A stretch of 64,000 bases of DNA from Patescibacteria group bacterium (lineage in GTDB: Bacteria; Patescibacteriota; Patescibacteriia; JBDRGY01). A program made the translations under genes and the position numbers. The notes beneath the pieces were generated by a model, which worked only from the letters and a program-made list of their open reading frames with translations, was not told the origin of the DNA and searched no databases. The stretch lies in assembly GCA_043817315.1 (NCBI GenBank), contig JBDRGY010000013.1, positions 8,663 through 72,662 on the forward strand. Direction: 5' to 3'. Each line of letters opens with the position of its first letter. Within the stretch, counting starts at the first letter, position 1. Shown here one piece after another: positions 1 through 64,000 of this stretch.

Positions 1-334
1 AACTTGTACAAACAGCAGGAAGCCGATTGTTTTAACCTGGGTAAATAACAAAAAGGCCGTACCGATTAAGGCATAACCGAAGACTACTATTAATTCGTTT
101 TCTTTGATTTTGTCGCTGAACCGGGCGGAGATTAAAGTGGTCAACCCGGCCACAATGGCAAATACTCCGCCAGATAAACTGGCATCCAGTAAATCACCGC
201 CGATTTCTTCTACAAATAGAGCGTAAATCGGCCCCAACATGGCCCCGGCCAGCAAAATCAAACCGTTGGTCACTAGTAAGATTTTCAGTGACTTGGGGAA
301 CAACGGCTTTTTTCTGAATAGATAAAGGATGTTC
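1..334 (-). CDS. MFS-type transporter, N-terminal part (gene continues beyond window start)
   Basis: Minus-strand translation VNILYLFRKKPLFPKSLKILLVTNGLILLAGAMLGPIYALFVEEIGGDLL... is hydrophobic-helix rich and typical of an MFS N-terminus. A stop lies just upstream of a GTG/TTG start near 334. The ORF runs off the window edge. Confidence 0.45.
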
Positions 335-380
335 ACAAATTAATTATATAATAACTAACAGATTTCTGATAATGAAACTT

Positions 381-415
381 TTTAATGGCCTTGACAATAA
401 ATTTAATTGGTGCTA
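381..415 (+). promoter_or_regulatory. sigma70-like promoter TTGACA-N17-TAATAT
   Basis: cttgacaataaatttaattggtgctaatatt has a perfect -35, a 17-nt spacer and a near-consensus -10. It sits in AT-rich DNA just before a GC-rich segment. Confidence 0.45.
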
Positions 416-466
416 ATATTTTCTGAAAACTTGAGGCGGCTAGGAACTGTGGCAAGGAGGTAACTA

Positions 467-685
467 ATGGCTAGGTCGCAAGAGCTCTACCGACTTAATG
501 ATTCTATCAGGCTGGTAACGGAGCTTTTTGATTCGCTGGCAAGATACCATGAGAGGTGGTCGGGATTTCTCCCGATTTACCTGTTCTTAGTCCTACCCTG
601 CCTCGGGATCATCAAGCTCGCCCTACTGGCCGAGAGAGCGATTCTCCGGCTACGGATGGTCATCGGCCTGGCCGAGACCTACTGA
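467..685 (+). CDS. hypothetical small protein (72 aa), or part of a GC-rich structured transcript
   Basis: AAGGAGG lies 6 nt upstream of the ATG. The segment 440-745 is about 55 percent GC against an AT-rich background, ends in an intrinsic terminator, and has an overlapping alternative-frame ORF, so coding status is uncertain. Confidence 0.25.
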   Translation: MARSQELYRLNDSIRLVTELFDSLARYHERWSGFLPIYLFLVLPCLGIIKLALLAERAILRLRMVIGLAETY

Positions 686-707
686 GCAGGAACCGCACAT
701 CCTCTAT

Positions 708-745
708 GGGGGCTCAACCTTCGGGAAGAGCCCTTCTTCATTTAC
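708..745. terminator. intrinsic terminator hairpin (gggctc..gagccc) with T-run, between convergent genes
   Basis: GGGCTCaaccttcgggaaGAGCCC is followed by ttcttcattt, and it sits between the + unit and the minus-strand glycosylase gene. Confidence 0.5.
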
Positions 746-1070
746 GATAACAACCACACGGTCTAGCTTTCAATATTTTTCTTTGTTTTGGTATCGAATC
801 AACAAAAATGGATTGATCCGGTTTCCCTTTAGCATACTTTTTATCCAGTGGAGACTGGTGATTGTATCCCCTATTTTCCATTTCCTTAACCAACAGCTGA
901 TGTCTTTTATACAAAGCGGCTAATTTTCCTTCCCAGCGTTTGGTTTCCGGATGATGACGATAGCCTTTTTTGTTGTGAACTAAAATCGACCACAAGGCAT
1001 GCAACTCCCGATGTTCACCGAGCAGATGCTGGCGGCAGAGTTTTGTTACCGGAACGTCCCAGATTCTCAT
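738..1070 (-). CDS. pyrimidine dimer DNA glycosylase (T4 endonuclease V / DenV family, Pyr_excise)
   Basis: MRIWDVPVTKLCRQHLLGEHRELHALW...GYRHHPETKRW aligns with T4 endoV [28 protein letters not shown] and with the bacterial Pyr_excise motif GYRxHPxL. Confidence 0.65.
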   Translation of the reverse strand: MRIWDVPVTKLCRQHLLGEHRELHALWSILVHNKKGYRHHPETKRWEGKLAALYKRHQLLVKEMENRGYNHQSPLDKKYAKGKPDQSIFVDSIPKQRKILKARPCGCYRK

Positions 1071-1072
1071 AT

Positions 1073-2263
1073 TTATCGGGGAATTGGTTTTAGTACATTT
1101 CCCTGCATGTAGCGAGGTGGTTCATCAGATTCTTTGGTTTTAGAGTCAGCCAAGTTTTCAGGAATAGCAATATTTAATCCGGTCAAGATATTTTCGAACT
1201 GATGAAATACTTCATTCCTACCCAGACTGCAACCGCCATATGACTCAAACTTATAAATCGTGGCAAACTCACCATTGTCTAATTTCTTATCATATAGTTT
1301 TAAATATATGACAAAATCACTATCAACTTTGCTATATAATATGATTGAGTCTCTTTGTTGACGATATACATTTCCTTCAATAATTGTTGCTAAAATATTG
1401 GGTGACACCTCTGTTAATTCTCGCTCGGATAACTCTGAACAATATCCTGAGTCTTGGCAACTTCCCTTTGCCACTAAACTTTCTCTATTCTTGTTATATT
1501 CTTCAAGTGTCATAAATAACTGTTTATTATCGAAATACTCGGCAACAACCTCAATATTATTTGGCAGTGATTTAACAAATTCCCGTAAGTCAATCCTTTG
1601 GTCAAGCGGCAAATCATATATTCCTCCCCAATCTTTATACCCCACACAATCACCTTTTTCGTCAGGCTTCCAGGTGGGATTTTCTGGTTCATTTTCAAAA
1701 GTCAAATTCGGACAGTTAATGTCAGCCCAGCGCTGATATTTATCCATACAATAACGTAGTGTATAGTCCGCCTCGGTCCAGCAAATAACTTCATTAGGAT
1801 CATCATACAAGCTATTTGAATAGCCTTGCCAACAACAGTAGTCATCCTCGTTCTGCCATATCTTCTGGATTATTAAGCCAATTTGATTTCCATCATTTCT
1901 CCTCAATATTAATCTGGCTTGATCATAATAATTATCTTCATTCTCAAAATCAATAATTTTAGCACCTTGATCACCGTCTGCCAAAAGATTAATACGAATT
2001 ATTGGGTTTTCTGCATACTCGCCAATCTCTTCACTATGATAATAAATATCAGCCAACTCCAGTGTAGTATTCGTTCCTTTTATGCAAATTTTATCTCCCT
2101 CTACCATATTTACTTCATTCTCGTATTCAACAACCGTATAACCCTCACATTTTTCCTCATCCTGACCTGTTTTATTCAATTCAAAGTAATAATAAATTAC
2201 TCCCAACAGAAGAACTACTGCTGCCATTATAACAACGGTTATCTTAAACGAATAATTTTTCAT
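1073..2263 (-). CDS. secreted or membrane-anchored cysteine-rich hypothetical protein
   Basis: The likely true start is the internal Met (MKNYSFKITVVIMAAVVLLLGVIYYYF signal anchor) at 2263, because the upstream gene stops at 2281. The mature part has many Cys and Trp residues and acidic stretches. Confidence 0.55.
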   Translation of the reverse strand: MKNYSFKITVVIMAAVVLLLGVIYYYFELNKTGQDEEKCEGYTVVEYENEVNMVEGDKICIKGTNTTLELADIYYHSEEIGEYAENPIIRINLLADGDQGAKIIDFENEDNYYDQARLILRRNDGNQIGLIIQKIWQNEDDYCCWQGYSNSLYDDPNEVICWTEADYTLRYCMDKYQRWADINCPNLTFENEPENPTWKPDEKGDCVGYKDWGGIYDLPLDQRIDLREFVKSLPNNIEVVAEYFDNKQLFMTLEEYNKNRESLVAKGSCQDSGYCSELSERELTEVSPNILATIIEGNVYRQQRDSIILYSKVDSDFVIYLKLYDKKLDNGEFATIYKFESYGGCSLGRNEVFHQFENILTGLNIAIPENLADSKTKESDEPPRYMQGNVLKPIPR

Positions 2264-2280
2264 ACTTGTTGCATTAAAAA

Positions 2281-3072
2281 TTAGACCGGCCTTAAAGTTC
2301 CAGCAAACACCTGCCAGGCCAAAAGTGATTTGGCCACTAAACTTAGAATGATATAAGCCCGCTCGCCGTACAGATAATCGCTCCACTTGCCCACTTTTTT
2401 ATACTGCAGAACCATGTTGATCGCAAAGACATTGAAGAACAGAAAAATGGAAAAGAAAATCCAGTAGACAAAACTGGGTGCTTTAGCGTCACCGCTGCCG
2501 GCATTAAACAGATGAATAGCAACAGCCACCCAGGGAATGGCTCCGGCCAGACAACCGAACCAGAAAGAATGCCATTTGGTTTTCTGGGTTGTTTGGTTGT
2601 GCATTTCCATGATCAAGCCGAACAGAATCATTATGCCGTTTAAGGAGAATAACGCCATTAACGCCACCAAGTCATAAATTCCCACTAACATGCAGATTAT
2701 CAAAATCATCAGAGAGGAACTGAAGAAATATTCGATCCAGCGGGCATAGTTGGCACCCTTGGCTAAGTTCCTGTTATACCAGTCATTTATTTTGGGCAGG
2801 GTCAGCAGTAAATGAGCTAAAGCTGAGAGCAATAAAAATCCGGAAACTAGTGGTCCAACCGGCAATTCCCATAGTTTGTTTAAAACCGGTTCCAGCATTT
2901 TGGTAACCCTATTCAATTCGACAAAGGAGGTATAAACCGGCAGCTTGAAATCGTTGGCCAGCAGCAACATGGCGATTCCCTGCCCCAGATGGAGAAAGAA
3001 CATGATTAGGTTAAACCGGCGCAGTTTTTTAAATTTTGTTTGATCGGGTAACTGTGTTGTGGTTTGGTCCAT
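2281..3072 (-). CDS. heliorhodopsin (7-TM retinal protein)
   Basis: Strong similarity to heliorhodopsin 48C12 across the protein: WFGCLAGAIPWVAVAIHLF, SIFLFFNVFAINMVLQYKKVGKWSDYLYGERAYIILSLVAKSLLAWQVFAGTL. The Schiff-base Lys is conserved in SLVAK, and the protein is 263 aa. Confidence 0.85.
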   Translation of the reverse strand: MDQTTTQLPDQTKFKKLRRFNLIMFFLHLGQGIAMLLLANDFKLPVYTSFVELNRVTKMLEPVLNKLWELPVGPLVSGFLLLSALAHLLLTLPKINDWYNRNLAKGANYARWIEYFFSSSLMILIICMLVGIYDLVALMALFSLNGIMILFGLIMEMHNQTTQKTKWHSFWFGCLAGAIPWVAVAIHLFNAGSGDAKAPSFVYWIFFSIFLFFNVFAINMVLQYKKVGKWSDYLYGERAYIILSLVAKSLLAWQVFAGTLRPV

Positions 3073-3097
3073 ATTTTTGTTGAATAATAATAAGCAA

Positions 3098-3586
3098 TTA
3101 CATTATAGCAGAAATTAGCTCTTTGATAACTTCCTTCTCATTTTTCCCTTCAGTATCAACAACTTGGCCTGCTTCAAACGTAGTGTTAATCCGGTACATC
3201 GCTTCAATACTGATCCGATTCATTGCATTCTTTTTCCTGGCCAGGTTCCTCTGCCAACAAGTTTCCAAAGACGCTTTCAAAGTGAAAATGAAAGGTTTGC
3301 CCGACAATTCTTTAACTAACTGATCGATTTGTTCTTGGTAATAAAAATTGCCATCAAAAACGACCGGCTTCCCCTGCTCCAAGTATTCAATAACTTTGGG
3401 CTTGATTATGGTTTGGACTTTTAAGAAATTGCCGACTGGAATATCTCCGTCTTTAATTTCTAAATTGGTATCTCGTAAAACTTGGTCAATATTAAAATGA
3501 ACTCCGTTTAACAGTTTGGCAACGGCTTGGGCAATAGTTGTTTTGCCTACTCCGGCTGGGCCGCGGATGATGATAAAATTAGTCAT
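3098..3586 (-). CDS. P-loop NTPase / small-molecule kinase-like protein
   Basis: Walker A GPAGVGKTT near the N-terminus and 162 aa length fit the AAA_33 / nucleotide-kinase-like fold. Confidence 0.5.
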   Translation of the reverse strand: MTNFIIIRGPAGVGKTTIAQAVAKLLNGVHFNIDQVLRDTNLEIKDGDIPVGNFLKVQTIIKPKVIEYLEQGKPVVFDGNFYYQEQIDQLVKELSGKPFIFTLKASLETCWQRNLARKKNAMNRISIEAMYRINTTFEAGQVVDTEGKNEKEVIKELISAIM

Positions 3587-3619
3587 GGGTATAGTATAAC
3601 AGAAACGCAGATGATTTTC

Positions 3620-3979
3620 TTATTCAGATAATAGCCGACAAATCCTCTCAATCACTCCTTCCATATTTTTGTAAACATCCAGGTTATTTACCCGAAGGAA
3701 TCTAATACCGAATGACTCAATGAATTGCTGGCGTTCTTTATCATATATTCTGGCCTGATCAGAAAGATGAGTTGGGCCGTCAATTTCAATGGCCAATCTG
3801 GCTTTAGGACAATAGAAATCGACCACATATTTGCTAATACTATACTGACGACGGAATTTAAAACCTTCTAGTTGCTTATTTCTTAAATGCAACCATAGAA
3901 TATGCTCAGCCGGAGGCATTTGCCGACGTAAATACCGTCTACTGCCTTTGGTTCGTTTTTTATTATATAGTCTTGTCAT
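3620..3979 (-). CDS. DUF559 (very-short-patch-repair-like endonuclease domain) protein
   Basis: RRQMPPAEHILWLHLRNKQLEGFKFRRQYSISKYVVDFYCPKARLAIEIDGPTH matches the DUF559 signature. Confidence 0.7.
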   Translation of the reverse strand: MTRLYNKKRTKGSRRYLRRQMPPAEHILWLHLRNKQLEGFKFRRQYSISKYVVDFYCPKARLAIEIDGPTHLSDQARIYDKERQQFIESFGIRFLRVNNLDVYKNMEGVIERICRLLSE

Positions 3980-3999
3980 AATTGTTGACCTCCCCTCTG

Positions 4000-4175
4000 A
4001 ACCAACTCTGCAAAAACACCTGGCTCATTCTCCCCTCCTTACTAAGGAGGGGTAAAGCGTTTATTGGTTTTTCACAGACGTGGGTTTCGTGGGAGCGGTT
4101 CATTGATAAACTGATGAGCCTTCACTATCGTCGAGGAGGGGAAAACGATTATTAGTTCTTGTAAAACTTGGGTGA
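4000..4175 (+). repeat. intergenic repeat element, copy 1 (SD/anti-SD hairpin cccctcctt-acta-aaggagggg); second copy at 56590-56735
   Basis: gacctcccctct...aacacct...attctcccctccttactaaggaggggtaaagcg...tggttttt...gtggg.gcgg recurs in the same order and orientation at 56596-56715. Confidence 0.5.
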
Positions 4176-4288
4176 CAAGGAGGTGGTTGGTTAATTATCT
4201 AACTAACAAAAACCTCCCCGTCTGTCTTTTCTGGGAAGGTTTTAATGTCTTTAATTTATTCTACCTGGGAAGAATTGTCAACTATCTC

Positions 4289-4783
4289 CTAGAAATCATA
4301 CCAATCAATCGGATCTATTCTGGTCACTGTTTCGTTCCTGTCTACAGTGACTTTAACCGCTTTATGGCCGGTACAGCTAATATCCATCCCACAAACTACA
4401 AACTGGGAATAGTAAGCTTGATAGTCATCCAGAGCTTCCCCGGTCGTGCTATCCGGATCAATCAGATAAGAGAAAATATGATAATCTCCCGGCGGGACGG
4501 AAATCTCATAACCGAGATTATAAGTGTAATCGTCACCTTCGAGCATTTCATAAGTACAATACTGATCATAGCCATCGGTGGTCTCGGCACAAATTCCCAA
4601 AGCCGGTATTTCTTCCGAAGGATAACCTAAAGATCCGCCGATTTTGCCCCAGTGGGCTTCGGAATCAATTTCCTCAACCTTGGTTATTTCATTGGGGACG
4701 TGAGCTAACCATAAGCCCAAAATAATAATAGCCACAATTATGACTATCAGCAGGATGATGATAATTTTTAAAGGTTTTTTCAT
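4289..4783 (-). CDS. hypothetical membrane-anchored protein
   Basis: Has an N-terminal TM helix (IIIILLIVIIVAIIILGLWLA) and an acidic, aromatic-rich ectodomain. Confidence 0.45.
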   Translation of the reverse strand: MKKPLKIIIILLIVIIVAIIILGLWLAHVPNEITKVEEIDSEAHWGKIGGSLGYPSEEIPALGICAETTDGYDQYCTYEMLEGDDYTYNLGYEISVPPGDYHIFSYLIDPDSTTGEALDDYQAYYSQFVVCGMDISCTGHKAVKVTVDRNETVTRIDPIDWYDF

Positions 4784-4793
4784 GATATTGTGG

Positions 4794-6131
4794 TTAGCTA
4801 ATTCTTAGGTAAGACCAGCCCTTAATAAATTCCCGGACGGTGGTCACTTCTTTTTTATACGGATCCAGCACTTTGGCATCCAGCAATCTGGGGTCGACGT
4901 TTTTCAGCTGATTGGGGGGAATGCCCGGATTACTTTTGGAGCCGCCGGATAATTTCTTCAGTGCCTTAACCATGTCATCCCATTCCAGATTCCCAATTCC
5001 CGGCGGGCGGATCATGATAGAGGTATGATTTAAGAGATTACTGTAGGATTCTCCGGTAATCGATAATAGCCCTTCATGCTTCTGGCCAGGCTTAGCCGGG
5101 TCCTTGTTTATATCCAGCTTGTTGAGTAAATCTCGTTCCAGCCATTGCATAGAATCGCCGCAGCGACCGAACTGGTAAGTATCCACAAAATCAGCACTGT
5201 TGCCGTTAAAACCGTGATCAAAAATGGCTACCAGGTGCTGCCACCAGTATTGTGGGTGCAACTTACTGGTTTCGGTTTTAATGTTTTTGATTTGATTCAA
5301 AAACCACTCTTCAATCTTGTCCGGATCCAGGATTTTATCAATCTCTTCTTGAGTGTATTTATAACCTAACCTGATTCGGATTTTTTCCGTCTCTTCTTTA
5401 CGATTTACTTTCACTTTTTTGGTCAAATTACCGTTTTGGTCAAAGGTATAGGTAGTGTCATTATCACCATCTACCGAAATAGTATTGGTTAGACGATTAA
5501 GGTCATCTTTAATATCAATCTGGCACTTACAGGCGGGGAAAGTTCCAGAAAAAGAAGTTAAGACGGCATTTTTGTGGCCTCTTAAATATTTATTACAGTG
5601 ACTCTCACAGGTCGGGCCAGTAGCAGTTCCACCAGTGTTCAGGGAAATGTTGGTGCCAGCCTGGGAAATATTTACATTCTGATTAGAATTGGTGTTAGTG
5701 TTTTGGTTGGCGTTGGTATTAGTAGCTTGATTGGTATTTGGATTGGTGCTGACGCTGGTGTTGGTATTATTGCTGGAATTGGTATTGGTGGTTGTTCCTG
5801 TATCCCCCGGACAATCTTCATCCAAACCGACGCAAGCATAAAGACAACCTGAACAACCTTCGTTGTCTGATCCTTTATAACACTCCTTGTTGGGATCAGT
5901 TGGATCTTCATTGATACTGCCGGAAGAACCGCAGATACAATGTCCGGTGTAGGAATAATGGGCATCGCCAATATCGTTACAATTGGTCTGTTTACAGCCT
6001 ACTCCGCTCATTCGGTCCCAGGTATAACCCGGTCCACAATCTGCCTCGGTTATGGCCTGAACGGATACAGCCGAAATCAATAATAAAAAGCCTATTACTA
6101 AGGCAAACCAAAAATATTTTTTCATTCCCAT
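4794..6131 (-). CDS. secreted Cys-rich protein with N/T-rich low-complexity linker
   Basis: Signal peptide MGMKKYFWFALVIGFLLLISAVSVQA, then an N-terminal Cys-rich region, a TNTN/NQNT low-complexity tract, and a C-terminal globular domain. Confidence 0.5.
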   Translation of the reverse strand: MGMKKYFWFALVIGFLLLISAVSVQAITEADCGPGYTWDRMSGVGCKQTNCNDIGDAHYSYTGHCICGSSGSINEDPTDPNKECYKGSDNEGCSGCLYACVGLDEDCPGDTGTTTNTNSSNNTNTSVSTNPNTNQATNTNANQNTNTNSNQNVNISQAGTNISLNTGGTATGPTCESHCNKYLRGHKNAVLTSFSGTFPACKCQIDIKDDLNRLTNTISVDGDNDTTYTFDQNGNLTKKVKVNRKEETEKIRIRLGYKYTQEEIDKILDPDKIEEWFLNQIKNIKTETSKLHPQYWWQHLVAIFDHGFNGNSADFVDTYQFGRCGDSMQWLERDLLNKLDINKDPAKPGQKHEGLLSITGESYSNLLNHTSIMIRPPGIGNLEWDDMVKALKKLSGGSKSNPGIPPNQLKNVDPRLLDAKVLDPYKKEVTTVREFIKGWSYLRIS

Positions 6132-6225
6132 ATTACTATTAATTATTGTACTATTATATTTTAGCAGAAAATTGGGGGAAACAAAAACCTTCCTGTTTAT
6201 TGCTGGGGAAGGTTTTTGCTTTGTA

Positions 6226-6954
6226 CTATTGTAAATAACTATCCAGCGATTCCTCTGTCCCGGTGGCAGTTACTGTTTTGGGAAGAACTCCTTTTAAATA
6301 AGCTTCATTAGCATGGTATTCAAGTACTTCCAGACTGAATCCCGGCACTTTGGCTAATTCTTCATTAATTATTTCTTGGGCTTTGGCTGAAATTTCTTCG
6401 TAATACTTACTAGGGACCGTCAGGCGGCCAACTTTGGCCTGGAGTAAATTTACGGACACTGTTTTTGCCGAAGTTTTAACCACATCCACATCCACGTAGG
6501 CCGGAGCGTTGATAAAAGGAACAACAAAGGCGGAAATCTCCATTCCCCCTTCCCGGAGTTTAACCTGAATATCCCTGACGTGTTTGCCTTCCCCATGGTA
6601 TTTCTGAATGAAAGCAGTCATTTCAGCAGAAGAATGTCGGTCATCAACCGGCACGGTACCGGCGTACTCCTTGGCCTGGGTCCAATAAAATGTTCCGGGC
6701 TCGGCTTCAATGGTCATCGGGTTGTCCGCTTCAGCCTGCTTTAGGTCTTCTACAGTTGGATGCACCCCCAGATCAATCGGTTTGTTGGTGCCAAAGATAG
6801 CGGATACAACGGGAATCTGAAAAATTCCAGTGTAACCCAGGGCAGCAAGCGGCAAAACAATAAATACAAAAACTAGGATTATTACTGTCCACAGCAGTTT
6901 GTGAGATTTCTTTTTTGGCTTTTGTTCTTCTGGTTGTTTAGCTTGGTCTTCCAT
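6226..6954 (-). CDS. hypothetical membrane-anchored protein
   Basis: Has an N-terminal basic segment followed by a TM helix (LLWTVIILVFVFIVLPLAALGYTGIF). Confidence 0.45.
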   Translation of the reverse strand: MEDQAKQPEEQKPKKKSHKLLWTVIILVFVFIVLPLAALGYTGIFQIPVVSAIFGTNKPIDLGVHPTVEDLKQAEADNPMTIEAEPGTFYWTQAKEYAGTVPVDDRHSSAEMTAFIQKYHGEGKHVRDIQVKLREGGMEISAFVVPFINAPAYVDVDVVKTSAKTVSVNLLQAKVGRLTVPSKYYEEISAKAQEIINEELAKVPGFSLEVLEYHANEAYLKGVLPKTVTATGTEESLDSYLQ

Positions 6955-7013
6955 TGTTTTAGAGATTAATAATTGAACAATATTATTTTAGCAGAAAAAT
7001 GGGGAAAAACAAA

Positions 7014-8246
7014 CTAGATACTATCACCCAAACAATAACCGGTAGTCCAACACATTTGCAGATTATAACCGCCAGTGGGGCCGTCTAAGTCCAAGATCTC
7101 TCCGGCCAGATAAAGATTATCAATAATCTTGGATTGCATATTCTTAGGATCAACTTCTTTGAGATCCACTCCCCCGCTGGTAACGATAGCCCGATTGAAG
7201 CCAGCCAAGTTTTTAACCTGCAAAGTAAAATCTTTGATCAAATGGACTAATTTCTTTCTTTCGGCTTGGCTAATGGCATTAACCTTCTTATCCGGATCGA
7301 TCTGAGACAGTTTGATCATGACCGGAATCAACTTTTTAGGTAAGAGAGCGGCTAAACTGTTTCTGAATAATTTATTATTTAACAGGGCAAAGTCTCTTTG
7401 CAGGCGTTTATCCAAGGCGGGGAAATCCAGGGCCGGTTTGAAATCAAGGTGCAACTCTACTTTTCCTTTTTTCAGAGACTGGCCGACTGCTTTACTCATA
7501 TCAATAGCAATGGGACCACTTAAGCCATTATCGGTAAACAACGCTTCACCAAAAGAAGATAAGATCTTCTTGCCTTTTTGATAGGGACTGATAGTAACAT
7601 TTTTAAGGCTTAATCCTTCCAGTTCCTTAATCCACTTTTCCCGCAAGATAATGGGAACAATGGCCGGGACTAGTTCTGTAATTTTATGCCCCATTTTTTT
7701 AAGCCAGGCATAAGCGTCACCAGTCGAACCGGTCACTGGGTGCCCTTGGCCTCCGGTACAGATAGCATATTTGTCTGCTAAATACTTTTGTCCATCGCTG
7801 AGGACGATTTGGGTAATTTTATTATTGCATCTTTCTATCGATTTAACGGTAGCCTTGGTCTGGATGGTTACCTTATTTTCTTTTAAATAATTTGTTAAAG
7901 CTCCAATCACATCGGCTGACTGATTGCTCTGGGGAAAAACCCGATTGCCTCGCTCAATTTTGGTGGGAACTCCTCGTTGCTTGAGGAAATCCAGCATCTC
8001 TTGAACGCCAAATTTATTTAAGCCGGAAAAAAGAAAACGGCCGTTGCGTCCATATTTGGCAATTAACTTCCTGGTATCAAATTCAGCGTTGGTAATATTA
8101 CATCGTCCTTTGCCGGTAACTCCTAGTTTAGTTCCCAACTTAGCGTTTTTCTCCAACAATAATACGCGGGCGCCTTTGGCCCCGGCTCTGCCGGCAGCCA
8201 TCATCCCGGCCGGTCCTCCCCCGATTACTATTAAATCATAGATCAT
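7014..8246 (-). CDS. FAD-dependent oxidoreductase, HI0933/BaiN-like flavoprotein family
   Basis: N-terminal dinucleotide fold DLIVIGGGPAGMMAAGRAG, ...GKGRCNITN..., and C-terminal LAGEILDLDGPTGGYNLQ are typical of the HI0933 family. Confidence 0.7.
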   Translation of the reverse strand: MIYDLIVIGGGPAGMMAAGRAGAKGARVLLLEKNAKLGTKLGVTGKGRCNITNAEFDTRKLIAKYGRNGRFLFSGLNKFGVQEMLDFLKQRGVPTKIERGNRVFPQSNQSADVIGALTNYLKENKVTIQTKATVKSIERCNNKITQIVLSDGQKYLADKYAICTGGQGHPVTGSTGDAYAWLKKMGHKITELVPAIVPIILREKWIKELEGLSLKNVTISPYQKGKKILSSFGEALFTDNGLSGPIAIDMSKAVGQSLKKGKVELHLDFKPALDFPALDKRLQRDFALLNNKLFRNSLAALLPKKLIPVMIKLSQIDPDKKVNAISQAERKKLVHLIKDFTLQVKNLAGFNRAIVTSGGVDLKEVDPKNMQSKIIDNLYLAGEILDLDGPTGGYNLQMCWTTGYCLGDSI

Positions 8247-8333
8247 CTTAGTTTCTCCATATTCCCATTTATTTAGGCATTAGTCAAAATAAAAAAATCC
8301 TTGCTAAAAAACTTTAGCCAGGATTTGATAATG

Positions 8334-9851
8334 TTATAAAATCCCGAATACTTTGCGAAAATGAAACCCATAAATTGCAAAACCAATTACTGAAGAGAAG
8401 AGCTGGGGGTGCCTGAATAAAGACCAAAAGAACAGTTTCCAGAAGCCTCCCCTGGACCTATCTTTGATACCCAGAAACCAGATGGATTTAAATATGGCAC
8501 CGGAGAAACCATAATGTAAACGGATATAACGAAAATGAAAATGGGATGACCTCTCTGGTAATTTATTTTTTTCCTTCAAGAATCTCTTAACCCGTTTGTA
8601 ATAAGGCTTGGGAGAGTAAATCCCGCTGATAATTTTTTTATATCCCTGTACCAGGTTTTCATATTTGATTTTAGTAACAAAGTTGGTAGAAAAATCGGTG
8701 TTGTCACCCGTCATATCTTTCAATATCCTGCCTTCTTTGGTAAGACGCTGATAGAGTCTGGTACCCCGAGGGGCATTCAATAATCCGACCATGGCGGTTA
8801 CAATTCCACTTTTCTGGATGAAGTCAATTTGTCTTTGGAATATTGACGAATCATCATTGTCAAATCCCACGATGAATCCTCCGGTCACCTGCAAACCAAA
8901 CTGCTGGATTTTTTGGACTGAGGCGATCAAGTCACGATTCCTGTTTTGAATCTTGCCGCATTCTGCTAAGCTGGCCTCGTTGGGAGTTTCAATACCAACA
9001 AACACCCTGTTAAATCTGGCACGGGCCATCAGACGCATCAGCTCTTCATCATCAGCCAGATTAATTGAGGCTTCGGTGGTAAGAACAAAGGGATTTTTTC
9101 TTTTGGTCATCCAATCAATCATGGCCGGTAAGACATCCTTTTTTAGCTTGGGTTTATTCCCAATGAAATTATCATCAACCATAAATATTCCGCCTCTCCA
9201 GCCTCTTGAATACAGACTATTTAATTCAGTTATCATTTGATCTTTACTCTTGGTCCGTACTCCGCGTCCAAAAAGGGCAGTAATATTACAGAATTCACAG
9301 TTAAAAGGGCAGCCGCGGGAATATTGGAGATTCATCGATAAATATTTTCTCATCTTGATAAGTTCCCAGAGGGGAACCGGCGTTAATCCCAGGTCCGGAT
9401 ATTCCTTGGAGCCATAAATACGTTGAGGACAGCCGTTTTTCAAATCCTCCAAAAAGGGCGGCAGGGTAATCTCCGCTTCATTGAGTATTAGATGATCCAC
9501 ATAGGAAAAATCTTGATACTCGGTTGTAAAGAGGGGGCCACCAGCCACAACCTTGATACCCATTTTCTGACACTTCCTGATTACCTCTTTGGCTGAAGCT
9601 TTTTGAATAGACATGGCACTAATAAAAACCAGATCAGCCCCCATCAGGTCTTTATCCTTTAACTTGGAAACTTTCATATCAATCAGCTTTTTCTCCCACT
9701 CCTTAGGTAGCATGGCGGCTACTGTTAATAAGCCTAAAGGTGGATGAGAGGCCTTTTTGGAGATAAATTTTAAGGCATGCTTAAAACTCCAGAAGGTATC
9801 GGGATACTTCGGGTAAACAAGGACAACTTTGGTATTTGTTTTTCCCCTCAT
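8334..9851 (-). CDS. B12-binding domain radical SAM protein (with DUF4070-like C-terminus)
   Basis: CPFNCEFC is a CxxxCxxC radical SAM motif. There is an N-terminal B12-binding-like domain (VVLVYPKY...LGLLTVAAML). Confidence 0.75.
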   Translation of the reverse strand: MRGKTNTKVVLVYPKYPDTFWSFKHALKFISKKASHPPLGLLTVAAMLPKEWEKKLIDMKVSKLKDKDLMGADLVFISAMSIQKASAKEVIRKCQKMGIKVVAGGPLFTTEYQDFSYVDHLILNEAEITLPPFLEDLKNGCPQRIYGSKEYPDLGLTPVPLWELIKMRKYLSMNLQYSRGCPFNCEFCNITALFGRGVRTKSKDQMITELNSLYSRGWRGGIFMVDDNFIGNKPKLKKDVLPAMIDWMTKRKNPFVLTTEASINLADDEELMRLMARARFNRVFVGIETPNEASLAECGKIQNRNRDLIASVQKIQQFGLQVTGGFIVGFDNDDSSIFQRQIDFIQKSGIVTAMVGLLNAPRGTRLYQRLTKEGRILKDMTGDNTDFSTNFVTKIKYENLVQGYKKIISGIYSPKPYYKRVKRFLKEKNKLPERSSHFHFRYIRLHYGFSGAIFKSIWFLGIKDRSRGGFWKLFFWSLFRHPQLFSSVIGFAIYGFHFRKVFGIL

Positions 9852-9935
9852 ATATGAATTGCTCCGCCATAATGGCGGGATTCCTGAAGATTTTGTTTAA
9901 TTAACGGCTAATTCTATTGTAGCAGATAACAGAAA

Positions 9936-9960
9936 TAATTAAAAATCCCCAAGTATGGGG
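9936..9960 (-). terminator. intrinsic terminator downstream of the tRNA-Trp locus
   Basis: Minus-strand CCCCATACTTGGGG is followed by ATTTTTAATTATTT. Confidence 0.5.
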
Positions 9961-9994
9961 TGTATCCCAGCGAGAGACGCCACCGTTTCGGGTG

Positions 9995-10080
9995 GCAGGG
10001 TTGGAGGGAATCGAACCCCCGTATCAGGTTTTGGACCCCGTCGCTCGCGAGTGACGGGGTGGAGACCCACAACATTTACA
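9995..10080 (-). pseudogene. tRNA-Trp-derived degenerate partial copy (element A)
   Basis: Minus strand ...GGTCTCCACCCCGTCACTCGCGAGCGACGGGGTCCAAAACCTGATACGGGGGTTCGATTCCCTCCAACCCTGCCA carries tRNA-Trp-like anticodon-arm (TCCAAAACC), T-arm (GGGGGTTCGATTCCC) and CCCTGCCA 3' end. No acceptor-stem pairing or cloverleaf is possible, and the D region is replaced by a GC hairpin. Confidence 0.4.
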
Positions 10081-10089
10081 GAAAACTGA

Positions 10090-10165
10090 TGGCAGGGGCG
10101 CTAGGACTTGAACCCAGCCTTGAGGTTTTGGAGACCCCCGTGCTAGCCACTAACACTACGCCCCC
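10090..10165 (-). tRNA. tRNA-Trp (anticodon CCA), CCA 3' end encoded
   Basis: Minus strand GGGGCGTAGTGTTAGTGGCTAGCACGGGGGTCTCCAAAACCTCAAGGCTGGGTTCAAGTCCTAGCGCCCCTGCCA folds as a cloverleaf with anticodon loop CUCCAAA. Confidence 0.8.
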
Positions 10166-10169
10166 ATCA

Positions 10170-10442
10170 TCAGGTTTCTGTTTTTTTAATATTCAAGCTC
10201 TTTGCTATTCGTTTCTTAAGTGCCATATAAACCGATCCGCTTTTCTTTATTCTCTTTTCCCTTATTTTGGAATCTTCTCTGTTTCTATAGGATTCATAGT
10301 AAACTAACTGAACAGGTAGCTTATTCTTAGTTGTAAATACCTTCCCTTTATTATGATCTTTTAGTCTTTGTTTTAAATGATCCGTTCTACCAATATACAG
10401 TTTGCCGTCATTAGCGCTTTTTAATAGATACACATAATACAT
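10170..10442 (-). CDS. GIY-YIG nuclease family protein (UPF0213/YhbQ-like, single URI domain)
   Basis: MYYVYLLKSANDGKLYIGRTDHLKQRLKDHNKG...LVYYESY is a GIY-YIG motif. The protein is 90 aa with a basic tail. Confidence 0.7.
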   Translation of the reverse strand: MYYVYLLKSANDGKLYIGRTDHLKQRLKDHNKGKVFTTKNKLPVQLVYYESYRNREDSKIREKRIKKSGSVYMALKKRIAKSLNIKKTET

Positions 10443-10446
10443 TCAT

Positions 10447-10665
10447 GTGGGATTATTAATTAATCCCCGTCGTTCTCGGTTTTGGACCACGTCAGTCGCG
10501 GAACCCCGTCATCCGGGGATGACAGGGACTGACGTAGTGGAGACCTGCGTTCTACATTGCCAGCCAGAGGCTGGTCCGCCCCGGGCGGAAACTATCCCTA
10601 GGTCGCCTGCAGCGACCGGGATCCCGGCCCCGCGGACAGCGGGGACCAGGGACACCCCCAAAATA
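10447..10665 (-). repeat. GC-rich structured element B, degenerate tRNA-Trp-like copy related to element A
   Basis: About 65 percent GC with many nested hairpins. It shares the blocks AATGT.G, GGTCTCCAC, GACGGGGT, GGTCCAAAACC and ACGRGGG, in the same order, with element A and with the tRNA-Trp anticodon arm. Confidence 0.4.
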
Positions 10666-11754
10666 TTATCGGCTTTTCTTTTTACCTTTAATAAATTCTT
10701 CTGTCAACTGGTGGGCTTCTTCATCGGTATATTGAATAGCCGGTGATTTCATAAAGTAGGCAGAAGGACCGAATAAAGTGCCGGATATCTTTCTGTCCAG
10801 GGCCAATTTTATACAACGAATGGCATCAATAACCACCCCGGCTGAATTGGGTGAATCTTCTACCGACAAACGGCATTCTACATTCATAGGCACATCACCA
10901 AAATGTCGGCTCTCTATTCTTAAGTAACAAATCTTATTATCTTTCTGCCAAGGCACGTAATCGGAAGGTCCGACGTGGATATTCTCATCTTTAATGGACA
11001 ATCCCCTTCTTTCTATCTGGGATTTAACTGCATTGGTTTTTGAAATCTTCTTTGAAGATAGCCTGGCTCTTTCTAACATGTTTAGAAAATCCGTGTTGCC
11101 ACCAATATTCAATTGATAAGTACGGTCAATTGGCATCCCTCTGTCTAAAAATAAATTAGTCAAAGTACGGTGTAGAATTGTGGCTCCCACTTGAGACTTA
11201 ATATCATCCCCTATAATCGGCAGTTTCCTTTGCTTAAACCGACCTTGCCAGTATTTCTCTCGGGCGATAAATACCGGAATACAGTTTACAAAACCACAAC
11301 CGGCATCTAAGACCTGCTCTACATACCACTTAGTGGCATGTTCACTGCCGACTGGCAGATAATTAATGACAACATCGGTTTTGGTTTGCTTTAAAATTTT
11401 GACGATATCATCAGTAGGACCAGGTGCTTTTTTGATTATAACGTACTTGCCTAAACCATCATGAGTCATTCCTCGATGAACTTTAACGCCCAGCTTGGGA
11501 ACTGGGGAGAATTTCTTGGTGTTATTGGGCTTTACCCAAATGGCTTGGCTTAAATCTTTGCCAACTTTGTTGGCGTTGATGTCAAAAGCAGCAGTAAATT
11601 CAATATCCCGGATATGATAACCTCCCAGAGTGACATGCATTAAACCCGGTACCGTATCAGCAGCCTTGGCCTTACGATAGTATTGAACACCTTGAATTAA
11701 AGAAGAAGCACAATTACCCACACCAATTATACCTACTCGAATTTTCTTCTTCAT
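10666..11754 (-). CDS. myo-inositol-1-phosphate (inositol-3-phosphate) synthase, archaeal-type
   Basis: 362 aa. [19 protein letters not shown]-binding start and overall similarity to short-form MIPS. Confidence 0.75.
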
Positions 11755-11773
11755 ATATCCTCCTGATATATTA

Positions 11774-11929
11774 TTATTTGGTCTCTTTATGGGGAGTATG
11801 CTTCTGGCACCATTTACAGAATTTTTTCAATTCTAAACGATTGCGCAGAGTTTTCTTATTTTTCTTGGAAAAATAATTAACCCTTTTGCATTCGGTGCAT
11901 TCCATTTTGATCAGATTGTCCTGTGACAT
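11774..11929 (-). CDS. rpmG: 50S ribosomal protein L33
   Basis: [51 protein letters not shown] has the L33 Cys motifs and RLELKKF/HKE signature. The ORF-track N-terminal extension is rejected. Confidence 0.75.
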
Positions 11930-11984
11930 AGAAATATGTTTAATATTTTTTGGGTAACTCTGGAGCCAAGGAAGCCCCGGATCG

Positions 11985-12075
11985 CAGTCCGGGGGAACCC
12001 CCAACCTGCTGTTTATGCCGCCTTAGGCGGCACCCCGCCAGAGGCGGTAGCAAACATCGCCATAATTACTTACGA
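11985..12075 (-). pseudogene. partial degenerate copy of the tRNA-Thr(UGU) 3' half
   Basis: Minus strand ...CATAAACAGCAGGTTGGGGGTTC-CCCCGGACTGCGATCCGGGG-CTTCCTTGGCT. It has 20 nt identical to the tRNA-Thr anticodon-stem/variable/T-stem region, and the T-loop is replaced by a GC hairpin. Confidence 0.4.
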
Positions 12076-12085
12076 GGTGGCTCAA

Positions 12086-12157
12086 AGCCGAGGAAGGGAA
12101 TCGAACCCCCAACCTGCTGTTTACAAAACAGCTGCTCTACCATTGAGCTACCTCGGC
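12086..12157 (-). tRNA. tRNA-Thr (anticodon UGU)
   Basis: Minus strand GCCGAGGTAGCTCAATGGTAGAGCAGCTGTTTTGTAAACAGCAGGTTGGGGGTTCGATTCCCTTCCTCGGCT has a cloverleaf with anticodon loop UUUGUAA. Confidence 0.85.
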
Positions 12158-12174
12158 AAAACTTGGGGTGGTTG

Positions 12175-12260
12175 TGGTGGGCGGAGTAGGATTCGAACCT
12201 ACGAAGGCAAAAGCCATCTGATTTACAGTCAGACCCAGTTGACCACTTTGGTATCCGCCC
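12175..12260 (-). tRNA. tRNA-Tyr (anticodon GUA), long variable arm, CCA encoded
   Basis: Minus strand GGGCGGATACCAAAGTGGTCAACTGGGTCTGACTGTAAATCAGATGGCTTTTGCCTTCGTAGGTTCGAATCCTACTCCGCCCACCA. Confidence 0.85.
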
Positions 12261-12419
12261 ATATGTATTTTAAATAACCCTATTCATTTTTTTATGAATC
12301 TGATTTATCCCATAGCCCGCTAGACGCAGTAGCGTCTGAGGAGTGAGGGGCACTCATGCGGAGGTTGAAGCGGAAGAAATTTGATTACTGGAACGCAAGC
12401 CGAAGCATGAGATGAGCTG

Positions 12420-12485
12420 AGCCCAGAAGCGGACTCGAACCGCTGACCTACTCCTTACCATGGAGTTGCCTGCCCGCCAAGCGCC
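12420..12485 (-). pseudogene. partial degenerate copy of tRNA-Thr(GGU)
   Basis: gacctactccttaccatggagttgc is identical to the anticodon arm of the adjacent tRNA-Thr(GGU), but the D and T arms are altered and the acceptor cannot pair. Confidence 0.35.
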
Positions 12486-12488
12486 TGG

Positions 12489-12560
12489 AGCCGACGGTCG
12501 GACTTGAACCGACGACCTACTCCTTACCATGGAGTTGCTCTACCACTGAGCTACGTCGGC
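12489..12560 (-). tRNA. tRNA-Thr (anticodon GGU)
   Basis: Minus strand GCCGACGTAGCTCAGTGGTAGAGCAACTCCATGGTAAGGAGTAGGTCGTCGGTTCAAGTCCGACCGTCGGCT. Confidence 0.85.
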
Positions 12561-12638
12561 ACTAGGCGACTGGCAGGCGGGCTCTACCTCAGCCAGGGGC
12601 TGACCCGCCTTTGGCGGGAGCTGAGGTATCTGGGCGTA

Positions 12639-13454
12639 TTATTTTTTGATTTTTAAATCCTTTTCCAATACTTTCACCCTTTCCTCAAATTCAGTTATCT
12701 TCTGGTTGTCGGGATTGACTTCTTTCAATTTATCAAGGCACTCTAAGGCTACCACTTTATCTTTAGTTTCCAAACAGGTGTCTAACATGCAGTCCAATAT
12801 TTTTGGATTGTTCGGTTCAATCTCCAGGGCCTTGGCAAAATTCTTGATGGCCAGTCGTGTATTGTCCTGTCTCAAGGCCAGGAGGCCAAGGTCATGATAC
12901 ACCAAGGCATTGTTGGGATCAATTCGCAGCAGATGTGAAAAAGTCTCGTGAGCAAAGTCAAACTCTTTCATTTCCATATACAGTTCTCCCAGGCGTTCAA
13001 AAGCTTCCAGGTTGTCACTGTCCAGTGATATGATTTCAATATACTTCTTTTCAGCCTCTTTTACCTTCTCTGCTTTCTCTAAATCGTCCGCCTCTTGTAG
13101 TAATTGGCTTACTTTTGTTTTGACCTTGGCTCGATCAGTGCTCTTTTGGGGTGCTTGAATTTTCTGAGTATAATTTTTTTCTAGGGCGATCACCTTACGG
13201 TAGGAACGACGGAATGACTCCCGTATCTTCTGGGTTACTGGTACTGCATATTTAACAACTTGTTTGAAAATATTATCAAGTTTTCTGGTCAACCTTTTTT
13301 CCATTAAGTCTTTTTTAACTTCCTTCTGCAGCTGTTTGGGTACGGCTTGAGTGTTTATTGCAGACAAGGCAGGAAACTTACGCACCACAATAATCACAAT
13401 AATCCCCATCCCCATGATAATGACGCCTAACAATATGTAGTCTAATAGAGTCAT
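12639..13454 (-). CDS. TPR-repeat protein with N-terminal TM anchor
   Basis: TM segment MTLLDYILLGVIIMGMGIIVIIVV, and a C-terminal half with TPR-like repeats (AHETFSHLLRIDPNNALVYHDLGLLAL..AIKNFAKALEIEPNNPKIL). Confidence 0.55.
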   Translation of the reverse strand: MTLLDYILLGVIIMGMGIIVIIVVRKFPALSAINTQAVPKQLQKEVKKDLMEKRLTRKLDNIFKQVVKYAVPVTQKIRESFRRSYRKVIALEKNYTQKIQAPQKSTDRAKVKTKVSQLLQEADDLEKAEKVKEAEKKYIEIISLDSDNLEAFERLGELYMEMKEFDFAHETFSHLLRIDPNNALVYHDLGLLALRQDNTRLAIKNFAKALEIEPNNPKILDCMLDTCLETKDKVVALECLDKLKEVNPDNQKITEFEERVKVLEKDLKIKK

Positions 13455-14281
13455 TGTTTTTTAGATTGAAGTTTTAGACACTGTTCACTACCTGGAATTT
13501 CTACTTCGATATAGGAATTATCCTCAATCCTGACGTCAACAGAATGTTTCAAAATATTCCAAGCTACTACCTCTCCTTTGCCTTGTTTAGTCTTAATAAT
13601 ACTGCCCAACTGCGGCAAATCCTTGCTACAGGTTTTGTATAGTTCTTCTTCGTAGGCCAGGCAACACATTAAACGACCACAAGATCCGGAAATTCTTTCA
13701 CTGCCCCGGTGGGCTACTTGCTGGGCCCGGGCCAAATCAGAAGAAACATTACCCAAATTATCCAAGAACTTACGGCAACACATAGGACGACCGCAGACTC
13801 CAATATCCCCTAGCCTTTTAGTTTCGTCTCGAATTCCAATCTGTTGCAAACGGATTGATTTTTGAAAGATATGCGAAAGATCTTTTACCAAATTACGAAA
13901 GTCCACACGAGAATCAGCCGTAAAGGTAAATACTATTCTGCCGCCATCGAAAGAAAATTCGCAATCTACAAGATTCATCGGCAAATTATGCTTCTTGATC
14001 AGGTGACGGCACTTATCCAGAACCTCTTCTTTCTGTTCGTTGTGCTGCTCCAGCTTGGCCAAATCTTCAGTTGTTACTTTACGAACCACCGAATTGACAG
14101 GCTCTGGTTGGTCATCACCGTCTTTCTTGTCTGTCTCAACGGCTAGCTGGGTTACCTCCCCCAGTTCCAAACCGGAGTCAGCTTTTATTATTACCCGATC
14201 ACCCGTTTTCAAATCAAACCGGCCACCGTCATATAACTGCGGCTGATCCCAAAAGTGCATTCTGACAAAAGCTTTTGACAT
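13451..14281 (-). CDS. PSP1 C-terminal domain protein (RicT/YaaT family)
   Basis: CGRPMCCRKF and CGRLMCCLAYEEELY are the Cys motifs characteristic of YaaT/RicT PSP1 proteins. Confidence 0.65.
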   Translation of the reverse strand: MSKAFVRMHFWDQPQLYDGGRFDLKTGDRVIIKADSGLELGEVTQLAVETDKKDGDDQPEPVNSVVRKVTTEDLAKLEQHNEQKEEVLDKCRHLIKKHNLPMNLVDCEFSFDGGRIVFTFTADSRVDFRNLVKDLSHIFQKSIRLQQIGIRDETKRLGDIGVCGRPMCCRKFLDNLGNVSSDLARAQQVAHRGSERISGSCGRLMCCLAYEEELYKTCSKDLPQLGSIIKTKQGKGEVVAWNILKHSVDVRIEDNSYIEVEIPGSEQCLKLQSKKQ

Positions 14282-14284
14282 TTC

Positions 14285-14860
14285 CTATAAAGCAAAGCGA
14301 ATAAACTTTTTTATTTGGATATTTTCACCCAACTTGGTAATTGCCTCGTTAACCAATTCTTCAATCACTTTTTTGTCGTCCTTGATAAATTTCTGCTTGG
14401 TCAAACAAACCTCTTCATAATACTTATGCAATTTACCCTCCAAGATTTTTTTCATTACCTTGTCAGGTTTCTTTTCTTTTTTAATTTGCACTTTAAATAT
14501 CTCTTTTTCTTTGGCAATTTCTTTTTCAGGAACATCTTCAGGGGCTAAATAGGAAGGATTAGTGGCCACTACTTGCATAGCCAGATCATGAGCCAATTCA
14601 ATAAACTGTTCATTCCTGGCTACGAAATCGGTTTCACAGCTCAGTTCAACCATGGCTCCCACCTTACGATTAGCATGAATATATGCCTCGACTACACCCT
14701 CGGATGTTTGACGACCTGCCTTTTTGTCGACTAACTTCTGTCCCTGCTTTCTCAATATCTCTATGGCTTTATCCAAATCATCTGTTTGATCCAGCGCCGA
14801 TTTACAATCCAGGATGGAGGCACCCGTTATTTCTCTCAATTTTATTATCTTATCTTTCAT
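14285..14860 (-). CDS. tsf: elongation factor Ts (short form)
   Basis: LREITGASILDCKSALDQTDDLDKAIEILRKQG is a UBA-like N-terminus. The gene is immediately downstream of rpsB. Confidence 0.8.
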   Translation of the reverse strand: MKDKIIKLREITGASILDCKSALDQTDDLDKAIEILRKQGQKLVDKKAGRQTSEGVVEAYIHANRKVGAMVELSCETDFVARNEQFIELAHDLAMQVVATNPSYLAPEDVPEKEIAKEKEIFKVQIKKEKKPDKVMKKILEGKLHKYYEEVCLTKQKFIKDDKKVIEELVNEAITKLGENIQIKKFIRFAL

Positions 14861-14875
14861 TGATTTATTCCTTTT

Positions 14876-15721
14876 TTAAGATTTTAAGGCCTGGCTGGCA
14901 GCAACTTCTTTTTCTTGTTCCTCAATGTTTTCAATATTCTTTTTTACATCTTCTTTCACCTTTACTTCATCCTCTTTGGTCTTGGGTTTAGCTTCTGGCT
15001 TGTCATCAGCCTCTTTCTTTGGTTCTGGCTTAATCATTTTCTCTGATTGACCCTCTTTGACAGCCTCGGCAATTAATCCACTAAACAATTCTATTGATTT
15101 GGTGGCATCATCATTACCGGGAATAGGATAAGTTACTTTTCCCGGATCAACATTGGTATCCACCATGGCCACAACCGGAATACCTTTTTTGATCGCTTCT
15201 CTGACAGCTGTATTCTCTTCTTTGATATCAATGACAAACATGGCCTCGGGCAGCTTGTTCATGTTTTCCATTCCGCCGACCAATTTTTCCAACTTATCCA
15301 TTTCACGTTGGTAGACCGATCTCTCTTTCTTTGAGTATTTCTTGATTTCACCGGACCCGAATTTGTTGCGTAAATCTTTCAACCGGGCCACTAACTTAGA
15401 GACGTTGACATAATTGGTAAAAGTACCACCCAGCCATTTTTCTGTTATGAAAGGCATGCCACATTCTTTGGCATACTTGGCTATGATATCCTTGGCCTGC
15501 CTCTTGGTGCCCAGGAATAAAACAAGGCCGCCATTTTGTGCTGTCTTTTTAACAAACTCAAGAGCTTCTTCCAGCTTGGCCGCCGTAATCTCCAAATTAA
15601 TAATGTGGACGCCATTACGAGCCGTAAAAATATACGGCTTCATTTTGGGGTGCCATTTAGCGGTTTGGTGGCCAAAATGAACCCCAGATTTCAACATTTC
15701 CAACAACGAAATTTCTTTCAT
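14876..15721 (-). CDS. rpsB: 30S ribosomal protein S2
   Basis: MKEISLLEMLKSGVHFGHQTAKWHPKMKPYIF...VDTNVDPGKVTYPIPGNDDA has canonical S2 motifs. Confidence 0.9.
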   Translation of the reverse strand: MKEISLLEMLKSGVHFGHQTAKWHPKMKPYIFTARNGVHIINLEITAAKLEEALEFVKKTAQNGGLVLFLGTKRQAKDIIAKYAKECGMPFITEKWLGGTFTNYVNVSKLVARLKDLRNKFGSGEIKKYSKKERSVYQREMDKLEKLVGGMENMNKLPEAMFVIDIKEENTAVREAIKKGIPVVAMVDTNVDPGKVTYPIPGNDDATKSIELFSGLIAEAVKEGQSEKMIKPEPKKEADDKPEAKPKTKEDEVKVKEDVKKNIENIEEQEKEVAASQALKS

Positions 15722-15904
15722 ATTTTTTCCTTTCTTCCTCTACTTTCCTCTTTTAAATCAGTAATCTAATTACTTAGACAAGGTTCTGATTTGTCAGAAA
15801 GTATGTGTGATTATTACTTATTTTTGATAGTTCTTATCTTAACTGATATTGGGGGAAAAATCAAGGGATAAAACAGGGGCCGCAGAATTGATATCTTTGG
15901 CCCC

Positions 15905-16264
15905 CTATTTGTCTCTTGGCACCAGAAGCTTTAGGCGATCTAGATCTTGATCGTAGAGCACTAAAGGCACTATCTTCTCCCCGTCATAGATCCAGACCTT
16001 GATCCACTCCTGACGATGGGTCTCGATTCTTCCTTCTGGGCTTACCATAAGCCCAAAGCTGTCTCTCCGCAGATTCTTAATCTGCCCAACAACCTCCTTG
16101 CCCGGATTGCGATAGACAACATAATGTCTCAGTTTGATCTCGGCAAAACAACCAACTGACAACTCGTAGTAGTCCTCCAGGGTAAGATCAAGTCCCTCAC
16201 CCAAAGGAGAACGGCAGCCCAGTAGAACCAGCAGCATGATGTTGACAATCAGCAGCCGACACAT
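15905..16264 (-). CDS. hypothetical lipoprotein
   Basis: Signal peptide with lipobox LLGC. The gene is higher in GC than its surroundings. Confidence 0.4.
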   Translation of the reverse strand: MCRLLIVNIMLLVLLGCRSPLGEGLDLTLEDYYELSVGCFAEIKLRHYVVYRNPGKEVVGQIKNLRRDSFGLMVSPEGRIETHRQEWIKVWIYDGEKIVPLVLYDQDLDRLKLLVPRDK

Positions 16265-16366
16265 GGCGCTATCCTCCCTTCTTTAATAAGGAACACTGTT
16301 TTTCAAATGATACTATCACGGTTTGGAGTAAATGTCAATAGGAATATATTATGATATGATATTTAT

Positions 16367-16849
16367 ATGGAATACGAAGGGAAAATCTGGAGAATTTTAA
16401 CAAATACTTGGACTGTAGTGGCCATTATCTTGTTTACCTTTGATTTTGCTTCGGCTAACCGCTACGATTCCTCAATGGGGGCCGTGGCAGCTATCTATAT
16501 TGCCATCCTCAGTATCTACGTTGGAACAAAGGAATTTGAACGCTGGCAGTCTCACTATTCTGACAATTATTACGGAGAAATCTACGTGATTATCTGGACC
16601 ATCTTCGTCTTGATTGCCTCTACCACCGCTCCCTTTACCAAGATGTTTCAGGTGCCTACCGAATTGGTAATCGTCTATACGGTGGTGCTCAGCATTTTCG
16701 CCCTGAGTCGTCGTTCTAAAACCCTTTATTTCCGTAAAGGGGCCACCCAGATGAAACCCTTGGCAAATTATAAAAAGTATGTTAAGGTAAAAAAACGCCA
16801 GAAAAGGAAAAATAATGAAAAAAGAAATCCATCCCAAATATTTCCCTAA
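16367..16849 (+). CDS. hypothetical membrane protein
   Basis: Four predicted TM helices. The 3' end overlaps the rpmE start, so the true stop or start may differ. Confidence 0.35.
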
Positions 16850-17087
16850 GGCCAAGATAAAATGCGCCTGCGGGGCCGAATACACTGTCGGCTCTACGGT
16901 ACCGGAAGTGGAAGTGGAAATTTGCTCCAATTGCCACCCTTTTTATACTGGTAAACAAAAGCTGGTTGATACTGCCAGAAGGGTTGATCGTTTTGAAAGA
17001 ATCCGTCAAAAATCTGCAGATCTGAAAAAAGACCGTCCCACCAAAAAAACCAGAATCAAGAAAAAAGAAAGCAAGAAAGATAAATAA
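16815..17087 (+). CDS. rpmE: 50S ribosomal protein L31
   Basis: [63 protein letters not shown]. Confidence 0.85.
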
Positions 17088-17096
17088 CAACTTACA

Positions 17097-18191
17097 ATGG
17101 AAACTTCACCTTTTGGGGTGAAGTTTTTAAAATGGGATATGGAACAAAAAATCGAAGATTTGAGAACCAAGCATCAACAACTGGAAAAGCAACTCCAGGA
17201 TCCTTCGGTTACCGGTGATCAAAACAAATTGCAAAAGGTAGCCAAAGAATATGACGAACTGAAAGAAGTCATCAGTAAAGATGAAGAATTAAAAAAAATC
17301 AAAGAAGACCTGAAACAAGCTGAGGATACTCTAAAGGAGTCCGACGATCAGGAACTGCAGCAGATGGCTAAAGACGAAGTTAACATTCTAGTTCAGAAAA
17401 AAAGTGACCTGGAACAATGGCTGGATCTATATTTCAATCCGGCTGATCCCATGGACAAAAAAGATATTATCGTAGAAATCAGAGCCGGAGTAGGAGGCGA
17501 TGAAGCCGCTTTATTTGCCGCAGATTTATTTAGAATGTTCTCCAAGTTCGCCGAATTAAAAGGCTGGAAAACTGTTTTGCTCAATACCAGCCGCACCGGC
17601 ATCGGCGGTTTTAAAGAAGTTACCTTTGAAATCACGGGCAACAGTGTCTATTCCCATCTTAAATATGAAATGGGGGTACATCGGGTACAACGAATCCCGG
17701 AAACGGAAAAATCAGGCCGAGTGCACACTTCCACCGCTACCGTGGCAATTCTGCCTGAAGCCGAAGAAACCGATTTGGAGATCAAACAGGAAGATATTAG
17801 GGTGGACGTTTTTCACGCTTCTGGGCACGGCGGACAGAGTGTGAATACAACCGATTCAGCGGTCCGCATTACCCATTTGCCCACCGATACTGTAGCCACT
17901 TGCCAAGATGAAAAGTCCCAGCACAAAAACCGTGATAAGGCTATGAAAGTTCTACGCTCTAGATTACTAGCTGAAAAAGAAGCCAAGGAAAGAAAAGAAC
18001 GCTCGGAGCAACGCAGTCTGCAAATCGGCTGGGGCATGCGGGCCGAGAAGATCAGAACCTATAATTATCCCCAAGATAGAATCACTGACCACCGTATCAA
18101 AAAATCCTGGCACGGTATTGATAAGATACTGAATGGAGAACTGGAACCGATTATTACCGCTTTTAAACAGGAAGAAAAAAAGAAAGCATGA
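17097..18191 (+). CDS. prfA: peptide chain release factor 1
   Basis: GGQSVNTTDSAVRITHLPT (GGQ motif) and PxT-region homology. The start may be the internal Met at about 17139. Confidence 0.9.
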   Translation: METSPFGVKFLKWDMEQKIEDLRTKHQQLEKQLQDPSVTGDQNKLQKVAKEYDELKEVISKDEELKKIKEDLKQAEDTLKESDDQELQQMAKDEVNILVQKKSDLEQWLDLYFNPADPMDKKDIIVEIRAGVGGDEAALFAADLFRMFSKFAELKGWKTVLLNTSRTGIGGFKEVTFEITGNSVYSHLKYEMGVHRVQRIPETEKSGRVHTSTATVAILPEAEETDLEIKQEDIRVDVFHASGHGGQSVNTTDSAVRITHLPTDTVATCQDEKSQHKNRDKAMKVLRSRLLAEKEAKERKERSEQRSLQIGWGMRAEKIRTYNYPQDRITDHRIKKSWHGIDKILNGELEPIITAFKQEEKKKA

Positions 18192-18949
18192 CCATCAACC
18201 AGGCTCTAGTTGGGGCTACTAAAAAACTTAAAGCCAAGAATATTACTTCTGCTGATTTGGATGCGGAAGTTTTGTTATCCCATGTTTTAAAAAAACCACG
18301 GGAACACCTTTTGGCCCATCCTTTTACCAACTTAAAGACTTACCAACTTAATAACTTTCAAACTTTTATCAAGCGACGCGCTCAGCATCAGCCGGTCGCT
18401 TACCTAACCGGTCATAAAGAATTTTACGGTCTGGATTTTATTGTTAACAAATCGGTACTGATCCCCCGCCCCGAGACTGAATCACTTGTTGAAGCAGTAA
18501 TTAAGGAAATAAGGAACAAATCATTAACCATTGCCGACATCGGCACCGGCTCTGGCTGTATTGCTATTGCTTTAAAAAAGAATCTACCAAAAACCAAAGT
18601 GTTAGCTACCGATAAATCAGCCACTGCCCTGAAAGTGGCTAAGCAAAACGCCCGCCTGCATAGTGTCAGAATTCAGTTTATACAAGGCGATTTATTAGAA
18701 CCGGTTAAAAATCAAATGATTAATATCATAGTGGCCAATTTACCCTATTTGGATAACAATATGAAAAATCTATTGAAATCTTCGGAAAGTAAAGCTCTAA
18801 AATATGAACCACCAATGGCTCTAAAGGGCGGTCCTGACGGCATGAATATATACCGCCGTTTCTTTACTCAAATTATAGAACTGTCATATAAACCTCAAGC
18901 TGTTTTCTGGGAATACAATGGTCAGGTAAAAAGGCTTGACAAACAATAA
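18188..18949 (+). CDS. prmC: release factor glutamine N5-methyltransferase PrmC/HemK
   Basis: SAM-binding DIGTGSGCIAIAL, NLPY catalytic motif, and a 4-nt overlap with prfA. Confidence 0.85.
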   Translation: MTINQALVGATKKLKAKNITSADLDAEVLLSHVLKKPREHLLAHPFTNLKTYQLNNFQTFIKRRAQHQPVAYLTGHKEFYGLDFIVNKSVLIPRPETESLVEAVIKEIRNKSLTIADIGTGSGCIAIALKKNLPKTKVLATDKSATALKVAKQNARLHSVRIQFIQGDLLEPVKNQMINIIVANLPYLDNNMKNLLKSSESKALKYEPPMALKGGPDGMNIYRRFFTQIIELSYKPQAVFWEYNGQVKRLDKQ

Positions 18950-19025
18950 AAACTTTGCTAACTTCCAATAACGTCCTTTTACATTTTGAGGGTGTAAACA
19001 GAAGCTCAATCGAGAGGAGGCCTGC

Positions 19026-20204
19026 GTGAAAAAGAGGGATGTGGAACAGTATCCTGTTGGCAGCCCGGAGCGCGTAACCGCCGATTTTCTGAGGCGAGCC
19101 AGTCTCGGCAAACGACCAGCCCTTTCTTTCGCCGATGAGCACAATCCGATGGAAGCGGCCCGATTGGCCACTACAGTGCTGTACTGTGGCAACCCTGGTT
19201 TCATCCCCCTGCTCCTTGGAGACATGAAGGGTCTCAACCGCTTCATCCGGGCCAGACACTTGGCTGGCTACCGTTTTCGCAGAAGGCTGCCGGAATTCAT
19301 CATCCTGGGGCGCTTTTGGACTGACACCTGCGGCAACTTCGGTCGCATCCAGCAGACCGACATCCCAGAAGAAGTGATCGTCCAGCTACCCAGCTTGATG
19401 ACTCGGGAAGACTACTCTAGGGTAGCTAAGAGATGCCGGGCACAAGCCGACAAGGATCCGGAGCACACCTACTGGAGCGTTCCTATAGAGAGCAGCGTTC
19501 CTCCAGCTGGCCTGCTCTGTCCGGTTTGCGGCAACGCCTGGAACCTCAGCAACTGCCATGATACCGTGGTCACTCACCGAACCGAATCCATCCCTTTGTC
19601 TGACTTCGTTGGTTGGAGACTGGGTCAGGTCACCGCACATTTCAATCGCACTCCAGATGCAGTGATGCGCATGCAGTCAGATATCATGATCCGCAATGAC
19701 CGTCACATTGACCTGACACCCCATCCCGACTACGATACCCTAGTTCTCAACGAACGAGGCTGGGTGTCCGCCAAGGACGGGATCACGGATTACTACCAGG
19801 TTGAAGAGGGCGATGAAGCTTTCTTTAACATCTGGCAGTTCCGCCATCTGGCCTGTCAACGAGCCTGGCTTCAGGCCAAGGAACGAGAATACTTCCGCAA
19901 GATGTTCAGCGACGCCGGGATACCAGTCAGACGAATGCAGACCATTCCCAACGAGTACGACCCCAGCTATCCTCATTATGCTCCTTGGTTTATGGTCTAC
20001 ACCCCGATTGGCACCTTCAAGATTGGGTGGCGCAAACGGGTGATCAACATCGACTGGACCAAGGCTGAGGGTCAGTACGATGGCCTGTTTGCTGACCAGG
20101 ATGTTACCCAAGGTGCCAACCATGTTCACGCCTGGGGGACCGAGAAGGGCACTGAATACCTGAGTCGTATTGCCGAAGCCTCTCAGGCTGTGCTAGGATC
20201 CTAA
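19026..20204 (+). CDS. hypothetical protein (GC-rich island)
   Basis: GTG start with upstream GAGAGGAGG. 392 aa with a CPVCGNAWNLSNCHD Cys/His cluster and no recognisable family. Confidence 0.45.
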   Translation: MKKRDVEQYPVGSPERVTADFLRRASLGKRPALSFADEHNPMEAARLATTVLYCGNPGFIPLLLGDMKGLNRFIRARHLAGYRFRRRLPEFIILGRFWTDTCGNFGRIQQTDIPEEVIVQLPSLMTREDYSRVAKRCRAQADKDPEHTYWSVPIESSVPPAGLLCPVCGNAWNLSNCHDTVVTHRTESIPLSDFVGWRLGQVTAHFNRTPDAVMRMQSDIMIRNDRHIDLTPHPDYDTLVLNERGWVSAKDGITDYYQVEEGDEAFFNIWQFRHLACQRAWLQAKEREYFRKMFSDAGIPVRRMQTIPNEYDPSYPHYAPWFMVYTPIGTFKIGWRKRVINIDWTKAEGQYDGLFADQDVTQGANHVHAWGTEKGTEYLSRIAEASQAVLGS

Positions 20205-20345
20205 CACTCTCATTAATCACGCGTCCCCGTCCGCAAGGACTCAGGGGCGCTTTTTTTATATTAAAAAAGGTCCTGCACCTACGCTTGCGCGCTTGGTGCA
20301 GGACCTGTCGTTCGAACTCACTCCGTCCCAGAGGACGAGAGGGAG

Positions 20346-21302
20346 TTACTGCTGTGGAACCCTCGAACGATTCCGGGTGTCAAGCCAGGCCGGCTGACCC
20401 CAGTTCTGAGACGCGCTTGCATCCCAGACCATGGTAGCCTTGCCTGACTCAACCGCTTTGAGCCAGACCTCGCGCCGGATCTCCAGCTCCTTGAGCTGGA
20501 CCTCCTTCTTGATCTCGAGATCACGCATCTGGAGGTAGGCTGGATTGGCCGCGACAGCTGCCCCGATCTGATTGATCCGAGCAACTTCCTGGTCAGCGGC
20601 CAACCTTCTGATCTCCGCCTCCCAGATCTCCTGGGGTGCCTTAACGTTGGAGAGCGACATATCGAGCAACTCGATAGGAATGTCGGCCTCAGCGTAGACC
20701 TTCTTGGCCATCGCCCCCAACTCGAGCTCGATCTTCGGACGATTCCTCTGAATGTCTCGATAGTCGACGTATTCCCGGAAAACCTCCCTGGTACCCGCTC
20801 GCAGCTTCATGGCCGCGAAGTGCTCATGAATCATCTCGGTGGTGATTATGAACACTCTGGGGTCATCCGGAACTCGCGGATCCATCGATGACGGAATCGG
20901 GGTGATCGAGTTGATGATCAGGTTGATGTATTCCGGCGTAACCTTGACAATCTCTCGGTAGTAAACGTCGGCCGTTACCTGCGCCACTTCACCGGTCTTC
21001 GGATGTGGGGCACAATCGATCATGTGGTTGACCCGATCGGGCATAAGTTCGGCCGGCAGGTAGCGATCCTTGATCTGGACTGCCGTCACCTCGACCTGGA
21101 CTACGTAGCTGCCCTTGCCACCAGCGCCGAGCTTGCCGATGTCGACCTGACCGGGTTCCAGAATCTGGCCAGTCGGACCCTCAGGGGTGACCTCCATAGC
21201 CACCCAACCCTGCTGAGTGGTAACGTAGTTCGAGCATCCGGCCATGAACATCACGGCCAGCGCGACGACGATCAGAAACAGCTTGTTGAGATTCCTATCC
21301 AT
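20346..21302 (-). CDS. lipoprotein with SPFH/band-7-like domain (tentative)
   Basis: Lipobox FMAGC. The central region has loose SPFH-like blocks (VTADVYYREIV..., ...IELLDMSLSNVKAPQEIWEAEIRRLAADQE) and a coiled-coil C-terminus. Confidence 0.4.
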   Translation of the reverse strand: MDRNLNKLFLIVVALAVMFMAGCSNYVTTQQGWVAMEVTPEGPTGQILEPGQVDIGKLGAGGKGSYVVQVEVTAVQIKDRYLPAELMPDRVNHMIDCAPHPKTGEVAQVTADVYYREIVKVTPEYINLIINSITPIPSSMDPRVPDDPRVFIITTEMIHEHFAAMKLRAGTREVFREYVDYRDIQRNRPKIELELGAMAKKVYAEADIPIELLDMSLSNVKAPQEIWEAEIRRLAADQEVARINQIGAAVAANPAYLQMRDLEIKKEVQLKELEIRREVWLKAVESGKATMVWDASASQNWGQPAWLDTRNRSRVPQQ

Positions 21303-21354
21303 GGGGATAGTTCTCCTTTCCTGACAGGCGAAGATTATCCGATTGGATCATCCT

Positions 21355-21675
21355 CTAGTTGTCACCGATCCGGCGATCCAGAGCTTCTTTCTGCTGCTCG
21401 ATGCCAGTTCGGTCCTGCCCCCTTCGCTCCGACAGATTGACGCTGAGCGAGTTGAACAGGTTGAGCCCCAGCACCAGGGCGATGATCATGATCACCGTCC
21501 AGCGGATGCTGTGAATCCACTTCCTGCTCGCAATCTCGCTACGAGGCATGTTACGCAGCACCAGTCTCGTGACGTACAGAACGATGATGACAGCGATGAT
21601 AGCCGCCACGAACCAGCCTTTGTACATGGGCCAGACTGCGACCCAGCGCTCGGCCAGACTCATCGAGTTAAGCAT
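21355..21675 (-). CDS. small 2-TM membrane protein (possible NfeD-like partner of the SPFH lipoprotein)
   Basis: AGGAGG lies 6 nt before the internal Met (MLNSMSLAERW...). The gene is directly upstream of and co-oriented with the SPFH-like gene. Confidence 0.35.
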   Translation of the reverse strand: MLNSMSLAERWVAVWPMYKGWFVAAIIAVIIVLYVTRLVLRNMPRSEIASRKWIHSIRWTVIMIIALVLGLNLFNSLSVNLSERRGQDRTGIEQQKEALDRRIGDN

Positions 21676-21943
21676 TCCTACCTCCTTCATTCCGGAGAAA
21701 CGTAACAATACTCCACCACTAATCCATTTCACCTCCTGGCCAACCAACGGCCGGTTACTCAAACTGGTTTTATCCCTTCGGATTTTAAAAGTACTATCTA
21801 GCCAATACTTCAGCTAAACAGAATATACTAACATACCTTTCCCGATTTGTCAACCCTGAAAAAAAAGAAAAGGCGCAGTTTTTTGTTTTAATAAATAATT
21901 CCCGCCTAAGGCGGGCAGGTATCTGATTTGACGGAAATGAAGA

Positions 21944-21973
21944 GGCGCCGTTTCGCTTCCGCGAAACGGCGCC
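21944..21973. terminator. strong bidirectional intrinsic terminator
   Basis: GGCGCCGTTTCGC-TTCC-GCGAAACGGCGCC is a perfect 13-bp stem flanked by A/T runs. Confidence 0.5.
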
Positions 21974-22013
21974 TTCGTTGTGAACTCATTCCATCCAGGT
22001 AGGACAGAGCAAG

Positions 22014-22691
22014 TTACTCCGGAAGATCCGGACAGAACTTGATGACTTCGGATACGTCAGCCACTGACTGAATCCAGGGACTATCCAGATCCGAGATGAC
22101 CACGTAGGCCTGACAGTAGTCAAGTCCTGCAAGTTCAGGCTCTACTAAAGCGTACATCAACAGCCACAGAGTAACTGCTGGTTCGTTGCTAACTCCAATG
22201 GTCAGATGGGCATCTTCAAAACCCGAGACCAGGAAACTGCCTACTGCAGTCAGGGCCTGCTGTAAAGGCTGATCTCTGAACAGTTCAGCTGTATTGGCAG
22301 CGGCACAGAGCATCCAGTTGAGACCTCGGCTCTGGTGGCGTTTCCACCAACCATCTCTCTCGATCCAGTGCAGACTGATCATCTGCCTAATTCTCTCATC
22401 CTCATCAACTTGATTAGGATGAAAGAGCTCCCAAGCAGTCAACTCATGCTTGGGCAGACCGCCGTGCCTGAAGACCGGTTTGCCGAAAGTCCCGGTCAGT
22501 CTGGCCTGCAAGTCCAGATAGAGAGGACTAAGGGCCTGGCATTCCTGGATACCTTCTACAGAAAGATTGGTCCAAACCGTAGAAGTTCCCCTTCCTCTGA
22601 CCGGAGTGGCATTACGGATAAACACAGTGCAGTTGTTACCGTTCACTTCGGCAATCAGTTTCATTACCTCTTCCGGTGTCCTGGCAATCAT
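22014..22691 (-). CDS. hypothetical protein (GC-rich island)
   Basis: 225 aa, no recognisable motifs, and GC content matches the 19.0-22.8 kb island. Confidence 0.4.
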   Translation of the reverse strand: MIARTPEEVMKLIAEVNGNNCTVFIRNATPVRGRGTSTVWTNLSVEGIQECQALSPLYLDLQARLTGTFGKPVFRHGGLPKHELTAWELFHPNQVDEDERIRQMISLHWIERDGWWKRHQSRGLNWMLCAAANTAELFRDQPLQQALTAVGSFLVSGFEDAHLTIGVSNEPAVTLWLLMYALVEPELAGLDYCQAYVVISDLDSPWIQSVADVSEVIKFCPDLPE

Positions 22692-22832
22692 TTTGATTAC
22701 CTCCTTTTGCCTGGCACGCCGCAGTGTAAAAGATCAACCCCTTTTCTTAATTCCTTAGCTTATTACTCCTCGATTAGGTTGTCAAATCAAAAAGCTCGCC
22801 ATGGTGACGAGCCTGAAATTGGTAATTAATAA

Positions 22833-23954
22833 TTAGTTGTATTCCACTGTTTCATACCCCATAGGCGCTACTGAAATCCAGGTGTTGCCTACGTTAAATT
22901 CTATCTCTCTGCCGTCAGCGTCGTAAAAAACAGTGCGGTTGGTGCGGCCGCTTTTGCGCCATGTACCCACCAGGCAACTTCCATCCCGACAAATCTTAGC
23001 CTCCCCTTCTCCTTCAATTTCTAAAGTGAGACGTCCCAATTCTCCGAAAGCTACAATCTCAGGAATGACTTGCACTACTACATTTTTTACTCTGATCGCC
23101 TCGTTAGTCTGAGTGTCTTTATGTTCTAAGCCAGAGTTGTACCGTACATAATTATTTTGTTCTTGGTCATATTTATATTCCACCTCCCAGGAAAGACCGG
23201 AAAAAGCAATCTTTATTGATTTCTCTTCGGTTGGTCTGTTATCCAAGGCTGCATCATCTTTAAAGATCCAGGTCTCATAGGAAGGCTCCCGGTCTGCCAA
23301 CTCTTTATCCCGCATTGCTTTGGTGATCAATTCTGAAGATGTATATAAATTATGAGGGGCGTATTTACTGCTATCACGCCAATAATAGGGCCAATCACCG
23401 CCGATTTGATTGATACTGTTTAGTTCCCAATTTCTGACATTAGTTAGGGCTTCCGGACTGCCGCCGCAGTGAGCATAAAGGGCGTCGTATTCAGAAACCC
23501 ATTGGGTGTAATAGGGGCGAGCCGATCGGACCGGGCCAATCTCATCCAATCCATCGGTATCAAAGACGGCCATGAAGCGGGTAGCCAGTCCTTCCACTAA
23601 AGCTTCATAAACAATGGAAGCACCCTGCAAGCCGGATTGGGGCCGGACTGAGGGCAGATTTTCAATCATCACCGCAAAAGGATAAGGGACTTCTTCGTCA
23701 TCATAGAGAATCTGTCCCATAAGGTTACGTCTGATGGTTACAATCTCATCGTCCTGTTCTTGCTCTTTTTCCTCGGAGTATTTGTCAAGCTCTTCGCTAA
23801 AAGCTTCTATTGTATTTGCTGAGGCATAGCCAATAAAAATCCAAGACAGAATTCCGCCTATCAATAAAACACCAACCAAAATTAAAAGCTGGTGTTTAGG
23901 AAGGTATCCTTCAAAAAACTTCTTTTGGTTTTTATTTTTATCTGACTCCCCCAT
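22833..23954 (-). CDS. DUF3048 (YerB-like) domain protein, membrane-anchored
   Basis: N-terminal TM, then ...ENLPSVRPQSGLQGASIVYEALVEGLATRFMAVF...RSARPYY...HNLYTS..., typical of the DUF3048 N- and C-domains. Confidence 0.6.
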   Translation of the reverse strand: MGESDKNKNQKKFFEGYLPKHQLLILVGVLLIGGILSWIFIGYASANTIEAFSEELDKYSEEKEQEQDDEIVTIRRNLMGQILYDDEEVPYPFAVMIENLPSVRPQSGLQGASIVYEALVEGLATRFMAVFDTDGLDEIGPVRSARPYYTQWVSEYDALYAHCGGSPEALTNVRNWELNSINQIGGDWPYYWRDSSKYAPHNLYTSSELITKAMRDKELADREPSYETWIFKDDAALDNRPTEEKSIKIAFSGLSWEVEYKYDQEQNNYVRYNSGLEHKDTQTNEAIRVKNVVVQVIPEIVAFGELGRLTLEIEGEGEAKICRDGSCLVGTWRKSGRTNRTVFYDADGREIEFNVGNTWISVAPMGYETVEYN

Positions 23955-23976
23955 CTCCCTATATTTTCCTTATATA

Positions 23977-25053
23977 CTAATTATATTCTACAGTGCGATC
24001 TGTGGGCATCACTTCGATCCAGGTACTGCCGGCATTGAAGCGGATTTCCTTATCGTTCTTATCGTAGAACCGGGTACGTGATTCTCGGGCTGCTTTTTTC
24101 CAGGTAGCCTCAATCGCTTTACCGTCTTGAAAGACCAAAGCCTCTCCTTCTCCTATTGTCTCCATGGTCAATCTCGATTCATCAGCTAATTCTGTATCGA
24201 CATACATCACTGCGACATTTTTGGGGGCAATCTGTTCCTTGGTCAATTCATCCGAGTGAGCTTCCCCGGCCTGGAACCGCTTGTATACATTCTGGTTACG
24301 GTCGTATTTATACTCTACTTCATAGCTGTAAGTTAAGAAATCAACTTTTATGAATTTCTCTTCAGTAGGTCTGGCTGATTTTTTTACTTCATCCTTGAAT
24401 AGCCAGGGATCATAATCTCCTTCTTCCGGAAATTCTTTGTCTCTAAAAGCTCTGGCGATCAATTCGTGACTGGTGTAGAGGTTATGAGGTCTGGGCCTTT
24501 CTTCATCCCGCCAGTAATACTGGTGGTCTCCGCCGATCTGGTTAAGGCTCAAGACATCAAAAGTAGCGATATCGGATAAAGCTTGTGGGCTGCCGCCGCA
24601 GTGCAAGTAAACGGCGTTAAATTCTGTCAGCCAATCCAGAAAATATGGTCTGGATGATCTGACCGGTCCAATTTTTTCCAAGCGATCCCCGGAGGCGTAA
24701 ATGGCTAAGAATCGAGTGATCCCTCCCTCAGCCAAGGCTTCGTACACCAGATTAGCCCGTGACAGACCGTGTTGCGGCCGGACTGTAATCAGGTTCTCTA
24801 TTTGAATCCCCACGGGGTATATATTGGCTTTATCAATAGTGACATATTGGCCATCAATGAAACGACGCACTTTTTCCGTTGTATCTTCTGCCGCTTTATT
24901 ACCAATCAGTACTTCATCGCCTCTGAAGACAAAATAGCCCAGTACACCGATACCAACCACAAAAACGACAATCACCGTGGTGATTAGGGCTTTTTTATTC
25001 TTTTTCAGGCCCCACAAGAAATTTTTTAGCTTGTCAGAGAATTTCTTACTCAT
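23977..25053 (-). CDS. DUF3048 (YerB-like) domain protein, tandem paralog
   Basis: About 50 percent identical to the upstream paralog (ENLITVRPQHGLSRANLVYEALAEGGITRFLAIY..., HNLYTSHELI). The start is set at MSKKFSD so the gene does not overlap rplY. Confidence 0.6.
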   Translation of the reverse strand: MSKKFSDKLKNFLWGLKKNKKALITTVIVVFVVGIGVLGYFVFRGDEVLIGNKAAEDTTEKVRRFIDGQYVTIDKANIYPVGIQIENLITVRPQHGLSRANLVYEALAEGGITRFLAIYASGDRLEKIGPVRSSRPYFLDWLTEFNAVYLHCGGSPQALSDIATFDVLSLNQIGGDHQYYWRDEERPRPHNLYTSHELIARAFRDKEFPEEGDYDPWLFKDEVKKSARPTEEKFIKVDFLTYSYEVEYKYDRNQNVYKRFQAGEAHSDELTKEQIAPKNVAVMYVDTELADESRLTMETIGEGEALVFQDGKAIEATWKKAARESRTRFYDKNDKEIRFNAGSTWIEVMPTDRTVEYN

Positions 25054-25783
25054 TTTTCTTATCTCCTTCAGATTTACCCGCAGCCTTGCCTTCTTCTTTC
25101 TTGGCGCCCGGTTCATCTTTGGCTCCCTCCCCATCTCCTTCTTCTGCCTTGCCCTTTTCTTCAACCTCTACTTCGTCAACTTTCTCCTCTACTTCACCTT
25201 CTAACTCTTTTTGCAATTCTTCTTCGGACTTGGGTGGCAATACATGAGCCACAATTTCATCAGCAGAATCCAGTACATTAATTTCTTTGGGTACTGATAA
25301 ATCTTTAATTTTTATTTCATCTTCAAAAGTCTTTAGTGAAGAAACATCTACCGTTACTTCATGGATCAAATATTGAGGTAAACATTCTACTTTGATCTTG
25401 TCGAAATTTTTGACCAAGATTCCGTCCAATTCTTTTTCGGCTAAAGCTTCTCCTTCGAATTTGATACCGATTTCTGTAGTAATCTTTTCGTCCATTCTGA
25501 CTTGATGAAAATCAGCGTGCACCAATTGACCGGAGACTGTGTCAGCTTGAACCTCTTGGATCAAAACTTTAACTGGTTTCTTGTCATCAATTATCAAATC
25601 CACCAGAGTGGATTCACCAGCTCGTTGGTAGGTGTCAGTAAAATCCACATAATTTATAACCAAGTTGATGTTTTTTACCTTGTGTCCGTACAAGACAGCT
25701 GGCATCTTGCCTGAGGAGCGCAAGTTACTTACTTTTTTACCTGTTTCCTCCCTCTGACTGGCTTTTAATTCAATTTTATCCAT
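25046..25783 (-). CDS. rplY: 50S ribosomal protein L25 / general stress protein Ctc
   Basis: MDKIELKASQREETGKKVSNLRSSGKMPAVLYGHKVKNINL... is the L25 beta-barrel N-domain, followed by a Ctc-type C-domain and an acidic tail. Confidence 0.85.
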   Translation of the reverse strand: MDKIELKASQREETGKKVSNLRSSGKMPAVLYGHKVKNINLVINYVDFTDTYQRAGESTLVDLIIDDKKPVKVLIQEVQADTVSGQLVHADFHQVRMDEKITTEIGIKFEGEALAEKELDGILVKNFDKIKVECLPQYLIHEVTVDVSSLKTFEDEIKIKDLSVPKEINVLDSADEIVAHVLPPKSEEELQKELEGEVEEKVDEVEVEEKGKAEEGDGEGAKDEPGAKKEEGKAAGKSEGDKKNE

Positions 25784-25837
25784 ACTTCTCCTTTTAAAAA
25801 ACCGGAATATCCGGAAATATGATATTAATAATAATTT

Positions 25838-26188
25838 CTAAAATAAATCTATCAATGACCTTCCCCCCTCTAGCAGCTGATGAATGGCAATCACGTCATC
25901 AGTATCAACTATCCGGGAATCTTTAAATTTGAATACGTCTTCGGAGGTTAAGTCACATATCAGGCCAACTGAACTGACTCCCAATCCCCCCACCATCACT
26001 ACTGCTACAATGGAACTGCCACAATTCTTGCACTGTATATGAATCAGATGAGCTGTTTCTCTTTCTTCAACGATCTTGGCCGTTACCGGATTATATTGAG
26101 TATTACAAATTGGACAGGTAGTGATTAAACGCAACCCCTCAATGGGAAAATCAGACGGCATTTGATTAGAAAAGGGTCTTATCATCAT
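25838..26188 (-). CDS. hypothetical protein with zinc-ribbon-like Cys pairs
   Basis: CPICN...CKNCG. Confidence 0.35.
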   Translation of the reverse strand: MMIRPFSNQMPSDFPIEGLRLITTCPICNTQYNPVTAKIVEERETAHLIHIQCKNCGSSIVAVVMVGGLGVSSVGLICDLTSEDVFKFKDSRIVDTDDVIAIHQLLEGGRSLIDLF

Positions 26189-26257
26189 ACTTTTTTCTAA
26201 ATAACGACCTTATTATAGCACAAAATACCGACCCACGTCAACCGTGGCACTGGATTA

Positions 26258-27358
26258 CTATACCTTACTCCGCGCAACGATACTTTGCAAGATTCCAATA
26301 GTTACCAAGCTGACCAACAAAGAACTGCCGCCAGCACTCAAAAAGGGTAAGGGAATTCCGGTAACCGGTACCAGGCCGATATTCATTCCAATATTAATAA
26401 AGATTTGGATAAATAATAAGATCAAAGTGGTTAAGACAAAAAAGAGGGCAAAATTATCGCGGACCACTCGGGTAATCTGCCAAATACGATAGAGTAAAAT
26501 CACAAAAAGGATAATTATCAAAAAGGATCCGATAAATCCCATCTCTTCAGCTATAACGGCAAAAATAAAATCGGTCTCTTGTTCCGGCAAGAAATTTAGC
26601 TGACTTTGGGAACCCAAGCCCAGTCCTCTGCCCAACATCTTACCAGAGCCAACAGCAATAATCGACTGGGTTACATTGTAACCTCGGCCCAGAGGATCCC
26701 TGGAGGGATCAATAAAGGTAAGCAACCTGTCTTTTTGATAATCTTCTAAAATGAAAAACCAGGATAAGCTAGCCACTACTGCTAATATCAGAAAAATTGA
26801 GATTAAGTACAATAGTCTGACCCGAATGACTATCATCATGATTAACCACAACAAGATAAATATTATGGCGTATCCGATCTTTGGTTCCAGGGCCACCAGT
26901 AAAACACTCAGGAAAACCCAGCCCCCCAGAATCAAAACGTGTTTAAAGTGATAAAAATGACGAGCGTACTTTGCCAGATATCCGCTCATAAATACTATCA
27001 GAAATAGCTTAACCAGTTCTACCGGCTGAAAGGTCTGGCCCAAAAAACCAAACCACCTGGTTGTCCCCCTAATATTCTGACCAAAAATCAAGACAGCGAT
27101 CAACAGCACCACACCGATCAAATAAAGGATTAAACGATAACTATTAAAAAAACGGTAGTCGATGGAGCTAAATAATAACATTAACAGCACCCCCGCCGCT
27201 GCGAAGCTTAGCTGTCGATAAAACCGCGACAAATCAGGCACTTCCTGATTTACAGAAATACTGTATAAGACGGCCAACCCGAAAAATACCAAAAGGATAG
27301 TTACTACATAAACTATCCAATCTGACTTCTTTAACCAATAAAAAAATTTAGATAGCAT
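26258..27358 (-). CDS. SEDS family cell-cycle protein FtsW/RodA
   Basis: Polytopic membrane protein with GSGKMLGRGLGLGSQSQLNFLPEQETDFIFAVIAEEMGFIG, the SEDS signature. Confidence 0.8.
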   Translation of the reverse strand: MLSKFFYWLKKSDWIVYVVTILLVFFGLAVLYSISVNQEVPDLSRFYRQLSFAAAGVLLMLLFSSIDYRFFNSYRLILYLIGVVLLIAVLIFGQNIRGTTRWFGFLGQTFQPVELVKLFLIVFMSGYLAKYARHFYHFKHVLILGGWVFLSVLLVALEPKIGYAIIFILLWLIMMIVIRVRLLYLISIFLILAVVASLSWFFILEDYQKDRLLTFIDPSRDPLGRGYNVTQSIIAVGSGKMLGRGLGLGSQSQLNFLPEQETDFIFAVIAEEMGFIGSFLIIILFVILLYRIWQITRVVRDNFALFFVLTTLILLFIQIFINIGMNIGLVPVTGIPLPFLSAGGSSLLVSLVTIGILQSIVARSKV

Positions 27359-27378
27359 AGTGTTTTAATCTGATCTCC

Positions 27379-28236
27379 TCAGATTTCAATATGATACTTC
27401 TTATAGTTATCGTTATCAACTATATTGACAAAGGGATTGATCAATACGCTGGTGACACCGGCTACCCTGCCCCGCCAGAGAATATCCAGATTTTTTGTCA
27501 GCAGAGTATCAAAATTATCAATGGTAACCAGGTTTATAGCCACCGGGTCGTCATAGCTATACAGAATGATTTGCACTCCCACCTCCCAGAAGCTATATAC
27601 GGTGTTGTTTTTTATGTTGGCTGTCACCCGGGAAACCCTCTCGTCAGAATCGGCAAGATAAACTGTGTCGTGTTGGGGATCTTCTACTACGAAGTCAATT
27701 CTGGGAACTTTGTCCGGATGGATAATACGACGATAAATTACATTATCGATTTCTACTGTGACCTCTTCATTCAAAAGACTGCCGGATCCGTAATTTTCGT
27801 GGCCGAAGTAGAATAGATACTTATTTTCACTATCGGCCAAATGGCTGGTTTGCCAGTCAGTTTGTGAACCACTAACGGTAAAGCGATATTGAAAGCTATC
27901 AATAATCCAACGGTCATTGGGATTTCTGATTTTAGCCATCAGATCATAGTTACCGGTCGGGGCCAGAAGAATTGTTTCTTCAGTTATCTGCAGGGGTCGG
28001 GGAGCCGTTCTCTGGTGGATGCCCGAATAGTCGATTATTTCATTACCCAAATTGGCCACCAGTCTGTTATAAAAAGGAATCATGGCAAAATAGGTAATTA
28101 TATTATACAAAAAGAAGCAGACTATTATTAGATCTACCAACATAAAGATTATCAACCCGATTCGTTTCACCAAATTGCGATGGGTCAAAAACCAGTAACC
28201 TGTTTCCAATTGGGCTTTATTGACTTGCTTGGGCAT
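27379..28236 (-). CDS. hypothetical membrane-anchored protein
   Basis: Single N-terminal TM helix and a large extracytoplasmic domain. Confidence 0.4.
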   Translation of the reverse strand: MPKQVNKAQLETGYWFLTHRNLVKRIGLIIFMLVDLIIVCFFLYNIITYFAMIPFYNRLVANLGNEIIDYSGIHQRTAPRPLQITEETILLAPTGNYDLMAKIRNPNDRWIIDSFQYRFTVSGSQTDWQTSHLADSENKYLFYFGHENYGSGSLLNEEVTVEIDNVIYRRIIHPDKVPRIDFVVEDPQHDTVYLADSDERVSRVTANIKNNTVYSFWEVGVQIILYSYDDPVAINLVTIDNFDTLLTKNLDILWRGRVAGVTSVLINPFVNIVDNDNYKKYHIEI

Positions 28237-28373
28237 ATATTAGGTTTACATGTCCTATTTTAGCACATATTGATTTTAGCTGGAAAGGCCGGGTTGGCTT
28301 GGGATCGATTACCCGATTGCCAAGGAGACAATAAGTGATATAATGAAAATACTCAACATTAATATATCTTTAT

Positions 28374-28664
28374 ATGGTTGAAACATCCAAAGACGTCTTA
28401 AACATTGTCATTGCTTCAGCGATTGGGCTGGTTACTCTTTTCGTCTGCTGGCTATTGTGGTACGTGATTCGGGTAATGCGTCAGGCTAATCACCTGGTTG
28501 ATAGTATAAAAGCCAAAGTTGAAGCCATTGATGGGATCCTTAAATCGATCCGCCAGAAACTAGACAATTCTGCATCTCACCTTTCTCTTTTGGCCAAAGG
28601 AATCACTCAAATAATGGGATATCTAAAAACCCGACAAGACAAGAAGTCCAAAAAGAGTAAATAG
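28374..28664 (+). CDS. hypothetical small membrane/coiled-coil protein
   Basis: N-terminal TM and a C-terminal basic tail. Confidence 0.3.
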   Translation: MVETSKDVLNIVIASAIGLVTLFVCWLLWYVIRVMRQANHLVDSIKAKVEAIDGILKSIRQKLDNSASHLSLLAKGITQIMGYLKTRQDKKSKKSK

Positions 28665-28715
28665 CATTTTCTCAAACTAAATTGAGGGGAAATCTTTACC
28701 TAATTTTTTCTTACC

Positions 28716-31700
28716 ATGGAATTTGTTCATCTACACACTCATAGCCACTATAGCCTCTTAGACGGCCTGGCCAAGATTCCGGACCTCCTGGATAAAGCCA
28801 AATCTTTGGATATGAAAGCCCTGGCCTTGACCGATCATGGAAATATGTACGGTAGTGTTGAATTTTTCCAAGAGTCCGAAGCCAGAGAGATCAAACCGAT
28901 TGTCGGTCAGGAGTTTTATCTGGCCCCTCAAGGACGATTCGAAAAGAACCCCCGAGGCCAGACCAGCCCTTATCATTTAATTCTGCTGGCCAAAAATAAA
29001 GTCGGGTATCAAAATTTAATAAAGCTAACTACCGCTGCCCATCTAGAGGGTTTTTATTATAAACCGCGGATTGATTTTGAATTATTGACCAAACACCACG
29101 ATGGATTGATCGCCCTGACTGCTTGTCTCCGAGGAGAAATTCCCAGCCTGATTCTCTCGGGAAAGATCGAGCGAGCCGAAGAATCTGCCTTACGTTATCA
29201 AGAGCTATTTGGCAAAGACAATTTCTATCTGGAATTGCAATACCATCCCGGTTTACCACAACAGGATTTGGTAAATGCCAATCTTATTGATATCTCTAAG
29301 AAACACCAGATTCCCCTGGTAGCCACCAACGATATTCACTACCTAAACCCAGAGGATGCAAATGCTCAAGACGTTTTGGTCTGTATTCAGACCAAAAGAA
29401 AGGTGGAAGAAGAAAACCGACTGACTATGGTGGGTGTTGATTACTCTCTCCTGGATCAAAAACAGATGCAAGAGGCAGCTAAAGATGTGCCCGAAGCCAT
29501 TGCCAATACCAACAAGATCGCTGAAATGGTGGATTATAGGATGGAATTTGGCCGCACTCTGCTACCCCACTTCGAGACTCCCAAGGGCAAAGACTACAAT
29601 CAATATATCGAGGAATTATGTTTTCTGGGCGCGGAGCGCCGCGGTATCGAGCTAAAAGGAGAAATGAAAAAGAAATTAGACTACGAACTGTCAATTATAA
29701 AAAAGACCGGTTTTGCTTCTTATTTCTTGATTGTCCAAGATTTTGTGAATTGGGCTAAATCAAACGGGATCGTAGTCGGTCCCGGTCGAGGATCAGCCGC
29801 CGGCAGCGTGGTCTCCTACCTGCTAAATATTACCAACATCGATCCCATCAAATACGAACTGATCTTTGAACGTTTTCTTAACCCAGAAAGAATATCCCTA
29901 CCTGATATAGATTTGGATTTTGCCGACAGAAGAAGGGATGAAGTTATCAGATACGTTGAGAGTAAATACGGCCACGATCATGTAGCCCAGATAATTACCT
30001 TTGGAACCATGGCAGCCCGTGCCGCCATCAGGGATGTAGGTCGAGTATTGGACATTGCCTATTCTTACTGCGACCGGGTAGCCAAGCTGATTCCCATGTT
30101 TATGAATCTGGAAACAGCCATCAAAACAGTTCCTGAATTGAAAGAAATTTACGAAGGTGATCCTGAAGGGAAGAAACTGCTAGATACCGCCAAGAAGATT
30201 GAGGGTTGCGCCCGCCATGCCAGCACTCACGCTTGTGGCGTGGTCATTACCAAAGATCCGCTAGACGAATACGTGCCAGTCCAATTCGCCACCACCCAAG
30301 GGGAAAAAATCAAGGTAACCCAATATTCACTTCATCCCATCGAAGATCTGGGTATTTTGAAAATGGATTTCCTGGGCTTGAAGAATTTGACCATTATCGA
30401 AGACACCATCAACATCGTCAAAAAAACAAGAGATGTTGACATACATGTTGAAGAGATTCCCCTTGATGACCGCAAGACTTTTAATTTACTAAAAAAGGCT
30501 CAGACTACCGGCGTCTTCCAATTAGAGTCTTCGGGAATGAGGCGCTACCTCCGAGAATTAAAGCCGACTGAGATAGAAGATATAATCGCCATGGTAGCCC
30601 TATATCGGCCCGGCCCCATGGAATGGATCAAAGACTACATCGCCGGCAAACACGGACTGCAAGAGACTGTCTACCTCCACCCCACCCTGAAACCCATTTT
30701 GGAAAAAACTTACGGAGTGGCCATTTATCAAGAACAGGTGCTGCAGATCGCCCGAGATCTGGCTGGCTTCACCTTAGGCGAAGCTGATGTCTTACGCAAA
30801 GCAGTTGGCAAGAAGATCGCCAAATTGCTGCGAGAGCAAAAACAGAAGTTCATCCAAGGCTGTATTAAAAACGGAGTCAGTAAATCCGTAGCTGAAAAAG
30901 TATTTAATTTTATTGAGCCCTTTGCCGGCTACGGGTTCAACCGGGCTCACGCTGCCTGTTATGCCCGTATTGCTTATGAAACAGCTTATCTCAAAGCCAA
31001 TTTCCCGGCTGAATTTATGGCTTCTCTGATGACAGCTGATTATCATGATACCGACCGTATCGCCCTGGAAGTGGATGAATGTCAGCAAATGGGTATTGAA
31101 GTTATGCCTCCGGATATCAATGAAAGTTTCTCCACTTTTACCGTGGTCAAAGCCAGTCTGGCTCAAGATCAGAAGACCAGAATACGCTTTGGCCTTAAGG
31201 CCATCAAGAACCTGGGTTTCAATATTGTTCAATCCATTATCGATGAAAGAAAAGCCAAAGGTCATTTCAAGAATATCGAAGACTTTCTTAGCCGGGTGCA
31301 GACCAAGGACCTTAATAAGAAATCATTAGAGAGTTTGATAAAATCAGGAGCCTTAGAGGTGTTTGGGGAACGCAATCTATTGCTTTCCAATATCGATAAA
31401 CTGCTCACTTTTTCCAAGGCCGCTGACAAGGAAAGCAAAAATGGACAAACCAACATATTTAAAATCTTGCCGACTACAGCAGCACCTAAACTAAGATTGG
31501 AAAAAGCAGAGCCCGCTCCCAAGAAACAAAGACTTCTCTGGGAAAAAGAATTTGTCGGCCTCTACATCTCGGAACACCCCTTAGCTGAATACGCTGAATA
31601 TCTCAACAAGACAGCTACCCCCTTAAACAGTATCGAGGGAACCTATATCAACCGACGAGTAAAAGTGGGCGGGATTATCACCCAGATAAAAAAGATAATT

Positions 31701-32153
31701 ACCCGATCCTCCGAACCCATGCTCTTTGTCAGGATTGAAGACACCTCGGGTCGTATCGAAGTTTTGGTTTTTCCCAGCATTTTGAAAAATAATCCCACTA
31801 TTTGGCAAGAAGATAAAGTGGTATTGATCAACGGCAAACTTTCGGATAAAGACGGTGAACTAAAAATCCTCTGTGAGACAGTTAAACCTGTTGATTTGGA
31901 TAAATTAAAAGATTTTGAGTCAGTGGTTCAGGTAACTGTCCCCTCCTCTACACCAAAAACTATTTTCGACCGGCTTAAAAATATATTTCAAAATCACCCC
32001 GGGCAATACCCTGCTAATTTGAAGATATTTAATGCGGGCAGCAGCCGGATAATCCGTACTAATTTCACTGTAGATTTTAACGACAACATTAAAAAAGATA
32101 TCGAAAACTTAGTCGGCCCCAACACCATTGATTTAATAGACAAACCACTCTAA
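28716..32153 (+). CDS. dnaE: DNA polymerase III alpha subunit
   Basis: PHP domain start MEFVHLHTHSHYSLLDG, polymerase core motifs, and a C-terminal OB fold, over 1145 aa. Confidence 0.9.
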   Translation: MEFVHLHTHSHYSLLDGLAKIPDLLDKAKSLDMKALALTDHGNMYGSVEFFQESEAREIKPIVGQEFYLAPQGRFEKNPRGQTSPYHLILLAKNKVGYQNLIKLTTAAHLEGFYYKPRIDFELLTKHHDGLIALTACLRGEIPSLILSGKIERAEESALRYQELFGKDNFYLELQYHPGLPQQDLVNANLIDISKKHQIPLVATNDIHYLNPEDANAQDVLVCIQTKRKVEEENRLTMVGVDYSLLDQKQMQEAAKDVPEAIANTNKIAEMVDYRMEFGRTLLPHFETPKGKDYNQYIEELCFLGAERRGIELKGEMKKKLDYELSIIKKTGFASYFLIVQDFVNWAKSNGIVVGPGRGSAAGSVVSYLLNITNIDPIKYELIFERFLNPERISLPDIDLDFADRRRDEVIRYVESKYGHDHVAQIITFGTMAARAAIRDVGRVLDIAYSYCDRVAKLIPMFMNLETAIKTVPELKEIYEGDPEGKKLLDTAKKIEGCARHASTHACGVVITKDPLDEYVPVQFATTQGEKIKVTQYSLHPIEDLGILKMDFLGLKNLTIIEDTINIVKKTRDVDIHVEEIPLDDRKTFNLLKKAQTTGVFQLESSGMRRYLRELKPTEIEDIIAMVALYRPGPMEWIKDYIAGKHGLQETVYLHPTLKPILEKTYGVAIYQEQVLQIARDLAGFTLGEADVLRKAVGKKIAKLLREQKQKFIQGCIKNGVSKSVAEKVFNFIEPFAGYGFNRAHAACYARIAYETAYLKANFPAEFMASLMTADYHDTDRIALEVDECQQMGIEVMPPDINESFSTFTVVKASLAQDQKTRIRFGLKAIKNLGFNIVQSIIDERKAKGHFKNIEDFLSRVQTKDLNKKSLESLIKSGALEVFGERNLLLSNIDKLLTFSKAADKESKNGQTNIFKILPTTAAPKLRLEKAEPAPKKQRLLWEKEFVGLYISEHPLAEYAEYLNKTATPLNSIEGTYINRRVKVGGIITQIKKIITRSSEPMLFVRIEDTSGRIEVLVFPSILKNNPTIWQEDKVVLINGKLSDKDGELKILCETVKPVDLDKLKDFESVVQVTVPSSTPKTIFDRLKNIFQNHPGQYPANLKIFNAGSSRIIRTNFTVDFNDNIKKDIENLVGPNTIDLIDKPL

Positions 32154-32186
32154 TCCTGGTATGCTAGTAAAGTAACATTTAGCCTT

Positions 32187-33344
32187 ATGGCTCGCAAAAT
32201 TGCCAAAGCTAAAACTGAATCCTCATACCAAAAGATTGTAATTGGCTTTATTATAGTCACTATTGTTGTTGTGGTTCTGATCGTTTATTTCTCTTTTTCC
32301 AAAACGGTGATCTCTATCACTCCCAATGACGAAACTATCAGTACTGATTTTGTAGCTTCCCTTAAAGAAACGGACGATCTGGAGGAATTGGAAAAGCCCA
32401 ATGTTCTTTTGGGTTCTTTTCTGCAAGCTGAGGTGGAGGGAGATCTAATCTATGACAACATTGAAGTCAGTTCCGAGATAGAAGATTTTGCCACCGGGGT
32501 AATTACCGTGATCAATAATCACTCCAGTGCTCAACCACTACAGGAAACAACGCGATTTTTAACTGAAGATGGAGTTTTGTTCCGCACCACTGAATTCGTC
32601 AACGTACCAGCCGGAGGAACTGTTGATGTCAACGTTAAAGCGGACCAGATAGGACCGACCGGAAATATCGGAGCATCCAAATTTACTATCCCCGGACTGT
32701 GGCCCGGATTACAAGACGACATCTTTGGGGAATCCAAGGAAGCGATGACCGGAGGTATCAAAAAGGCAAAAGCGGTAACCGAAGCCAATCTCACTGAAGC
32801 CAGACAACAACTGGAAAACGAACTGCTCTCCCAAGCTATGGCTAGTTTGCAAACTCAGGTCAAACAAACCGAAGCCATTTCTTCTTCCAGCACCTACACT
32901 GAAAAATTAGTTGACACTGTCACTGCCGAAGCCGGTGAAGAAGTTAATGACTTTACCGTTTCTATGAAGCTAAGGGTAACTGCCCTGGCTTTCAACCAAG
33001 ATTCTTTACTGACCCTGGCTCTGGATAATTTAAAAAAGAAAATTCCTTCCGATAAGGGTCTATACGATTACGGTATTGCCAATATGCAGTATTCGGTAGA
33101 TTCCCTGGATTTCGACGGTAAAACAGCTACCTTAAAAGTTCATTTCTCAGGATCAGTCCAAATTCGACTATCATCTTCTATTTTTGACCGCTCTAATATA
33201 GTTAACCGGGACAAGCAGGAAATTCAGGCTTACTTCGCCAATTTCGACGAGATAGCCACTGTCAAAATCCGTTTCTCCCCTTTCTGGGTGTTTCGGGCCC
33301 CGGCCTTAGAAGATCATATTGAAATACGTTTGCTGGAAGAATAA
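32187..33344 (+). CDS. hypothetical membrane-anchored protein
   Basis: N-terminal TM (VIGFIIVTIVVVVLIVYF) and a large extracytoplasmic domain. Confidence 0.45.
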   Translation: MARKIAKAKTESSYQKIVIGFIIVTIVVVVLIVYFSFSKTVISITPNDETISTDFVASLKETDDLEELEKPNVLLGSFLQAEVEGDLIYDNIEVSSEIEDFATGVITVINNHSSAQPLQETTRFLTEDGVLFRTTEFVNVPAGGTVDVNVKADQIGPTGNIGASKFTIPGLWPGLQDDIFGESKEAMTGGIKKAKAVTEANLTEARQQLENELLSQAMASLQTQVKQTEAISSSSTYTEKLVDTVTAEAGEEVNDFTVSMKLRVTALAFNQDSLLTLALDNLKKKIPSDKGLYDYGIANMQYSVDSLDFDGKTATLKVHFSGSVQIRLSSSIFDRSNIVNRDKQEIQAYFANFDEIATVKIRFSPFWVFRAPALEDHIEIRLLEE

Positions 33345-33346
33345 CC

Positions 33347-35092
33347 ATGCCAAAAGTTGATGCCAATCTGGATAAATTACGCCATACTACGGCCCATGTA
33401 ACGGCTGCGGCGGTTTTGGAATTGTTTCCCAATGCCAAGTTTGGCATCGGGCCAGTGATCAAAGATGGCTTTTACTATGATTTTGAACTGCCCAGAAGTT
33501 TAAACCCTCAAGACTTGCCTAAGGTTGAAGCAAAGATGAAAGAGATTATCAAGAGAAACCTGCCTCTGGAAAAAGTTGAAGTCAAGCCGGATCAGGCCGT
33601 CAAGATCAATCAAGAAGCTAAGCAGGTTTACAAACTGGAATTGATTGATGAGTTAATCCAGGCCAAAGAGCAGATAACAGTTTATAAATGCGGCCGCTTC
33701 AATGATTTGTGCCGCGGTCCTCACTTAACCAAAACAGGTCTTATAAAACCGGAAACCTTTAAGCTGCTGGGGATTGCTGGAGCTTACTGGAAAGGTGACG
33801 AAAAAAGACCGATGCTGCAGAGAATTTATGGTACGGTTTGGCAAAACAAAGCTGATCTCGACATATACTTAAAAAGAATCCAGGAAGCAGAAAGCCGCAA
33901 CCACCGCATCCTGGGTAAACAGTTGGATTTATACTCCATCCAGGAAAAAGCCGGAGCCGGCTTGGTCTTTTGGCATCCTAATGGAGCCCTAATTCGCCAC
34001 CAGATAGAAACCTTCTGGAAAGATGAACATTTCAAACAAGGCTATCAATTACTTTATACTCCTCATATTGCCAAGCTAGATATCTGGAAGAAATCCGGCC
34101 ACTGGGAGAAATTCCGGGAAAACATGTTCTCCCCGATGCAGATAGATAATATCCCCTACGAAATTAAACCGATGAACTGCCCCTTCCACATTATGATCTA
34201 CCAAACCAAGAAATGGAGTTATAAGGAACTGCCCTTGCGCTGGGGCGAACTGGGCACTGTCTATCGCTATGAACCGTCCGGCACCTTGCACGGGCTGACC
34301 AGAGTCAGGGGCTTTACCCAAGACGATGCTCACATCTTTTGTACTGAAGAACAGTTTGCCAAAGAAGTAGAGGAAACCGTCAAACTGGCTAATTACATGA
34401 TGAAGGTTTTTGGCTTGAAGCCCAAACATTATTTAGCTACCCGCCCTGAGAAATTCCTGGGCAAAAAAGAAACCTGGGATTTTGCCGAAGGCATACTAGA
34501 AAAAGTATTAAAGAAATTAAAACTGGAATATGAAGTAGATAAAGGTGGCGGAGTTTTTTACGGTCCTAAGATTGATGTTAAAGTCACTGATGCCCTGATG
34601 CGGGAATGGCAGGGACCGACTATTCAATTAGATTTCAATTTACCAGAAAGATTTAATGTTACTTATGTAGACAAAGGCGGCCAGAATAAAAAAGTAATCA
34701 TGATCCACCGTACAGTCTTAGGTTCAATGGAAAGATTTTTAGGCAGTCTGATCGAACACTACGGCGGCAACTTTCCGGCCTGGCTGGCTCCGGTTCAGGT
34801 ACAAATCATGCCGGTCGGTTCCAAGCATATCAAACCATCCCAAAAGTTGGGTGAAGAACTAAAAAAAGAAGGATTTAGAGTTTATGTTGATGATCTCAAT
34901 GAAACAGTGGGCTATAAAATCAGAAAAGCCATCCAGCAGAAAGTGCCTTACATGCTGGTAATCGGTGATAAAGAAGTTAAACAGACCAAACTGGCAGTTC
35001 GGGAAAGAGGCAAGAAAGTTGTTAAGAATATTGCCAAGAAAACTTTCATCAAGCAACTTCACGAAGAGATAGCCAAAAAGAAAATCAAATAG
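33347..35092 (+). CDS. thrS: threonyl-tRNA synthetase (short form lacking N-terminal TGS domain)
   Basis: Class II motifs, Zn-binding CGRFNDLCRGPH, and a C-terminal anticodon-binding domain. Confidence 0.9.
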   Translation: MPKVDANLDKLRHTTAHVTAAAVLELFPNAKFGIGPVIKDGFYYDFELPRSLNPQDLPKVEAKMKEIIKRNLPLEKVEVKPDQAVKINQEAKQVYKLELIDELIQAKEQITVYKCGRFNDLCRGPHLTKTGLIKPETFKLLGIAGAYWKGDEKRPMLQRIYGTVWQNKADLDIYLKRIQEAESRNHRILGKQLDLYSIQEKAGAGLVFWHPNGALIRHQIETFWKDEHFKQGYQLLYTPHIAKLDIWKKSGHWEKFRENMFSPMQIDNIPYEIKPMNCPFHIMIYQTKKWSYKELPLRWGELGTVYRYEPSGTLHGLTRVRGFTQDDAHIFCTEEQFAKEVEETVKLANYMMKVFGLKPKHYLATRPEKFLGKKETWDFAEGILEKVLKKLKLEYEVDKGGGVFYGPKIDVKVTDALMREWQGPTIQLDFNLPERFNVTYVDKGGQNKKVIMIHRTVLGSMERFLGSLIEHYGGNFPAWLAPVQVQIMPVGSKHIKPSQKLGEELKKEGFRVYVDDLNETVGYKIRKAIQQKVPYMLVIGDKEVKQTKLAVRERGKKVVKNIAKKTFIKQLHEEIAKKKIK

Positions 35093-35227
35093 TCTTTTGA
35101 TACTAAGCTCTTTAACCAAGGAAGGTCATATGGCTAAGCCCAGGACTGGCCTGATCCAGTGGTAATCCACAAGATCGGTGCCCCTATTCTTTGTGCTTTT
35201 CTGTTGCTGATGCAGCTGATTAGCTTT

Positions 35228-35300
35228 CTTAAGAGCACCTCTCCCACACCATAATCTGAGTGTGGGATTTTTTTATCCTGCCTCCCACATGGTGCAGGAT
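35228..35300 (+). terminator. two tandem intrinsic terminators after thrS
   Basis: cccacaccataatctgagtgtggg+T8 and cctgcctcccacatggtgcagg+T5. Confidence 0.5.
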
Positions 35301-35370
35301 TTTTGACAAAATTATTTCATTTTGTTAAGTTTATTGACCGAACTAATCGCTCTATACACGGGGGGCTATT

Positions 35371-35601
35371 ATGCTCAAACTGTTTGGGGTCCTGGGTCTT
35401 TGCATGGTCTTCAGCCTCGGCTTTTGTACCTTCATGGTCTGTCTGATGCCTCCTTTTTCCCATCCTGATCACATCCACAAAATGCCCTATGATTACCGAC
35501 GATGGATAAGGAAAACCAAGGGCAGGCGAATCGCCGTCGCCATGTTGGGACTAGTCGTTTGCCTAATCGGCTTTTTCTCCTTGATGCATGTTCTCCACTA
35601 A
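35371..35601 (+). CDS. small hydrophobic protein (76 aa)
   Basis: TTGACC-N17-TATACA promoter at about 35336-35364, a GGGGGG SD, and two TM helices. Confidence 0.35.
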   Translation: MLKLFGVLGLCMVFSLGFCTFMVCLMPPFSHPDHIHKMPYDYRRWIRKTKGRRIAVAMLGLVVCLIGFFSLMHVLH

Positions 35602-35617
35602 CCAAAGGAGAAACGCT

Positions 35618-35806
35618 ATGGGCACAAACGCCTGGGCAGTAAGAGTACGACAGCGGTTTTCCCGCTTCAGCTCAGTGCCAATGAGCAGATTACTTGAGCG
35701 TGCGGTTGTAATCGTTCTTCTGCTCTGCGTCACCCTGATTCTGACAACCTGGTTGCTGGAGTCTATTGCCGGCAAGTCTGTTCATTTCTTCTACATCTTG
35801 ATGTAG
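35618..35806 (+). CDS. small membrane protein (62 aa)
   Basis: AAAGGAG lies 7 nt upstream of the ATG. One TM helix. Followed by terminator gagcagg..cctgctc+T6. Confidence 0.35.
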   Translation: MGTNAWAVRVRQRFSRFSSVPMSRLLERAVVIVLLLCVTLILTTWLLESIAGKSVHFFYILM

Positions 35807-35859
35807 CTCCTGGAGCAGGTATCTATTCCTGCTCTTTTTTATTGGGGAAAAGCTTTATA

Positions 35860-35888
35860 TTGACATAGTTGCTACATAAGTATAAAGT
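35860..35888 (+). promoter_or_regulatory. promoter of unit 1: TTGACA-N17-TAAAGT
   Basis: ttgacatagttgctacataagtataaagt. The same architecture recurs five times in 2.2 kb. Confidence 0.5.
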
Positions 35889-35891
35889 CTA

Positions 35892-36176
35892 CTTGGCTAC
35901 ATATCGGAGGAAAACCAGTATTGGGCTGATCTGTTGTGGGTTTAGACTCGCTATCTGGGACTGACATCCCCGGATGAATGTGCGCACTGGCGAGGGGCGC
36001 TGGACCCACAATGGACTTCATCAAGGGGCTGGCCCCTTCTCCCGATATGGCGGTCTGGGTGCGATCCAGACCAGCCTTTCAAAGCCGAAAGGCCACCTCA
36101 AAAGAGGTGTATTCCTACAGCGCCTGATGTCTCCTTCGCCCCGTGATCCTGTGAGGTCATTGGGGCGATTTTTTAT
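35892..36176 (+). ncRNA. candidate structured RNA, unit 1 (about 285 nt, GC-rich, ends in intrinsic terminator)
   Basis: From the predicted TSS to terminator cgcccc..ggggcg+T7. Shares GGGGCGCTGG..TGGACCCAC blocks with unit 2. No credible ORF. Confidence 0.35.
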
Positions 36177-36205
36177 TTGACAACCAATAGAAGATAATAT
36201 AAAGT
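36177..36205 (+). promoter_or_regulatory. promoter of unit 2: TTGACA-N17-TAAAGT
   Basis: ttgacaaccaatagaagataatataaagt. Confidence 0.5.
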
Positions 36206-36211
36206 CAGACC

Positions 36212-36460
36212 TGCATCCCTCGTTAAACCAGTACTGTGTGAGGGAAATCGGGTTTATTAATACCGGCTGGTCCAGAGCGACACTCTGGGAATAACGCACC
36301 AGCCAGGAACGACGCTGGGCCCGATAGACAACTCCGCAGGGGCGCTGGCCTCTAGCCTGGGATTGTGTGGACCCACGAGGTCCATATCGTTACCCGAAAG
36401 GGATTTTGCGTTACAGCGTCGGCTGTCATTGGCTCTGCTTCGGTAGAGCCAATTTTTTAT
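36212..36460 (+). ncRNA. candidate structured RNA, unit 2 (about 250 nt), paralog of unit 1
   Basis: Contains cgcaggggcgctgg...tgtggacccacga. Ends with ggctctgcttcggtagagcc+T6. Confidence 0.35.
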
Positions 36461-36475
36461 TGGGGAAAACTCCCC

Positions 36476-36504
36476 TTGACAGCCAAAAGCCCAAGGAGTA
36501 AATT
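36476..36504 (+). promoter_or_regulatory. promoter of unit 3: TTGACA-N17-TAAATT
   Basis: ttgacagccaaaagcccaaggagtaaatt. Confidence 0.45.
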
Positions 36505-36510
36505 CATAAC

Positions 36511-36812
36511 TGGTTGTTGTTGTCGTTTGGCAAGTCAGCAAGTAAGTTAGGCGAAAGCCCATGGCTTTCCAGGCCCTCTCGTTTTTATGAGATGGCCAAG
36601 TCCCACGCCCTAGTTGACAGCTAGGCCAAGATCATGACCAGATGGGGCGCTGATACCGGGCCAGACGCGGTCGCCTAAAAGAAACCTGATAAGCCTTACG
36701 GCAGCAGCCGTGGTCGACTATTCGGCCACACGAGACGCGCTAGGATGACGCACCAGGTATCAGTGTCATTCGCCCCTACTGGCTAGCCAGATGGTGTAGG
36801 GGCGATTTTTTT
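36511..36812 (+). ncRNA. candidate structured RNA, unit 3 (about 300 nt)
   Basis: Contains the shared motif gatggggcgctgatacc. Ends with cgcccctac...gtaggggcg+T7. Confidence 0.3.
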
Positions 36813-36822
36813 ACTCCAGGGG

Positions 36823-36851
36823 TTGACAAATCAATAATCTTGTGATAATCT
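36823..36851 (+). promoter_or_regulatory. promoter of unit 4: TTGACA-N17-TAATCT
   Basis: ttgacaaatcaataatcttgtgataatct. It drives the secreted-protein gene. Confidence 0.45.
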
Positions 36852-36921
36852 ATCCTGTCTTCAGGGACAATATTGAAGACGGGTTTTTAAGTACCTTAAC
36901 AGGGGAATCATCCCCAAAACC

Positions 36922-37533
36922 ATGGAGGAGCGTATGCTAAAGTTACGTTCTTTGGTTGTGGTCATTGTTACCTTGGCGGCCCTCCTGCCGCTCTCAGCCC
37001 TGGCGGTGGACTCTGCTCAGTTCCAGACCTGCGCCATTGTACTGGTTCCGGTACAGGGCAACTTCAATGCCTGTGCTATCGGTCAGCTGGTCAATGTACC
37101 CAGTGAAGGTCTGGAGAATTGGTATTACTACGCTGGTCCCGCCTGGATGTCTGATGGCGGAGCCTTGCTGGTGATGCCGCTGGTCGGTCAGATCACCAAT
37201 CGGGGACTGGAAGGTCAGGACGCCACCATCGCCTCACTGTGGAGCATCTGGCAACCCACCGAGAAATTCAAGCTGTTCGTCCAAGGTGACATGTACACCT
37301 ATGGCGACGAAACAGAATATCTCGGCTGGTTGACTACCGACTACTTTCTGACCCCGGATGTTACCTGCGGATTCCACGTCGAGAGGAATGTCGGTGATCT
37401 CTACACCGACACTACCATCGGACCCCACGTTGGAATCACTAAGGGTCCCTGCCGCCTGGAGTTACAGTGGCACGGCTCTATCGAGGGCAAGACCCACGCC
37501 CTCCGCTTGTACACCGAATTCCTGTTCTTCTAG
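36922..37533 (+). CDS. secreted hypothetical protein with C-terminal aromatic residue (possible beta-barrel or phage-derived; GC-rich)
   Basis: Signal peptide MLKLRSLVVVIVTLAALLPLSALA. The likely true start is the ATG at 36934, preceded by GGAGGAG. The protein ends ...RLYTEFLFF and is followed by a terminator ggggag+T7. Confidence 0.45.
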   Translation: MEERMLKLRSLVVVIVTLAALLPLSALAVDSAQFQTCAIVLVPVQGNFNACAIGQLVNVPSEGLENWYYYAGPAWMSDGGALLVMPLVGQITNRGLEGQDATIASLWSIWQPTEKFKLFVQGDMYTYGDETEYLGWLTTDYFLTPDVTCGFHVERNVGDLYTDTTIGPHVGITKGPCRLELQWHGSIEGKTHALRLYTEFLFF

Positions 37534-37595
37534 ACAGGAACACTCCCCAAAGCCATCACGGCCTAGGGGAGTTTTTTTGATTGTGGATATCTGGC

Positions 37596-37624
37596 TTGAC
37601 AGTCAAACCTACCTGTTATAAAGT
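37596..37624 (+). promoter_or_regulatory. promoter of unit 5: TTGACA-N17-TAAAGT
   Basis: ttgacagtcaaacctacctgttataaagt. Confidence 0.5.
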
Positions 37625-37630
37625 CATAAT

Positions 37631-38027
37631 CACCGTGATCAGCCAAGTTACGATGCGGATGAGGGCCTGTGGGCACAAAGAGAGACTGCCTAGTCAAGAC
37701 AGAACAGGGGTGCACCAGTCTAAAGACGGCGCAAAAACCCGCACGGCACCGCATGGAGGGCTAGCTGGAGCTCAAGTCACGGTCAGGTGGGCCATGACGA
37801 CGACGGAAAAAAGATGCCTACCTAGAGTCAGGCACGGATGGCACTCTCGGGATTATCCTGTAGAAGTCTGGGGTCCGTCCCAGCATGCAGGGCAAGAACC
37901 TGCTCTACGGGCGACATTCCCGAGCGAGGATGCCTAAAACCGGCATGACTAGCTCGAAAGAGCAAACACGAAGGCGCCGCATCTGTCTATCCCTGTGCAG
38001 GCCTGCACAGGGATATTTTTTTTACTC
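37631..38027 (+). ncRNA. candidate structured RNA, unit 5 (about 390 nt, GC-rich), ending in a strong terminator just upstream of miaB
   Basis: Terminator ccctgtgcaggcctgcacaggg+T8. No SD-associated ORF. I looked for RNase P, tmRNA and SRP hallmarks and did not find them. Confidence 0.3.
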
Positions 38028-38053
38028 AATTTCTATTGTATAATAAACCCACT

Positions 38054-39310
38054 ATGAAATATTTCTTGTTTGTCATCGGTTGTCAGATGAACCTGGCAGA
38101 TGCAGAACGGGCTGCCACTGTTTTGGAAAAGATAGGCCTGCAACCAGCTTCATCAGAAAAAGAAGCTGATTTGATAATGGTCTTGGCTTGTTCGGTGCGC
38201 CAGTCAGCTATTGATCGTATTTATGGAAAGATTAATAAGTGGCAAATGAGAAAAAATCTTACTACCGTACTGTCCGGTTGTGTTACGGCCCAGGATAAAA
38301 AGAAAATGAAAGAAAAATTTGACATACTACTGGACATCAATGACCTTCCTAAATTACCAGGAAAACTTAAAAACTTACCAGCCCATAAACATGCCGACTA
38401 TTTGGAGATCAAACCAAAATACCAATCCAGTTTTCAAGCCTTTGTCCCCATCTCTAACGGTTGTAATAATTACTGCACCTATTGCGTAGTCCCCTACACC
38501 AGGGGCCGGGAATCAAGTCGACCGGTAAAAGAAATCATTTGTGAAATTAAAAACCTAATCAAACGAGGCTATAAGGAAATCACTTTAGTCGGTCAAAATG
38601 TTAATTCCTACGGACAGGACTTGAAACCGAAGGTTAAGTTTGTTGATTTGCTAAAAAAAGTAAACGCCGTGCCCGGCCACTTCTGGATTCGTTTTCTAAC
38701 CAACCACCCTAAAGATATGTCGGATCAACTTATTAAATCGATCCCTCAACTAAAGAAAGTCACTGAATATATTCACCTCCCCTTGCAAGCCGGTGACAAT
38801 GCTGTTTTAAAGAGAATGAACCGGCACTACACCCAAGTGTCCTACTTAAAACTAGTAGCTAAGATCAAAAAGGTTATCCCCGGCGCAGCAATTTCTACGG
38901 ATATAATTGTCGGCTTTCCTGGCGAAACCAAAAAGCAGTTTGCTGAAACCAAAAAAGTAATGACTAAAGTACCCTACAGCATGGCTTATCTGGCTCAATA
39001 TTCAGAACGCCCGGGAACCGCTGCTGCCAAATTAAAAGACGACGTGCCCAAAAAGGAAAAGGAAAGACGCCAAGTAGCTTTAAACGAAATTCTTAAGAAA
39101 TCCTCTTCAGCTAACAACCAAAAAATGGCAGGGCAGACCGAAGAAGTTTTGGTTGATGGTCATCGGAAGAATTATTACTACGGACGTACCAGGAACTTTA
39201 AAATCGTTAAGTTTAAATCCACCAAGAACTTAATCGGAAAATTTGTTAAGATAAAGATAGTTAAGGCTAATATCTGGTATTTAGAAGGAAAATATGAGGC
39301 AAAAAACTAA
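38054..39310 (+). CDS. miaB: tRNA-i6A37 methylthiotransferase (MiaB family radical SAM)
   Basis: MTTase N-domain FVIGCQMN, radical SAM CNNYCTYCVVPYTRG, and a TRAM C-terminus. The start is chosen at ATG 38054 rather than the TTG at 38036. Confidence 0.8.
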   Translation: MKYFLFVIGCQMNLADAERAATVLEKIGLQPASSEKEADLIMVLACSVRQSAIDRIYGKINKWQMRKNLTTVLSGCVTAQDKKKMKEKFDILLDINDLPKLPGKLKNLPAHKHADYLEIKPKYQSSFQAFVPISNGCNNYCTYCVVPYTRGRESSRPVKEIICEIKNLIKRGYKEITLVGQNVNSYGQDLKPKVKFVDLLKKVNAVPGHFWIRFLTNHPKDMSDQLIKSIPQLKKVTEYIHLPLQAGDNAVLKRMNRHYTQVSYLKLVAKIKKVIPGAAISTDIIVGFPGETKKQFAETKKVMTKVPYSMAYLAQYSERPGTAAAKLKDDVPKKEKERRQVALNEILKKSSSANNQKMAGQTEEVLVDGHRKNYYYGRTRNFKIVKFKSTKNLIGKFVKIKIVKANIWYLEGKYEAKN

Positions 39311-39457
39311 AGCGGAAATTCGGGAGGATAAACGCCTGAAAGAAAGGCGCCAGATGAAGGGCGGGACTCTGGCCGGTCAAAAAGTTAGAATCCAAACCGC
39401 CAAAGGTTATTCCGGAAAAAAGCACAAAGATATTAAGATTAGAATTAATGCCAAGTA
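39294..39457 (+). CDS. possible small basic protein (about 54 aa) in the miaB-miaA junction
   Basis: MRQKTKAEIREDKRLKERRQMKGGTLAGQKVRIQTAKGYSGKKHKDIKIRINAK. It overlaps the miaB stop and the miaA start in a different frame. No family recognised. Confidence 0.2.
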
Positions 39458-40362
39458 AGCCTAAAGTAATTGTGGTCCTGGGCACCAACGCCTCCGGGAA
39501 AACCAGTCTGGGGGTTGAGCTGGCCAAGAAAGTAAACGGTGCCATCATCTCTGCTGATTCCCGGCAGGTTTTTTTAGGCATGGATTTGGGTACCGGCAAA
39601 GAGGGTAAAAAAGCGAAACGCCACGGTCGGCCGGTTAGAATCATAAAGGGTATTCCTCAATACTTGGTGGATATTAAAAAACCGACTCAATCCTACTCAG
39701 TTGCCCTCTGGCAAAAAGAAGCTGCTAAACTGGTTGAAGAAATCTGGGATTCAGGAAAAATCCCTATGGTGGTCGGCGGCACTGGATTATATATTGATGC
39801 TTTGTTAAAAGGGTTCCAGTTGCCTAAAACTTCAAATACCTTGCGTCAAAAACTGGCCCGGCAGTCTTTAGGGCAGTTATTAAACCGCCTCCAGAAACTC
39901 GACCCCAAAACCTTTAAGAAAATTGACCAGAAGAATAAGCGTCGTATCATCCGCGCTTTAGAGGTTTGTATCCTGACAAAGCAGCCATTTTCCGCTCAAC
40001 AAAAACAGCAAAAGCCCGACTGGGATATCTTGAAAATTGGAGTTACCCACCCCAGAGACATTCTCTATCAACGAATTGACCAACGAGTTGATCGTCGCCT
40101 TAAACAAGGTATGATTTCCGAAGTTAGGAAATTAAGAAAGCAGGGGCTGTCATGGAAAAAGTTAAACGACTTTGGCTTGGAATATCGCTTTATGGCCAAA
40201 TACTTAAAAGGTGAATTGGGAAAAGAAGAAATGATTCAACAATTAAAATTCGCCATTCACCATTTTGCCAAGAGACAACAGACTTGGTTCAAAAAAGATA
40301 AACAAATTCATTGGATTACTACAAAAAAACAAGCGGAATCGCTTGTTAAAAAATTCTTATAG
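39448..40362 (+). CDS. miaA: tRNA dimethylallyltransferase
   Basis: P-loop VIVVLGTNASGKTSLGVELAK and ...ISADSRQVF..., the canonical MiaA N-terminus. Confidence 0.85.
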   Translation: MPSKPKVIVVLGTNASGKTSLGVELAKKVNGAIISADSRQVFLGMDLGTGKEGKKAKRHGRPVRIIKGIPQYLVDIKKPTQSYSVALWQKEAAKLVEEIWDSGKIPMVVGGTGLYIDALLKGFQLPKTSNTLRQKLARQSLGQLLNRLQKLDPKTFKKIDQKNKRRIIRALEVCILTKQPFSAQQKQQKPDWDILKIGVTHPRDILYQRIDQRVDRRLKQGMISEVRKLRKQGLSWKKLNDFGLEYRFMAKYLKGELGKEEMIQQLKFAIHHFAKRQQTWFKKDKQIHWITTKKQAESLVKKFL

Positions 40363-40444
40363 AACCATTGCGAACCCCGACTTGATCGGGATGTGGCAAT
40401 CCCGTTACTAAACGAGACTGCCACGCTACGCTCGCAGTGGTTCT

Positions 40445-41962
40445 TTATTTTAACTGATGCAATAACTCATTGTGCAAAGCAGCCGGGTCCGCTTTGCCCT
40501 TAGACTCTTTCAAGGCCTGTCCCATCAAAAACTGCAAAGCTTTGGCTTTTCCGGCCTTATAGTCTTCGGCAGCTTCCGGGTTGTTCTTAATAACTTCTTC
40601 AGCAATTCTTTCTATCTCTTTTGTAGAAACCTGACCCAAATCCTGATCCTCCATAATCTGAGAAGGATCCCCACCGGTTTTAACCATAATTTCTAATACT
40701 TGATTGGCGGTTTTAGTATTTAATTTCTTTTGGAATAAAAGTTTAATGAACTCGGCAAAGTTTTCCGAGGACACTTTGGTTTTAGCAAACGATTGGTCGT
40801 TCTTGAAAAGCAGGAACGGCAGTTTATTGATTATCCAGTTAGCTACCAACTTAGTCAATTCTTTTCTCTGCTTGACCCAAAGTACTTTGCCATCCTTTCC
40901 CTTTTCAGCTACTAACCAGGCTTTCAGCTCTGATACGGTCTGTTCGGTATATTTAGCAATGTGAAAATTGCTCGTTAAAATTGCTACTTCCTCCTCGGGT
41001 AATTGATATTCAGATTCAAATCGTTCTCTTTTGTCTTGGGGTAATTCCGGCATAGCGATTTTAATTCGTTCCAGGTATTCCGGGTCAAAATAAAGTGGCG
41101 GTAAATCTGGCTCAGGGAAATAGCGGTAATCCTGTTCTTTTTCCTTTTCCCGCATCACAAAAGTCTCATTTTTATCATCATTCCAGCCCCTGGTAGAATA
41201 CGATTCTGGGGGTGTTTTAGCTTCCCAAAGTTGTTTCTGCCTTTGCACTTCAAAATTAAGAGCTTTTTCTAAGGACCTGAAAGAATTGAGGTTTTTAATC
41301 TCGGTCTTAGGAAATAATTTCTTCTCTTTAAGCGGTCTCAAAGAAATATTGGCATCGACTCGCAACTGCCCCCTTTCCATATTGGCTTCAGAAATGTCTA
41401 AAAAGCGGGTCATGGTCCGTAATTCCTGCATAAACATTCTGGCCTCTTGAGAGGATCGCATGTCCGGTTCGGTGACTATTTCTAAAAGTGGGGTACCGGC
41501 TCGATTGAAATCAACCAGAGAGAATTCCCCGCTTTCTTCATCGTGCACCAGCTTGGCTGCATCCTCTTCCAGATGAACTCTGGTAATACCCACCCTTTTT
41601 CTTCTATTATTAACTACGATATCCAGATGCCCTTTTTGCCCTATAGGCATGTCGTACTGGGAAATCTGATAACCTTTGGGTAAATCAGGATAAAAATAAT
41701 TTTTTCGGTCAAACTTGGTAAACTCCGGCAAGTGATTATTAAGGGCCATGGCTGCCATCACTCCCCAATCAATGGCCTGTTGGTTAACTACCGGCAAAGT
41801 TCCCGGGTGGCCCATACAGACCGGGCAGACTGTGGAATTAGCTGGTTTATCTTCCCCGGCATTATCACAACGACAAAACATCTTGGATTTGGTTTTTAAC
41901 TGTACATGAATTTCTAATCCAATTATTATTTCGTATTCAGTTTTTTTGTCAGCTTTTGCCAA
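40445..41962 (-). CDS. gatB: Asp/Glu-tRNA amidotransferase subunit B
   Basis: YEIIIGLEIHVQL..., CPVCMGHPGTLPV, and a GatB/YqeY C-domain. Confidence 0.9.
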   Translation of the reverse strand: MAKADKKTEYEIIIGLEIHVQLKTKSKMFCRCDNAGEDKPANSTVCPVCMGHPGTLPVVNQQAIDWGVMAAMALNNHLPEFTKFDRKNYFYPDLPKGYQISQYDMPIGQKGHLDIVVNNRRKRVGITRVHLEEDAAKLVHDEESGEFSLVDFNRAGTPLLEIVTEPDMRSSQEARMFMQELRTMTRFLDISEANMERGQLRVDANISLRPLKEKKLFPKTEIKNLNSFRSLEKALNFEVQRQKQLWEAKTPPESYSTRGWNDDKNETFVMREKEKEQDYRYFPEPDLPPLYFDPEYLERIKIAMPELPQDKRERFESEYQLPEEEVAILTSNFHIAKYTEQTVSELKAWLVAEKGKDGKVLWVKQRKELTKLVANWIINKLPFLLFKNDQSFAKTKVSSENFAEFIKLLFQKKLNTKTANQVLEIMVKTGGDPSQIMEDQDLGQVSTKEIERIAEEVIKNNPEAAEDYKAGKAKALQFLMGQALKESKGKADPAALHNELLHQLK

Positions 41963-42486
41963 TGTTTTTTATAATAATCAAATCTTTTATCTAATTCTGC
42001 CTTGGCTGTCGCTTTGATATTGAACTTAGCCAATAATCCGTCCAACTGTTTTTTTAGTTGCTCAAATACTTTTTGCTTGGCAGATTTATTACTAATTCTT
42101 TCTAACTCTATCATTAATCCGTTGCCCACGGTGTTGTCCAGATATACTTTGGTGCCTCTCCATAAATAGGCAATTCTTTTACGAAACCAGCGCATTTTAA
42201 CCGGATGACCCATCTGAATTAAAACCTGTTCTAGCTTCTTGAAATCAAGCTTTTTAAACGGCAATTCAATTTCTTCTCTTTGGCTCTGATGGATGTTGCC
42301 TTTCTTGAATATTAAAAAAGAACTTTTATCTGTTTGTCGCAAACGCAAGTCCCCTTGGTTGGATTGATAGTAAACCGTGGTTTCCGACCAACTTCCTAAT
42401 CTCTTAGCCTCCTTCTGGAAAAACCTGTTTAACTTAGCAAACTGGCCTTTGGTCAAAAAACTGCGCACCTCAACTTCAATCTTCAT
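41926..42486 (-). CDS. CYTH domain protein (triphosphate tunnel metalloenzyme / class IV adenylate cyclase-like)
   Basis: MKIEVEVRSF start with alternating basic/acidic beta-strand pattern, 186 aa. Confidence 0.55.
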   Translation of the reverse strand: MKIEVEVRSFLTKGQFAKLNRFFQKEAKRLGSWSETTVYYQSNQGDLRLRQTDKSSFLIFKKGNIHQSQREEIELPFKKLDFKKLEQVLIQMGHPVKMRWFRKRIAYLWRGTKVYLDNTVGNGLMIELERISNKSAKQKVFEQLKKQLDGLLAKFNIKATAKAELDKRFDYYKKHWQKLTKKLNTK

Positions 42487-42549
42487 ATCTCTATTTTAGC
42501 ACATTTTGGAGAAAAAATAAAGGGCTCGATAGGATCCGAGCCCTTGGAG

Positions 42550-43227
42550 TCAAAGAACGTCGATACCGGCGTCCCACTGTCTCTTGACGAAATCTTCCAA
42601 ACACAGCGGCACATAATCCACTTCTGGTTCATCCTCGGCTGGTCCACCCTCTCCGGTCTGGACCCTAAACCGGTGATCGTCAGGCGGAGCTGGCTTACCA
42701 TCAATTAGTCTCATCGATCTAGTGGCTCGGCGTCCGCAATCAATGCAAGTAGCCTTGATCTTGTAGATTCTGGCCTCAGGCAGCATGGCCACGGCCGCTG
42801 ATGCCGGGAACGGCTGCCCCAGATGATCAGTGTCCAGGGCGCAGAAAACGATGTACTTGCCATAGCGATGATACAGGTTGAGAATCACCCTGGCGATGTC
42901 CGGGTCGAAGAACTGACCCTCATCAATAACGATGACATCGGCCGCTAGTACATCCTCGTCAGTTAGCATCACGCTGGGGTTCTTGGCATCGATGATCTGA
43001 GCTGGAAACTCCGGTAGTTCATGACCGCCGTGAGACTTGGGCCTAGTCGGATCTTCATCTCTAGTGTCTCTGGATGGCTTAATGAAAATCCCCGTCACCT
43101 CCGCACCGTGCTCAATCGCCCGCAGAACCGCCCTCAATTTCCCGAAAGCCTTTTCCTCTGTCTTGCCGGCCCACATTGGGCCTATGTAAACCCTGATCGT
43201 CCGATCCCAACCATGACTGTTAGCCAT
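42550..43227 (-). CDS. tdk: thymidine kinase (GC-rich, likely acquired)
   Basis: P-loop GPMWAGKTEE, VIDEGQFF, and C-terminal Zn ribbon CIDCG. About 58 percent GC against an AT-rich genome. Confidence 0.8.
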   Translation of the reverse strand: MANSHGWDRTIRVYIGPMWAGKTEEKAFGKLRAVLRAIEHGAEVTGIFIKPSRDTRDEDPTRPKSHGGHELPEFPAQIIDAKNPSVMLTDEDVLAADVIVIDEGQFFDPDIARVILNLYHRYGKYIVFCALDTDHLGQPFPASAAVAMLPEARIYKIKATCIDCGRRATRSMRLIDGKPAPPDDHRFRVQTGEGGPAEDEPEVDYVPLCLEDFVKRQWDAGIDVL

Positions 43228-43355
43228 TTTTACTCCCTCCTTGTGGATAGTAAAAGGTACAATGCTTTATAACATCTTATATCAAGCTAAAAACCTCGTC
43301 AAATAAAAAAACCGGCGCCTGGCCAGTGCCGGATAATAACCTACATATTAAGCAA

Positions 43356-44093
43356 TTACCTGTTATCTAAGAAATCTTTCCAACAGGTAATGGCTTGATT
43401 GACCCCATGTTCAATATCTTTAGAGGCATCAACATAAACTACCTTAGATCCTTCTTTTTCGAATATCTTTTTAAACCACTGCGAATTGAAATGACGAGCC
43501 GCTTTCTTGAGGAATGGCAGATTTTCAAAGATAGAATCGTCTTTTTTGGCCATTCTGTTGTCCAACCGTTTCATCACCATATGGGGCGGTAATTTGGTTA
43601 TGATCAATAAATCGGGCCGATATTTTAGAGCCAGTTTATTGCCTTCGTAGCCTAATATTTCGGGTAAATATATCGGTTCGGCTTGCAACGGTTGATAAGC
43701 AATGGAAGTGGTCACTCCCCTTTCCTGAAAGACGAATAAACCGCGTTCTAAGGCCGGGACAATAACCCTTTGATAAAGGAGATAGCGGTCTAAGGCATAA
43801 GCTTGGGCCGTAGCGTGGGCTGAGTATTCTCTTTTGTTGTCTTTAACCAATTCATCCCGAATGGCTCGGCCAATTAAGGAAAAAGTCGGTTCTGCAGATA
43901 AAACTACATCGTACCCTTTAAGTTCCGAGGGCTTGGGCAAGCTATGATGCTTTTGACCATACTGTCGTAGGTCAAGAACCTTCAATTTCATCTTCTTGGC
44001 CCATTTACCAAAATGATAAACAATGGTTCCTTTTCCCGAACCATCTAGTCCATCGACAATCACTAAGGCTCCTTTTTTGGCTTTCTTTTTCAT
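43356..44093 (-). CDS. thymidylate (dTMP) kinase family protein
   Basis: P-loop VDGLDGSGKGT and ERGVTTSIAYQ, which fits the DRY/xxSxxAYQ-like motif. Confidence 0.55.
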   Translation of the reverse strand: MKKKAKKGALVIVDGLDGSGKGTIVYHFGKWAKKMKLKVLDLRQYGQKHHSLPKPSELKGYDVVLSAEPTFSLIGRAIRDELVKDNKREYSAHATAQAYALDRYLLYQRVIVPALERGLFVFQERGVTTSIAYQPLQAEPIYLPEILGYEGNKLALKYRPDLLIITKLPPHMVMKRLDNRMAKKDDSIFENLPFLKKAARHFNSQWFKKIFEKEGSKVVYVDASKDIEHGVNQAITCWKDFLDNR

Positions 44094-44094
44094 A

Positions 44095-45489
44095 TCAATA
44101 GTCTGATTGATCCAAATCAGCTTGCAAATATTTTGTTACTAACGGGGTTTTCTCCTTAACTATTTGGTACATTTTCTGGGCAAACCGGCGATAGCTGAAG
44201 TTGCCGGTCTTACCGGTTCTTAATTTGACCACATGGTAAAGCTCCCGCAAATTCATCTGCCACAAGAATCTTCTCTTGTGGGCATTGAGGACAAAATACT
44301 GGGCTTCTTCAGGGAACTGGTTTTTCAGCCTGTTGAAGCCTTCCTCTGATCTCTGGAGGCTTTCCGCAAATTGTTTTTCCAGATGAGCATCAGTTATCAT
44401 CTGGGGCATGGTCGATCGATGTTCGATAGTCAAAGGCTGGGCAGTCAGGGTACAGAGACGATGTCGTTTCAAGTCATAATAGGCTCCTTGATCCCAGAGA
44501 CAATCAAAAACATAATTAACGTATTCCAGTTCGCGGACCGGATTGTCAAATCTTCCCAGTCGGTTCAGGGCCTGATCAATTACTCCCTCTTTTTCCTCGG
44601 GACTCATATTCCTGACTTTTCCCAGAATCTCGGCATAAGACTGGGTAGCCTTTTTATAAAGCAAGGCGGTTACCAACCTATCATCAACGTCCCGGTCATA
44701 CTGCACCAAAGTAATTCCATCTTCATCTAGCGAGGTCTCCGGTATCATCTCCTTGGATAATTTAGATAGGGCTTTATGGGTATCTACCAAATAGTCACTA
44801 CGGTCGGCGTATTTAACCAAGGTGGGAACTACGCGCTTTACTTCCTCCTTTATTTTGGCACCTATCTCCTGCACCTCGGTCAGGGGATCTGACAGCCACT
44901 TCTTGATGGCGTATTCCAGATTGCGGGCATTGACCGACATTCCCACATTAGCCAGGGCAGCTACGGGCATGGTAAAGCGGATGGAATCTAAAGCCCTACA
45001 TTTTATCCTGACTTCGTAAGCCTTATCGGATTCTTCCTTGTCAGGATGTATCTTCTCTCTTAAGAAGGCATGGGCTCTCTTTTGCAAATCCAAATAATTA
45101 CGCATTAAAAAACGCATGGTATCCAGGTAATAATCCTTAAATTCTGATTCCTCTATTTTCTTCGGTAAATGGAAGGCATTATCATCAAAAACCTGATATC
45201 TTGAGGACTTTTCCGTATAAGAAGCCAGACGATTACTCTGAATCGATTCGATAGCTAATCGGGACACATTTTCAATGGCAATATTGAGATAAGCATGCTC
45301 AGCTACTGAAGAATGGCCGTAGCCTACCACCCATTTTTCATGAAATTCAGCCGATTTTTCTTCGGATAATTCTTGGGCGATTTCATAGAAGCTTTTCGGC
45401 GAACGGGAAGATTTAGCAAAGGTAACAGCCACCACTTCCGGTTTTAAGCCGGCTAAGGTGTAGATTTTCCTCTTGGGAAGCTCGTCCAT
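44095..45489 (-). CDS. thyX: FAD-dependent thymidylate synthase ThyX family, long double-domain form
   Basis: GHSSVAEHAYLNIAIENVSRLAIESIQSNRLASYTEKSSRY in the first half, and RHR...AQYFVLNAHKRRFLWQMNLRELYHVVKLRTG in the second half. These match the ThyX blocks. Confidence 0.55.
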   Translation of the reverse strand: MDELPKRKIYTLAGLKPEVVAVTFAKSSRSPKSFYEIAQELSEEKSAEFHEKWVVGYGHSSVAEHAYLNIAIENVSRLAIESIQSNRLASYTEKSSRYQVFDDNAFHLPKKIEESEFKDYYLDTMRFLMRNYLDLQKRAHAFLREKIHPDKEESDKAYEVRIKCRALDSIRFTMPVAALANVGMSVNARNLEYAIKKWLSDPLTEVQEIGAKIKEEVKRVVPTLVKYADRSDYLVDTHKALSKLSKEMIPETSLDEDGITLVQYDRDVDDRLVTALLYKKATQSYAEILGKVRNMSPEEKEGVIDQALNRLGRFDNPVRELEYVNYVFDCLWDQGAYYDLKRHRLCTLTAQPLTIEHRSTMPQMITDAHLEKQFAESLQRSEEGFNRLKNQFPEEAQYFVLNAHKRRFLWQMNLRELYHVVKLRTGKTGNFSYRRFAQKMYQIVKEKTPLVTKYLQADLDQSDY

Positions 45490-46041
45490 TTATTTACCAA
45501 TCCGCTCAATAATTTTATCGACTTGTTTGTATAATTCCTGGTAGCCTCCAGAGTTATCGATCTGGAAGTCAGACATGGCAATACACTTGCTTAGATTCTG
45601 TTTGTTGGGATCATCAGAAGTCATTTCTTTAGCCTCTTGTTCTACAAACTTCTTCCAACTGACATGATCGCTTTCATTTTCTCTTTTTTTGATTCTGTCG
45701 TATCTGGTTCTCTGATCAGCATCAACTGCGATTAAGTAAAATTTGTCTTTTTGCTTTAAAGCTTCTGCTTCGCCCGGTGTCCTGATACTTTCAAGGATAC
45801 AATCCTGTCCCTGCTGCCTGGCCAGTTCATAAAGTTGTTCAGCGATGTAGCTGGGAGAATTTTGGGCCCGCAGCTGATTAGCCAACTCCCTCATGTTATC
45901 CCGATCCAGCGGCATCTTCCTTTTCTTCAATTCTGCTATTAAGAACTCCCGGACCGAATAGTGAGAGAATCCTCTCTTTTTAAAATAATCAACCACTGAA
46001 TTCTTACCGGCTCCCAAAGTGCCTGTGATTCCGATGATCAT
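45490..46041 (-). CDS. P-loop nucleoside/nucleotide kinase (dNMP kinase or CoaE-like)
   Basis: MIIGITGTLGAGKNS Walker A, 183 aa, sitting inside the dTTP-synthesis cluster. Confidence 0.4.
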   Translation of the reverse strand: MIIGITGTLGAGKNSVVDYFKKRGFSHYSVREFLIAELKKRKMPLDRDNMRELANQLRAQNSPSYIAEQLYELARQQGQDCILESIRTPGEAEALKQKDKFYLIAVDADQRTRYDRIKKRENESDHVSWKKFVEQEAKEMTSDDPNKQNLSKCIAMSDFQIDNSGGYQELYKQVDKIIERIGK

Positions 46042-46042
46042 T

Positions 46043-46552
46043 CTATTTCTTTGCTTTCTCAGATTTATATTGACGATACTTAACTCCGGCCAAATCCAGC
46101 ATTTTTCGAGAAGCTATCCAGGAATCTTCGTCATGGTATTTATCACTCTCATACACAATTTCTTTAACTCCGTTCTGAATAATTGTCTTAGCACATTCAT
46201 TACAAGGAAAAAGGGTGCAATAAAGAATACAGTCTTTAGTTCTGGCGTTGGCGTTATAAATAGCATTTTCTTCGGCATGAACAATGTAGGCATATTTACT
46301 TTCACAAAATCCCCCATCTCTTTTCCAGGGCAAATCTTCGTTGGCTACCCCCCTGGGAAAACCGTTGTAGCCCAAACCAACCACAACGTTATTGGCATCA
46401 ACCAGTACTGCCCCCGCCTGGGTGTTGGGATCTTTGGAGCGATCAGAAATTACATGAGCCATTCTCATAAAACATTCATCCCAAGAAATGTAATTATTTC
46501 TTTGTGCCGATTGCCTTTTTCTCTTGGTTTTTAACCCACTTTTTTTAGCCAT
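46043..46552 (-). CDS. dCMP deaminase
   Basis: HAEENAI and CTLFPCNECAK are the zinc-binding CDA motifs. Confidence 0.8.
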   Translation of the reverse strand: MAKKSGLKTKRKRQSAQRNNYISWDECFMRMAHVISDRSKDPNTQAGAVLVDANNVVVGLGYNGFPRGVANEDLPWKRDGGFCESKYAYIVHAEENAIYNANARTKDCILYCTLFPCNECAKTIIQNGVKEIVYESDKYHDEDSWIASRKMLDLAGVKYRQYKSEKAKK

Positions 46553-46574
46553 AAAATTTCAAAATTAAAGCTAA

Positions 46575-47258
46575 TTAAATTTGGATTTTAATACCGGGAC
46601 CCATTGAAGAACAGATGGTGGCTCCTCTAAAGAAGACACCTTTGGTCTCATCCGGTTTGGCCTTCTTGATAGCGTCCAAAAATGCCCCTAGATTGGCCAA
46701 TAATTTATCATCGTCAAAGGAAATCTTACCTATCATCTGATGGACATTGGAAAAATCATCATTACGAAAATTAACCTTACCCGCATTTAGTTCTTTGATG
46801 GTCTGGGCCGGATCAGGTGTTATGGTTTCGTTTCTGGGATTAGGCATCAGGCCTTTCTGCCCTAGGGTTTTTGCAATAGGAGCGATTTTTTTCATCATAT
46901 CCGGAGTAGCCAAGGCCACTTCGAAATCACATTTCTTTTTGGTTTTTATTTGATTGATCAACTCGTCACCGCCGACAATTTGGGCACCAGCTTCCTTGGC
47001 TTGATCAGCCTGTTTGCCTTCAGCAAAAACAGCAATCTTTTTGGACTTGCCCATGCCATGTGGCAAAACAAAAGAACCTCGCACAATCTGCGAAGCATGT
47101 TTGGGGTCAATGCCCAGCTTGAGGTGAACCTCAATAGATGAGTCAAATTTCTCTTGAGCAACCTCTTTGACCAATTTAATGGCCTCTTCTTTAGAATAGA
47201 CTTTTTCTTTGTCAATCTTGGCGCTTGAAGAGCGAAAACGCTTTCCATGTTTTGGCAT
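46575..47258 (-). CDS. rplA: 50S ribosomal protein L1
   Basis: MPKHGKRFRSS...KKIAVFAEGKQADQAKEAGAQIVGGDELI. Start set at the internal Met preceded by AAGGAGG. Confidence 0.9.
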   Translation of the reverse strand: MPKHGKRFRSSSAKIDKEKVYSKEEAIKLVKEVAQEKFDSSIEVHLKLGIDPKHASQIVRGSFVLPHGMGKSKKIAVFAEGKQADQAKEAGAQIVGGDELINQIKTKKKCDFEVALATPDMMKKIAPIAKTLGQKGLMPNPRNETITPDPAQTIKELNAGKVNFRNDDFSNVHQMIGKISFDDDKLLANLGAFLDAIKKAKPDETKGVFFRGATICSSMGPGIKIQI

Positions 47259-47395
47259 ATAGCCTCCTTGTGGTTCGAGCCCCCGTGGAATTCGGGGTCC
47301 CACTTAATTATCAAGATGTTTACCCCGTCAGAAGCGCCCGCCTCTAATAATTAGCGCTACCGAAGCTATAATATTTAGCTTCTTATAGGGTAGAT

Positions 47396-47425
47396 ACATT
47401 ATATAGGCAGTCTAAATTGTAGTCA
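47396..47425 (-). promoter_or_regulatory. rplA promoter TTGACT-N17-TATAAT (minus strand) with structured leader
   Basis: Minus strand ttgactacaatttagactgcctatataat. The roughly 140-nt leader contains gggaccccgaattccacgggggctc. Confidence 0.45.
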
Positions 47426-47483
47426 AATATTCTTTAATAGTCTCAGAAAACGCCTATTTATTAGCGAACAAATATGGTGTTCG

Positions 47484-47513
47484 TAAAAAAAGGGCGTTCT
47501 TTTAAAACGCCCT
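47484..47513 (-). terminator. intrinsic terminator after the TolB-like gene
   Basis: Minus strand gggcgttttaaaagaacgccc+T7 directly follows the stop. Confidence 0.55.
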
Positions 47514-48479
47514 GGTGCTTCCCGTACGGGAAGCGAAGGTGTAGACAAACACGTTGTACTGGAAATCGCCGCCAAACTGATCAGCAAAGCAGAGATGCCG
47601 GCCACAGGGTGACCAGGCAGGGGCAATGGCCATGCCGAGACTGGGAACATAGAGAAGCAGCTGATCGTTTTCTAGGTCTCTGACTGCAATCTCTTTCTTG
47701 CCTCTGGCCGTGGTATTGTAGGCCAGGAAACGACCATCAGGAGAGGGTGCGCCCAGCCAGTTGTCGAAGGAATCTAGCACTGCTGGCTTGACACTGCCTA
47801 CATCCGGGTCGAATATCCAGATTGATGGCGTAGGCGGGAAGGTCAATTCCGCAAAGGCAGAGATAATCACTCCCTGCGGTGCCGGCCGAGGATACCAAAC
47901 CCGAATCAGTCCTGTCTGGAATTTGTCAGTCTGACCATCTGGCCTGATCCGCAGCAGTATCGAACCCACTCCGTACAAGCTATCGGCAATGCAATAGAGA
48001 TTGCCCGAAGCGTCGTATGCCGGGTCGCTGTATTGGAACACTGAATCGGCGGCCAGAAGGCAACGAGCCTCTTGGCCTCCATTGGTCCGAGCCGGACAGA
48101 CGAAGATACTGCTCGGGGAATTATCTGTCCAAGACTGCCGGCGGATAAAGGCCAACTGTTCTCCGTCTGGCGACCAGGCAGGCTGCAGATCATCATCCTG
48201 AGAACTGGTTATTCTGATAGCGGGCTCTGAGCCGGCTTCGGCCCGATTGATCCAGAGATCAAAATCTCCCGCCATATCCGAGGCAAAGGCAATCTGCTGG
48301 CCACTTGGCGACCAACTGGGATTCCAGCTGCAGTTATCGATGAAGGTAACCGAGGACAGTCCGTATTCCTGATAGAAAGACCAGGGTACCTCCTCCTGAT
48401 CGGAACAGGAAATTATCAGCAAGACCAATATGGTCAGAAACAGCATAGCCGGCAGATCTTTCACCAGAAGTTCTCTCAT
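47502..48479 (-). CDS. TolB-like beta-propeller (PD40/WD40-like repeat) lipoprotein or secreted protein, GC-rich
   Basis: Repeats WSPSGQQIAF, WSPDGEQLAF, PSPDGRFLAY and WSPCGRHLCF. Signal peptide with LLIISCSD. About 55 percent GC. Inserted between rplK and rplA. Confidence 0.6.
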   Translation of the reverse strand: MRELLVKDLPAMLFLTILVLLIISCSDQEEVPWSFYQEYGLSSVTFIDNCSWNPSWSPSGQQIAFASDMAGDFDLWINRAEAGSEPAIRITSSQDDDLQPAWSPDGEQLAFIRRQSWTDNSPSSIFVCPARTNGGQEARCLLAADSVFQYSDPAYDASGNLYCIADSLYGVGSILLRIRPDGQTDKFQTGLIRVWYPRPAPQGVIISAFAELTFPPTPSIWIFDPDVGSVKPAVLDSFDNWLGAPSPDGRFLAYNTTARGKKEIAVRDLENDQLLLYVPSLGMAIAPAWSPCGRHLCFADQFGGDFQYNVFVYTFASRTGSTRAF

Positions 48480-48598
48480 TGTCCGCCTCCTTATCTCCAG
48501 TTATGCACCTGTAATGATCGAACAGGCAACCTTAACAAAAGAGACTTGATTTGTCAAGCCTCTTTATGCTTTGATATGTAATTTGGAAATGTAATTGG

Positions 48599-49021
48599 TT
48601 ATTCTACGGTAATTCCCATTTGCCTGGCTGTTCCTTCCACTATCCTCATGGCTCCTTCAATGTCTTTAGCATTTAAATCAGGCATCTTCTTCTCGGCGAT
48701 TTCTTTAACCTGGGCTTTGGTTACTTTGCCCACTTTTTCTTTCAAAGCCGAGCCAGAGCCCTTTTGCAGATTAGCCGCCTTTTTCAATAAGGAAGCCGCC
48801 GGTGGAGTCTTTAATATATAGGTGTAAGTTCGGTCTTCGAAAACCGTTATCTCCACGGGAGTAATGTCTCCACCTTTATCTTTGGTGTCATTATTAAATT
48901 TGGTACAAAATTCCTGAATATTAAGACCGTGTTGGCCCAAAGCCGGGCCGATTGGCGGGGCTGGTGTCGCTTTACCGGCCGGGATTTGCAATTTAATAAC
49001 TGTTTTGATTGGTTTTGCCAT
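48599..49021 (-). CDS. rplK: 50S ribosomal protein L11
   Basis: [38 protein letters not shown]. Confidence 0.9.
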
Positions 49022-49022
49022 A

Positions 49023-49568
49023 TTAAAGCTTTTTTACTTGTAAGAAATCTAGTTCTACCGGGGTTTCTCGACCAAACAGGGAAACCAACACCTTGATTTT
49101 ACCCCTGGCTTCATCAACTTCAGAAACTTTTCCTTCCATCTCCTTGAAAGGACCATCTGTGATGCGAACCGGCGTATCAACGGTAACATCAATCTTATAT
49201 TTGGGTTCTTCCACTCCCATTCTCTTTTGCAGTCCCTTGATTTCATTATCGGAAATCGGGGTCGGAGTAGTTCCGGATCCAACAAAACCGGTAACATTGG
49301 GTGTATTACGGACTACATACCAGGAATCATCTGTTACAATCATTTCTACTAAAACATAACCGGGAAAAATCTTTTCGGTTACAGTTTTTCTTTTACCGTT
49401 TTTAATCTTAATTTTCTTTTCGGTCGGTATTAAAACACTAAAAATCTTGTCTTCCATACCCATGGAATCAATTCTCTGTTTTAAGTTTTTGGACACATTT
49501 TCTTCATAACCAGAATAAGTATGTAATACATACCATCTGCGTCCTTGTTGTCCCATTTGTTTGGGCAT
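49023..49568 (-). CDS. nusG: transcription termination/antitermination factor NusG
   Basis: [11 protein letters not shown]... is the NGN domain, and there is a KOW motif near the C-terminus. Located after secE. Confidence 0.85.
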
Positions 49569-49577
49569 AGCGTTGAC

Positions 49578-49763
49578 CTAGGTAATAATCCTGTCTAAGA
49601 CAATAGTGAAGACGAAATCCAAAGTGCCCAGAAAAGCGGCCATTATAACAGTCACTCCCAATACCATCAAAGTGTAGCGGATGGTCTGCTGCCTGGTCGG
49701 CCAGACCACCTTTCTCATTTCATCCTTTGACTCTCTTAGATAGCTTGTAAGTTTATTAATCAT
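49578..49763 (-). CDS. secE: preprotein translocase subunit SecE
   Basis: 61 aa with a single TM helix. It is in the conserved position upstream of nusG. Confidence 0.7.
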   Translation of the reverse strand: MINKLTSYLRESKDEMRKVVWPTRQQTIRYTLMVLGVTVIMAAFLGTLDFVFTIVLDRIIT

Positions 49764-49855
49764 ATAACTGGTTTTTAAAAAGACCTCGTGAGGTCTTCAT
49801 TAATCAGCCTAAATATTGTATAACAAGCCTGATGTTTTGGCAAGTGGATAACTGA

Positions 49856-52045
<2,190 letters not shown>

Positions 52046-52117
52046 TTAGCTAGATTTAGCCTAAAAAATGTACCATAAAAGAGTGCTAAACCCGGCACTC
52101 TTTTTCTTATTTCGTTG

Positions 52118-52450
52118 TTACTTTTTCTTGGTTGGAGGAGCTTCTTTTTCGACTAGATGGACAATGTCTATCTTCAATCCTTTATTCATCTTGGCGGAGA
52201 TTAAATTATAGACCGCTGCAGTCAGTAGTCCGGCAATAAAAGCCAGGACGACCACTGCTGCTAAACCAAAGAGGTATATCGCCAGAAAAGAATACATGCC
52301 AGTTAAACTGTCAAAGCCTCCATCAAAAAGACGAGTTAAAACATAAGTAAAAAATGCGTAGACCACCCCAAAGACCAAATAATTGGCCACTGCTAAAAAC
52401 ATCCAGACCAGGGCAAAATTAACAACTTTTAATTTTCTAATTTCGTACAT
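52118..52450 (-). CDS. small membrane protein
   Basis: Three predicted TM helices, 110 aa. Confidence 0.35.
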   Translation of the reverse strand: MYEIRKLKVVNFALVWMFLAVANYLVFGVVYAFFTYVLTRLFDGGFDSLTGMYSFLAIYLFGLAAVVVLAFIAGLLTAAVYNLISAKMNKGLKIDIVHLVEKEAPPTKKK

Positions 52451-52468
52451 TTTTGTTTTTCCTTATGC

Positions 52469-54733
52469 TTAACTTCTTAATTCAATTTGAAATTTAGTCT
52501 GTAGCTTTTTGATAATCTTATCCAGGATTTTATCCACCTCTTCTGATTTTAGCGTTCTTTTGCCAGATTGAAAAGTGAAGCGCAAAGCCAAACTGTGTCT
52601 TTTTTTATTCTGCTGGTCAGCAAACTGATCAAAGCATTCAATCTCAACCAATAAAGGATCAACTCTAGTCAAGCTCTTGTCAATTTCTTGATAAGAATAT
52701 TTCTTATCGATCCAAAAGGCAATATCCCGTTCCACGCTCGGGTAAGCTGAAAATGGTTGGTATCTTTTGGAAGAGATCAGTTTAAATAATTTAGCGGCGT
52801 CCAAGAGGAACAAGGCCGTATTGTCGGGAACTTTATATTTTGCGATTTCGCTGAAGTTTGCCTGGCGCAATTCGACTAGGGCCGGCTGATAGTCTTTGAT
52901 CCCCAATCTCCTAGTCAGAAAGTTTAAGATACCCTTGGCCGTAAAATAAGCATTATCCGATTTCTTGGAGGCCACCAGGCCAAAGACCATAGTCTTTTCT
53001 TCCACTTGACCCTTGCCCTTTTTAAAGAATAACTTGCCAATCTCAAATACTTTTAATTGGTCGTAATAATTCAAATTGTGCGCCATCATACCCATCACCT
53101 CTTGAAAGGAAGTTCTCATGTATTTTTGTCCTTCGGATAAAGGATTGGCAATTTCAACATGGGCTGATTTGTCCAGGGGATCACCATAAAAAGAATAGGA
53201 GTAGATCTCTATCATTCCGGCAATCATCAGGACATCTCTAACCTTTTCCAGCAGCTGCAGCTGCTGATTAGGAGCAGGTGGCTTCATCTCACCTTTGATA
53301 TAAGTTGGCGTCATCTGATTATAATCTACGATTCGGCCCACTTCTTCTATTAAATCAGCTTCCAGACTGACATCACTCAAGCGCCAGCTGGGGACCGTAA
53401 CCTTCAAACTCTTGGCACCGCTTACAACAAAACCTAAGTTTATCAAAATATTTTTTATTCGGGCTTTAGTCACCGTTATTCCCAGTAGTTTTTCCACGTT
53501 CTGAGGATTCAGGTTTATTACCACTTTTTTCTGGCTGGTGTTATCAACCAGGCCCAGGTCCTTTAAAATCTGGCCGCCTGACAGCTTAGCGATCAAGGCT
53601 GCCGCTCGATCCAGATTATCGACTGTTTTCTGATTATCGACCCCCTTTTCAAAACGCCAAGAACTTTCAGAGCGCAAATTCAATTTCTTCGAAGTTTTTC
53701 TAATGGCGGCAGGATCGAAAAAGGCTGATTCTAATATAATGTCTTTGGTTTTGAAACCAACCTCGCTGTTGGCACCACCCATCACTCCGCCAATGGCAAT
53801 CGGTTTCTGGCCATCAGTAATCAAACACATGGAATTATCCAAAAGTCTATTCTGTCCATCTAGGGTTTTAATCTTCTCTCCCCTCTTGGCCTTGCGGACT
53901 ACAATCTCTTTAATTCTCTTGCGGTCAAAAGCATGTAGAGGTTGTCCGGTTTCCAGCATGATGTAATTAGTGGCATCAACAATATTGTTTATCGGTCTGA
54001 CTCCTGATGCCAACAGTCTTTTCTTCAACCATTCAGGAGACTGTTTAATTTTGATTCCTCTGATAACTCTGGCTGAATACAAGGGACACAAATCTTTATC
54101 AGCCACTTTAACAGACAACAAGTCCTCAATCTTCTCCTCTGACTCATTCAGATTGTAATTAGTAATTCGTAATTTGTTATTAGTAACTACAGCTGTTTCT
54201 CTGGCCAATCCAATAATAGATAAACAATCTGGTCGATTGGGCGTAATCTCCAGGTCAAAAACCACTTCAGCAACACCCAGGGCCTTATTGGCCTTGGTTC
54301 CTAACTGGGCAGATTTATCCAAAATGACAATTCCTGTATGATTATCGCCTAAACCCAATTCGTCTTCAGCGCAAAGCATGCCATTAGATTCAACACCTCG
54401 GATTACTGCTTTTTTTAATTTTAAGCCAGTGGCCAATTGTGCTCCTCCAGGAGCAAAGGGAACCTTATCGCCTACCTTAAAATTATAAGCACCGCAGACC
54501 ACTTCATATTGTTTCTGGGACGAAACTCTTACTTTTACCAATTGCAGTTTGTCGGCATTAGGATGTTTATTGATGGCCAACACTTCAGCTACCACTACTT
54601 TGTCATCAATTTGGGCTCCTGCTTTTTCAATATTGGTTACCTCGGTTCCTGACATTGTTAAAAGTTCTGCCAGTTGTTCTGGAGTTTCTTTAAACTTTAC
54701 GTAGTCTTGTAACCAAGATAGGGGTAATTTCAT
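52469..54733 (-). CDS. pheT: phenylalanyl-tRNA synthetase beta subunit
   Basis: MKLPLSWLQDYV start, B3/4 and B5 domains, 754 aa. Confidence 0.9.
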   Translation of the reverse strand: MKLPLSWLQDYVKFKETPEQLAELLTMSGTEVTNIEKAGAQIDDKVVVAEVLAINKHPNADKLQLVKVRVSSQKQYEVVCGAYNFKVGDKVPFAPGGAQLATGLKLKKAVIRGVESNGMLCAEDELGLGDNHTGIVILDKSAQLGTKANKALGVAEVVFDLEITPNRPDCLSIIGLARETAVVTNNKLRITNYNLNESEEKIEDLLSVKVADKDLCPLYSARVIRGIKIKQSPEWLKKRLLASGVRPINNIVDATNYIMLETGQPLHAFDRKRIKEIVVRKAKRGEKIKTLDGQNRLLDNSMCLITDGQKPIAIGGVMGGANSEVGFKTKDIILESAFFDPAAIRKTSKKLNLRSESSWRFEKGVDNQKTVDNLDRAAALIAKLSGGQILKDLGLVDNTSQKKVVINLNPQNVEKLLGITVTKARIKNILINLGFVVSGAKSLKVTVPSWRLSDVSLEADLIEEVGRIVDYNQMTPTYIKGEMKPPAPNQQLQLLEKVRDVLMIAGMIEIYSYSFYGDPLDKSAHVEIANPLSEGQKYMRTSFQEVMGMMAHNLNYYDQLKVFEIGKLFFKKGKGQVEEKTMVFGLVASKKSDNAYFTAKGILNFLTRRLGIKDYQPALVELRQANFSEIAKYKVPDNTALFLLDAAKLFKLISSKRYQPFSAYPSVERDIAFWIDKKYSYQEIDKSLTRVDPLLVEIECFDQFADQQNKKRHSLALRFTFQSGKRTLKSEEVDKILDKIIKKLQTKFQIELRS

Positions 54734-54740
54734 AGTTTAT

Positions 54741-55100
54741 TTAGATCTTTTTGGTCTTTACCTTTCTAAAACTGAATAAATAAGCGGCCAAAAGCGCCAG
54801 GGACCAAATAACCAGGAGAGCCGTTTTCCAGGTAGGAAAATCCCCAAACTGCCTGGAGATAATATAATAGGCAATAAGCAGGTAAACGACGATGGAGATG
54901 ATTGTCCAATTATTTTGATTTTTTCCCATAACTCGGCTAACCGGCCAGATCAGCAGAGCAATTCCGGCTAAAAAAACCAGATAGGCTCCCAGTAACTTGC
55001 CAATAACCAGAACGATAAGTCCTAGGCACAAAACCACTCCTCCGATGATAAAGTAGTTAGTTGGTTTCCATTTTAATCCTAATTGTTTTTTGTCCTCCAT
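54741..55100 (-). CDS. small membrane protein
   Basis: Four hydrophobic helices, 119 aa, between pheS and pheT. Confidence 0.35.
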   Translation of the reverse strand: MEDKKQLGLKWKPTNYFIIGGVVLCLGLIVLVIGKLLGAYLVFLAGIALLIWPVSRVMGKNQNNWTIISIVVYLLIAYYIISRQFGDFPTWKTALLVIWSLALLAAYLFSFRKVKTKKI

Positions 55101-55101
55101 T

Positions 55102-56130
55102 TTAAAATTGTTTTAAGAATCTTATATCGCCGGAATGAAAAAGGCGAATGTCATTAATGCCGTATAGCAGCATCAGCATGCGATCTATACCCATGCCAAA
55201 AGCGAAGCCGGAATATTTACTAGGATCAATCTTCATGTTTTTTAATACTTTAGGGTGAACCATCCCTGATCCTAACATCTCCAGCCAACCACTTTGAGAA
55301 CAAACCGGACAGCCTTTACCCGAACAAAGAATGCAGGACATATCGATATCCACAGACGGTTCGGTAAAAGGATAATGATGCGGCCTGACTCTGGTTTTGA
55401 CCTTATCTCCGAAAACCGATTTCAAGAAGGAGTCCAGCGTGCCTATCAAATCGGTAACTCTTATCCCCTGATCGATAGCCAGCCCCTCCACTTGGTAAAA
55501 AGTGGCTTCGTGGGAGGCATCAGTCGCTTCGTGACGAAAGACCCGGCCCGGCACGATCAACCTAACTGGCGGTTTTCTTTTTTCCATGGCTCGAATCTGT
55601 ACCGGCGAAGTATGGGTCCTTAATAATAATTTGTCGTTGTCATTGGCCTCTTTGCCATCTTCTATATAAAAAGTGTCCCAAACATCTCGAGCCGGATGAT
55701 CTTTGGGGATGTTCAGCAGATCAAAATTGTATTTGGCCAGTTCAATCTCCGGGCCATCAACCACCTCGTAGCCCATGGAAGAAAAAAAGGTATTTACTTT
55801 ACGTAAAAACTGAGTAATGGGGTGCAATAAACCGCCGTGCATCTTAGTACCCGGTAAGGTTTTGTCAAAGTCCTGCCGAGAAGTTTCCCCAGCCAGACTA
55901 GCCCTCCCTTCCGCTAAAGCGATTTCGATATCCGACTTGATCCGGTTGGCCAATTTGCCGACGACAGGCTTGAGATCATCAGATAAATCTTTCAGTTTTC
56001 TCAGTATCTGGGTCAACTCTCCTTTGCGACCTAAATATTTCTTCTCCAATTTCTGAAGACCCTCTCCATTCTTAACCTTGGCAATCTCTGCCTGGGCTGC
56101 TTTTTTTAATTGTTCTAAATCCTTCTGCAT
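55102..56130 (-). CDS. pheS: phenylalanyl-tRNA synthetase alpha subunit
   Basis: Class II motifs (FRHEATDASHEATFYQVEGL, GMGIDRMLML). Confidence 0.9.
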   Translation of the reverse strand: MQKDLEQLKKAAQAEIAKVKNGEGLQKLEKKYLGRKGELTQILRKLKDLSDDLKPVVGKLANRIKSDIEIALAEGRASLAGETSRQDFDKTLPGTKMHGGLLHPITQFLRKVNTFFSSMGYEVVDGPEIELAKYNFDLLNIPKDHPARDVWDTFYIEDGKEANDNDKLLLRTHTSPVQIRAMEKRKPPVRLIVPGRVFRHEATDASHEATFYQVEGLAIDQGIRVTDLIGTLDSFLKSVFGDKVKTRVRPHHYPFTEPSVDIDMSCILCSGKGCPVCSQSGWLEMLGSGMVHPKVLKNMKIDPSKYSGFAFGMGIDRMLMLLYGINDIRLFHSGDIRFLKQF

Positions 56131-56138
56131 ATCCTTTA

Positions 56139-56531
56139 TTACACCCGATGACGGGGTGAAGTTTGTCTAGTAAGGAAAAATAGTTCCAAAACGGCCAGGC
56201 CCATGATAAACAGCAGACCATTCCACCAGGTTAGCAGCCTGGCTCCCTGCAACAGCAGGCCCCCAACCACTAACAGTGAAAATAAAACGGCTTGACGCAA
56301 TGATTTGCCCACGTGTTTATAGACTATTTCCTCCTGGGAAAACCAAACCCTTATAAAGAAACCAATTAGGGCCAGGGTACCGGTCAGAGCTACCAGCAAA
56401 CTGATGTAAAATAAAAAAAGACCAATAAAACCCGAGGTCTCTGGGTTAATGTAGTACAAGACTGTAATCCAGGCTAACCAGCAAAAAAGTGTACTAAGAG
56501 AAATACCAATTAGATAGCGTTTTAACGGCAT
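56139..56531 (-). CDS. small membrane protein
   Basis: Four TM helices, 130 aa. Confidence 0.35.
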   Translation of the reverse strand: MPLKRYLIGISLSTLFCWLAWITVLYYINPETSGFIGLFLFYISLLVALTGTLALIGFFIRVWFSQEEIVYKHVGKSLRQAVLFSLLVVGGLLLQGARLLTWWNGLLFIMGLAVLELFFLTRQTSPRHRV

Positions 56532-56589
56532 AGATGTTTATAATATAACAAATTTTGGCCTTACTGACAATAAATAATCTATAAGTTAT

Positions 56590-56735
56590 TTTAACGGACC
56601 TCCCCTCTTCCGGGAGGCCGGCAAGAACACCTAAATAATTCCCCCCTCCTTGACAAGGAGGGGAAAAACGCACTGTGGTTTTTGCTTTACATAAGTGGAG
56701 TGGGGGCGGTCCGGTAATTGTCGAGAGTAGTTATT
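56590..56735 (+). repeat. intergenic repeat element, copy 2 (cccctcctt-gaca-aggagggg hairpin)
   Basis: gacctcccctcttcc...aacacct...ttcccccctccttgacaaggaggggaaaaacgc...tggttttt...gtggagtgggggcgg is collinear with the 4000-4175 copy. Confidence 0.5.
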
Positions 56736-59656
56736 CAAACCACCCTATCATCACATATCTCTTTGAAATCACAGTAGCGGCATTTAAAAACAGAAGGAGT
56801 GGCTTTAAAGTCTGATTGGTAAATCTTCTGAGCTGTGTCTTTAATTCTTTCTGTGACTGCGTTGATATCCTCTTCGGTGGGAGAAACGGAAAATTTCTGA
56901 TTGCCCTCTAAGTAATAAAAAGATAATAACCCGGCCTCTTCCGATAGGGCTTGTTCAGCAGCCATGGCATAAATAAATAGTTGTTCATAATCAACATCTT
57001 TCTTAGTTTTGGGCACTCGGCCGGTTTTATAATCTATAATCTCTACTTTATCATCCGGCAATTGATCAACTCGGTCGATAAAACCTCTGATGGAATACTC
57101 TCCTACTTTGATACTGAAACCCTTTTCTAAATATTTGGGCGGGTTATTAAAGAATTTCTTATTGGCTTGGTAATATTGACGCAAAGCTTCTTCCCCGCTC
57201 TTTTTTCTTTGCTCCTCGTGTCTCTTGGAATCATACCAATCATCATACCAGTTGCCGTGGTAAAGCTTGACCAGTTGATCGGCAGATGGTTGCTCCCCGG
57301 CTCGGATCTTATCGTAGAAATCCTTCAGAGCCCCATGAATACTCTTGCCAAAGGAAAAAGAATGTCGGCCCGAAACTGGTATCTTTAAGATATGGGCAAA
57401 CTTGTACTGTTTGGGACAGGTCTCAAAGGCTTTGAGCTGGGTAAAACTCAAACGGGTTGGTAGCTTGATATCAAGAAGCTCTTTGTCCTTTTTGACCTTA
57501 ACCGTGAAATCTTTGGTAAAGGGAAGACTGATTTGTTTTTGTTCATCAGTCTCCACGTATTTTTTTAGGTTAACTTCGGACAGAAACCGGGATGGTCTTT
57601 TCTTCCTGGTCCCTCCGTAATTTTCAGCAAAAGTGAAATACAAACTGGACTTGGCCCTGGTACAGGCTACGTAAAACAATCTTCTTTCTTCCTGTAAATG
57701 AATATCTCCTTCGGGGATTATTTCTTTGACCAATTCATCGGGCAATTCGATGGGATCTCTTCTCTCGGTGGAAGGAAATCTAAGGTCCGCTAAATTACTG
57801 ACGAAAACATTGGCAAATTCCAATCCTTTGGCCCCATGGACTGTCATAATTTTAACCGACTCCGGTCCTTCGTCATAAGCCACTGGGGCTGGATCCTCGC
57901 CGATCTCTTGGATTAAGTTTAGTTCCGAAATAAAGCTTTTTACCGATTTATCCTGATGGGCCAACTCAAACTCCTGTACTTTCTTATAGAACTTGGAGAT
58001 ATTTAATATTTTCTCGGCAGTGGTTGAATCCTCATTCTTCTGCAGAAATTCAATCAGGTCAGTATCTTTCAAAAAAGCGTAGACAATCTGGGAAACTGAC
58101 TTGGCCTTGGCTAGGCTGGTGTGTTCCTTTATCATCTTTAAAATCTGGTGCACTGTGCGAACAGTTTTATCAGACAAACCAGAAATAGTTTTACTTCTTT
58201 CCATCGAGGTATACAGGGAAATGTTTTTCTGCTTGGTCCAGTTTAGAAGACGGATGATATCTCTGGTGGCCAGATCAAAAACATCCATGGACAACACCCG
58301 GAACAGAGCCAGACTTTCATGGTAATTATCCAGCATTTTCAAATAACTGATTAGGTCGATTATTTCCGGCTTTTGGTATAAACCGCGGGAGGCCACGAAC
58401 TGATAGGGAACATTTTGATTGGCAAAGGTGTTAATAAAGATGTCAGCCTGGGAATTGGCCCTGACCAATATGGCAAAATCGTTCCAGGTCAGTTTCTTAT
58501 TTTCCTTCTTAAGACGTAAAATCTCTCTGAGCACATTCAAAACCTCTTCCTCGGCAGACTGGGCTTTTAATAATTTAATGATCCCCAGGCCTTTTTGCTG
58601 GGCTGATAACTTTTTGGAGATCTTGGAATGCAACTTTTTGCCTTTCTGGTTTATCTGCTGGCCTGACAACTTGGATTCCAATCGATTGGGATTATTTAGT
58701 TGGATAAACTCGTAAGTCAGATCCAGGATGTTTTGGTTGGACCGGTAGTTTTTTACCAAAACTACTTCCTGAGAATGCGGAAAGTCTTTTTTAAACTCCA
58801 GAATGTTGGAAATGGCCGCTCCTCTGAATTTATAGATGGACTGATCATCGTCTCCGGTCACTGTCAGGTTGTCTAAGGGCTGGGCCAGCATCTTGATCAA
58901 TTCGTACTGGGCAAAATTGGTATCCTGAAATTCGTCAACCAAAATGTATTTAAATTTCTTTTGGTAAAAGTCTAAAATTGACTTTCTCTTTTTAAACAGT
59001 TCTAAAGTTCTAATAATCAAGTCACCAAAATCAAGATTGCCGTCCTTCAATAATAAATCGTTGTAAGTCTTATAGGCTGCAGCCACTTCTACAACTTTGG
59101 CAGCCTCTTCCTTTACCGAAGGTGCAGCGCTTTTGAACTTGGCTGCATTTTTCTTAGCGTAATCCAAATATTCTTTTGGCGAAATGTTTTCGTCTTTAAC
59201 ACGGGAAAAATGCTGGACCAAGGCATAAATAAACTTAGTGGGGTTGCCTAACGGTTTGTAGTATTTTAATTGGAACTTGTCTAAATTCTGGCGTACCAGC
59301 AGCCATTGTTCCGCAGTTGATAAAACTTTGAATCCGGAATTCAAACCGATTTCTATAGCGTGATCTCTTAGTACTCTTTCACCAAAAGCATGAAAAGTAG
59401 ACACCCAGATATCGACATAGCCATAAGGTAGGGCCTTATCTATTCGTTCCTCCATTTCCGAAGCTGCTTTATCGGTAAAAGTTAAGGCCAGTATTTCATC
59501 CGCCTTGGCCTTTTTTTGATCAATCAACCAGGCAATTCTTTGGGTGATCACCGCGGTCTTACCAGTCCCGGCTCCGGCAATAATAAGCAGGGGTCCTTTG
59601 TCAAAAGTAACGGCCTTGGTTTGTTCCGGATTTAAGGTTTTTAAACTGATTTCCAT
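56735..59656 (-). CDS. UvrD/PcrA-like superfamily I helicase fused to a C-terminal Cas4/AddB-type Fe-S PD-(D/E)xK nuclease
   Basis: Helicase motifs AGAGTGKT, DEFQDTN and TVHGAKGLEF. C-terminal nuclease with Cys cluster ...CPKQYKF...CRYCDFKEIC. Confidence 0.7.
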   Translation of the reverse strand: MEISLKTLNPEQTKAVTFDKGPLLIIAGAGTGKTAVITQRIAWLIDQKKAKADEILALTFTDKAASEMEERIDKALPYGYVDIWVSTFHAFGERVLRDHAIEIGLNSGFKVLSTAEQWLLVRQNLDKFQLKYYKPLGNPTKFIYALVQHFSRVKDENISPKEYLDYAKKNAAKFKSAAPSVKEEAAKVVEVAAAYKTYNDLLLKDGNLDFGDLIIRTLELFKKRKSILDFYQKKFKYILVDEFQDTNFAQYELIKMLAQPLDNLTVTGDDDQSIYKFRGAAISNILEFKKDFPHSQEVVLVKNYRSNQNILDLTYEFIQLNNPNRLESKLSGQQINQKGKKLHSKISKKLSAQQKGLGIIKLLKAQSAEEEVLNVLREILRLKKENKKLTWNDFAILVRANSQADIFINTFANQNVPYQFVASRGLYQKPEIIDLISYLKMLDNYHESLALFRVLSMDVFDLATRDIIRLLNWTKQKNISLYTSMERSKTISGLSDKTVRTVHQILKMIKEHTSLAKAKSVSQIVYAFLKDTDLIEFLQKNEDSTTAEKILNISKFYKKVQEFELAHQDKSVKSFISELNLIQEIGEDPAPVAYDEGPESVKIMTVHGAKGLEFANVFVSNLADLRFPSTERRDPIELPDELVKEIIPEGDIHLQEERRLFYVACTRAKSSLYFTFAENYGGTRKKRPSRFLSEVNLKKYVETDEQKQISLPFTKDFTVKVKKDKELLDIKLPTRLSFTQLKAFETCPKQYKFAHILKIPVSGRHSFSFGKSIHGALKDFYDKIRAGEQPSADQLVKLYHGNWYDDWYDSKRHEEQRKKSGEEALRQYYQANKKFFNNPPKYLEKGFSIKVGEYSIRGFIDRVDQLPDDKVEIIDYKTGRVPKTKKDVDYEQLFIYAMAAEQALSEEAGLLSFYYLEGNQKFSVSPTEEDINAVTERIKDTAQKIYQSDFKATPSVFKCRYCDFKEICDDRVV

Positions 59657-59761
59657 ACAAAATCATTATAGCATATCCGTTTGACAGCTAATGGCTTATT
59701 TGCTAAGTTAAACTACTTTTCGCAAAAAACAGATAGCGCTCCTTACAATGGAGGGGTGATA

Positions 59762-60055
59762 ATGCCTCAGTTCGAACTGCAGTTCCAGTTTGTGGCTATG
59801 ATGCAGCCAGATCAGGCTGAAGTGGTAGCAGCACGAATGGAGAAGGTTGTCCCTTTCCCCCACAACACCCAATCCCTGGTCACCAAGGAAGGCAGCAGCT
59901 GCATGATCTGGTTACAGGTTGACGGTCCTTTTTCTGACAATGCCTATGCCACCGATTGGGCCAAAGCGGCCCGGAGAGATATGTTGGCTACCGTTACCGA
60001 AGAAGAAACTGTCGTTCCTCACGTTATCGTGGTGGCCCAGCTCAAGGAGGATTGA
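59762..60055 (+). CDS. small hypothetical protein, tandem paralog 1 (GC-rich)
   Basis: GGAGGGG SD, then MPQFELQFQFVAMMQPDQAEVVAARMEKVVPFPH. Confidence 0.4.
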   Translation: MPQFELQFQFVAMMQPDQAEVVAARMEKVVPFPHNTQSLVTKEGSSCMIWLQVDGPFSDNAYATDWAKAARRDMLATVTEEETVVPHVIVVAQLKED

Positions 60056-60057
60056 TT

Positions 60058-60387
60058 TTGCCTTTATTCGAGATCCACTGGAAGTTCGTGGCCAACCTGA
60101 CTCCGCATCAAGCCGCCACCGCTGTAGTACTACTGCAACATCGAGTGCCCGAGCTGGCTGATTGCGGGTCAGAAATCACCGATAACCGCGAACCGCCCAA
60201 CCGGATCAAGTTGATCGCTGAATATGAGTGCGACGACCAACAAGCTGCCCAAGATTGGGCTGATCTCATTCAAGGTAAGGTAATCGCGTCAGGAGCCATC
60301 AGCTGCCTCAAGCCTGAATACCGCATGGTAATCAGTGCTCCGAACAAACCTCTACCAAAGGAGGTTCCATGCCCCGCTTCCGGATAA
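60058..60387 (+). CDS. small hypothetical protein, tandem paralog 2 (TTG start)
   Basis: AAGGAGG lies 7 nt upstream of the TTG. LPLFEIHWKFVANLTPHQAATAVVLLQHRVPELA parallels paralog 1. Confidence 0.35.
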   Translation: MPLFEIHWKFVANLTPHQAATAVVLLQHRVPELADCGSEITDNREPPNRIKLIAEYECDDQQAAQDWADLIQGKVIASGAISCLKPEYRMVISAPNKPLPKEVPCPASG

Positions 60388-60489
60388 CCATCAAGTTCTC
60401 TGACCCGATCACTCAAGGTAATACCAGAGATTTCAATGACTAGTTCTTTCTGCCCTTGGTTAACACCGAGGGCTTTTTTATTTATTAAA

Positions 60490-60520
60490 AAAACCCGCTT
60501 CCTGACGAAAGCGGGTATGT
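60490..60520. terminator. bidirectional intrinsic terminator
   Basis: aaaaaaacccgctt-cctgacgaa-agcgggtatg is flanked by A and T runs between convergent genes. Confidence 0.45.
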
Positions 60521-60522
60521 GA

Positions 60523-61323
60523 TCAAGCGACCAGGGCTGGTTCCAGCCTGGTGCGCATACTGAGACTATGCTCAATCTCAGCAGTTACTTCCTCGATTGC
60601 TATCAGAGGATTGGTGTAGGGATCAATGTCGATCATCAACTGATCAGCCCCCAGGCTCAGGGCAAAAGCCGGGGTCACTAATCCGGTCAGATCAGCATAG
60701 CGCCAACCGGGTTGCACTGGAACGATCTTCTGACAGCCGGCCAAGGCCGTCATCTCGCTCAGGCCGATCAGATCCTGACCAGAGCAGAACAGCTTGGTTA
60801 CCCCTGCCCATTTTGCCTTTAGAGCATAATGCAGGGCCCGAGAACCTGGTTCCTTCCAGGAATAGCCTGTTGTCTTACTGACGCTGAACAGGTCATCATC
60901 GAACAGACCAGGTACCCCTGTATCGACTACCAGGATGCATTCCTGATCTCCCCCCTGAAACTGCCCAGTTGCCCACTCCAGACAAGTTGGGTGCATCTCT
61001 CCGGATACGGCCAGAGCAGCGACATAGTCATTTTCAGCTACTCGACCTACCCAGGTCATGAAATCTCTTGTGTTAGATTGAAGATGTGGGCGGTCGTCGA
61101 TCCAAACCAGCTTACCCAGTTCCCTGATAGCGACCATAAGTTCTCCTGCCAAAGGTTTACGTAATACAGGCAGGGTGTAGGCGTAGTAAGTGTTAACGTG
61201 GATCACGAATCCTGCCACTACCGGCAGATGACCCACGGTTTCCACGATCTGCCGGGCTCGCGAGTAATCGCTCATCAGATGATCCAAGACCACCCAGACC
61301 ATGGAATCGGCTGTTCGGGTCAT
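60523..61323 (-). CDS. hypothetical protein (GC-rich; loosely TIM-barrel/OMP-decarboxylase-like but lacking the catalytic Lys)
   Basis: VWVVLDH...WIDDRPHLQSNTRDF resembles the OMPDC DxKxxDI block, but with Arg in place of Lys. Assignment is not reliable. Confidence 0.35.
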   Translation of the reverse strand: MTRTADSMVWVVLDHLMSDYSRARQIVETVGHLPVVAGFVIHVNTYYAYTLPVLRKPLAGELMVAIRELGKLVWIDDRPHLQSNTRDFMTWVGRVAENDYVAALAVSGEMHPTCLEWATGQFQGGDQECILVVDTGVPGLFDDDLFSVSKTTGYSWKEPGSRALHYALKAKWAGVTKLFCSGQDLIGLSEMTALAGCQKIVPVQPGWRYADLTGLVTPAFALSLGADQLMIDIDPYTNPLIAIEEVTAEIEHSLSMRTRLEPALVA

Positions 61324-61606
61324 TTGTTCCCCCTTTGAAATGAGCATTTTTTAATCGATATTATACCTTATCTTGAGAAAAATAATCGGTCAAGCCCGGT
61401 ATTTACCTAATCTTAGCCAAAAAGCCATATTGAACCTAGAATTGATTAGTCCCAAAAAAAAGCTAATATTAGCTAAAAAACCTGCATTTTTTATCCCCAA
61501 GCCTACCATTGACTTATCCAAAAATGTCTGTATCTTTAAACTAGCCTTTAAATAAAGGGCAAAATCTATCTTTTAACAAAATTTTTTTTATTTTAGATTC
61601 AAAATT

Positions 61607-61915
61607 ATGACTAACCAAATAGACCAAATCCAAAAGACCGAGCAAGAAGCAGAGGCCATCATCAATTCTGCTCATTCTGAAGTTAAGAAAAAAACAGCCG
61701 CTACCAGATCCCAGGGCGAAGAAGGCATCGCCTCCTCAAAGGCCCGTCTGCAAAAAGAAATTACTGATATTGATAAGAAAGCAGAGACAGCCATCAAAAC
61801 TGCCAAAGAAAAAATTGAGGCCGAGGCTAAGAAAGAAATCTCTGCTTTGGATAGAGTAAAACCGGCTGACCTTAGTAAAGCCGTTGATCTAATCGTCAAA
61901 CAAGCTACTAAATAA
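61607..61915 (+). CDS. V/A-type ATPase small coiled-coil subunit (G/H-like), tentative
   Basis: 102 aa, entirely coiled coil. Sits immediately upstream of the subunit I gene. Confidence 0.4.
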   Translation: MTNQIDQIQKTEQEAEAIINSAHSEVKKKTAATRSQGEEGIASSKARLQKEITDIDKKAETAIKTAKEKIEAEAKKEISALDRVKPADLSKAVDLIVKQATK

Positions 61916-61940
61916 TTATAAATTGCTAATATCTAATTAA

Positions 61941-63902
61941 ATGGCTCTAGCCGACACCAAAAAGATAATGCTCACTTCCCTGACAAAAAATCAGTCAGCT
62001 ATTTTGGAATTGCTGCACAACGCTGGAGCCGTTCAGATCGAGAACCTCAAAAAAGAAGGTGAGGAATTACAGACTAACCAATACGAATACCAGCAGGCGC
62101 AACTGACTTTTGCTTTAAACCTTTTAGAGAAATACAAAACAGAAAAAACTTCTTTCAAAGATAAACTAGCTGGCAAGATTCCGGTTACGAACCAAGATAT
62201 TGATCATCTGATTAACAATTTCGATTACCTGGACATCGTTAAACAAGTGGAAGATTTGGAAGCTAAACTGAATGAGGCTAAAAGTACCATTGATAAATTA
62301 ACTGAAGAAAATAAATTACTGACCAATTGGATCGGTATTGACTTTGTCCCCCAGGATTACCAAACCAATAAAGTCACAGTGCAATTAGGTGCAGTGGTTT
62401 CCAGCCACTATGAAGAATTTATTCAAAAGATTGGCAATGTAAAAACCGGTGACATCAAAAAGGTATCTGATGATACTAAAGAAACTTACCTGATTGTTAC
62501 TTCGTTAAAAGCTAACGATAAAGATGTTAAACGACTATTGTCCGAATATGATTTTAAACCGGCTCAATTGCCTAAATTGGAAACTTTACCCAAACAGCGA
62601 ATCGAACTGAATGAAAATAATATCAAAGAACAGGACAAAATAATTGAAACCACCGCCAAAGAAATCAAGAAATTAACAAAGCATATTCACCAGTTAAAAA
62701 TCGTTTTCGATTATATCACTTGGAAAAAGGAACAGACTGATCAGCTGAATAGAATGTCAGCTACTAGCAAGACCTTTTCCGTGATGGGCTGGATCGACGC
62801 TGATCACATCAAACTCATAGAAACAGACTTAAAGAAAATTACCAAGGAATACGCTTTAACCGAACTGGAAGTTAAGAAAGAAGAACCCAAGCCGGTTGCT
62901 TTGAAAAATAGTAAAATCCTAAGACCGTTTGAATCAGTTACCAACATTTACGGCATGCCCAAAAGCAGCGAAATCGATCCAACCCCTTTCCTGGCCCCTT
63001 TCTTTATTATCTTTTTCGGCTTGTGTTTAACTGATGCCGGTTACGGAGTTGTTCTTGCCTTACTAGCCTGGGGCATGATCAAAATCATGAAAATCCCCAT
63101 AGAAAACCAGCGATTACTGCGTCTTTTGATCATAGGTGGTATTATTACCTTTATTATCGGAGCGATTTTTGGCGGTTGGTTTGGCCTGGTCCTGGAAGAC
63201 CTGCCTGATTCCATGTCCTTGATCCGAGAGAAGTTAATCAACATCCGCCAGATTAATCCGCTGGAATCCCCTCTGACTGTGATGATGCTTTCTTTTGTTC
63301 TGGGTATTATTCAAGTACTAGTTGGTTTGGGCTTGGATGTTTATTGGAAAATAAAACAAGGTAATAAAAAAGACGGACTGCTCGGTTCTGGAGTCAACTT
63401 TCTGTTCTTGCTAATTATTTTATTCTGGGCTTCTGTCAAATCTGGCCTGCTGCCGGAAGCTATTGGTTCGATCGCTACTTATACCTTGTACGCCGGAGTT
63501 GCTCTGATGATACTAACCCAAGGCCGCAAATCAAAAAATATTGTCCTTAAATTCTTTTCCGGTACTCTAAGCCTTTATAACCTAGTCGGCTTTTTATCTG
63601 ATATTCTCTCTTATTCACGTCTGTTGGCTTTGGGCTTGGCTACCGGTATTATTGCCATGGTGGTAAATTTGGTGGCTATGCTTTTTAAAGATATGATTCC
63701 TTTTGTCGGTTGGGGCGTAGCGGTTTTAATTCTAATTGGCGGCCATCTTTTTAATCTGGCAATTAATACTCTGGGTGCTTTCATCCATTCTGGCCGTTTA
63801 CAATTCGTAGAATTCTTTCCCAAATTTATGGAAGGCGGCGGCACTCGCTTCCAACCGTTTAAGAAGGAAAGTAAATATATAAGGTATAAAGGTGATGCGT
63901 AA
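61941..63902 (+). CDS. V/A-type ATP synthase subunit I (membrane a-subunit)
   Basis: Soluble N-domain plus membrane domain with FESVTNIYGMPKSSEIDPTPFLAPFFIIFFGLCLTDAGYG, the V-ATPase I signature. Confidence 0.75.
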   Translation: MALADTKKIMLTSLTKNQSAILELLHNAGAVQIENLKKEGEELQTNQYEYQQAQLTFALNLLEKYKTEKTSFKDKLAGKIPVTNQDIDHLINNFDYLDIVKQVEDLEAKLNEAKSTIDKLTEENKLLTNWIGIDFVPQDYQTNKVTVQLGAVVSSHYEEFIQKIGNVKTGDIKKVSDDTKETYLIVTSLKANDKDVKRLLSEYDFKPAQLPKLETLPKQRIELNENNIKEQDKIIETTAKEIKKLTKHIHQLKIVFDYITWKKEQTDQLNRMSATSKTFSVMGWIDADHIKLIETDLKKITKEYALTELEVKKEEPKPVALKNSKILRPFESVTNIYGMPKSSEIDPTPFLAPFFIIFFGLCLTDAGYGVVLALLAWGMIKIMKIPIENQRLLRLLIIGGIITFIIGAIFGGWFGLVLEDLPDSMSLIREKLINIRQINPLESPLTVMMLSFVLGIIQVLVGLGLDVYWKIKQGNKKDGLLGSGVNFLFLLIILFWASVKSGLLPEAIGSIATYTLYAGVALMILTQGRKSKNIVLKFFSGTLSLYNLVGFLSDILSYSRLLALGLATGIIAMVVNLVAMLFKDMIPFVGWGVAVLILIGGHLFNLAINTLGAFIHSGRLQFVEFFPKFMEGGGTRFQPFKKESKYIRYKGDA

Positions 63903-63983
63903 TGAGTAACGCGTAATGCGGGCTTCGCATTACTCATTACCCGTTACGCATTACGAGTAATAATTAACTAAGGAGATAAAACT

Positions 63984-64000
63984 ATGGAATTCGGAGTCGC
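63984..64000 (+). CDS. start of next gene (probably V-ATPase proteolipid subunit K), truncated by window end
   Basis: AAGGAG SD then ATG GAA TTC GGA GTC GC. Only 6 codons visible. Confidence 0.3.

Follow-up and report, generated by a model that had tools for sequence, protein, structure and literature searches.

A heliorhodopsin (HeR) and a short-form relative of T4 endonuclease V lie on the same strand of a Patescibacteria metagenome-assembled genome (MAG), with the DenV-like gene two genes 3′ of HeR, in a 64-kb stretch of DNA (hereafter, the window). We put the probability at roughly 0.6 that the region is a lineage-specific mosaic in which these two genes form the only recurrent element, a small sunlight-damage cassette. 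Both belong to a string of five minus-strand genes at 738-3979, all of which are already included in the NCBI annotation of the source MAG: a DUF559 endonuclease-like protein (3620..3979, 119 aa; PF04480, 1.8e-32), a small P-loop kinase-like protein (3098..3586, 162 aa; AAA_18, 3.2e-11; AAA_33, 5.5e-11), HeR (2281..3072, 263 aa), a Cys-rich membrane-anchored orphan (1073..2263, 396 aa, 11 Cys) and the Pyr_excise/T4-endonuclease-V-fold, or DenV-like, protein (738..1070, 110 aa). Successive gaps of 33, 25, 17 and 2 nt confirm the packing reported in a first-pass annotation (35 nt or less), and the gene identities it proposed are upheld by matches to PF04480, AAA_18/AAA_33, PF18761 and PF03013.

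The only long gap, a 309-nt intergenic region 5′ of DUF559 (3980..4288, minus strand), contains TTGACA-17-TAAATT at 4281-4253 and is likely the 5′ boundary, the promoter-like sequence being a consensus match only. A second such match (TTATCA-16-TATAAT with TG; 3102..3129, minus strand), inside the kinase gene at its 3′ end and 30 nt 5′ of the HeR start, could drive HeR, the Cys-rich gene and DenV from within the string, again as a consensus match only. Beginning 5 nt past the DenV stop codon, a 6-bp GC hairpin without a U-run (GGGCUC...GAGCCC; 710..733, minus strand) is a possible transcript 3′ end; the whole 301-nt region around it has a fold z-score of only -2.15, and promoter and terminator scans gave matches not above shuffled expectation. 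The GC-rich stretch at 440-740, 3′ of DenV, was considered as an RNA and rejected, with no credible Rfam match and that same z-score of -2.15. GC3 is heterogeneous over the five genes (0.31 to 0.56) and GGAGG precedes DUF559 alone among them. Because the string is embedded in a 15-kb minus-strand gene run, co-direction alone means little. Such dense runs of genes in one direction are usual in this genome.

The window HeR matches PF18761 over its full length (331 bits, cutoff 26.7, profile positions 1-242 of 242; 4.9e-99) and NF038020 well above its cutoff (336.9 bits, cutoff 100; 6.8e-101), and its membership of the heliorhodopsin family follows from these full-length matches above curated cutoffs. 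It matches 48C12 at 6e-65 and PDB 6is6 at 8e-76, and NCBI MFH1598315.1, which is the window HeR, is named ‘heliorhodopsin HeR’. The conserved Schiff-base lysine reported earlier is K248 in TM7, within the motif SLVAK (S244-LVA-K248); together with the counterion E114 (TM3), H28 and H87 it is invariant across 31 relatives. These signature residues align to their counterparts in TaHeR 6is6. Five K/R among residues 1-22, before TM1, make the N-terminus K/R-rich and fit the positive-inside rule, as would suit the inverted heliorhodopsin topology in which the N-terminus is cytoplasmic. The protein would be a retinal photosensor, predicted as a heliorhodopsin to bind all-trans retinal and to have a slow photocycle, and is not expected to pump ions. 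A Pfam scan of the 37 ORFs in the 64-kb window revealed no carotenoid or retinal genes, in agreement with the first-pass annotation, and because the window holds no biosynthesis gene the retinal would have to come from outside.

The DenV-like protein is assigned to its family by PF03013 (100.6 bits, cutoff 23, profile positions 1-79 of 81; 6.5e-29), and reaches only 36.6 bits against the ‘hypothetical equivalog’ TIGR02328 (cutoff 121). T4 endonuclease V (2end, 1vas; PF03013) was missed when the protein was searched against PDB with phmmer and was found by profile and fold searches: it is the best match of the profile search, at a marginal E of 0.043, with ‘HLLGEHREL’ aligning to ‘HLMAEYREL’ of 2end. 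An AF2 model (pLDDT 92.4, pTM 0.85) places the protein in the T4 endoV all-alpha fold, as Foldseek against PDB ranks 2end, 1enj and 1enk best (prob 0.98-1.00, TMq 0.65-0.69; prob 1.00 and TMq 0.69 in the comparison with T4 endonuclease V) and gives the next match a prob of 0.08. E22 and R21 are the counterparts of E23 and R22 in the alignment with 2end, and E22 is invariant in 31 homologues, as are, across the family, the M1-R2 N-terminus, C12, H15, C105 and C107. In the register of T4 (M)TRI, M1-R2-I3 would put Met1 at the Thr2 position, so that the N-terminal residue would be placed like T4 Thr2. The two proteins nevertheless differ: T4 endonuclease V has 138 aa against 110 aa here, begins with a processed Thr rather than Met-Arg, and is without the C12/H15/C105/C107 cluster. 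We know of no biochemically characterised member of this short, 109-aa Pyr_excise subfamily. The protein is a predicted cyclobutane pyrimidine dimer (CPD) DNA glycosylase/AP lyase, which would begin light-independent base-excision repair of CPDs using the N-terminal alpha-amine of M1 as nucleophile, together with Glu22.

Pairing of the two genes also occurs in several unrelated lineages. The HeR-side sample comprised 160 loci anchored on HeR, drawn from both genomes and metagenomes, with flanks of +/-6-10 kb and 1.60 Mb of flank in total. A Pyr_excise gene was present in five of these loci (~3%), every time within ~600 nt of HeR, with none elsewhere in the 1.60 Mb (pooled positional p ~2e-4; p ~1e-5 when one copy per Mb is taken as the upper bound). 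The gene lies at +1 from HeR in L004, L087 (3-nt gap) and L128 (21-nt gap), is convergent with HeR in L124, and lies at -2 in L030, where it belongs to a divergent DenV subfamily (28% identity). Beyond the window, the adjacency is found, with differing flanks, in L081, L004, L087, L128, L124, L030 and L172/L179. Looking from the DenV side, HeR occurred within one to three genes in three of six informative look-ups (P0121, P0131, P0135) and not within that distance of the homologues P0122, P0127 and P0132. The neighbourhood check that the first-pass annotation had called for thus shows a repeated, non-random adjacency, and also that the linkage is a minority trait, confined to ~3% of HeR loci.

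DenV-linked HeRs comprise seven lineages with mutual identity of 73% or less, at no fewer than four positions in a Kimura-distance NJ tree of HeR without support values. The adjacency, which the first-pass annotation had held to be undermined if it proved unique to this genome, recurs in at least four HeR clades, one of them of archaeal type. Several of the DenV-linked loci fall in one broad CPR clade, and the number of independent pairing events is for that reason uncertain. Close relatives of the window HeR have different surroundings: those at 94.5%, 88%, 75% and 73% identity all have flanks unlike those of the window. In the closest (L180, 94.5%), a PQ-loop gene, DUF2196 and a histidine kinase come next, with no DenV in 3.9 kb, and the HeRs at 75% and 73% (L167, L168) are also without the pairing. 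There was no sign of the pair travelling on phages; viral contigs yielded a single distant HeR, and 80 loci of short-form DenV on viral contigs had neither HeR nor DUF378 in the vicinity.

The other three genes of the string have no such history. By tblastn and phmmer, homologues of the DUF559, kinase and Cys-rich genes were found near HeR or DenV in none of ~175 other loci, and all three were dropped as module members. We read them as one-off passengers, later insertions with no part in the mechanism. The five-gene operon proposed by the first-pass annotation as a functional module is consequently unsupported, these three genes accompanying HeR nowhere else; of the light/UV-damage module that it envisaged, the HeR and DenV pair stands and the three unconserved genes fall away. 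An AAA_33 gene 2 kb from DenV in L177 was judged a coincidence, with a P-loop match of E = 0.001 only, and w4289 and w4794, compared by tblastn and phmmer with all of the collected loci, had no meaningful homologues there. The best PDB matches of the kinase are PSTK (1.7e-4) and then a putative adenylate kinase, and the DUF559 protein (gene GC3 0.33) matches the ‘endonuclease-like protein’ 3hrl at 3.2e-17. The Cys-rich gene, an unrelated 1.2-kb gene that separates HeR from DenV, is a lineage-specific insertion. Its mechanical ORF extends to a GTG at 2386 and would overlap HeR; a start at the ATG at 2263 yields the 396-aa product of the NCBI call. The gene has a GC3 of 0.31, and its product bears one N-terminal hydrophobic anchor, has no Pfam or NCBIfam match and has only three relatives (34%, 28% and 27% identity) in 1.84 billion representatives. 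The gene is missing in L081, L087, L004 and L128, where DenV directly adjoins the 3′ side of HeR.

In L087 the order is w6226-homologue, HeR, DenV. The window gene w6226 (6226..6954, minus strand), an unannotated membrane protein without a Pfam match, acts as the synteny anchor (phmmer 7.2e-50 to L087 5020-5877), and w6226-HeR-DenV is likely the older arrangement, into which the DUF559, kinase and Cys-rich genes would have been inserted later. The HeR and glycosylase genes would have been kept or brought together as functions that matter in illuminated habitats only, and are probably co-transcribed. Unbiased clustering of HeR neighbours ranked Pyr_excise first at position +1 and with the leading families overall, alongside photolyase (five loci), UvdE (five), MsrA and MsrB (five each) and desulfoferrodoxin (four). 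The genes that recur beside HeR show a strong bias towards UV- and oxidative-damage functions and include three non-homologous repair types.

A more specific version of the cassette reading would have the cytoplasmic loops of HeR bind the glycosylase, with light altering its activity or freeing it from the membrane. Regulation of an adjacent enzyme by HeR is reported for photolyase (PMC9769723) and for glutamine synthetase (PMC9529153), the gaps are tight in L087 (3 nt) and L128 (21 nt), and DUF378, a small membrane gene that would supply a third membrane component, is found with HeR and DenV in four lineages and was seen at none of the other HeR loci. Yet close relatives dispense with the pairing, an inserted gene splits the window pair, the window has no DUF378 anywhere in its 64 kb, and the glycosylase needs no light, for which reason the ‘spectral broadening’ rationale developed for photolyase does not carry over. 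Direct gating is possible, though we lean against it, and its stronger form, in which DUF378, HeR and short-form Pyr_excise make up a conserved three-part module whose light sensor directly gates a ‘dark’ CPD repair enzyme, strikes us as unlikely.

At the other extreme, HeR and the glycosylase could be dispensable accessory genes piling up in a hypervariable island, without further functional interplay. Such hitch-hiking would suit neighbours that differ even at 94.5% HeR identity, the heterogeneous GC3, the orphan gene inserted between HeR and DenV, and the IS200/IS605-type Y1 transposase genes near HeR in L081 (with a faint match in L168). It sits poorly with Pyr_excise genes that, in five of five cases, adjoin HeR or lie no more than two genes from it rather than being scattered over +/-6-10 kb, with adjacency in separate clades, including the archaeal-type HeR clade and the divergent DenV of L030, and with the bias of recurrent HeR neighbours towards damage functions; we regard it as unlikely. 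Far less probable still is a full light/UV operon of five genes, in which the DUF559 protein and the P-loop kinase would process DNA ends after the glycosylase. The gaps of 2-33 nt, the 309-nt gap and hairpin that bound the string on its 5′ and 3′ sides, the endonuclease-like fold of DUF559 and the inclusion of polynucleotide kinases among AAA_33-type kinases could all be marshalled in its favour, but none of the ~175 other HeR/DenV loci has DUF559, the kinase or the Cys-rich gene nearby, and at other loci the base-excision repair partners in the neighbourhood of DenV are AP endonucleases (AP_endonuc_2 in L004, Exo_endo_phos in L084). A 5′ kinase is, moreover, unneeded in base-excision repair after beta-elimination, and co-directional runs of closely packed genes are usual here. 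That three of the five genes are passengers shows that short gaps between genes, where a CPR genome is gene-dense, do not amount to evidence for a functional operon.

The nearest published parallel to the HeR-glycosylase cassette is the TfHeR/TfPHR operon of Trichococcus flocculiformis, in which TfHeR binds and stimulates the neighbouring photolyase (Shim et al. 2022, PMC9769723). In both, HeR stands beside a CPD-removing enzyme and a function is proposed from operon context, whereas the partner in the window is a predicted light-independent glycosylase/AP lyase of T4 endoV fold and not a flavin photolyase, the idea that HeR broadens an action spectrum is inapplicable, and an unrelated gene lies between the pair. 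HeR also adjoins PhrB and UvsE in Thermoprofundales (PMC9585477), and photolyase and UvdE adjoin the Znf-HeRs (PMC8612252). These clusters share with ours the repeated placing of HeR beside UV-photoproduct repair genes, of which we independently recovered five UvdE and five photolyase loci; they differ in listing photolyase and UvdE and not Pyr_excise, and in including carotenoid genes, against a CPR host with no carotenoid or retinal pathway in 64 kb. In Actinobacteria IMCC26103, HeR is reported to regulate the glutamine synthetase encoded beside it (Cho et al. 2022, PMC9529153), which sets a precedent for control of an adjacent soluble enzyme, albeit of an unrelated class and in the unrelated context of nitrogen metabolism. 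A pyrimidine-dimer glycosylase beside HeR was not found reported in the literature searched, and this enzyme, which needs no light, would seem to be a third UV-repair partner of HeR, so far unreported, after photolyase and UvdE. In speaking of a partner beyond photolyase, the first-pass annotation left out UvdE/UvsE, which has already been published beside HeR (PMC8612252, PMC9585477).

The function of heliorhodopsins is debated, and the best experimental leads have come from adjacently encoded enzymes, photolyase and glutamine synthetase. The present pairing adds a third, non-homologous class of UV-repair enzyme to the recurrent neighbours of HeR, and strengthens the general association of HeR with damage by sunlight, also for CPR bacteria, which are unable to make retinal. 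If the three-part module with DUF378 were true, HeR would not be a photolyase antenna but would, in general, allosterically regulate the soluble enzymes encoded beside it under the control of light, and proteins of 263 aa and 110 aa would offer a minimal pair for tests of HeR signalling. Two ideas of what HeR does, namely that it extends the spectrum of a photoenzyme or that it acts as a light switch for its neighbours, would be told apart by a recurrent pairing with a light-independent glycosylase. Both proteins are small and readily expressed, so that the choice between the two ideas is directly testable.

Five genes on the minus strand, at 738-3979, are packed with gaps of 33, 25, 17 and 2 nt, and both open reading frames and Pfam/NCBIfam matches agree with the layout proposed in the first-pass annotation. 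They encode a DUF559 protein (3620-3979; PF04480, 1.8e-32), a small P-loop kinase-like protein (3098-3586; AAA_18/AAA_33, about 1e-11), a heliorhodopsin (HeR; 2281-3072; PF18761, 4.9e-99; NF038020, 6.8e-101), a 396-aa Cys-rich protein with a single N-terminal hydrophobic anchor and no Pfam or NCBIfam match (1073-2263), and a 110-aa Pyr_excise protein, here called DenV (738-1070; PF03013, 6.5e-29). A 309-nt gap lies 5' of the DUF559 gene and a short GC hairpin 3' of the DenV stop codon. Co-direction of the five carries little weight, since the whole of 738-15,721, well beyond them, runs the same way. PGAP already names the genes (MFH1598313-17: 'pyrimidine dimer DNA glycosylase/endonuclease V', 'hypothetical protein', 'heliorhodopsin HeR', 'AAA family ATPase', 'DUF559 domain-containing protein'), so only the association of HeR with DenV could be new.

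The rhodopsin is, as first proposed, a heliorhodopsin with a Schiff-base lysine: beyond its family scores, it aligns over its full length with solved heliorhodopsins (6is6, 8e-76; 48C12, 6e-65), and its SLVAK motif with K248, together with E114, H28 and H87, is invariant in 31 relatives. HeRs are abundant in Patescibacteria, where they have been described previously (PMC9166423). DenV is one of the short-form Pyr_excise proteins of about 109 aa, a very widespread subfamily whose members share 60-70% identity among Omnitrophota, Acidobacteriota, Thermoplasmatota, Micrarchaeia, methanogens and CPR. Its sequence similarity to T4 endonuclease V is marginal: a phmmer search of the PDB with DenV did not detect the T4 enzyme, and a DenV-family profile returned 2end as its best match at E 0.043, in an alignment that pairs E22 with E23 and R21 with R22, the catalytic residues of 2end. 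For the AlphaFold model (pLDDT 92.4), T4 endonuclease V is the sole real structural match (probability 1.00, TMq 0.69). M1-R2 is invariant, with Met1 falling by register at the position of the nucleophilic Thr2 in T4. Also invariant in alignments of the short subfamily are C12, H15, C105 and C107, which include a C-terminal CxC; this cluster, which T4 endonuclease V lacks, may be a metal-binding site. Profile and model support DenV as a member of the T4-endoV fold and active-site family, so that of the 'T4 endoV-type CPD glycosylase' originally proposed, family, predicted fold and active-site residues stand, and CPD glycosylase activity is presumed. Short-form Pyr_excise genes are common on viral contigs (L184-L263, IMG/VR; 87 matches, up to 64% identical to the window DenV), and the subfamily is thus also phage-borne, like T4 denV.

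Adjacency of HeR and DenV is not peculiar to this genome. When an HMM of 120 DenV homologues was run against every ORF of 160 HeR loci (80 from species-representative genomes, 80 from metagenomes), five loci carried a Pyr_excise gene, all within about 600 nt of HeR, and no other was found in 1.60 Mb of flanking DNA. DenV is the next gene 3' of HeR in L004 (gap 83 nt), lies next to HeR in L087 (3 nt) and L128 (21 nt) and is convergent with it, overlapping by 4 nt, in L124; in L030 a member of a divergent subfamily (28% identical, Pfam 1.2e-21) sits two genes 5'. Given presence in the locus, all five would fall within 1 kb of HeR by chance with a probability of about 2e-4; with a background frequency set generously at one copy per Mb, p for five within 1 kb is about 1e-5. 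A look-up anchored on the homologues nearest to the window DenV that sit on long contigs placed HeR one to three genes away from P0121 (L081), P0131 (L172) and P0135 (L179), the last two representing one lineage by their common synteny and 97% identical HeRs, so that the three matches count as two; no HeR lay within that distance of P0122, P0127 or P0132, and P0129 is at a contig edge. On a neighbour-joining tree of 162 HeRs, DenV-linked members occupy at least four separate places: a CPR clade (window, L081, L087 and L004, interspersed with DenV-less members), a Dojkabacteria branch (L030), an archaeal-type clade (L124) and a branch of its own (L128). The number of independent pairing events is uncertain, because several linked loci fall in one broad clade of a tree that lacks support values. 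Flanking genes differ in every case.

A second gene accompanies the pair. DUF378 (PF04070), encoding a small two-TM protein, adjoins HeR in L081 (265-471), L004 (9614-9901), L172 (4682-4903) and L179 (3752-3985); two of these have it 5' of HeR, and the other two place it between HeR and DenV. Only where Pyr_excise is also present does it stand directly beside HeR, in four lineages if L172 and L179, which share synteny, are counted separately, and it is missing from the remaining 165 or so HeR loci, the 64-kb window and 80 viral DenV loci.

The rest of the string is another matter. None of the other loci examined has a homologue of the DUF559, kinase or Cys-rich protein near HeR or DenV, and 1.84 billion cluster representatives include no more than three relatives of the Cys-rich protein. 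With neighbours also changing in close relatives, the five-gene 'operon' is specific to this genome, and the view that all five form one module is not supported. In L081, whose HeR and DenV are 88% and 90% identical to those of the window, the order is HTH, DUF378, HeR, DenV, with DenV directly after HeR; in L087 a homologue (7e-50) of the window gene at 6226-6954 (w6226) lies directly 5' of HeR-DenV. The simplest history is an ancestral w6226-HeR-DenV arrangement, to which the window lineage added w4794 (4794-6131), w4289 (4289-4783), DUF559 and the kinase 5' of HeR and, separating HeR from DenV, the Cys-rich gene. The uneven GC3 of the five genes (HeR 0.56, DenV 0.40, kinase 0.42, DUF559 0.33, Cys-rich 0.31; housekeeping genes 0.40-0.48) fits a mosaic origin. 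The closest HeR relative (94.5%; L180, 200-988; JGI 3300014656, Ga0180007_10023622) has wholly different neighbours, with a PQ-loop/SemiSWEET-like gene, DUF2196 and a GAF histidine kinase 3' and no DenV; next 3' of a 75% relative is an unannotated gene, and of a 73% relative (L168) a gene of the abasic-site sensor family SRAP (5392-6060). The HeR locus is very fluid: either its gene content turns over very quickly, or HeR is itself mobile between genomes.

Elsewhere in the window, a 49-nt direct repeat (6138-6186 and 6965-7013; 82% identical), immediately 5' of the w4794 and w6226 starts, resembles a promoter or 5'-leader element common to the two genes. The three Cys-rich proteins encoded around HeR (1073-2263, 4289-4783, 4794-6131), each membrane-anchored or secreted and unassigned to any family, are typical fast-evolving CPR surface proteins. 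Two GC-rich islands (20000-22000 and 36000-38000; 0.54-0.55 against 0.43 for the window), whose ORFs (20346-21302, 21355-21762, 22014-22691, 36922-37533) have no Pfam match, may be foreign DNA. ARAGORN made two overlapping tRNA-Thr(GGT) calls (12419-12490, 12486-12560), and Rfam backs only 12489-12560.

Unsupervised clustering of every gene up to four positions away from HeR recovered ABC transporters (11 loci), response regulators (8), Pyr_excise (6-7, the commonest family at +1), photolyase, UvdE, MsrA, MsrB, cupin and PNPOx-like genes (5 each) and desulfoferrodoxin (4). Three non-homologous UV-photoproduct enzymes (Pyr_excise, photolyase and UvdE), each in multiple loci, thus recur beside HeR, with oxidative-damage genes. 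Confined to an archaeal-type HeR clade is a secreted protein of about 215-216 aa without Pfam match (L057, L130, L140, L120, L141, L157, L163), always at position -1, divergent in six of seven, and often accompanied by UvdE and a PNPOx-like gene. These neighbourhoods agree with published ones: Bulzu et al. reported that Znf-HeRs neighbour photolyase and UvdE, with glutaredoxin/peroxidase genes elsewhere (PMC8612252), and in Thermoprofundales the HeR cluster includes PhrB, UvsE and carotenoid genes (PMC9585477). Besides the SRAP gene of L168, other loci add single cases of DNA- or nucleotide-damage genes: MazG and two NUDIX genes flank HeR in L170 (5575-8294), and an Fpg/Nei glycosylase (3-536) lies near the Pyr_excise-DUF2177-HeR string of L030. 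An HI0933-like/aminoacetone-oxidase-family flavoprotein (window 7014-8246), 4 kb 5' of HeR, has clear homologues directly beside HeR in L006 and L118; in L170 this position is occupied by nothing closer than a remote FAD oxidoreductase (E about 1e-4).

We favour, at a probability of roughly 0.6, a small sunlight-damage cassette of HeR and glycosylase, co-selected and probably co-transcribed, in which HeR would report light and the glycosylase would take the first step in repairing cyclobutane dimers by base excision, a repair that the AP endonucleases near DenV elsewhere (AP_endonuc_2 in L004, Exo_endo_phos in L084) would complete. The light/UV-response module first suggested thus survives in part, as a recurrent pair, shorn of its DUF559, kinase and Cys-rich members, and a functional operon of all five genes is very improbable. 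TfHeR binds and stimulates its adjoining photolyase (PMC9769723), and by analogy with photolyase and glutamine synthetase HeR might physically gate the glycosylase, a narrower form of the cassette reading and an attractive idea for an enzyme that needs no light; yet close relatives do without the pairing, and we regard gating as rather unlikely. Somewhat less probable still is pure hitch-hiking of both genes in a variable island, against which stand the tight positional clustering of Pyr_excise and the functional bias of HeR neighbours.

The link between HeR and UV repair is already published, and the genes are individually known and annotated. Our literature search found no mention of a pyrimidine-dimer glycosylase or DUF378 beside HeR, and the <10 bp criterion of Bulzu et al. 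would catch L087-type pairs only. The glycosylase partner and the DUF378 that accompanies it in four lineages look unreported, and the pairing offers a clean experimental test of how heliorhodopsins act on neighbouring enzymes.

What the first reader, a model, noticed from the sequence alone, without database searches (positions are those of the whole stretch)
9936..10665. tRNA-Trp locus with two degenerate tRNA-Trp-derived elements flanking a GIY-YIG nuclease gene
An intact tRNA-Trp (10090-10165) is followed within 10 nt by element A (9995-10080). Element A keeps a tRNA-Trp-like anticodon arm, T-arm and CCCTGCCA 3' end but cannot form an acceptor stem, and it carries a GC hairpin insert. The 219-nt GC-rich element B upstream of the GIY-YIG gene shares the same ordered blocks (GGTCTCCAC, GACGGGGT, GGTCCAAAACC). 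The arrangement is B, then GIY-YIG, then tRNA-Trp, then A. This resembles footprints of a tRNA-targeting integrative or homing element, or a tRNA-derived structured RNA family, and the GIY-YIG protein is a candidate for the nuclease that mobilises it.
Basis: partly seen in the sequence, partly recalled or inferred. Interest (0 to 1): 0.7.

Follow-up and report, generated by a model that had tools for sequence, protein, structure and literature searches.

The report
Selfish nuclease cassette beside tRNA-Trp
A tiny nuclease gene sits between a working tryptophan-tRNA gene and two broken copies of that gene that carry small palindromic insertions; the same layout recurs across many ultra-small (Patescibacteria) bacteria and looks like a selfish DNA cassette that lives in tRNA and other stable-RNA genes.

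Summary
All features lie on the minus strand, in this order: element B (10443-10659), a 90-aa GIY-YIG gene (10170-10442), an intact tRNA-Trp (10090-10165), element A (9993-10089), then a terminator.

A and B are tRNA-Trp pseudogenes. Each has a 24-nt GC palindrome, flanked by a TCCA duplication, inserted at anticodon-loop position 36/37. B carries further nested GC hairpins.

Relatives show the same layout.
- All 23 GIY-YIG genes of the tRNA-Trp-linked set have such a palindrome nearby.
- Of 80 homologous loci, 32 abut a tRNA and 16 more lie in or beside 16S/23S rRNA, RNase P RNA or tmRNA genes.
- Nuclease clades follow the identity of the neighbouring tRNA.
- The protein is under purifying selection.
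- The palindrome stays conserved although synonymous sites are saturated, and its arms covary.
- One filled versus empty site for the palindrome was found.

Best reading: this is a resident copy of a homing-endonuclease-like, stable-RNA-gene-targeting GIY-YIG cassette. A and B are disabled earlier tRNA-Trp alleles.

Cleavage specificity and actual mobility are inferred, not shown. No cassette-free allele was found. I found no published description of this tRNA-linked architecture. I rate it a new variant of a known kind.

The parts
10443..10659 (-). Element B: a tRNA-Trp pseudogene running from position 1 to a T-arm remnant, ending directly at the GIY-YIG ATG and interrupted by GC-rich palindromic insertions
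   Evidence: Homologous to L001 878-985 (z=11.2; alignment). Segment coordinates.
10653..10659 (-). B: acceptor 5' strand GGGGGTG
   Evidence: Aligns with GGGGGAG of the L001 pseudo and intact tRNA-Trp, and is identical to GGGGGTG of the L166 pseudo copy.
10595..10652 (-). B: 58-nt GC-rich structured insertion (TCCCTGG-hairpin-CCGGGATCCCGG-hairpin-CCTAGGGA). It is absent from the L001 pseudo copy.
   Evidence: The same scaffold with different hairpin sequences occurs in a pseudo-tRNA-Pro next to a GIY-YIG gene in L020.
10560..10589 (-). B: two adjacent 15-nt GC hairpins (TCCGCCCGGGGCGGA and CCAGCCTCTGGCTGG) inserted in the D loop between TAGTT and CAATG
   Evidence: L001 reads TAGTT|CAATG without them.
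10538..10559 (-). B: D-loop to anticodon 5' part, CAATGTAGAACGCAGGTCTCCA
10487..10537 (-). B: palindrome inserted after CTCCA of the anticodon loop. The outer 24-nt-type palindrome (CTACGTCAGT..ACTGACGTGG) is itself interrupted in its centre by a second 24-nt palindrome at 10504-10527.
10478..10486 (-). B: TCCAAAACC, the duplicated TCCA plus the 3' strand of the anticodon arm
10449..10471 (-). B: T-arm remnant GACGGGG-ATTAATTAATAA-TCCC with an AT-rich replacement loop, 6 nt before the ATG
   Evidence: Conserved junction in L001 (GACGGGGAATATAATTAATCCC) and L166 (GACGGGGGTTAATGATTAATCCC).
10170..10442 (-). GIY-YIG nuclease gene: 90 aa, single catalytic domain
   Evidence: Pfam PF01541 E=2e-15. 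Y/YIG/R26/H30/E62 motifs are invariant in 41 homologues. pN 0.10-0.28 against pS 0.66-1.0. Closest solved structures are UPF0213 proteins 1zg2 and 1ywl.
10090..10165 (-). Intact tRNA-Trp(CCA), called 'type 2' here. It starts 4 nt after the nuclease stop codon.
   Evidence: Most similar to the intact tRNA-Trp of L003.
10061..10089 (-). Element A, 5' part: degenerate D-loop and anticodon-stem remnant (TCAGTTTTCTGTAAATGTTGTGGGTCTCC)
   Evidence: Alignment to the L001 tRNA-Trp. The same TCAGTT junction follows the type-2 tRNA in L003.
10035..10060 (-). Element A: 26-nt palindrome ACCCCGTCACTCGCGAGCGACGGGGT (24-nt core 10036-10059) at anticodon-loop position 36/37. The flanking TCCA copies are at 10060-10063 and 10032-10035.
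   Evidence: Covariation of the family.
9993..10035 (-). Element A, 3' part: anticodon 3' strand, variable loop, T arm, acceptor 3' strand and CCA of a 'type 1' tRNA-Trp
   Evidence: R1 hit of 29.9 bits, E=5e-7. Beyond the anticodon arm it is 88% identical to the intact tRNA-Trp of L001 and L036, against 68% to the adjacent intact gene.
9940..9996 (-). Hairpin GCCACC..GGTGGC overlapping the CCA of A, followed by an intrinsic terminator (CCCCATACTTGGGG plus a T run, 9947-9960)

Best explanation
The locus holds a resident copy of a Patescibacteria-wide family of miniature selfish cassettes. Each is built around a single-domain GIY-YIG nuclease of about 85-90 aa and lives in or next to stable-RNA genes. 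In the tRNA-Trp-specific clade the layout is: pseudo-tRNA-Trp, nuclease gene, working tRNA-Trp, second pseudo-tRNA-Trp. A and B are former tRNA-Trp alleles, each disabled by a 24-nt GC palindrome inserted with a TCCA duplication at anticodon-loop position 36/37. B has since collected further nested palindromic insertions.

Proposed mechanism. The nuclease breaks tRNA-Trp DNA in or near the universally conserved anticodon arm GGTCTCCAAAACC. Repair against a cassette-bearing copy uses the tRNA-derived stretches on both sides as homology arms. This copies in the nuclease gene together with a working tRNA-Trp, and the resident gene is left behind as a disrupted copy. The palindrome is the clade's cognate inverted repeat. 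It is the counterpart of the terminal inverted repeats that flank the ORF in sister clades, and it sits at, and destroys, the presumed target. The nuclease gene and the tRNA are probably transcribed together and end at the terminator after A.

Shown: the anatomy; homology of A and B to tRNA-Trp; recurrence of the architecture; target-specific nuclease clades; the palindrome as a discrete insertion with a 4-nt duplication (one filled versus empty site); purifying selection on the protein; conservation and arm covariation of the palindrome.

Inferred: nuclease activity and specificity; homing by break repair; the role of the palindrome; co-transcription.
For: Anatomy in this window.
- A and B are tRNA-Trp derivatives.
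- Close relatives have a pseudo-tRNA-Trp directly before the orthologous ATG and an intact tRNA-Trp directly after the stop codon: L001 at 81% protein identity, L166 at 73%, L167 at 71%.

Association with stable-RNA genes in 80 homologous loci from GTDB species genomes.
- 29 have a same-strand tRNA starting between -6 and +200 nt from the stop codon, and 3 more have a tRNA within about 100 nt upstream. Eighteen of these are Trp; the rest are Ala, Val, Ile, Phe, Pro, Ser, Glu and Cys.
- 16 more lie inside 16S or 23S rRNA, in or beside RNase P RNA, or beside tmRNA genes.
- Upstream of the ATG there is a partial copy of the 5' part of the same downstream tRNA (z up to 28; sequences).

Clade structure.
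- tRNA-Trp-linked nucleases form one clade, and Ala/Val/Ile-linked nucleases form another.

The palindrome.
- 34 copies of the family were found in 515 kb of loci, and 28 of them lie within 160 nt of the nuclease ORF.
- All 23 loci of the Trp-linked set have at least one (for L166 the contig ends inside it).
- Filled versus empty site, at the 3' end of a pseudo-tRNA-Thr upstream of rpmG: the window reads GGCTCCA|GA and L166 reads GGCTCA|GA, but L001 reads GGCTCCA[24-nt palindrome + TCCA]GA.
- Tandem double insertions each regenerate the 4-nt repeat (L003, L043).
- 7 of 10 arm pairs show compensatory changes and 95% of cells are paired; 0 of 500 shuffles reach the covariation score.
- Synonymous sites of the adjacent gene are saturated (pS 0.66-1.0) while pN is 0.10-0.28. 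The palindrome is therefore not a neutral relic.

Two tRNA-Trp alleles side by side.
- The disrupted 3' copies differ from the adjacent intact tRNA (58-76% identity) but match intact tRNA-Trp genes of other genomes (88-94%).

Sister clades.
- Of 71 loci with enough flank, 36 have clear (score 12 or more) 12-30 bp terminal inverted repeats around the ORF, typically ACCCCRCACC... / ...GGTGYGGGGT. One repeat end (CCCCGTCAC in L017 and L026) equals the palindrome arm of A.
Against: - No cassette-free allele of the tRNA-Trp locus was found, so mobility of the cassette is not demonstrated. The metagenome scan with the neighbouring MIPS gene gave no syntenic loci.
- Subclades of the nuclease tree group loci with the same or related candidate-phylum labels, and synonymous sites are saturated. 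The linkage may therefore be old and mostly vertical.
- The intact tRNA-Trp keeps the presumed target GGTCTCCAAAACC, and nothing explains why it would escape cleavage.
- The protein lacks the DNA-binding domain that gives I-TevI and Seg enzymes their specificity.
- Strong conservation and covariation of the palindrome point to a function beyond a scar or an immunity insert.
- In this clade the ORF is not bracketed by long-range inverted repeats.
- Pseudo-tRNA-Thr copies with GC hairpins occur in the window without a GIY-YIG gene.
- No relatives were found in viral contigs.
Confidence: 0.55

Rival explanations
1. Transposon-like element. The GIY-YIG protein acts as a transposase-like nuclease on its cognate inverted repeats. 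The ORF bounded by inverted repeats (about 285-340 bp) is the autonomous form. The 24-nt palindromes are its non-autonomous, ORF-less derivatives. Both insert into loops of hairpin-forming DNA (anticodon loop, rRNA and RNase P helices, loops of other palindromes), often with a 3-5 bp duplication. A and B are spare tRNA-Trp copies that served as landing pads.
For: - Clear (score 12 or more) terminal inverted repeats with a shared end motif tightly flank the ORF in 36 of 71 loci with enough flank.
- Direct repeats of 3 nt or more flank 16 of 36 of these elements (TTGA, TTTA, TCAAA, CCA and others).
- The palindrome has a clean 4-nt duplication (TCCA or CCTG), one filled versus empty site, tandem re-insertions and a nested insertion inside another palindrome in B.
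- Relatives lie inside rRNA and RNase P RNA genes without any duplication of the host gene.
- Perfect arm symmetry with covariation fits movement through, or copying from, a folded-back strand.
Against: - Flanking duplications are inconsistent: none in 10 of 36 elements, and 8-10 nt or up to 74 nt at tRNA loci.
- The palindromes are not dispersed. They cluster within about 160 nt of the nuclease gene, and only A and B carry them in this 64-kb window.
- In the Trp clade the ORF lies outside the palindrome.
- No bacterial transposon with a GIY-YIG transposase is on record in the literature searched.
Confidence: 0.25
2. Functional cis-acting element. The unit GGTCTCC-palindrome-CCAAAACC is a selected operator or RNA hairpin, for example an autoregulatory binding site resembling the nuclease's target, as I-TevI has (my recollection), or a 5'-UTR or processing signal. 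It would control the nuclease gene and/or the co-transcribed tRNA-Trp. The rest of A and B would be decaying carrier sequence.
For: - The unit stays about 90% identical across lineages whose synonymous sites are saturated.
- Its arms covary.
- In class I loci one copy lies 36-94 nt upstream of the ATG.
- In 5 relatives the stop codon of the ORF is the U8-A9-G10 of the tRNA, so RNase P processing and nuclease expression are coupled.
Against: - Copies also lie downstream of the tRNA, as A does, at tRNA 3' ends (L043, L059) and at a pseudo-tRNA-Thr end 0.5 kb away (L001). An operator or 5'-UTR role does not fit those positions.
- Copy number and position vary between close relatives.
- This reading does not explain the duplicated tRNA parts.
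Confidence: 0.12
3. Coincidence. Ordinary tandem duplication and decay of tRNA genes, plus unrelated GC-hairpin repeats, next to a housekeeping GIY-YIG repair gene that merely happens to lie there.
For: - Degenerate tRNA-Thr copies with GC hairpins occur in the same cluster without a nuclease gene.
- The gene is conserved and under purifying selection.
Against: - 48 of 80 homologous loci are in or beside a stable-RNA gene. From an assumed roughly 45 tRNA genes per Mb (my own figure, not a tool result), under 1% would be expected to have a tRNA within 200 nt.
- Nuclease clades track the identity of the tRNA.
- The palindrome family is confined to the neighbourhood of the Trp-linked clade.
Confidence: 0.04
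4. A disrupted but functional tRNA gene. B and A would be the two halves of one split or intron-containing tRNA-Trp, joined by splicing, with the nuclease gene and the second tRNA inside the intervening sequence.
For: - B supplies a 5' part and A a 3' part of the same 'type 1' allele.
- B's GGGGGTG could pair with A's CAACCCT in 6 of 7 positions (sequence).
- Group I introns do occur in Patescibacteria tRNA genes (PMC13011429).
Against: - No group I or group II intron signal anywhere in the region, even at E up to 10.
- B and A overlap: both contain the anticodon arm and T-arm material.
- B's D arm is broken by insertions.
- Relatives have only one of the two parts (L001 and L006).
- An intact tRNA-Trp is present.
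- B's 5' strand pairs equally well with the intact gene's 3' strand.
Confidence: 0.01

Closest known systems
Free-standing GIY-YIG homing endonucleases of T-even phages, especially T4 SegB in the tRNA gene cluster (PMC2330249)
   Same: A GIY-YIG nuclease gene with no intron, lodged among tRNA genes. It is thought to spread by breaking the cassette-less allele, with repair co-converting the flanking tRNA sequence. It targets highly conserved genes.
   Different: Seg enzymes are about 200 aa or more and have a DNA-binding domain (from my knowledge). This protein is 90 aa with the catalytic domain only. The setting is a bacterial chromosome, not a phage. It comes with duplicated, disrupted tRNA copies and a cognate 24-nt palindrome. 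Cleavage has not been tested.
Non-intron GIY-YIG insertion sequences in rRNA genes of CPR bacteria (PMC11270868, which also cites earlier work identifying LAGLIDADG and GIY-YIG families in CPR rRNA insertions)
   Same: Same protein family and same phylum. Relatives retrieved here sit inside 16S and 23S rRNA genes with no intron signature.
   Different: [quoted passage not shown] That paper does not mention tRNA, inverted repeats or palindromes (0 text matches) and reports no tRNA-specific clades or RNase P / tmRNA contexts. Here the cassette lies beside a tRNA, not inside a tolerated rRNA helix.
Collaborative homing: the free-standing endonuclease F-CphI together with an ORF-less intron in cyanophage psbA (recalled from memory, not checked)
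   Same: A free-standing nuclease gene lies next to a short insertion that interrupts the presumed target sequence.
   Different: The insertion here is a 24-nt palindrome that cannot splice, so the interrupted tRNA is dead and a separate intact copy is needed. That intact copy still carries the target.
tRNA-targeting integrative elements (tyrosine-integrase islands and prophages)
   Same: Partial tRNA copies flank the inserted DNA, and an intact tRNA gene is regenerated.
   Different: No integrase: the five neighbouring ORFs scanned (7014-14281) are MIPS, radical SAM, an HI0933-like oxidoreductase, a TPR protein and PSP1, and rpmG lies between them. The insert is about 0.3 kb. The duplicated parts are mostly 5' portions of variable length (10-74 nt), not a fixed 3' att core.
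REP/RAYT, IS200/IS605-derived palindromic elements and bacterial MITEs
   Same: Short GC-rich palindromes linked to one nuclease gene, inserted next to a fixed tetranucleotide, with nested and tandem copies.
   Different: The linked enzyme is GIY-YIG, not an HUH tyrosine transposase. The palindromes are local to the nuclease gene rather than dispersed. Whether an HUH transposase is encoded elsewhere in the genome was not tested.
UPF0213 stand-alone GIY-YIG proteins (PDB 1zg2 BH0048, 1ywl EF2693)
   Same: Closest solved relatives: single-domain proteins of about 100 aa.
   Different: The match is weak (E about 1e-3). In the searched literature no function and no link to RNA genes is described for them.

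Membership tests
GIY-YIG nuclease superfamily (Pfam PF01541) | Profile match above the curated cut-off | tested here: met
   57.3 bits against a cut-off of 22.6, E=2e-15, residues 1-68.
GIY-YIG nuclease superfamily (Pfam PF01541) | Conserved catalytic motifs (N-terminal Y..Y, YIG, Arg, His, Glu) | tested here: met
   Y3/Y5, Y16-I17-G18, R26, H30 and R61-E62 are invariant or nearly invariant in 41 homologues. Assignment of catalytic roles is by analogy with I-TevI, from my knowledge.
Free-standing homing endonuclease (Seg-like) | ORF not inside a self-splicing intron or intein | tested here: met
   No group I or II intron hit in 9800-12700 at E up to 10.
Free-standing homing endonuclease (Seg-like) | Separate DNA-binding domain conferring long-site specificity | tested here: not met
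   The protein is 90 aa and consists of the catalytic domain only.
Free-standing homing endonuclease (Seg-like) | Lineage-specific association with one conserved target gene | tested here: met
   Trp-linked and Ala/Val/Ile-linked nucleases form separate clades.
Free-standing homing endonuclease (Seg-like) | Presence/absence polymorphism of the gene at the same site in close relatives | tested here: inconclusive
   No empty allele was retrieved. The position of the ORF relative to the tRNA does differ between relatives (L003, L043 and L050 have it downstream).
Free-standing homing endonuclease (Seg-like) | Site-specific double-strand cleavage of the cassette-less allele | not testable with these tools
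   Needs biochemistry.
Non-intron GIY-YIG insertion sequences of CPR stable-RNA genes | GIY-YIG ORF in an insertion without intron similarity, within a stable-RNA gene of Patescibacteria | tested here: inconclusive
   Met by relatives: 16S in L015, L028 and L033; 23S in L041, L044 and L052; RNase P RNA in L078. The window copy lies beside a tRNA and inside a pseudo-tRNA array, not within a working RNA gene.
Insertion sequence / DNA transposon | Terminal inverted repeats bracketing the ORF | tested here: not met
   The best inverted repeat around the window ORF is 7 nt. The feature is met in 36 of 71 relatives with enough flank at score 12 or more.
Insertion sequence / DNA transposon | Target-site duplication of fixed length | tested here: inconclusive
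   For the 24-nt palindrome a 4-nt repeat (TCCA or CCTG) is consistent. For ORF elements the flanking repeats range from 0 to 9 nt.
Functional tRNA | Complete cloverleaf with acceptor stem | tested here: not met
   A lacks the acceptor 5' strand and D arm and has 28 extra nt in the anticodon loop. B lacks the acceptor 3' strand and has four or more insertions. Rfam gives no tRNA hit for either.
Intron-containing or split tRNA gene | Self-splicing intron core, or two non-overlapping halves | tested here: not met
   No intron model hit. A and B overlap in the anticodon arm and T-arm region.
Integrase-mediated tRNA-targeting island | Adjacent tyrosine or serine recombinase gene | tested here: not met
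   None of the five neighbouring ORFs scanned (7014-14281) matches a recombinase family.
REP/RAYT or IS200/IS605 palindromic elements | HUH (Y1) transposase encoded in the genome | not tested
   Only the neighbouring ORFs were scanned against Pfam. The rest of the window and the rest of the genome were not.

The most novel reading that the evidence does not exclude
The small GIY-YIG genes bounded by inverted repeats (about 300 bp in all) and the 24-nt palindromes would be the autonomous and non-autonomous forms of a previously unrecognised class of prokaryotic mobile element. Its single-domain GIY-YIG nuclease would act on extruded hairpins or cruciforms and insert the element into loops of hairpin-forming DNA. 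That would explain why the elements accumulate in tRNA, rRNA, RNase P RNA and tmRNA genes and inside each other. The tRNA-Trp version would carry a replacement tRNA, so the host cannot easily lose it.
Probability: 0.25. Interest if true: 0.85.

Novelty: new variant of a known kind. Interest (0 to 1): 0.66.

Why it matters
Small GIY-YIG genes are very common in Patescibacteria and are usually annotated only as 'GIY-YIG nuclease family protein'. This locus, read together with 80 related loci, shows they are not scattered at random. About 60% lie in or beside stable-RNA genes, and nuclease clades are specific for the neighbouring tRNA. They come with cognate inverted repeats or palindromes, and they leave behind disabled tRNA copies.

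Practical and biological consequences:
- It gives a concrete, testable candidate for a minimal homing or transposition system: a 90-aa enzyme and a 24-nt site.
- It explains the pseudo-tRNA and GC-hairpin clutter that confuses tRNA annotation in these genomes.
- It extends the known rRNA-insertion phenomenon of CPR bacteria to tRNA, RNase P RNA and tmRNA genes.
- A nuclease this small with a defined palindromic or tRNA-gene target could also be of practical interest.

Tried and rejected
- Rfam on the whole window and, at E up to 10, on 9800-12700. Only tRNAs were found; nothing for A, B or the GC hairpins, and no intron, T-box or other family.
- Exact-sequence look-up of the window protein and of P0001. 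Neither is on record.
- A 41-sequence alignment was too diverse for the search for related loci. It was redone with 13 sequences.
- Metagenome scan with the neighbouring MIPS protein, hoping for syntenic relatives and an empty site. It returned 80 loci, none with GIY-YIG or tRNA-Trp; an rpmG check failed because the query was mistranslated. MIPS is 70-80% identical in unrelated contexts and was probably acquired horizontally. The single metagenome scan is therefore spent.
- Viral contigs: no relatives.
- Considered and dropped:
  - Archaeal-type bulge-helix-bulge intron or split tRNA. The context is bacterial (bL33, EF-Ts), and the halves overlap.
  - Group I intron with a homing endonuclease gene. 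There is no ribozyme.
  - Integrase-type att duplication. There is no integrase, and the duplications are of 5' parts.
  - Palindrome as P-nucleotide-like repair scar of the flanking sequence. It is unrelated to the flanks, has constant size and is conserved.
  - Assembly artefact. The same architecture appears in more than 20 independent assemblies.
- B5'/A3' acceptor pairing as proof that they are halves of one gene. Rejected as uninformative, because B's 5' strand pairs equally well with the intact gene's 3' strand.
- Literature searches found no description of the tRNA-linked architecture. The library lacks most subscription journals, so this absence is not conclusive.
Full report
**What is there.** All relevant features are on the minus strand. 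Reading 5' to 3' the order is:
- tRNA-Thr(GGT) 12560-12489, followed by a degenerate copy of itself;
- tRNA-Tyr and tRNA-Thr(TGT);
- a GC-rich element derived from tRNA-Thr(TGT);
- rpmG (bL33, 11930-11774);
- a myo-inositol-1-phosphate synthase gene (MIPS, 11754-10666);
- element B (10659-10443);
- a 90-aa GIY-YIG gene (10442-10170);
- tRNA-Trp(CCA) (10165-10090);
- element A (10089-9993);
- a hairpin and an intrinsic terminator (9960-9947);
- a B12-binding radical-SAM gene.

These assignments rest. The protein is 100% identical to an NCBI entry from a 'Patescibacteria group bacterium' MAG.

**Checking the observation.**
GGTCTCCAC is found only in A and B, and GGTCCAAAACC only in A and B.
- Rfam does not recognise A or B even at E up to 10.
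It hits A at 9993-10076 with 29.9 bits, E=5e-7.
- Once the 28 inserted bases are skipped, A aligns almost base for base from the anticodon stem to the CCA end with the intact tRNA-Trp of relative L001 (z=10.1 against dinucleotide shuffles). It aligns clearly less well with the intact tRNA-Trp 10 nt away (z=5.9).
- B scores only weakly against a tRNA-Trp (z=3.4). It is unmistakably homologous to the pseudo-tRNA-Trp that precedes the orthologous nuclease gene in L001 (z=11.2, 0 of 500 shuffles).

**Anatomy of B and A.**
- L001 reads GGGGGAGTAGTTCAATGGTAGAATGCGGGTCTCCA[CCCCGTCGCTCGCGAGCGACAGGG]TCCAAAACC..GACGGGG-AT-rich loop-TCCC, followed by the ATG. This is a tRNA-Trp copy up to the T arm, with a 24-nt palindrome in the anticodon loop.
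- B is the same thing with extra insertions:
  - a 58-nt structured GC element after the acceptor strand (10595-10652);
  - two 15-nt GC hairpins in the D loop (10560-10589);
  - a second 24-nt palindrome nested in the centre of the first (10504-10527 within 10487-10537).
- A third relative, L166, has only about 40 nt at this place: the acceptor and D start fused to the same T-arm remnant.
- The B-equivalent is therefore about 40, 108 and 217 nt in three lineages that share the junction with the ATG. It evolves by insertion and deletion and is not a conserved structured RNA.
- A consists of a degenerate D-loop and anticodon-stem remnant, the 26-nt palindrome ACCCCGTCACTCGCGAGCGACGGGGT (10035-10060) flanked by TCCA on both sides, and then an intact-looking variable loop, T arm, acceptor 3' strand and CCA.

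**Relatives.**
- A search with the protein found about 100 homologues, nearly all unnamed or labelled only 'GIY-YIG nuclease family protein'.
- Contigs carrying the closest ones show the same neighbourhood: rpmG, pseudo-tRNA, nuclease gene, tRNA-Trp (L001; L166 with MIPS intact; L003-L005).
- L167 has the nuclease gene, tRNA-Trp and a palindrome-disrupted copy in a different upstream context.
- A scan of one genome per GTDB species found at least 544 relatives, of which I kept the 80 best loci.
- In 29 of these a tRNA on the same strand starts between -6 and +200 nt from the stop codon. In 3 more a tRNA ends within about 100 nt upstream. Eighteen are tRNA-Trp; the others are Ala, Val, Ile, Phe, Pro, Ser, Glu and Cys.
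- Sixteen further ORFs lie inside 16S rRNA (L015, L028, L033) or 23S rRNA (L041, L044, L052), in or at the edge of RNase P RNA (L024, L030, L031, L051, L053, L058, L078), or about 130-150 nt after tmRNA (L066, L076, L082).
- In total about 60% of loci are in or beside a stable-RNA gene. From an assumed roughly 45 tRNA genes per Mb (my own figure), I would expect under 1% to have a tRNA within 200 nt.

**Recurrent architecture.**
- Upstream of the ATG there is typically a partial copy of the 5' part of the very tRNA that follows the ORF. It starts at tRNA position 1 and ends at a variable position: 10-11 nt in Ala/Val/Ile loci, and 36 to 74 nt in Trp, Cys and Glu loci. Alignment z-scores reach 28.
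- The covariance model finds such pseudo-tRNA-Trp copies (17-37 bits) next to the nuclease gene in at least 12 of 20 Trp loci.
- In Trp loci the pseudo-copy carries the palindrome in one of two frames:
  - GGTCTCC[ACCCCGYCNNTCGCGANNGRCGGGGT]CCAAAACC, in the window, L001, L003, L006-L008, L010, L011, L046, L047 and L167;
  - GGTCTCCAA[CCCCGCCNNTCGCGANNGGCGGGG]CGATTCC, in L014, L036, L038, L042, L050, L062, L073 and L079.
- A second disrupted copy often follows the intact tRNA, as A does here (L006, L007, L008, L062, L166, L167).
- All 23 loci of the Trp-linked set have at least one palindrome of the family within about 330 nt of the ORF (the L166 contig ends inside one).
- Of 34 family members in 515 kb of loci, 28 lie within 160 nt of the ORF.
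- In a neighbour-joining tree the Trp-linked nucleases form one clade with the two frames as sister groups. The Ala/Val/Ile-linked ones form another clade.

**The palindrome is a discrete, conserved insertion.**
- At the orthologous 3' end of a pseudo-tRNA-Thr upstream of rpmG, the window reads GGCTCCA|GAG and L166 reads GGCTCA|GAA. L001 reads GGCTCCA[CCCCATCGTTCGCGAACGACAGAG TCCA]GAA. This is a filled versus empty site with a 4-nt duplication.
- At tRNA-Trp 3' ends the same kind of palindrome sits between CCTG repeats (L043, L059). Tandem copies each regenerate the repeat (L003, L043).
- Across 26 distinct versions, 95% of arm positions pair and 7 of 10 pairs show changes on both sides. The covariation score is 0.459 against 0.161 in shuffles (0 of 500 reach it), and sliding the partner by one to three columns destroys the signal.
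- Between the window and its relatives the nuclease gene has pS of 0.66-1.0 (saturated) and pN of 0.10-0.28. The protein is therefore under purifying selection. A neutral 24-nt scar would have decayed, yet the palindrome and its GGTCTCC / CCAAAACC frame are about 90% conserved.
- The palindrome is thus either functional or continually regenerated. Covariation points to intrastrand pairing (hairpin or cruciform, in DNA or RNA) or to fold-back copying, rather than to a duplex site read by a symmetric dimer.

**Two tRNA-Trp alleles.**
- Beyond the anticodon arm, A is 68% identical to the adjacent intact gene but 88% identical to the intact tRNA-Trp of L001 and L036.
- The disrupted copy in L006 is 76% identical to its neighbour but 94% identical to the intact gene of L003. 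L007 and L008 behave likewise.
- The window's intact gene ('type 2') and its flanks (TGATGAT upstream, TCAGTT downstream) match L003.
- These loci therefore hold two divergent tRNA-Trp alleles side by side, with one or the other disabled in different lineages. This is what replacement of a resident gene by an incoming one would leave.

**Sister clades.**
- Of 71 loci with enough flank, 36 have clear (score 12 or more) 12-30 bp terminal inverted repeats tightly bracketing the ORF, giving whole units of about 285-340 bp. The typical ends are ACCCCRCACC... / ...GGTGYGGGGT.
- The end CCCCGTCAC in L017 and L026 equals the palindrome arm of A. The Trp-clade palindrome therefore looks like a collapsed pair of such repeats.
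- Flanking direct repeats are inconsistent: 16 of 36 have 3 nt or more, and 10 have none. Classical transposition is not established.
- In rRNA and RNase P RNA genes the element lies inside the gene with no duplication. At tRNA genes, which cannot tolerate an insertion, it lies beside an intact copy with a partial duplicate.

**How it most likely works.** The best-supported account is a homing-endonuclease-like selfish cassette specialised on tRNA-Trp.
- The nuclease breaks tRNA-Trp DNA in or near the conserved anticodon arm.
- Repair against a cassette-bearing copy uses the tRNA-derived sequences on both sides as the only homology that is conserved between genomes.
- The nuclease gene and a working tRNA-Trp are copied in, and the resident allele remains as a palindrome-disrupted relic.
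- I give this 0.55.
- Its weak points are these: no empty allele was found; the intact tRNA still carries the presumed target; the protein has no DNA-binding domain; and the linkage may be ancient and vertical.
- The main rival (0.25) is a true transposon-like system in which the nuclease acts on its inverted repeats or palindromes and inserts them into hairpin loops.
- A cis-regulatory role of the palindrome unit (0.12) could coexist with either account.
- Coincidence and a split or intron-containing tRNA are effectively excluded.

**Comparison with what is known.**
- The closest experimentally characterised analogue is T4 SegB, a free-standing GIY-YIG homing endonuclease in a tRNA gene cluster (PMC2330249).
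- The closest described relatives are the non-intron GIY-YIG insertions in CPR rRNA genes. These were reported as sparse and of unclear mobility (PMC11270868).
- Work on Patescibacteria tRNA introns reports group I introns in tRNA-Asn, Asp and Thr, with HNH enzymes in tRNA-Asn introns. It does not mention GIY-YIG genes, tRNA-Trp or palindromes (PMC13011429).
- Six literature searches found no description of the tRNA-linked architecture, the pseudo-tRNA copies, the palindrome family or the RNase P / tmRNA contexts. The library is incomplete, so this is absence of evidence only.
- I rate the finding a new variant of a known kind.

Noticed in passing
window 12419-12490 (-): A degenerate second tRNA-Thr(GGT) directly follows, and overlaps by 5 nt, the intact tRNA-Thr(GGT). 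It is 92.5% identical over the anticodon and T arms. ARAGORN calls it a tRNA, but Rfam gives only 25 bits for positions 10-63. It is probably a pseudogene, and no GIY-YIG gene lies next to it.
   Followed up: partly
window about 11950-12085 (-): A GC-rich element between tRNA-Thr(TGT) and rpmG repeats 21 nt of that tRNA exactly (TAAACAGCAGGTTGGGGGTTC). It carries several CCGCC-NNN-GGCGG-type hairpins and ends in GGCTCCA. Homologous but differently decorated elements occupy the same position in L001 and L166.
   Followed up: partly
window 12571-12610 (-): A mini-helix, AGGCGGG..CCCGCCTGCCA, upstream of tRNA-Thr(GGT) scores 14 bits (E about 0.009) with the tRNA-Trp model, as an acceptor stem plus GCCA. 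A similar leader sequence precedes the tRNA-Thr in L003.
   Followed up: no
window 9864-9878, 10575-10589, 12016-12047, 12604-12618, 21901-21915: Small hairpins of the form CCGCC-N3-GGCGG. Five of the six in the window lie in the tRNA / pseudo-tRNA region.
   Followed up: no
window 10595-10652 (-) and L020 about 3320-3380: A 58-nt insertion in B has the scaffold TCCCTRG-hairpin-CCGGGATCCCGG-hairpin-CCTAGGGA. The same scaffold, with different hairpin sequences, recurs in the D loop of a pseudo-tRNA-Pro beside a GIY-YIG gene in an unrelated MAG. It may be a second small mobile or structured element.
   Followed up: partly
L001 691-880; window 10666-11754: The MIPS gene between rpmG and B is intact in the window and in L166. 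In L001 it is reduced to N- and C-terminal remnants. Its closest metagenomic relatives (70-80% identity) lie in unrelated contexts, which suggests horizontal acquisition.
   Followed up: partly
L007, L011, L014, L046, L057 (end of ORF / start of tRNA): The stop codon TAG of the nuclease ORF is formed by U8-A9-G10 of the downstream tRNA-Trp. RNase P cleavage at the tRNA 5' end would therefore cut the last codons and the stop codon off the mRNA. This is a possible built-in limit on nuclease expression.
   Followed up: no
L016, L018, L035, L077 (right end of element): Inverted-repeat-bounded GIY-YIG elements are flanked by TTGA(C) on both sides. The downstream copy reads as a sigma-70-like -35 box (TTGACA) with a plausible -10 box 17 nt further on.
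   Followed up: no
L024, L030, L031, L051, L053, L058, L078; L066, L076, L082: GIY-YIG relatives lie inside or at the edge of RNase P RNA genes, and about 130-150 nt downstream of tmRNA genes. I did not find these contexts described in the literature searched.
   Followed up: partly
window 35100-38050: A stretch of about 2.9 kb with 50-58% GC (the genome is about 41%) lies between thrS and a miaB-like gene. It has almost no long ORFs (one of 203 aa) and no Rfam hit. It remains unexplained.
   Followed up: partly
window 19000-22600, 42600-43200, 47600-48400, 59800-61400: Further GC-rich islands (52-61% GC). The first contains ORFs of 225-351 aa on both strands. None was examined.
   Followed up: no

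Follow-up and report, generated by a model that had tools for sequence, protein, structure and literature searches.

Nested and hairpin-split tRNA genes in a Patescibacteria genome: probable scars of small cassettes inserted into tRNA-gene loops

T4 SegB is a GIY-YIG homing endonuclease that is encoded in a tRNA cluster and recognizes the T-psi-C motif (PMC2330249). The loci described here, from Patescibacteria, resemble that case in having a GIY-YIG gene among tRNA genes, an ORF inherited with the neighboring tRNAs, and presence–absence differences between close relatives. They differ in that the protein consists of a 90-aa catalytic domain only, with a nuclease role predicted from sequence, that the host is cellular, that the resident tRNA gene remains in two separate halves whose junctions carry palindromes or hairpins, and that most nests have no ORF. 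Insertions in the rRNA genes of CPR bacteria lie at the tops or bases of stem-loops, and many are short, ORF-less, and of unknown type, while those encoding GIY-YIG proteins are neither group I nor group II introns (PMC11270868). The phylum is the same, and the tRNA inserts reported here likewise occupy stem-loop positions, but that study covers rRNA genes only (PMC11270868) and the tRNA case adds a nested or adjacent replacement copy. Disrupted tRNA genes are also known from archaea and Cyanidioschyzon, with multiple noncanonical introns and with split and permuted tRNAs (PMC4090602, PMC3978253, PMC3728597). As there, inserts are found in the D, anticodon, and T loops, similar inserts occupy the same position in different tRNAs, and GC-rich helices join the halves; in contrast, the host is a bacterium, there is no bulge–helix–bulge (BHB) motif, several outer genes are beyond restoring by excision, an intact isoacceptor accompanies the broken gene, and the insert can be a whole tRNA.

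Further parallels come from mobile elements of mitochondria, among them the GIY-YIG element of Allomyces atp6, double-hairpin elements, and the GC clusters of yeast. Those with an ORF bring in a replacement segment and leave a fragment of the resident gene as an adjoining pseudogene, and GC-rich hairpin modules spread in the AT-rich genome. The present case differs in its bacterial host and in its targets, which are only 75-nt tRNA genes, so that whole genes are replaced and nesting is repeated. tRNA att sites similarly combine an intact tRNA with a nearby direct repeat of a part of it, but here an integrase and an island are lacking, the duplication extends to 5′ halves, and the repeats are tens of nucleotides apart. 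Finally, with miniature palindromic and hairpin elements (REP-, MITE-, and GC-cluster-like), our loci share a GC-rich palindrome family present at many sites with a conserved structure. In the open-access literature searched, we found no description of nested or hairpin-split bacterial tRNA genes.

We analyzed a 64-kb stretch of Patescibacteria DNA (hereafter the window), for which an earlier note had proposed that each tRNA of a Thr-Tyr-Thr cluster, and a tRNA-Trp, is followed by a degenerate copy of its own 3′ half. Relatives (loci with L numbers) were gathered through a TPR neighbor gene; the ino1 protein was rejected as a synteny probe, as its best matches were outside Patescibacteria with no tRNAs nearby, the gene being highly conserved and probably horizontally transferred. 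The fragments beside the tRNAs are a real pattern, far above chance. In the Patescibacteria loci, exact partial tRNA copies of at least 13 nt outside annotated tRNAs numbered 29 on the strand of the parent against 2 on the opposite strand, or ∼21 to 1 after hand removal of duplicate assemblies (binomial p ∼5e-6, own calculation), and were 20–430 nt from the parent tRNA. The pattern is systematic and tRNA-derived, as the earlier note had suspected. Its description of the fragments requires revision, however: they are not copies of the neighboring gene but the parted 5′ and 3′ pieces of older tRNA genes, and 5′ halves take part as much as 3′ halves. What lies between the halves is a whole tRNA, a hairpin module of 28–57 nt, or a small GIY-YIG ORF, and never a multi-kb island. 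Insert positions coincide with loop sites of the cloverleaf, namely the 7/8 junction, the D loop, the anticodon loop, and the T loop, and an intact isoacceptor tRNA is always found inside or beside the broken gene. All window features at these loci are on the minus strand.

The tRNA-Thr(GGU) at 12560–12486, intact, with an encoded CCA, and presumably functional (ARAGORN; Rfam tRNA, 72.2 bits), sits within a second, outer tRNA-Thr(GGU) gene. The tRNA-like fragment that the earlier note had seen in the leader is real and forms the 5′ part of this outer gene (12635–12581): its acceptor strand GCCCAGA (12635–12629) pairs perfectly over 7 bp with TCTGGGC (12427–12421) and is followed by TA, CCTCA, and GCTC, a two-hairpin module in the D loop (12617–12590) that recurs in other shells, as we call the split halves, and a last segment, AGGTAGAGC (12589–12581). 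The start of the outer gene, GCCCAGATA, also heads an intact tRNA in L087 and the shells of L081 and L094. The 3′ part (12469–12420) comprises the anticodon arm, variable region, T arm, acceptor strand TCTGGGC, and discriminator. This is the stretch reported earlier as a copy of tRNA-Thr(GGU), and 12469–12430 indeed matches nt 23–62 of the inner tRNA at 37 of 40 positions (E 5e-11); 12469–12419 is, however, identical at 51 of 51 positions to nt 24–74 of the intact L087 tRNA-Thr(GGU) (E 1e-25), and the piece is the 3′ two-thirds of another Thr(GGU) allele rather than a decayed copy of its neighbor. The inner unit is bounded by CCGCCTGCCAGTCGCCTAGT (12580–12561), which with the preceding G is computed to form a long helix with the complementary 3′ flank GGCGCTTGGCGGGCAG (12485–12470), the leader–trailer duplex having an energy of −33.9 kcal/mol, whereas mismatched controls average −8.0. 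After in silico removal of the inserts, ARAGORN called a perfect tRNA-Thr(ggt) from the outer gene, with D-arm pieces that may come from another shell. Zero substitutions relative to the functional gene of a distant relative are unexpected for an old pseudogene, so that recent acquisition, gene conversion, or function is needed to explain them.

The arrangement misleads annotation, and ARAGORN calls a false second tRNA-Thr(GGU) at 12490–12419, for which Rfam gives 25.2 bits against a gathering score of 29 with a match covering model positions 10–63 only. A promoter-like match, TGGAAA-18-AATAAT, ends 3 nt upstream of the 5′ end of the outer gene and is only a hint, as the promoter scan found 4 matches against 4.7 expected from shuffles. 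Outside the split tRNA, a structured "trailer" hairpin element follows the tRNA 3′ ends (12419–12300); it has no Rfam match, and RNAalifold on eight copies predicted 24 pairs, 19 of them with compensatory changes.

Both other tRNAs of the cluster, tRNA-Tyr(GUA) (12260–12175; ARAGORN, Rfam) and tRNA-Thr(UGU) (12157–12086; ARAGORN; Rfam 73.5 bits), are intact. The rule that each tRNA is followed by a copy fails at tRNA-Tyr, which has no significant partial copy in the 64-kb window (best match 10 nt, E 3.7). tRNA-Thr(UGU), on the other hand, is followed by a tRNA-like unit, EleA (12083–11961), in which a 35-nt module occupies the anticodon loop and a hairpin replaces the T loop. The 5′ portion (GAGCCACC...ATGTTTG, 12083–12051) has a decayed, AT-rich D arm but retains an acceptor-like start and the 5′ strand of the anticodon stem-loop; a homologous stretch is found at 1169–1204 of L087, and the initial GCCACCC is also the start of the intact Thr(UGU) genes of L083 and L154. 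The two-hairpin module, CTACCGCCTCTGGCGGGGTGCCGCCTAAGGCGGCA (12050–12016), has TG^TAAA in the anticodon loop as its insertion site. Downstream of it come a 21-nt exact repeat (12015–11995) of tRNA-Thr(UGU) nt 35–55 (21/21, E 8e-7 against the 64-kb window), spanning the 3′ side of the anticodon loop, the stem, the variable region, and the 5′ T stem, and then the hairpin CCCCGGACTGCGATCCGGGG (11994–11975), kept in L083/L084 and L087/L088, in agreement with the exact copy and replaced T loop described before. The unit ends with an acceptor 3′ strand-like CTTCCTTGGCT plus CCA (11974–11961), 10 of 11 positions matching the acceptor 3′ strand CTTCCTCGGCT. The make-up of EleA is chimeric. A tmRNA or two-piece tmRNA was rejected, as ARAGORN finds none and the unit is too short.

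Downstream, rpmG encodes the 51-aa ribosomal protein L33 from an ATG at 11929 (11929–11774; Pfam L33 at residues 6–51), and its orthologues begin MSQDNLIK. The overlap of an N-terminal rpmG extension with the element was noted correctly; the TTG-started ORF at 12004–11774 is an artifact of ORF callers stretching rpmG into the shell. The order of the cluster, Thr(GGU)-Tyr-Thr(UGU) in the window, is reversed in the closest relatives.

tRNA-Trp is flanked on both sides by insert-laden halves, TrpA and TrpB, of a tRNA-Trp of the orthologous type. The upstream half, TrpA (10659–10449; no Rfam match), which the earlier note had missed, extends from the 5′ acceptor strand to the T arm and has three inserts: a three-hairpin module after position 7–8 (10651–10595), a two-hairpin module in the D loop (10589–10558), and a 51-nt hairpin in the anticodon loop (10537–10487). 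It matches nt 18–35 of the intact L083 tRNA-Trp at 18 of 18 positions (E 5e-6) and ends in a T-arm-like hairpin with an AT-rich loop. Next comes a stand-alone GIY-YIG gene of the UPF0213 type (10442–10170, 90 aa), whose stop is 4 nt before an intact tRNA-Trp(CCA) of a different sequence type (GGGGGCG..., 10165–10090; Rfam 46.6 bits; ARAGORN) resembling the tRNA-Trp that adjoins the GIY-YIG gene of L096. The downstream half, TrpB (10068–9993), begins with GGGTCTCCA and a 24-nt palindrome, CCCCGTCACTCGCGAGCGACGGGG (10059–10036), and continues as the 3′ half with its CCA end; 10035–9993, the instance already noted at tRNA-Trp, is identical to nt 32–74 of the intact L083 tRNA-Trp at 42 of 43 positions (E 1.6e-18). 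With the inserts removed in silico, TrpA and TrpB together give a tRNA-Trp that ARAGORN can call.

The GIY-YIG ORF is intact (Pfam PF01541, E 2e-15), with the catalytic domain at residues 1–68 and without the extra DNA-binding domain of characterized GIY-YIG homing enzymes. The closest solved relatives of the protein are the stand-alone UPF0213 proteins PDB 1zg2 and 1ywl, and a model of group I intron endonucleases gave 16 bits against a cut-off of 56. The gene is the only one of its kind in the window, the Thr-Tyr-Thr cluster having no ORF, and GIY-YIG is the only protein associated with these elements; no transposase was identified. GIY-YIG homologues are strongly associated with tRNAs directly downstream: a same-strand tRNA started −5 to +40 nt after the stop of 15 of 93 GIY-YIG ORFs but only 1 of 429 other ORFs in the same loci, and 9 of the 15 tRNAs were Trp.

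The comparison with related genomes that the earlier note had called for revealed the same nested architecture in related Patescibacteria, up to three shells deep. In L083, a complete tRNA-Thr(UGU) is inserted exactly between nt 34 and 35 of another tRNA-Thr(UGU), the latter carrying the T-loop hairpin of the window, and a second nest is found in Thr(GGU); the Thr(UGU) site filled in L083 is also occupied in L144. In L087, an intact gene with a perfect 17-bp helix at its flanks is enclosed by three tRNA-Tyr shells, and in L154 a Tyr 3′ shell is split at the T loop. The order in L091/L092 is Tyr 5′ half, module, GIY-YIG, and intact Tyr. A single pair of close relatives with collinear flanks shows presence–absence polymorphism: L094 contains a 375-nt segment with a Trp 5′ copy, a palindrome, and GIY-YIG, whereas L081 has the tRNA only. 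Duplicated 5′ halves or fragments are found in the window (12635–12581 and 10659–10449) and in L081, L083, L085, L094, L101, L145, and L158.

The GC-rich hairpins stressed in the earlier note are indeed there, but they are discrete insert modules recurring at the same loop sites across tRNAs and genomes, and not substitutions. The anticodon-loop module at TG^TAAA is found in a Thr(UGU)-like context in the window and in L087 and, in L092, in the 5′ half of a tRNA-Tyr directly upstream of the GIY-YIG ORF. The D-loop module is shared by the Thr and Trp shells of the window and by L085, L095, and L154; the 7/8 module recurs in Thr fragments from L081 and L083, besides the Trp shell of the window. 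The TrpB palindrome belongs to a family, ACCCCGYC-NN-TCGCGA-NN-GRCGGGGT, with 17 distinct copies and double-sided changes in 7 of 11 pairs, and with a covariation score reached by 0 of 500 shuffles; together with three further module families, it makes up the short, GC-rich families with conserved structure. Palindromes with arms of at least 9 bp were absent from 627 kb of control loci, and carriage of the palindrome by phages was rejected, as the pattern had no match in viral contigs. Of the 22 GC-rich perfect hairpins in the window, 10 fall in the ∼1.5 kb of the tRNA loci. Folding of single sequences gave z-scores of only −1.7 to −1.9 and was uninformative alone. Strong leader–trailer helices are found only around nested inner tRNAs (8 of 62 tRNAs below the 1st percentile of controls), and a universal pairing of leaders and trailers in the clade was therefore rejected, as were transposon-like terminal repeats on the tRNA units: the flanks differ in sequence and co-vary like RNA or single-strand DNA helices and are not conserved like transposon ends.

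We consider it probable that the fragments are scars of small selfish cassettes that repeatedly entered the loops of tRNA genes, while the function stayed with an intact copy. The nested anatomy, the exact junctions, the recurrence of the modules, the one pair of empty and filled loci, and the GIY-YIG–tRNA link were observed directly, and from them we infer that the cassettes are mobile. Three kinds of cassette would exist, one being an entire tRNA gene with the same anticodon between flanks that are complementary to each other, another a module formed by a GC-rich hairpin or palindrome, and the third a hairpin module with a small GIY-YIG ORF and a tRNA; precise insertion of any of them at a cloverleaf loop position would split the resident gene into 5′ and 3′ shells. 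The cell suffers no loss, as an intact tRNA always stays within or next to the broken gene; the shell would then be free to decay and to gather further hairpin modules, and repeated rounds would give nested shells. The GIY-YIG protein or another structure-specific nuclease may cut at tRNA-gene or palindrome structures, and the cassette may spread by repair from the cassette-bearing copy, as in intron-less homing, the ORF-less units of the Thr-Tyr-Thr cluster possibly being relics or nonautonomous relatives of ORF-bearing cassettes. On the other hand, the nuclease role of the 90-aa domain is putative, the protein is a catalytic domain alone, and the Thr-Tyr-Thr cluster has no such gene. In several loci the regenerated intact tRNA is identical to the presumed target, with no evident ground for immunity to re-cleavage. 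The flanks unlike transposon ends, the lack of the palindrome in viral contigs, and the outer Thr(GGU) pieces of the window with their zero substitutions also speak against the cassettes, and the similarity of modules across distant hosts fits mobility but equally selection for RNA function.

A small but real chance remains that the patterns arose locally and without mobility, by palindrome- or hairpin-induced breaks, slippage, tandem duplication, and gene conversion in a highly transcribed tRNA operon, with the hairpins as by-products or stabilizers. In line with this, many loci have an upstream 5′ half that shares 32–36 nt without mismatch with the intact tRNA next to it, a palindrome-disrupted Trp copy is tandemly repeated in units of 113 nt in L134, and the cluster order is reshuffled among relatives. 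However, nested pairs are often distinct alleles (GCCCAGA vs. GCCGACG, GCCGAGG vs. GCCACCC, GGGGGTG vs. GGGGGCG), and the same 28–57 nt modules occupy equivalent sites in different tRNA species of hosts whose neighboring proteins are only ∼40–55% identical. Moreover, the 5′ and 3′ halves meet at one and the same nucleotide, the signature of an insertion and not of independent deletions.

We regard it as quite unlikely that the outer genes are functional, as multi-insert ("intron-containing" or split) tRNA genes or tRNA-like scaffold RNAs, in which case the inserts and the inner tRNA would be cut from one precursor by RNase P/Z or by RNase III at the flanking helices, and the halves would be ligated or serve as a processing scaffold for the inner tRNA. 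The confinement of inserts to loop positions would be expected from this, as would the inner tRNAs on long helices with compensatory changes between lineages, the ∼90% conservation of EleA including its hairpins between the window and L087, where the neighboring protein is only 55% identical, and the perfect cloverleaves rebuilt from the Thr(GGU) and Trp pieces of the window with their 51/51 and 42/43 identity to functional genes of relatives. No canonical tRNA could be rebuilt from EleA or the outer genes of L081 and L083, however, and in EleA and the outer Thr(UGU) of L083, which have lost the T loop, no single excision can restore one. The shells of the Thr(GGU)-type nest are clearly decayed in L081 and L094, where the T arm has been replaced and the anticodon loop has changed; shells vary strongly among close relatives and are absent in L085 and L089, and the ever-present intact isoacceptor makes the outer gene dispensable. 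BHB introns and split tRNAs were rejected, as the junctions inspected in the window, L083, and L087 are continuous helices or have a single bulge and no 3-4-3 geometry, that of L083 being a continuous 11-bp helix with one 3-nt bulge only. Group I introns were rejected as well, with no Rfam intron match at E ≤10 in 9000–14000, at gathering score in the window, or in four relatives; the inserts measure 20–110 nt. At permissive thresholds, Rfam reported only tRNAs, and the shells, the GC-rich TrpA region, and the trailer matched neither an intron, tmRNA, or Y-RNA-like family nor any other. The most far-reaching form of this idea, bacterial genes in pieces in which one precursor would give the inner tRNA and, once protein-dependent excision of the hairpin modules and the inner tRNA had left the halves to be ligated or paired, a second functional tRNA as well, that is, an archaeal-style split or multi-intron system in Patescibacteria without the BHB motif, appears very unlikely. 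The RNA of the shells may have a processing or decoy role, but the shells turn over rapidly between close relatives, which speaks against a conserved function.

The suggestion that lost tRNA-targeting integrative elements duplicated the 3′ part of the tRNA is highly improbable. tRNA 3′ halves are classic integration sites, and tRNA-Thr(UGU) with EleA resembles attL/attR in combining an intact gene with an exact 21-nt direct repeat from the anticodon loop. The link to insertion events drawn in the earlier note is right, but its att-site scars find no backing: no integrase ORF adjoins the loci (ORF list, 7–16 kb), the repeats are parted by 4–110 nt, a single tRNA, or a 273-nt GIY-YIG ORF plus tRNA instead of a multi-kb island, and 5′ halves, the D loop, and the 7/8 position are involved too. 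In the junctions inspected, the overlaps are 0–4 nt (CC/TCCA, GC, CA, or none) with no att core, and the arrangement is found again in many lineages, with no remnants of an island. Chance similarity, ordinary terminator hairpins, and misassembly are refuted: GC-rich hairpins are expected near RNA operons and the contig belongs to a metagenome-assembled genome, but the E-values of 1e-25 to 8e-7 and the 29 to 2 strand bias, a T run in only one hairpin (9960–9947, downstream of TrpB) in 2.9 kb against 3.5 expected, the agreement of independent assemblies (L081/L082, L083/L084, and L087/L088), the identical architectures from independent samples and on 0.4–0.7 Mb contigs, and the complementary flanks as a biological signal all contradict them.

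If the cassette interpretation is true, very small selfish cassettes would be invading the essential 75-nt tRNA genes of a streamlined bacterial lineage over and over, splitting and replacing them, and the insertion habit of CPR bacteria would extend from rRNA to tRNA genes. The association with tRNA genes would give the widespread stand-alone UPF0213 GIY-YIG proteins their first biological context, and tRNA shells may account for GC-rich "unknown RNAs" in these genomes. The loci would also provide a live bacterial model for tRNA genes "in pieces," long debated for the introns and split tRNAs of archaea.

The tRNA loci of the window hold working genes nested within, or lying beside, the split outer halves of older tRNA genes, which we call shells. 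ARAGORN and Rfam both find four minus-strand genes, tRNA-Trp (10165-10090), tRNA-Thr(UGU) (12157-12086), tRNA-Tyr (12260-12175) and tRNA-Thr(GGU) (12560-12486), at 46.6-73.5 bits in Rfam. The contig is assigned to Patescibacteria/CPR by homologues of the nearby TPR protein and by an NCBI entry identical to its GIY-YIG protein. The tRNA loci form islands of ~60% G+C in a genome of ~43%, and ~1.5 kb of them contain 10 of the 22 perfect GC-rich hairpins of the window. The earlier note described a degenerate copy after each tRNA; such copies follow Thr(UGU), Thr(GGU) and Trp, and "each" is a slight overstatement since the best partial copies of tRNA-Tyr in the window are not significant. The rpmG reading frame does overlap one element as noted, through an extension that is an artefact: the true start of L33 is at 11929 (minus strand). 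Two other stretches of approximately 58-61% G+C (19000-23600 and 35900-38000, in a window of 43% G+C) are apparently coding and may be acquired DNA.

At Thr(GGU), the leader fragment GCCCAGA (12635-12629), rightly recognized as tRNA-like, pairs exactly with TCTGGGC (12427-12421). Downstream of the working gene, 12469-12430 matches nt 23-62 of tRNA-Thr(GGU) at 37/40 positions (E 5e-11), and 12469-12419 is identical to nt 24-74 of the intact tRNA-Thr(GGU) of the related locus L087 (51/51, E 1e-25). Given the acceptor pairing and the L087 identity, a single older tRNA-Thr(GGU) is represented by the leader fragment, its 5' half, and by the supposed degenerate copy, which is its 3' half rather than a simple copy. 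The working gene is nested inside this outer gene between complementary flanks (12580-12561 and 12485-12470) whose duplex is predicted at -33.9 kcal/mol. The D loop of the outer 5' part carries a 28-nt two-hairpin module, and once the inserts are deleted in silico ARAGORN recognizes a perfect tRNA-Thr(ggt), with D-arm pieces that may belong to another shell. A homologous GCCGAGGTAGAGC-CCGCCT fragment stands upstream of the intact L087 gene. ARAGORN alone calls a second tRNA-Thr(GGU) overlapping the first (12490-12419, minus strand), scored by Rfam at 25.2 bits over model positions 10-63, below the gathering score of 29; this false gene joins the CCA and 3' flank of the inner tRNA to the 3' part of the outer one, and annotation pipelines will probably list it as genuine.

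The unit after tRNA-Thr(UGU), EleA (12083-11961, minus strand throughout), is a full-length tRNA-like relic in four parts, also present in L087. Its 5' part reads GCCACC...ATGTTTG, and a 35-nt two-hairpin module (12050-12016) occupies the anticodon loop at TG^TAAA. The exact repeat reported earlier was confirmed as a 21/21 match to nt 35-55 of tRNA-Thr(UGU) (12015-11995, E 8e-7), followed by the hairpin CCCCGGACTGCGATCCGGGG (11994-11975) in the place of the T loop and by an acceptor-like strand with CCA. Removal of the inserts from EleA in silico restores no tRNA.

The orthologous-type tRNA-Trp, intact in the relative L083, is present in the window as two overlapping, insert-laden parts on the minus strand. 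TrpA (10659-10449), a match to nt 18-35 of the L083 gene (18/18), is interrupted by inserts at three points: following position 7-8, within the D loop and within the anticodon loop. TrpB (10068-9993), with a 24-nt palindrome after GGGTCTCCA, matches nt 32-74 (42/43, E 1.6e-18). Between them lie a 90-aa GIY-YIG ORF (Pfam E 2e-15), encoding a stand-alone UPF0213-type domain, and an intact tRNA-Trp of another sequence type. Directly 5' of the GIY-YIG start codon, three lineages have a hairpin derived from the T arm, its AT-rich loop enlarged (GACGGGGATTAATTAATAATCCC; window 10449-10471, minus strand; L094 959-981, with loop AATATAATTAAT; L097 ~1126-1148). This hairpin may serve the ORF as a promoter (-10-like TATAAT) or as a leader signal. 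An isolated hairpin in the style of those in the shells, CCGCC-ATAAT-GGCGG (9864-9878), lies just upstream of a B12-binding radical SAM gene (9851-8334). Between the two tRNA loci is a myo-inositol-1-phosphate synthase gene (10666-11754, minus strand), of which L081 and L094 have N- and C-terminal remnants only; its closest relatives are in non-Patescibacteria MAGs (Aminicenantes, Zixibacteria, Chloroflexi; at most 79% amino acid identity), suggesting horizontal transfer.

GIY-YIG genes adjoin tRNAs elsewhere too, and each of the three close homologues that were examined, 66-81% identical, lies beside a tRNA-Trp. In L094, 375 nt consisting of a tRNA-Trp 5' copy, a palindrome, a degenerate T arm and a GIY-YIG gene stand directly upstream of tRNA-Trp; its close relative L081 has tRNA-Trp alone with collinear flanks, the two representing a filled and an empty site. 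Across 80 metagenomic homologue loci and the three close homologues, counting only GIY-YIG ORFs with room downstream, a same-strand tRNA was located -5 to +40 nt downstream of 15 of 93 GIY-YIG ORFs versus 1 of 429 other ORFs of the same loci, nine of the 15 being Trp. In the recurrent layout, a palindrome or module interrupts a tRNA copy (whole or a 5' half), the ORF and an intact tRNA come next, and at some loci (window, L095, L128, L134) a palindrome-bearing 3' half follows. In L134 (1-300 and 555-620), a 113-nt unit is repeated twice in tandem ahead of the intact tRNA-Trp, each repeat with a tRNA-Trp copy disrupted by a palindrome, and a third palindrome-bearing 3' fragment comes after the ORF.

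For the comparison with related genomes that the earlier note had proposed, syntenic loci (rpsB-tsf-PSP1-TPR-tRNAs-rpmG) were found through TPR homologues of 55-70% identity, and the same architecture appeared in L083, L144, L087, L081, L094 and L154. In L083, a whole tRNA-Thr(UGU) of the GCCACCC type interrupts a GCCGAGG-type Thr(UGU) precisely at nt 34/35. The 3' half of this outer gene has the T-loop hairpin of the window, and Thr(GGU) forms a second nest. L144 has the same Thr(UGU) site filled, with perfect 13-bp flanks and a GIY-YIG ORF directly upstream, and the tRNA-Tyr of L087 lies intact within three concentric shells, flanked by a perfect 17-bp helix. In L081 and L094 the same inner Thr(GGU) lies within a decayed GCCCAGA shell; L154 has a 5' fragment ahead of Thr(GGU) and a T-loop-split 3' shell behind Tyr, and the compact clusters of L085 and L089 have few shells or none. 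Long leader-trailer helices occur only at nested inner tRNAs, 8 of 62 tRNAs falling below the first percentile of mismatched controls. The Thr-Tyr-Thr cluster is a mosaic: the window shares the order Thr(GGU)-Tyr-Thr(UGU) with L089/L090, L091 and L153/L154, and the relatives nearest to it by TPR identity (L081, L083, L085 and L087) have Thr(UGU)-Tyr-Thr(GGU). Directly after tRNA 3' ends (CCA|CGG.TCA...), in several copies per locus, we also observed a trailer element of ~110-120 nt (window 12300-12419, minus strand; L081 4973-5093, 5178-5300 and 6065-6190; L083 2038-2165 and 2689-2815; L087 1752-1880; L094 1329-1450). Its long first hairpin has 24 predicted base pairs, of which 19 show compensatory changes; GTGCCCCTCTCCCC and a second hairpin come next, and the element has no Rfam match.

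The hairpins are recurring modules rather than random substitutions. The anticodon-loop module, C[TC]ACCGCC-N4-GGCGGGGTGCCGCC-N3-GGCGGCA at TG^TAAA, is shared by the Thr(UGU)-like units of the window and of L087; L092 has it in the 5' half of a tRNA-Tyr, with a GIY-YIG ORF and then the intact tRNA-Tyr directly after it. The D-loop two-hairpin module is found in the Thr and Trp shells of the window and in L085, L095 and L154, the three-hairpin module of the 7/8 junction in the Trp shell of the window and in 5' fragments of Thr(UGU) from L081 and L083, and the T-loop hairpin in the window, L083 and L087. The palindromes form a family, ACCCCGYC-NN-TCGCGA-NN-GRCGGGGT, of 17 distinct copies. In Trp anticodon loops they follow GGTCTCC, in L081, L087 and L094 they follow the 3' CTCCA of Thr(GGU), and in L147 and L175 they stand in D loops. 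The hairpin is kept across the copies by double-sided changes at 7 of 11 pairs, its covariation score being reached by 0/500 shuffles, and no such palindrome with arms of at least 9 bp was found in 627 kb of unrelated control loci. In L144 (1254-1362), arms CCCCGCCCCCTCT and AGAGGGGGCGGGG enclose 83 nt of non-coding cargo where the centre normally stands, so either the centre can receive insertions or the arms are terminal inverted repeats. The near-identical contigs L091 (3934-3985) and L092 (2866-2880) differ by ~40 nt of additional GC-rich hairpins nested in the anticodon-loop module, which makes a second case of presence/absence polymorphism, here of a hairpin module.

The anatomy, the junctions, the recurrence of modules, the empty and filled pair and the ORF-tRNA association were observed directly, and we consider them the probable outcome of repeated precise insertion of small cassettes into the loops of resident tRNA genes, an intact copy keeping the function and the shells remaining as relics. 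As the earlier note expected, exact partial copies (at least 13 nt, outside annotated tRNAs) are concentrated near their parent tRNA, nearly all within 20-430 nt, with 29 on the same strand versus 2 on the opposite strand among all Patescibacteria loci compared; local rearrangement of a non-mobile kind might leave such copies, and we regard it as unlikely. Somewhat less likely still are functional split or processed RNAs, and a bacterial "genes in pieces" system, with outer genes expressed once the inserts are removed, is improbable. Cassette insertion itself meets difficulties: the flanks of tRNA units show the co-variation of helices in RNA or ssDNA and are not conserved like transposon ends, and the outer Thr(GGU) pieces of the window are suspiciously pristine. 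The suspicion of something systematic and insertion-related held up; integrase att-site scars are very improbable, and the units are not simple copies. Chance, terminators or assembly error are barely credible, as among the hairpins of the region just one carries a T run like that of a terminator, and mis-assembly is excluded by the agreement of independent assemblies (L081/L082, L083/L084, L087/L088).

Good analogies for the cassettes are GIY-YIG elements of fungal mitochondria that displace a gene fragment and leave it behind, and mobile GC-rich (double-)hairpin elements. Archaeal disrupted tRNA genes have inserts at similar positions but require a BHB motif, which is absent from the junctions inspected here. 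Many insertions occur at stem-loop tips of CPR rRNA genes, some of them non-intron and GIY-YIG-encoding, in a study that does not cover tRNA genes (PMC11270868). Among characterized systems the nearest is SegB of T4, a homing endonuclease of the GIY-YIG type that lies in a tRNA cluster and has the T-psi-C motif in its recognition site (PMC2330249). We found no report of nested or hairpin-split bacterial tRNA genes in the open-access literature searched. Cassette insertion does not account for the immunity of the regenerated tRNA to re-cleavage, and the missing DNA-binding domain of the GIY-YIG enzyme is a further difficulty. In the mechanism that we favor, the GIY-YIG protein or another structure-specific nuclease would break tRNA-gene or palindrome structures, and the cassette would spread by repair from a cassette-bearing copy, as in intron-less homing. 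Shells would then decay and gather further modules, and the ORF-less units of the Thr-Tyr-Thr cluster would be non-autonomous relatives or relics of ORF-bearing cassettes.
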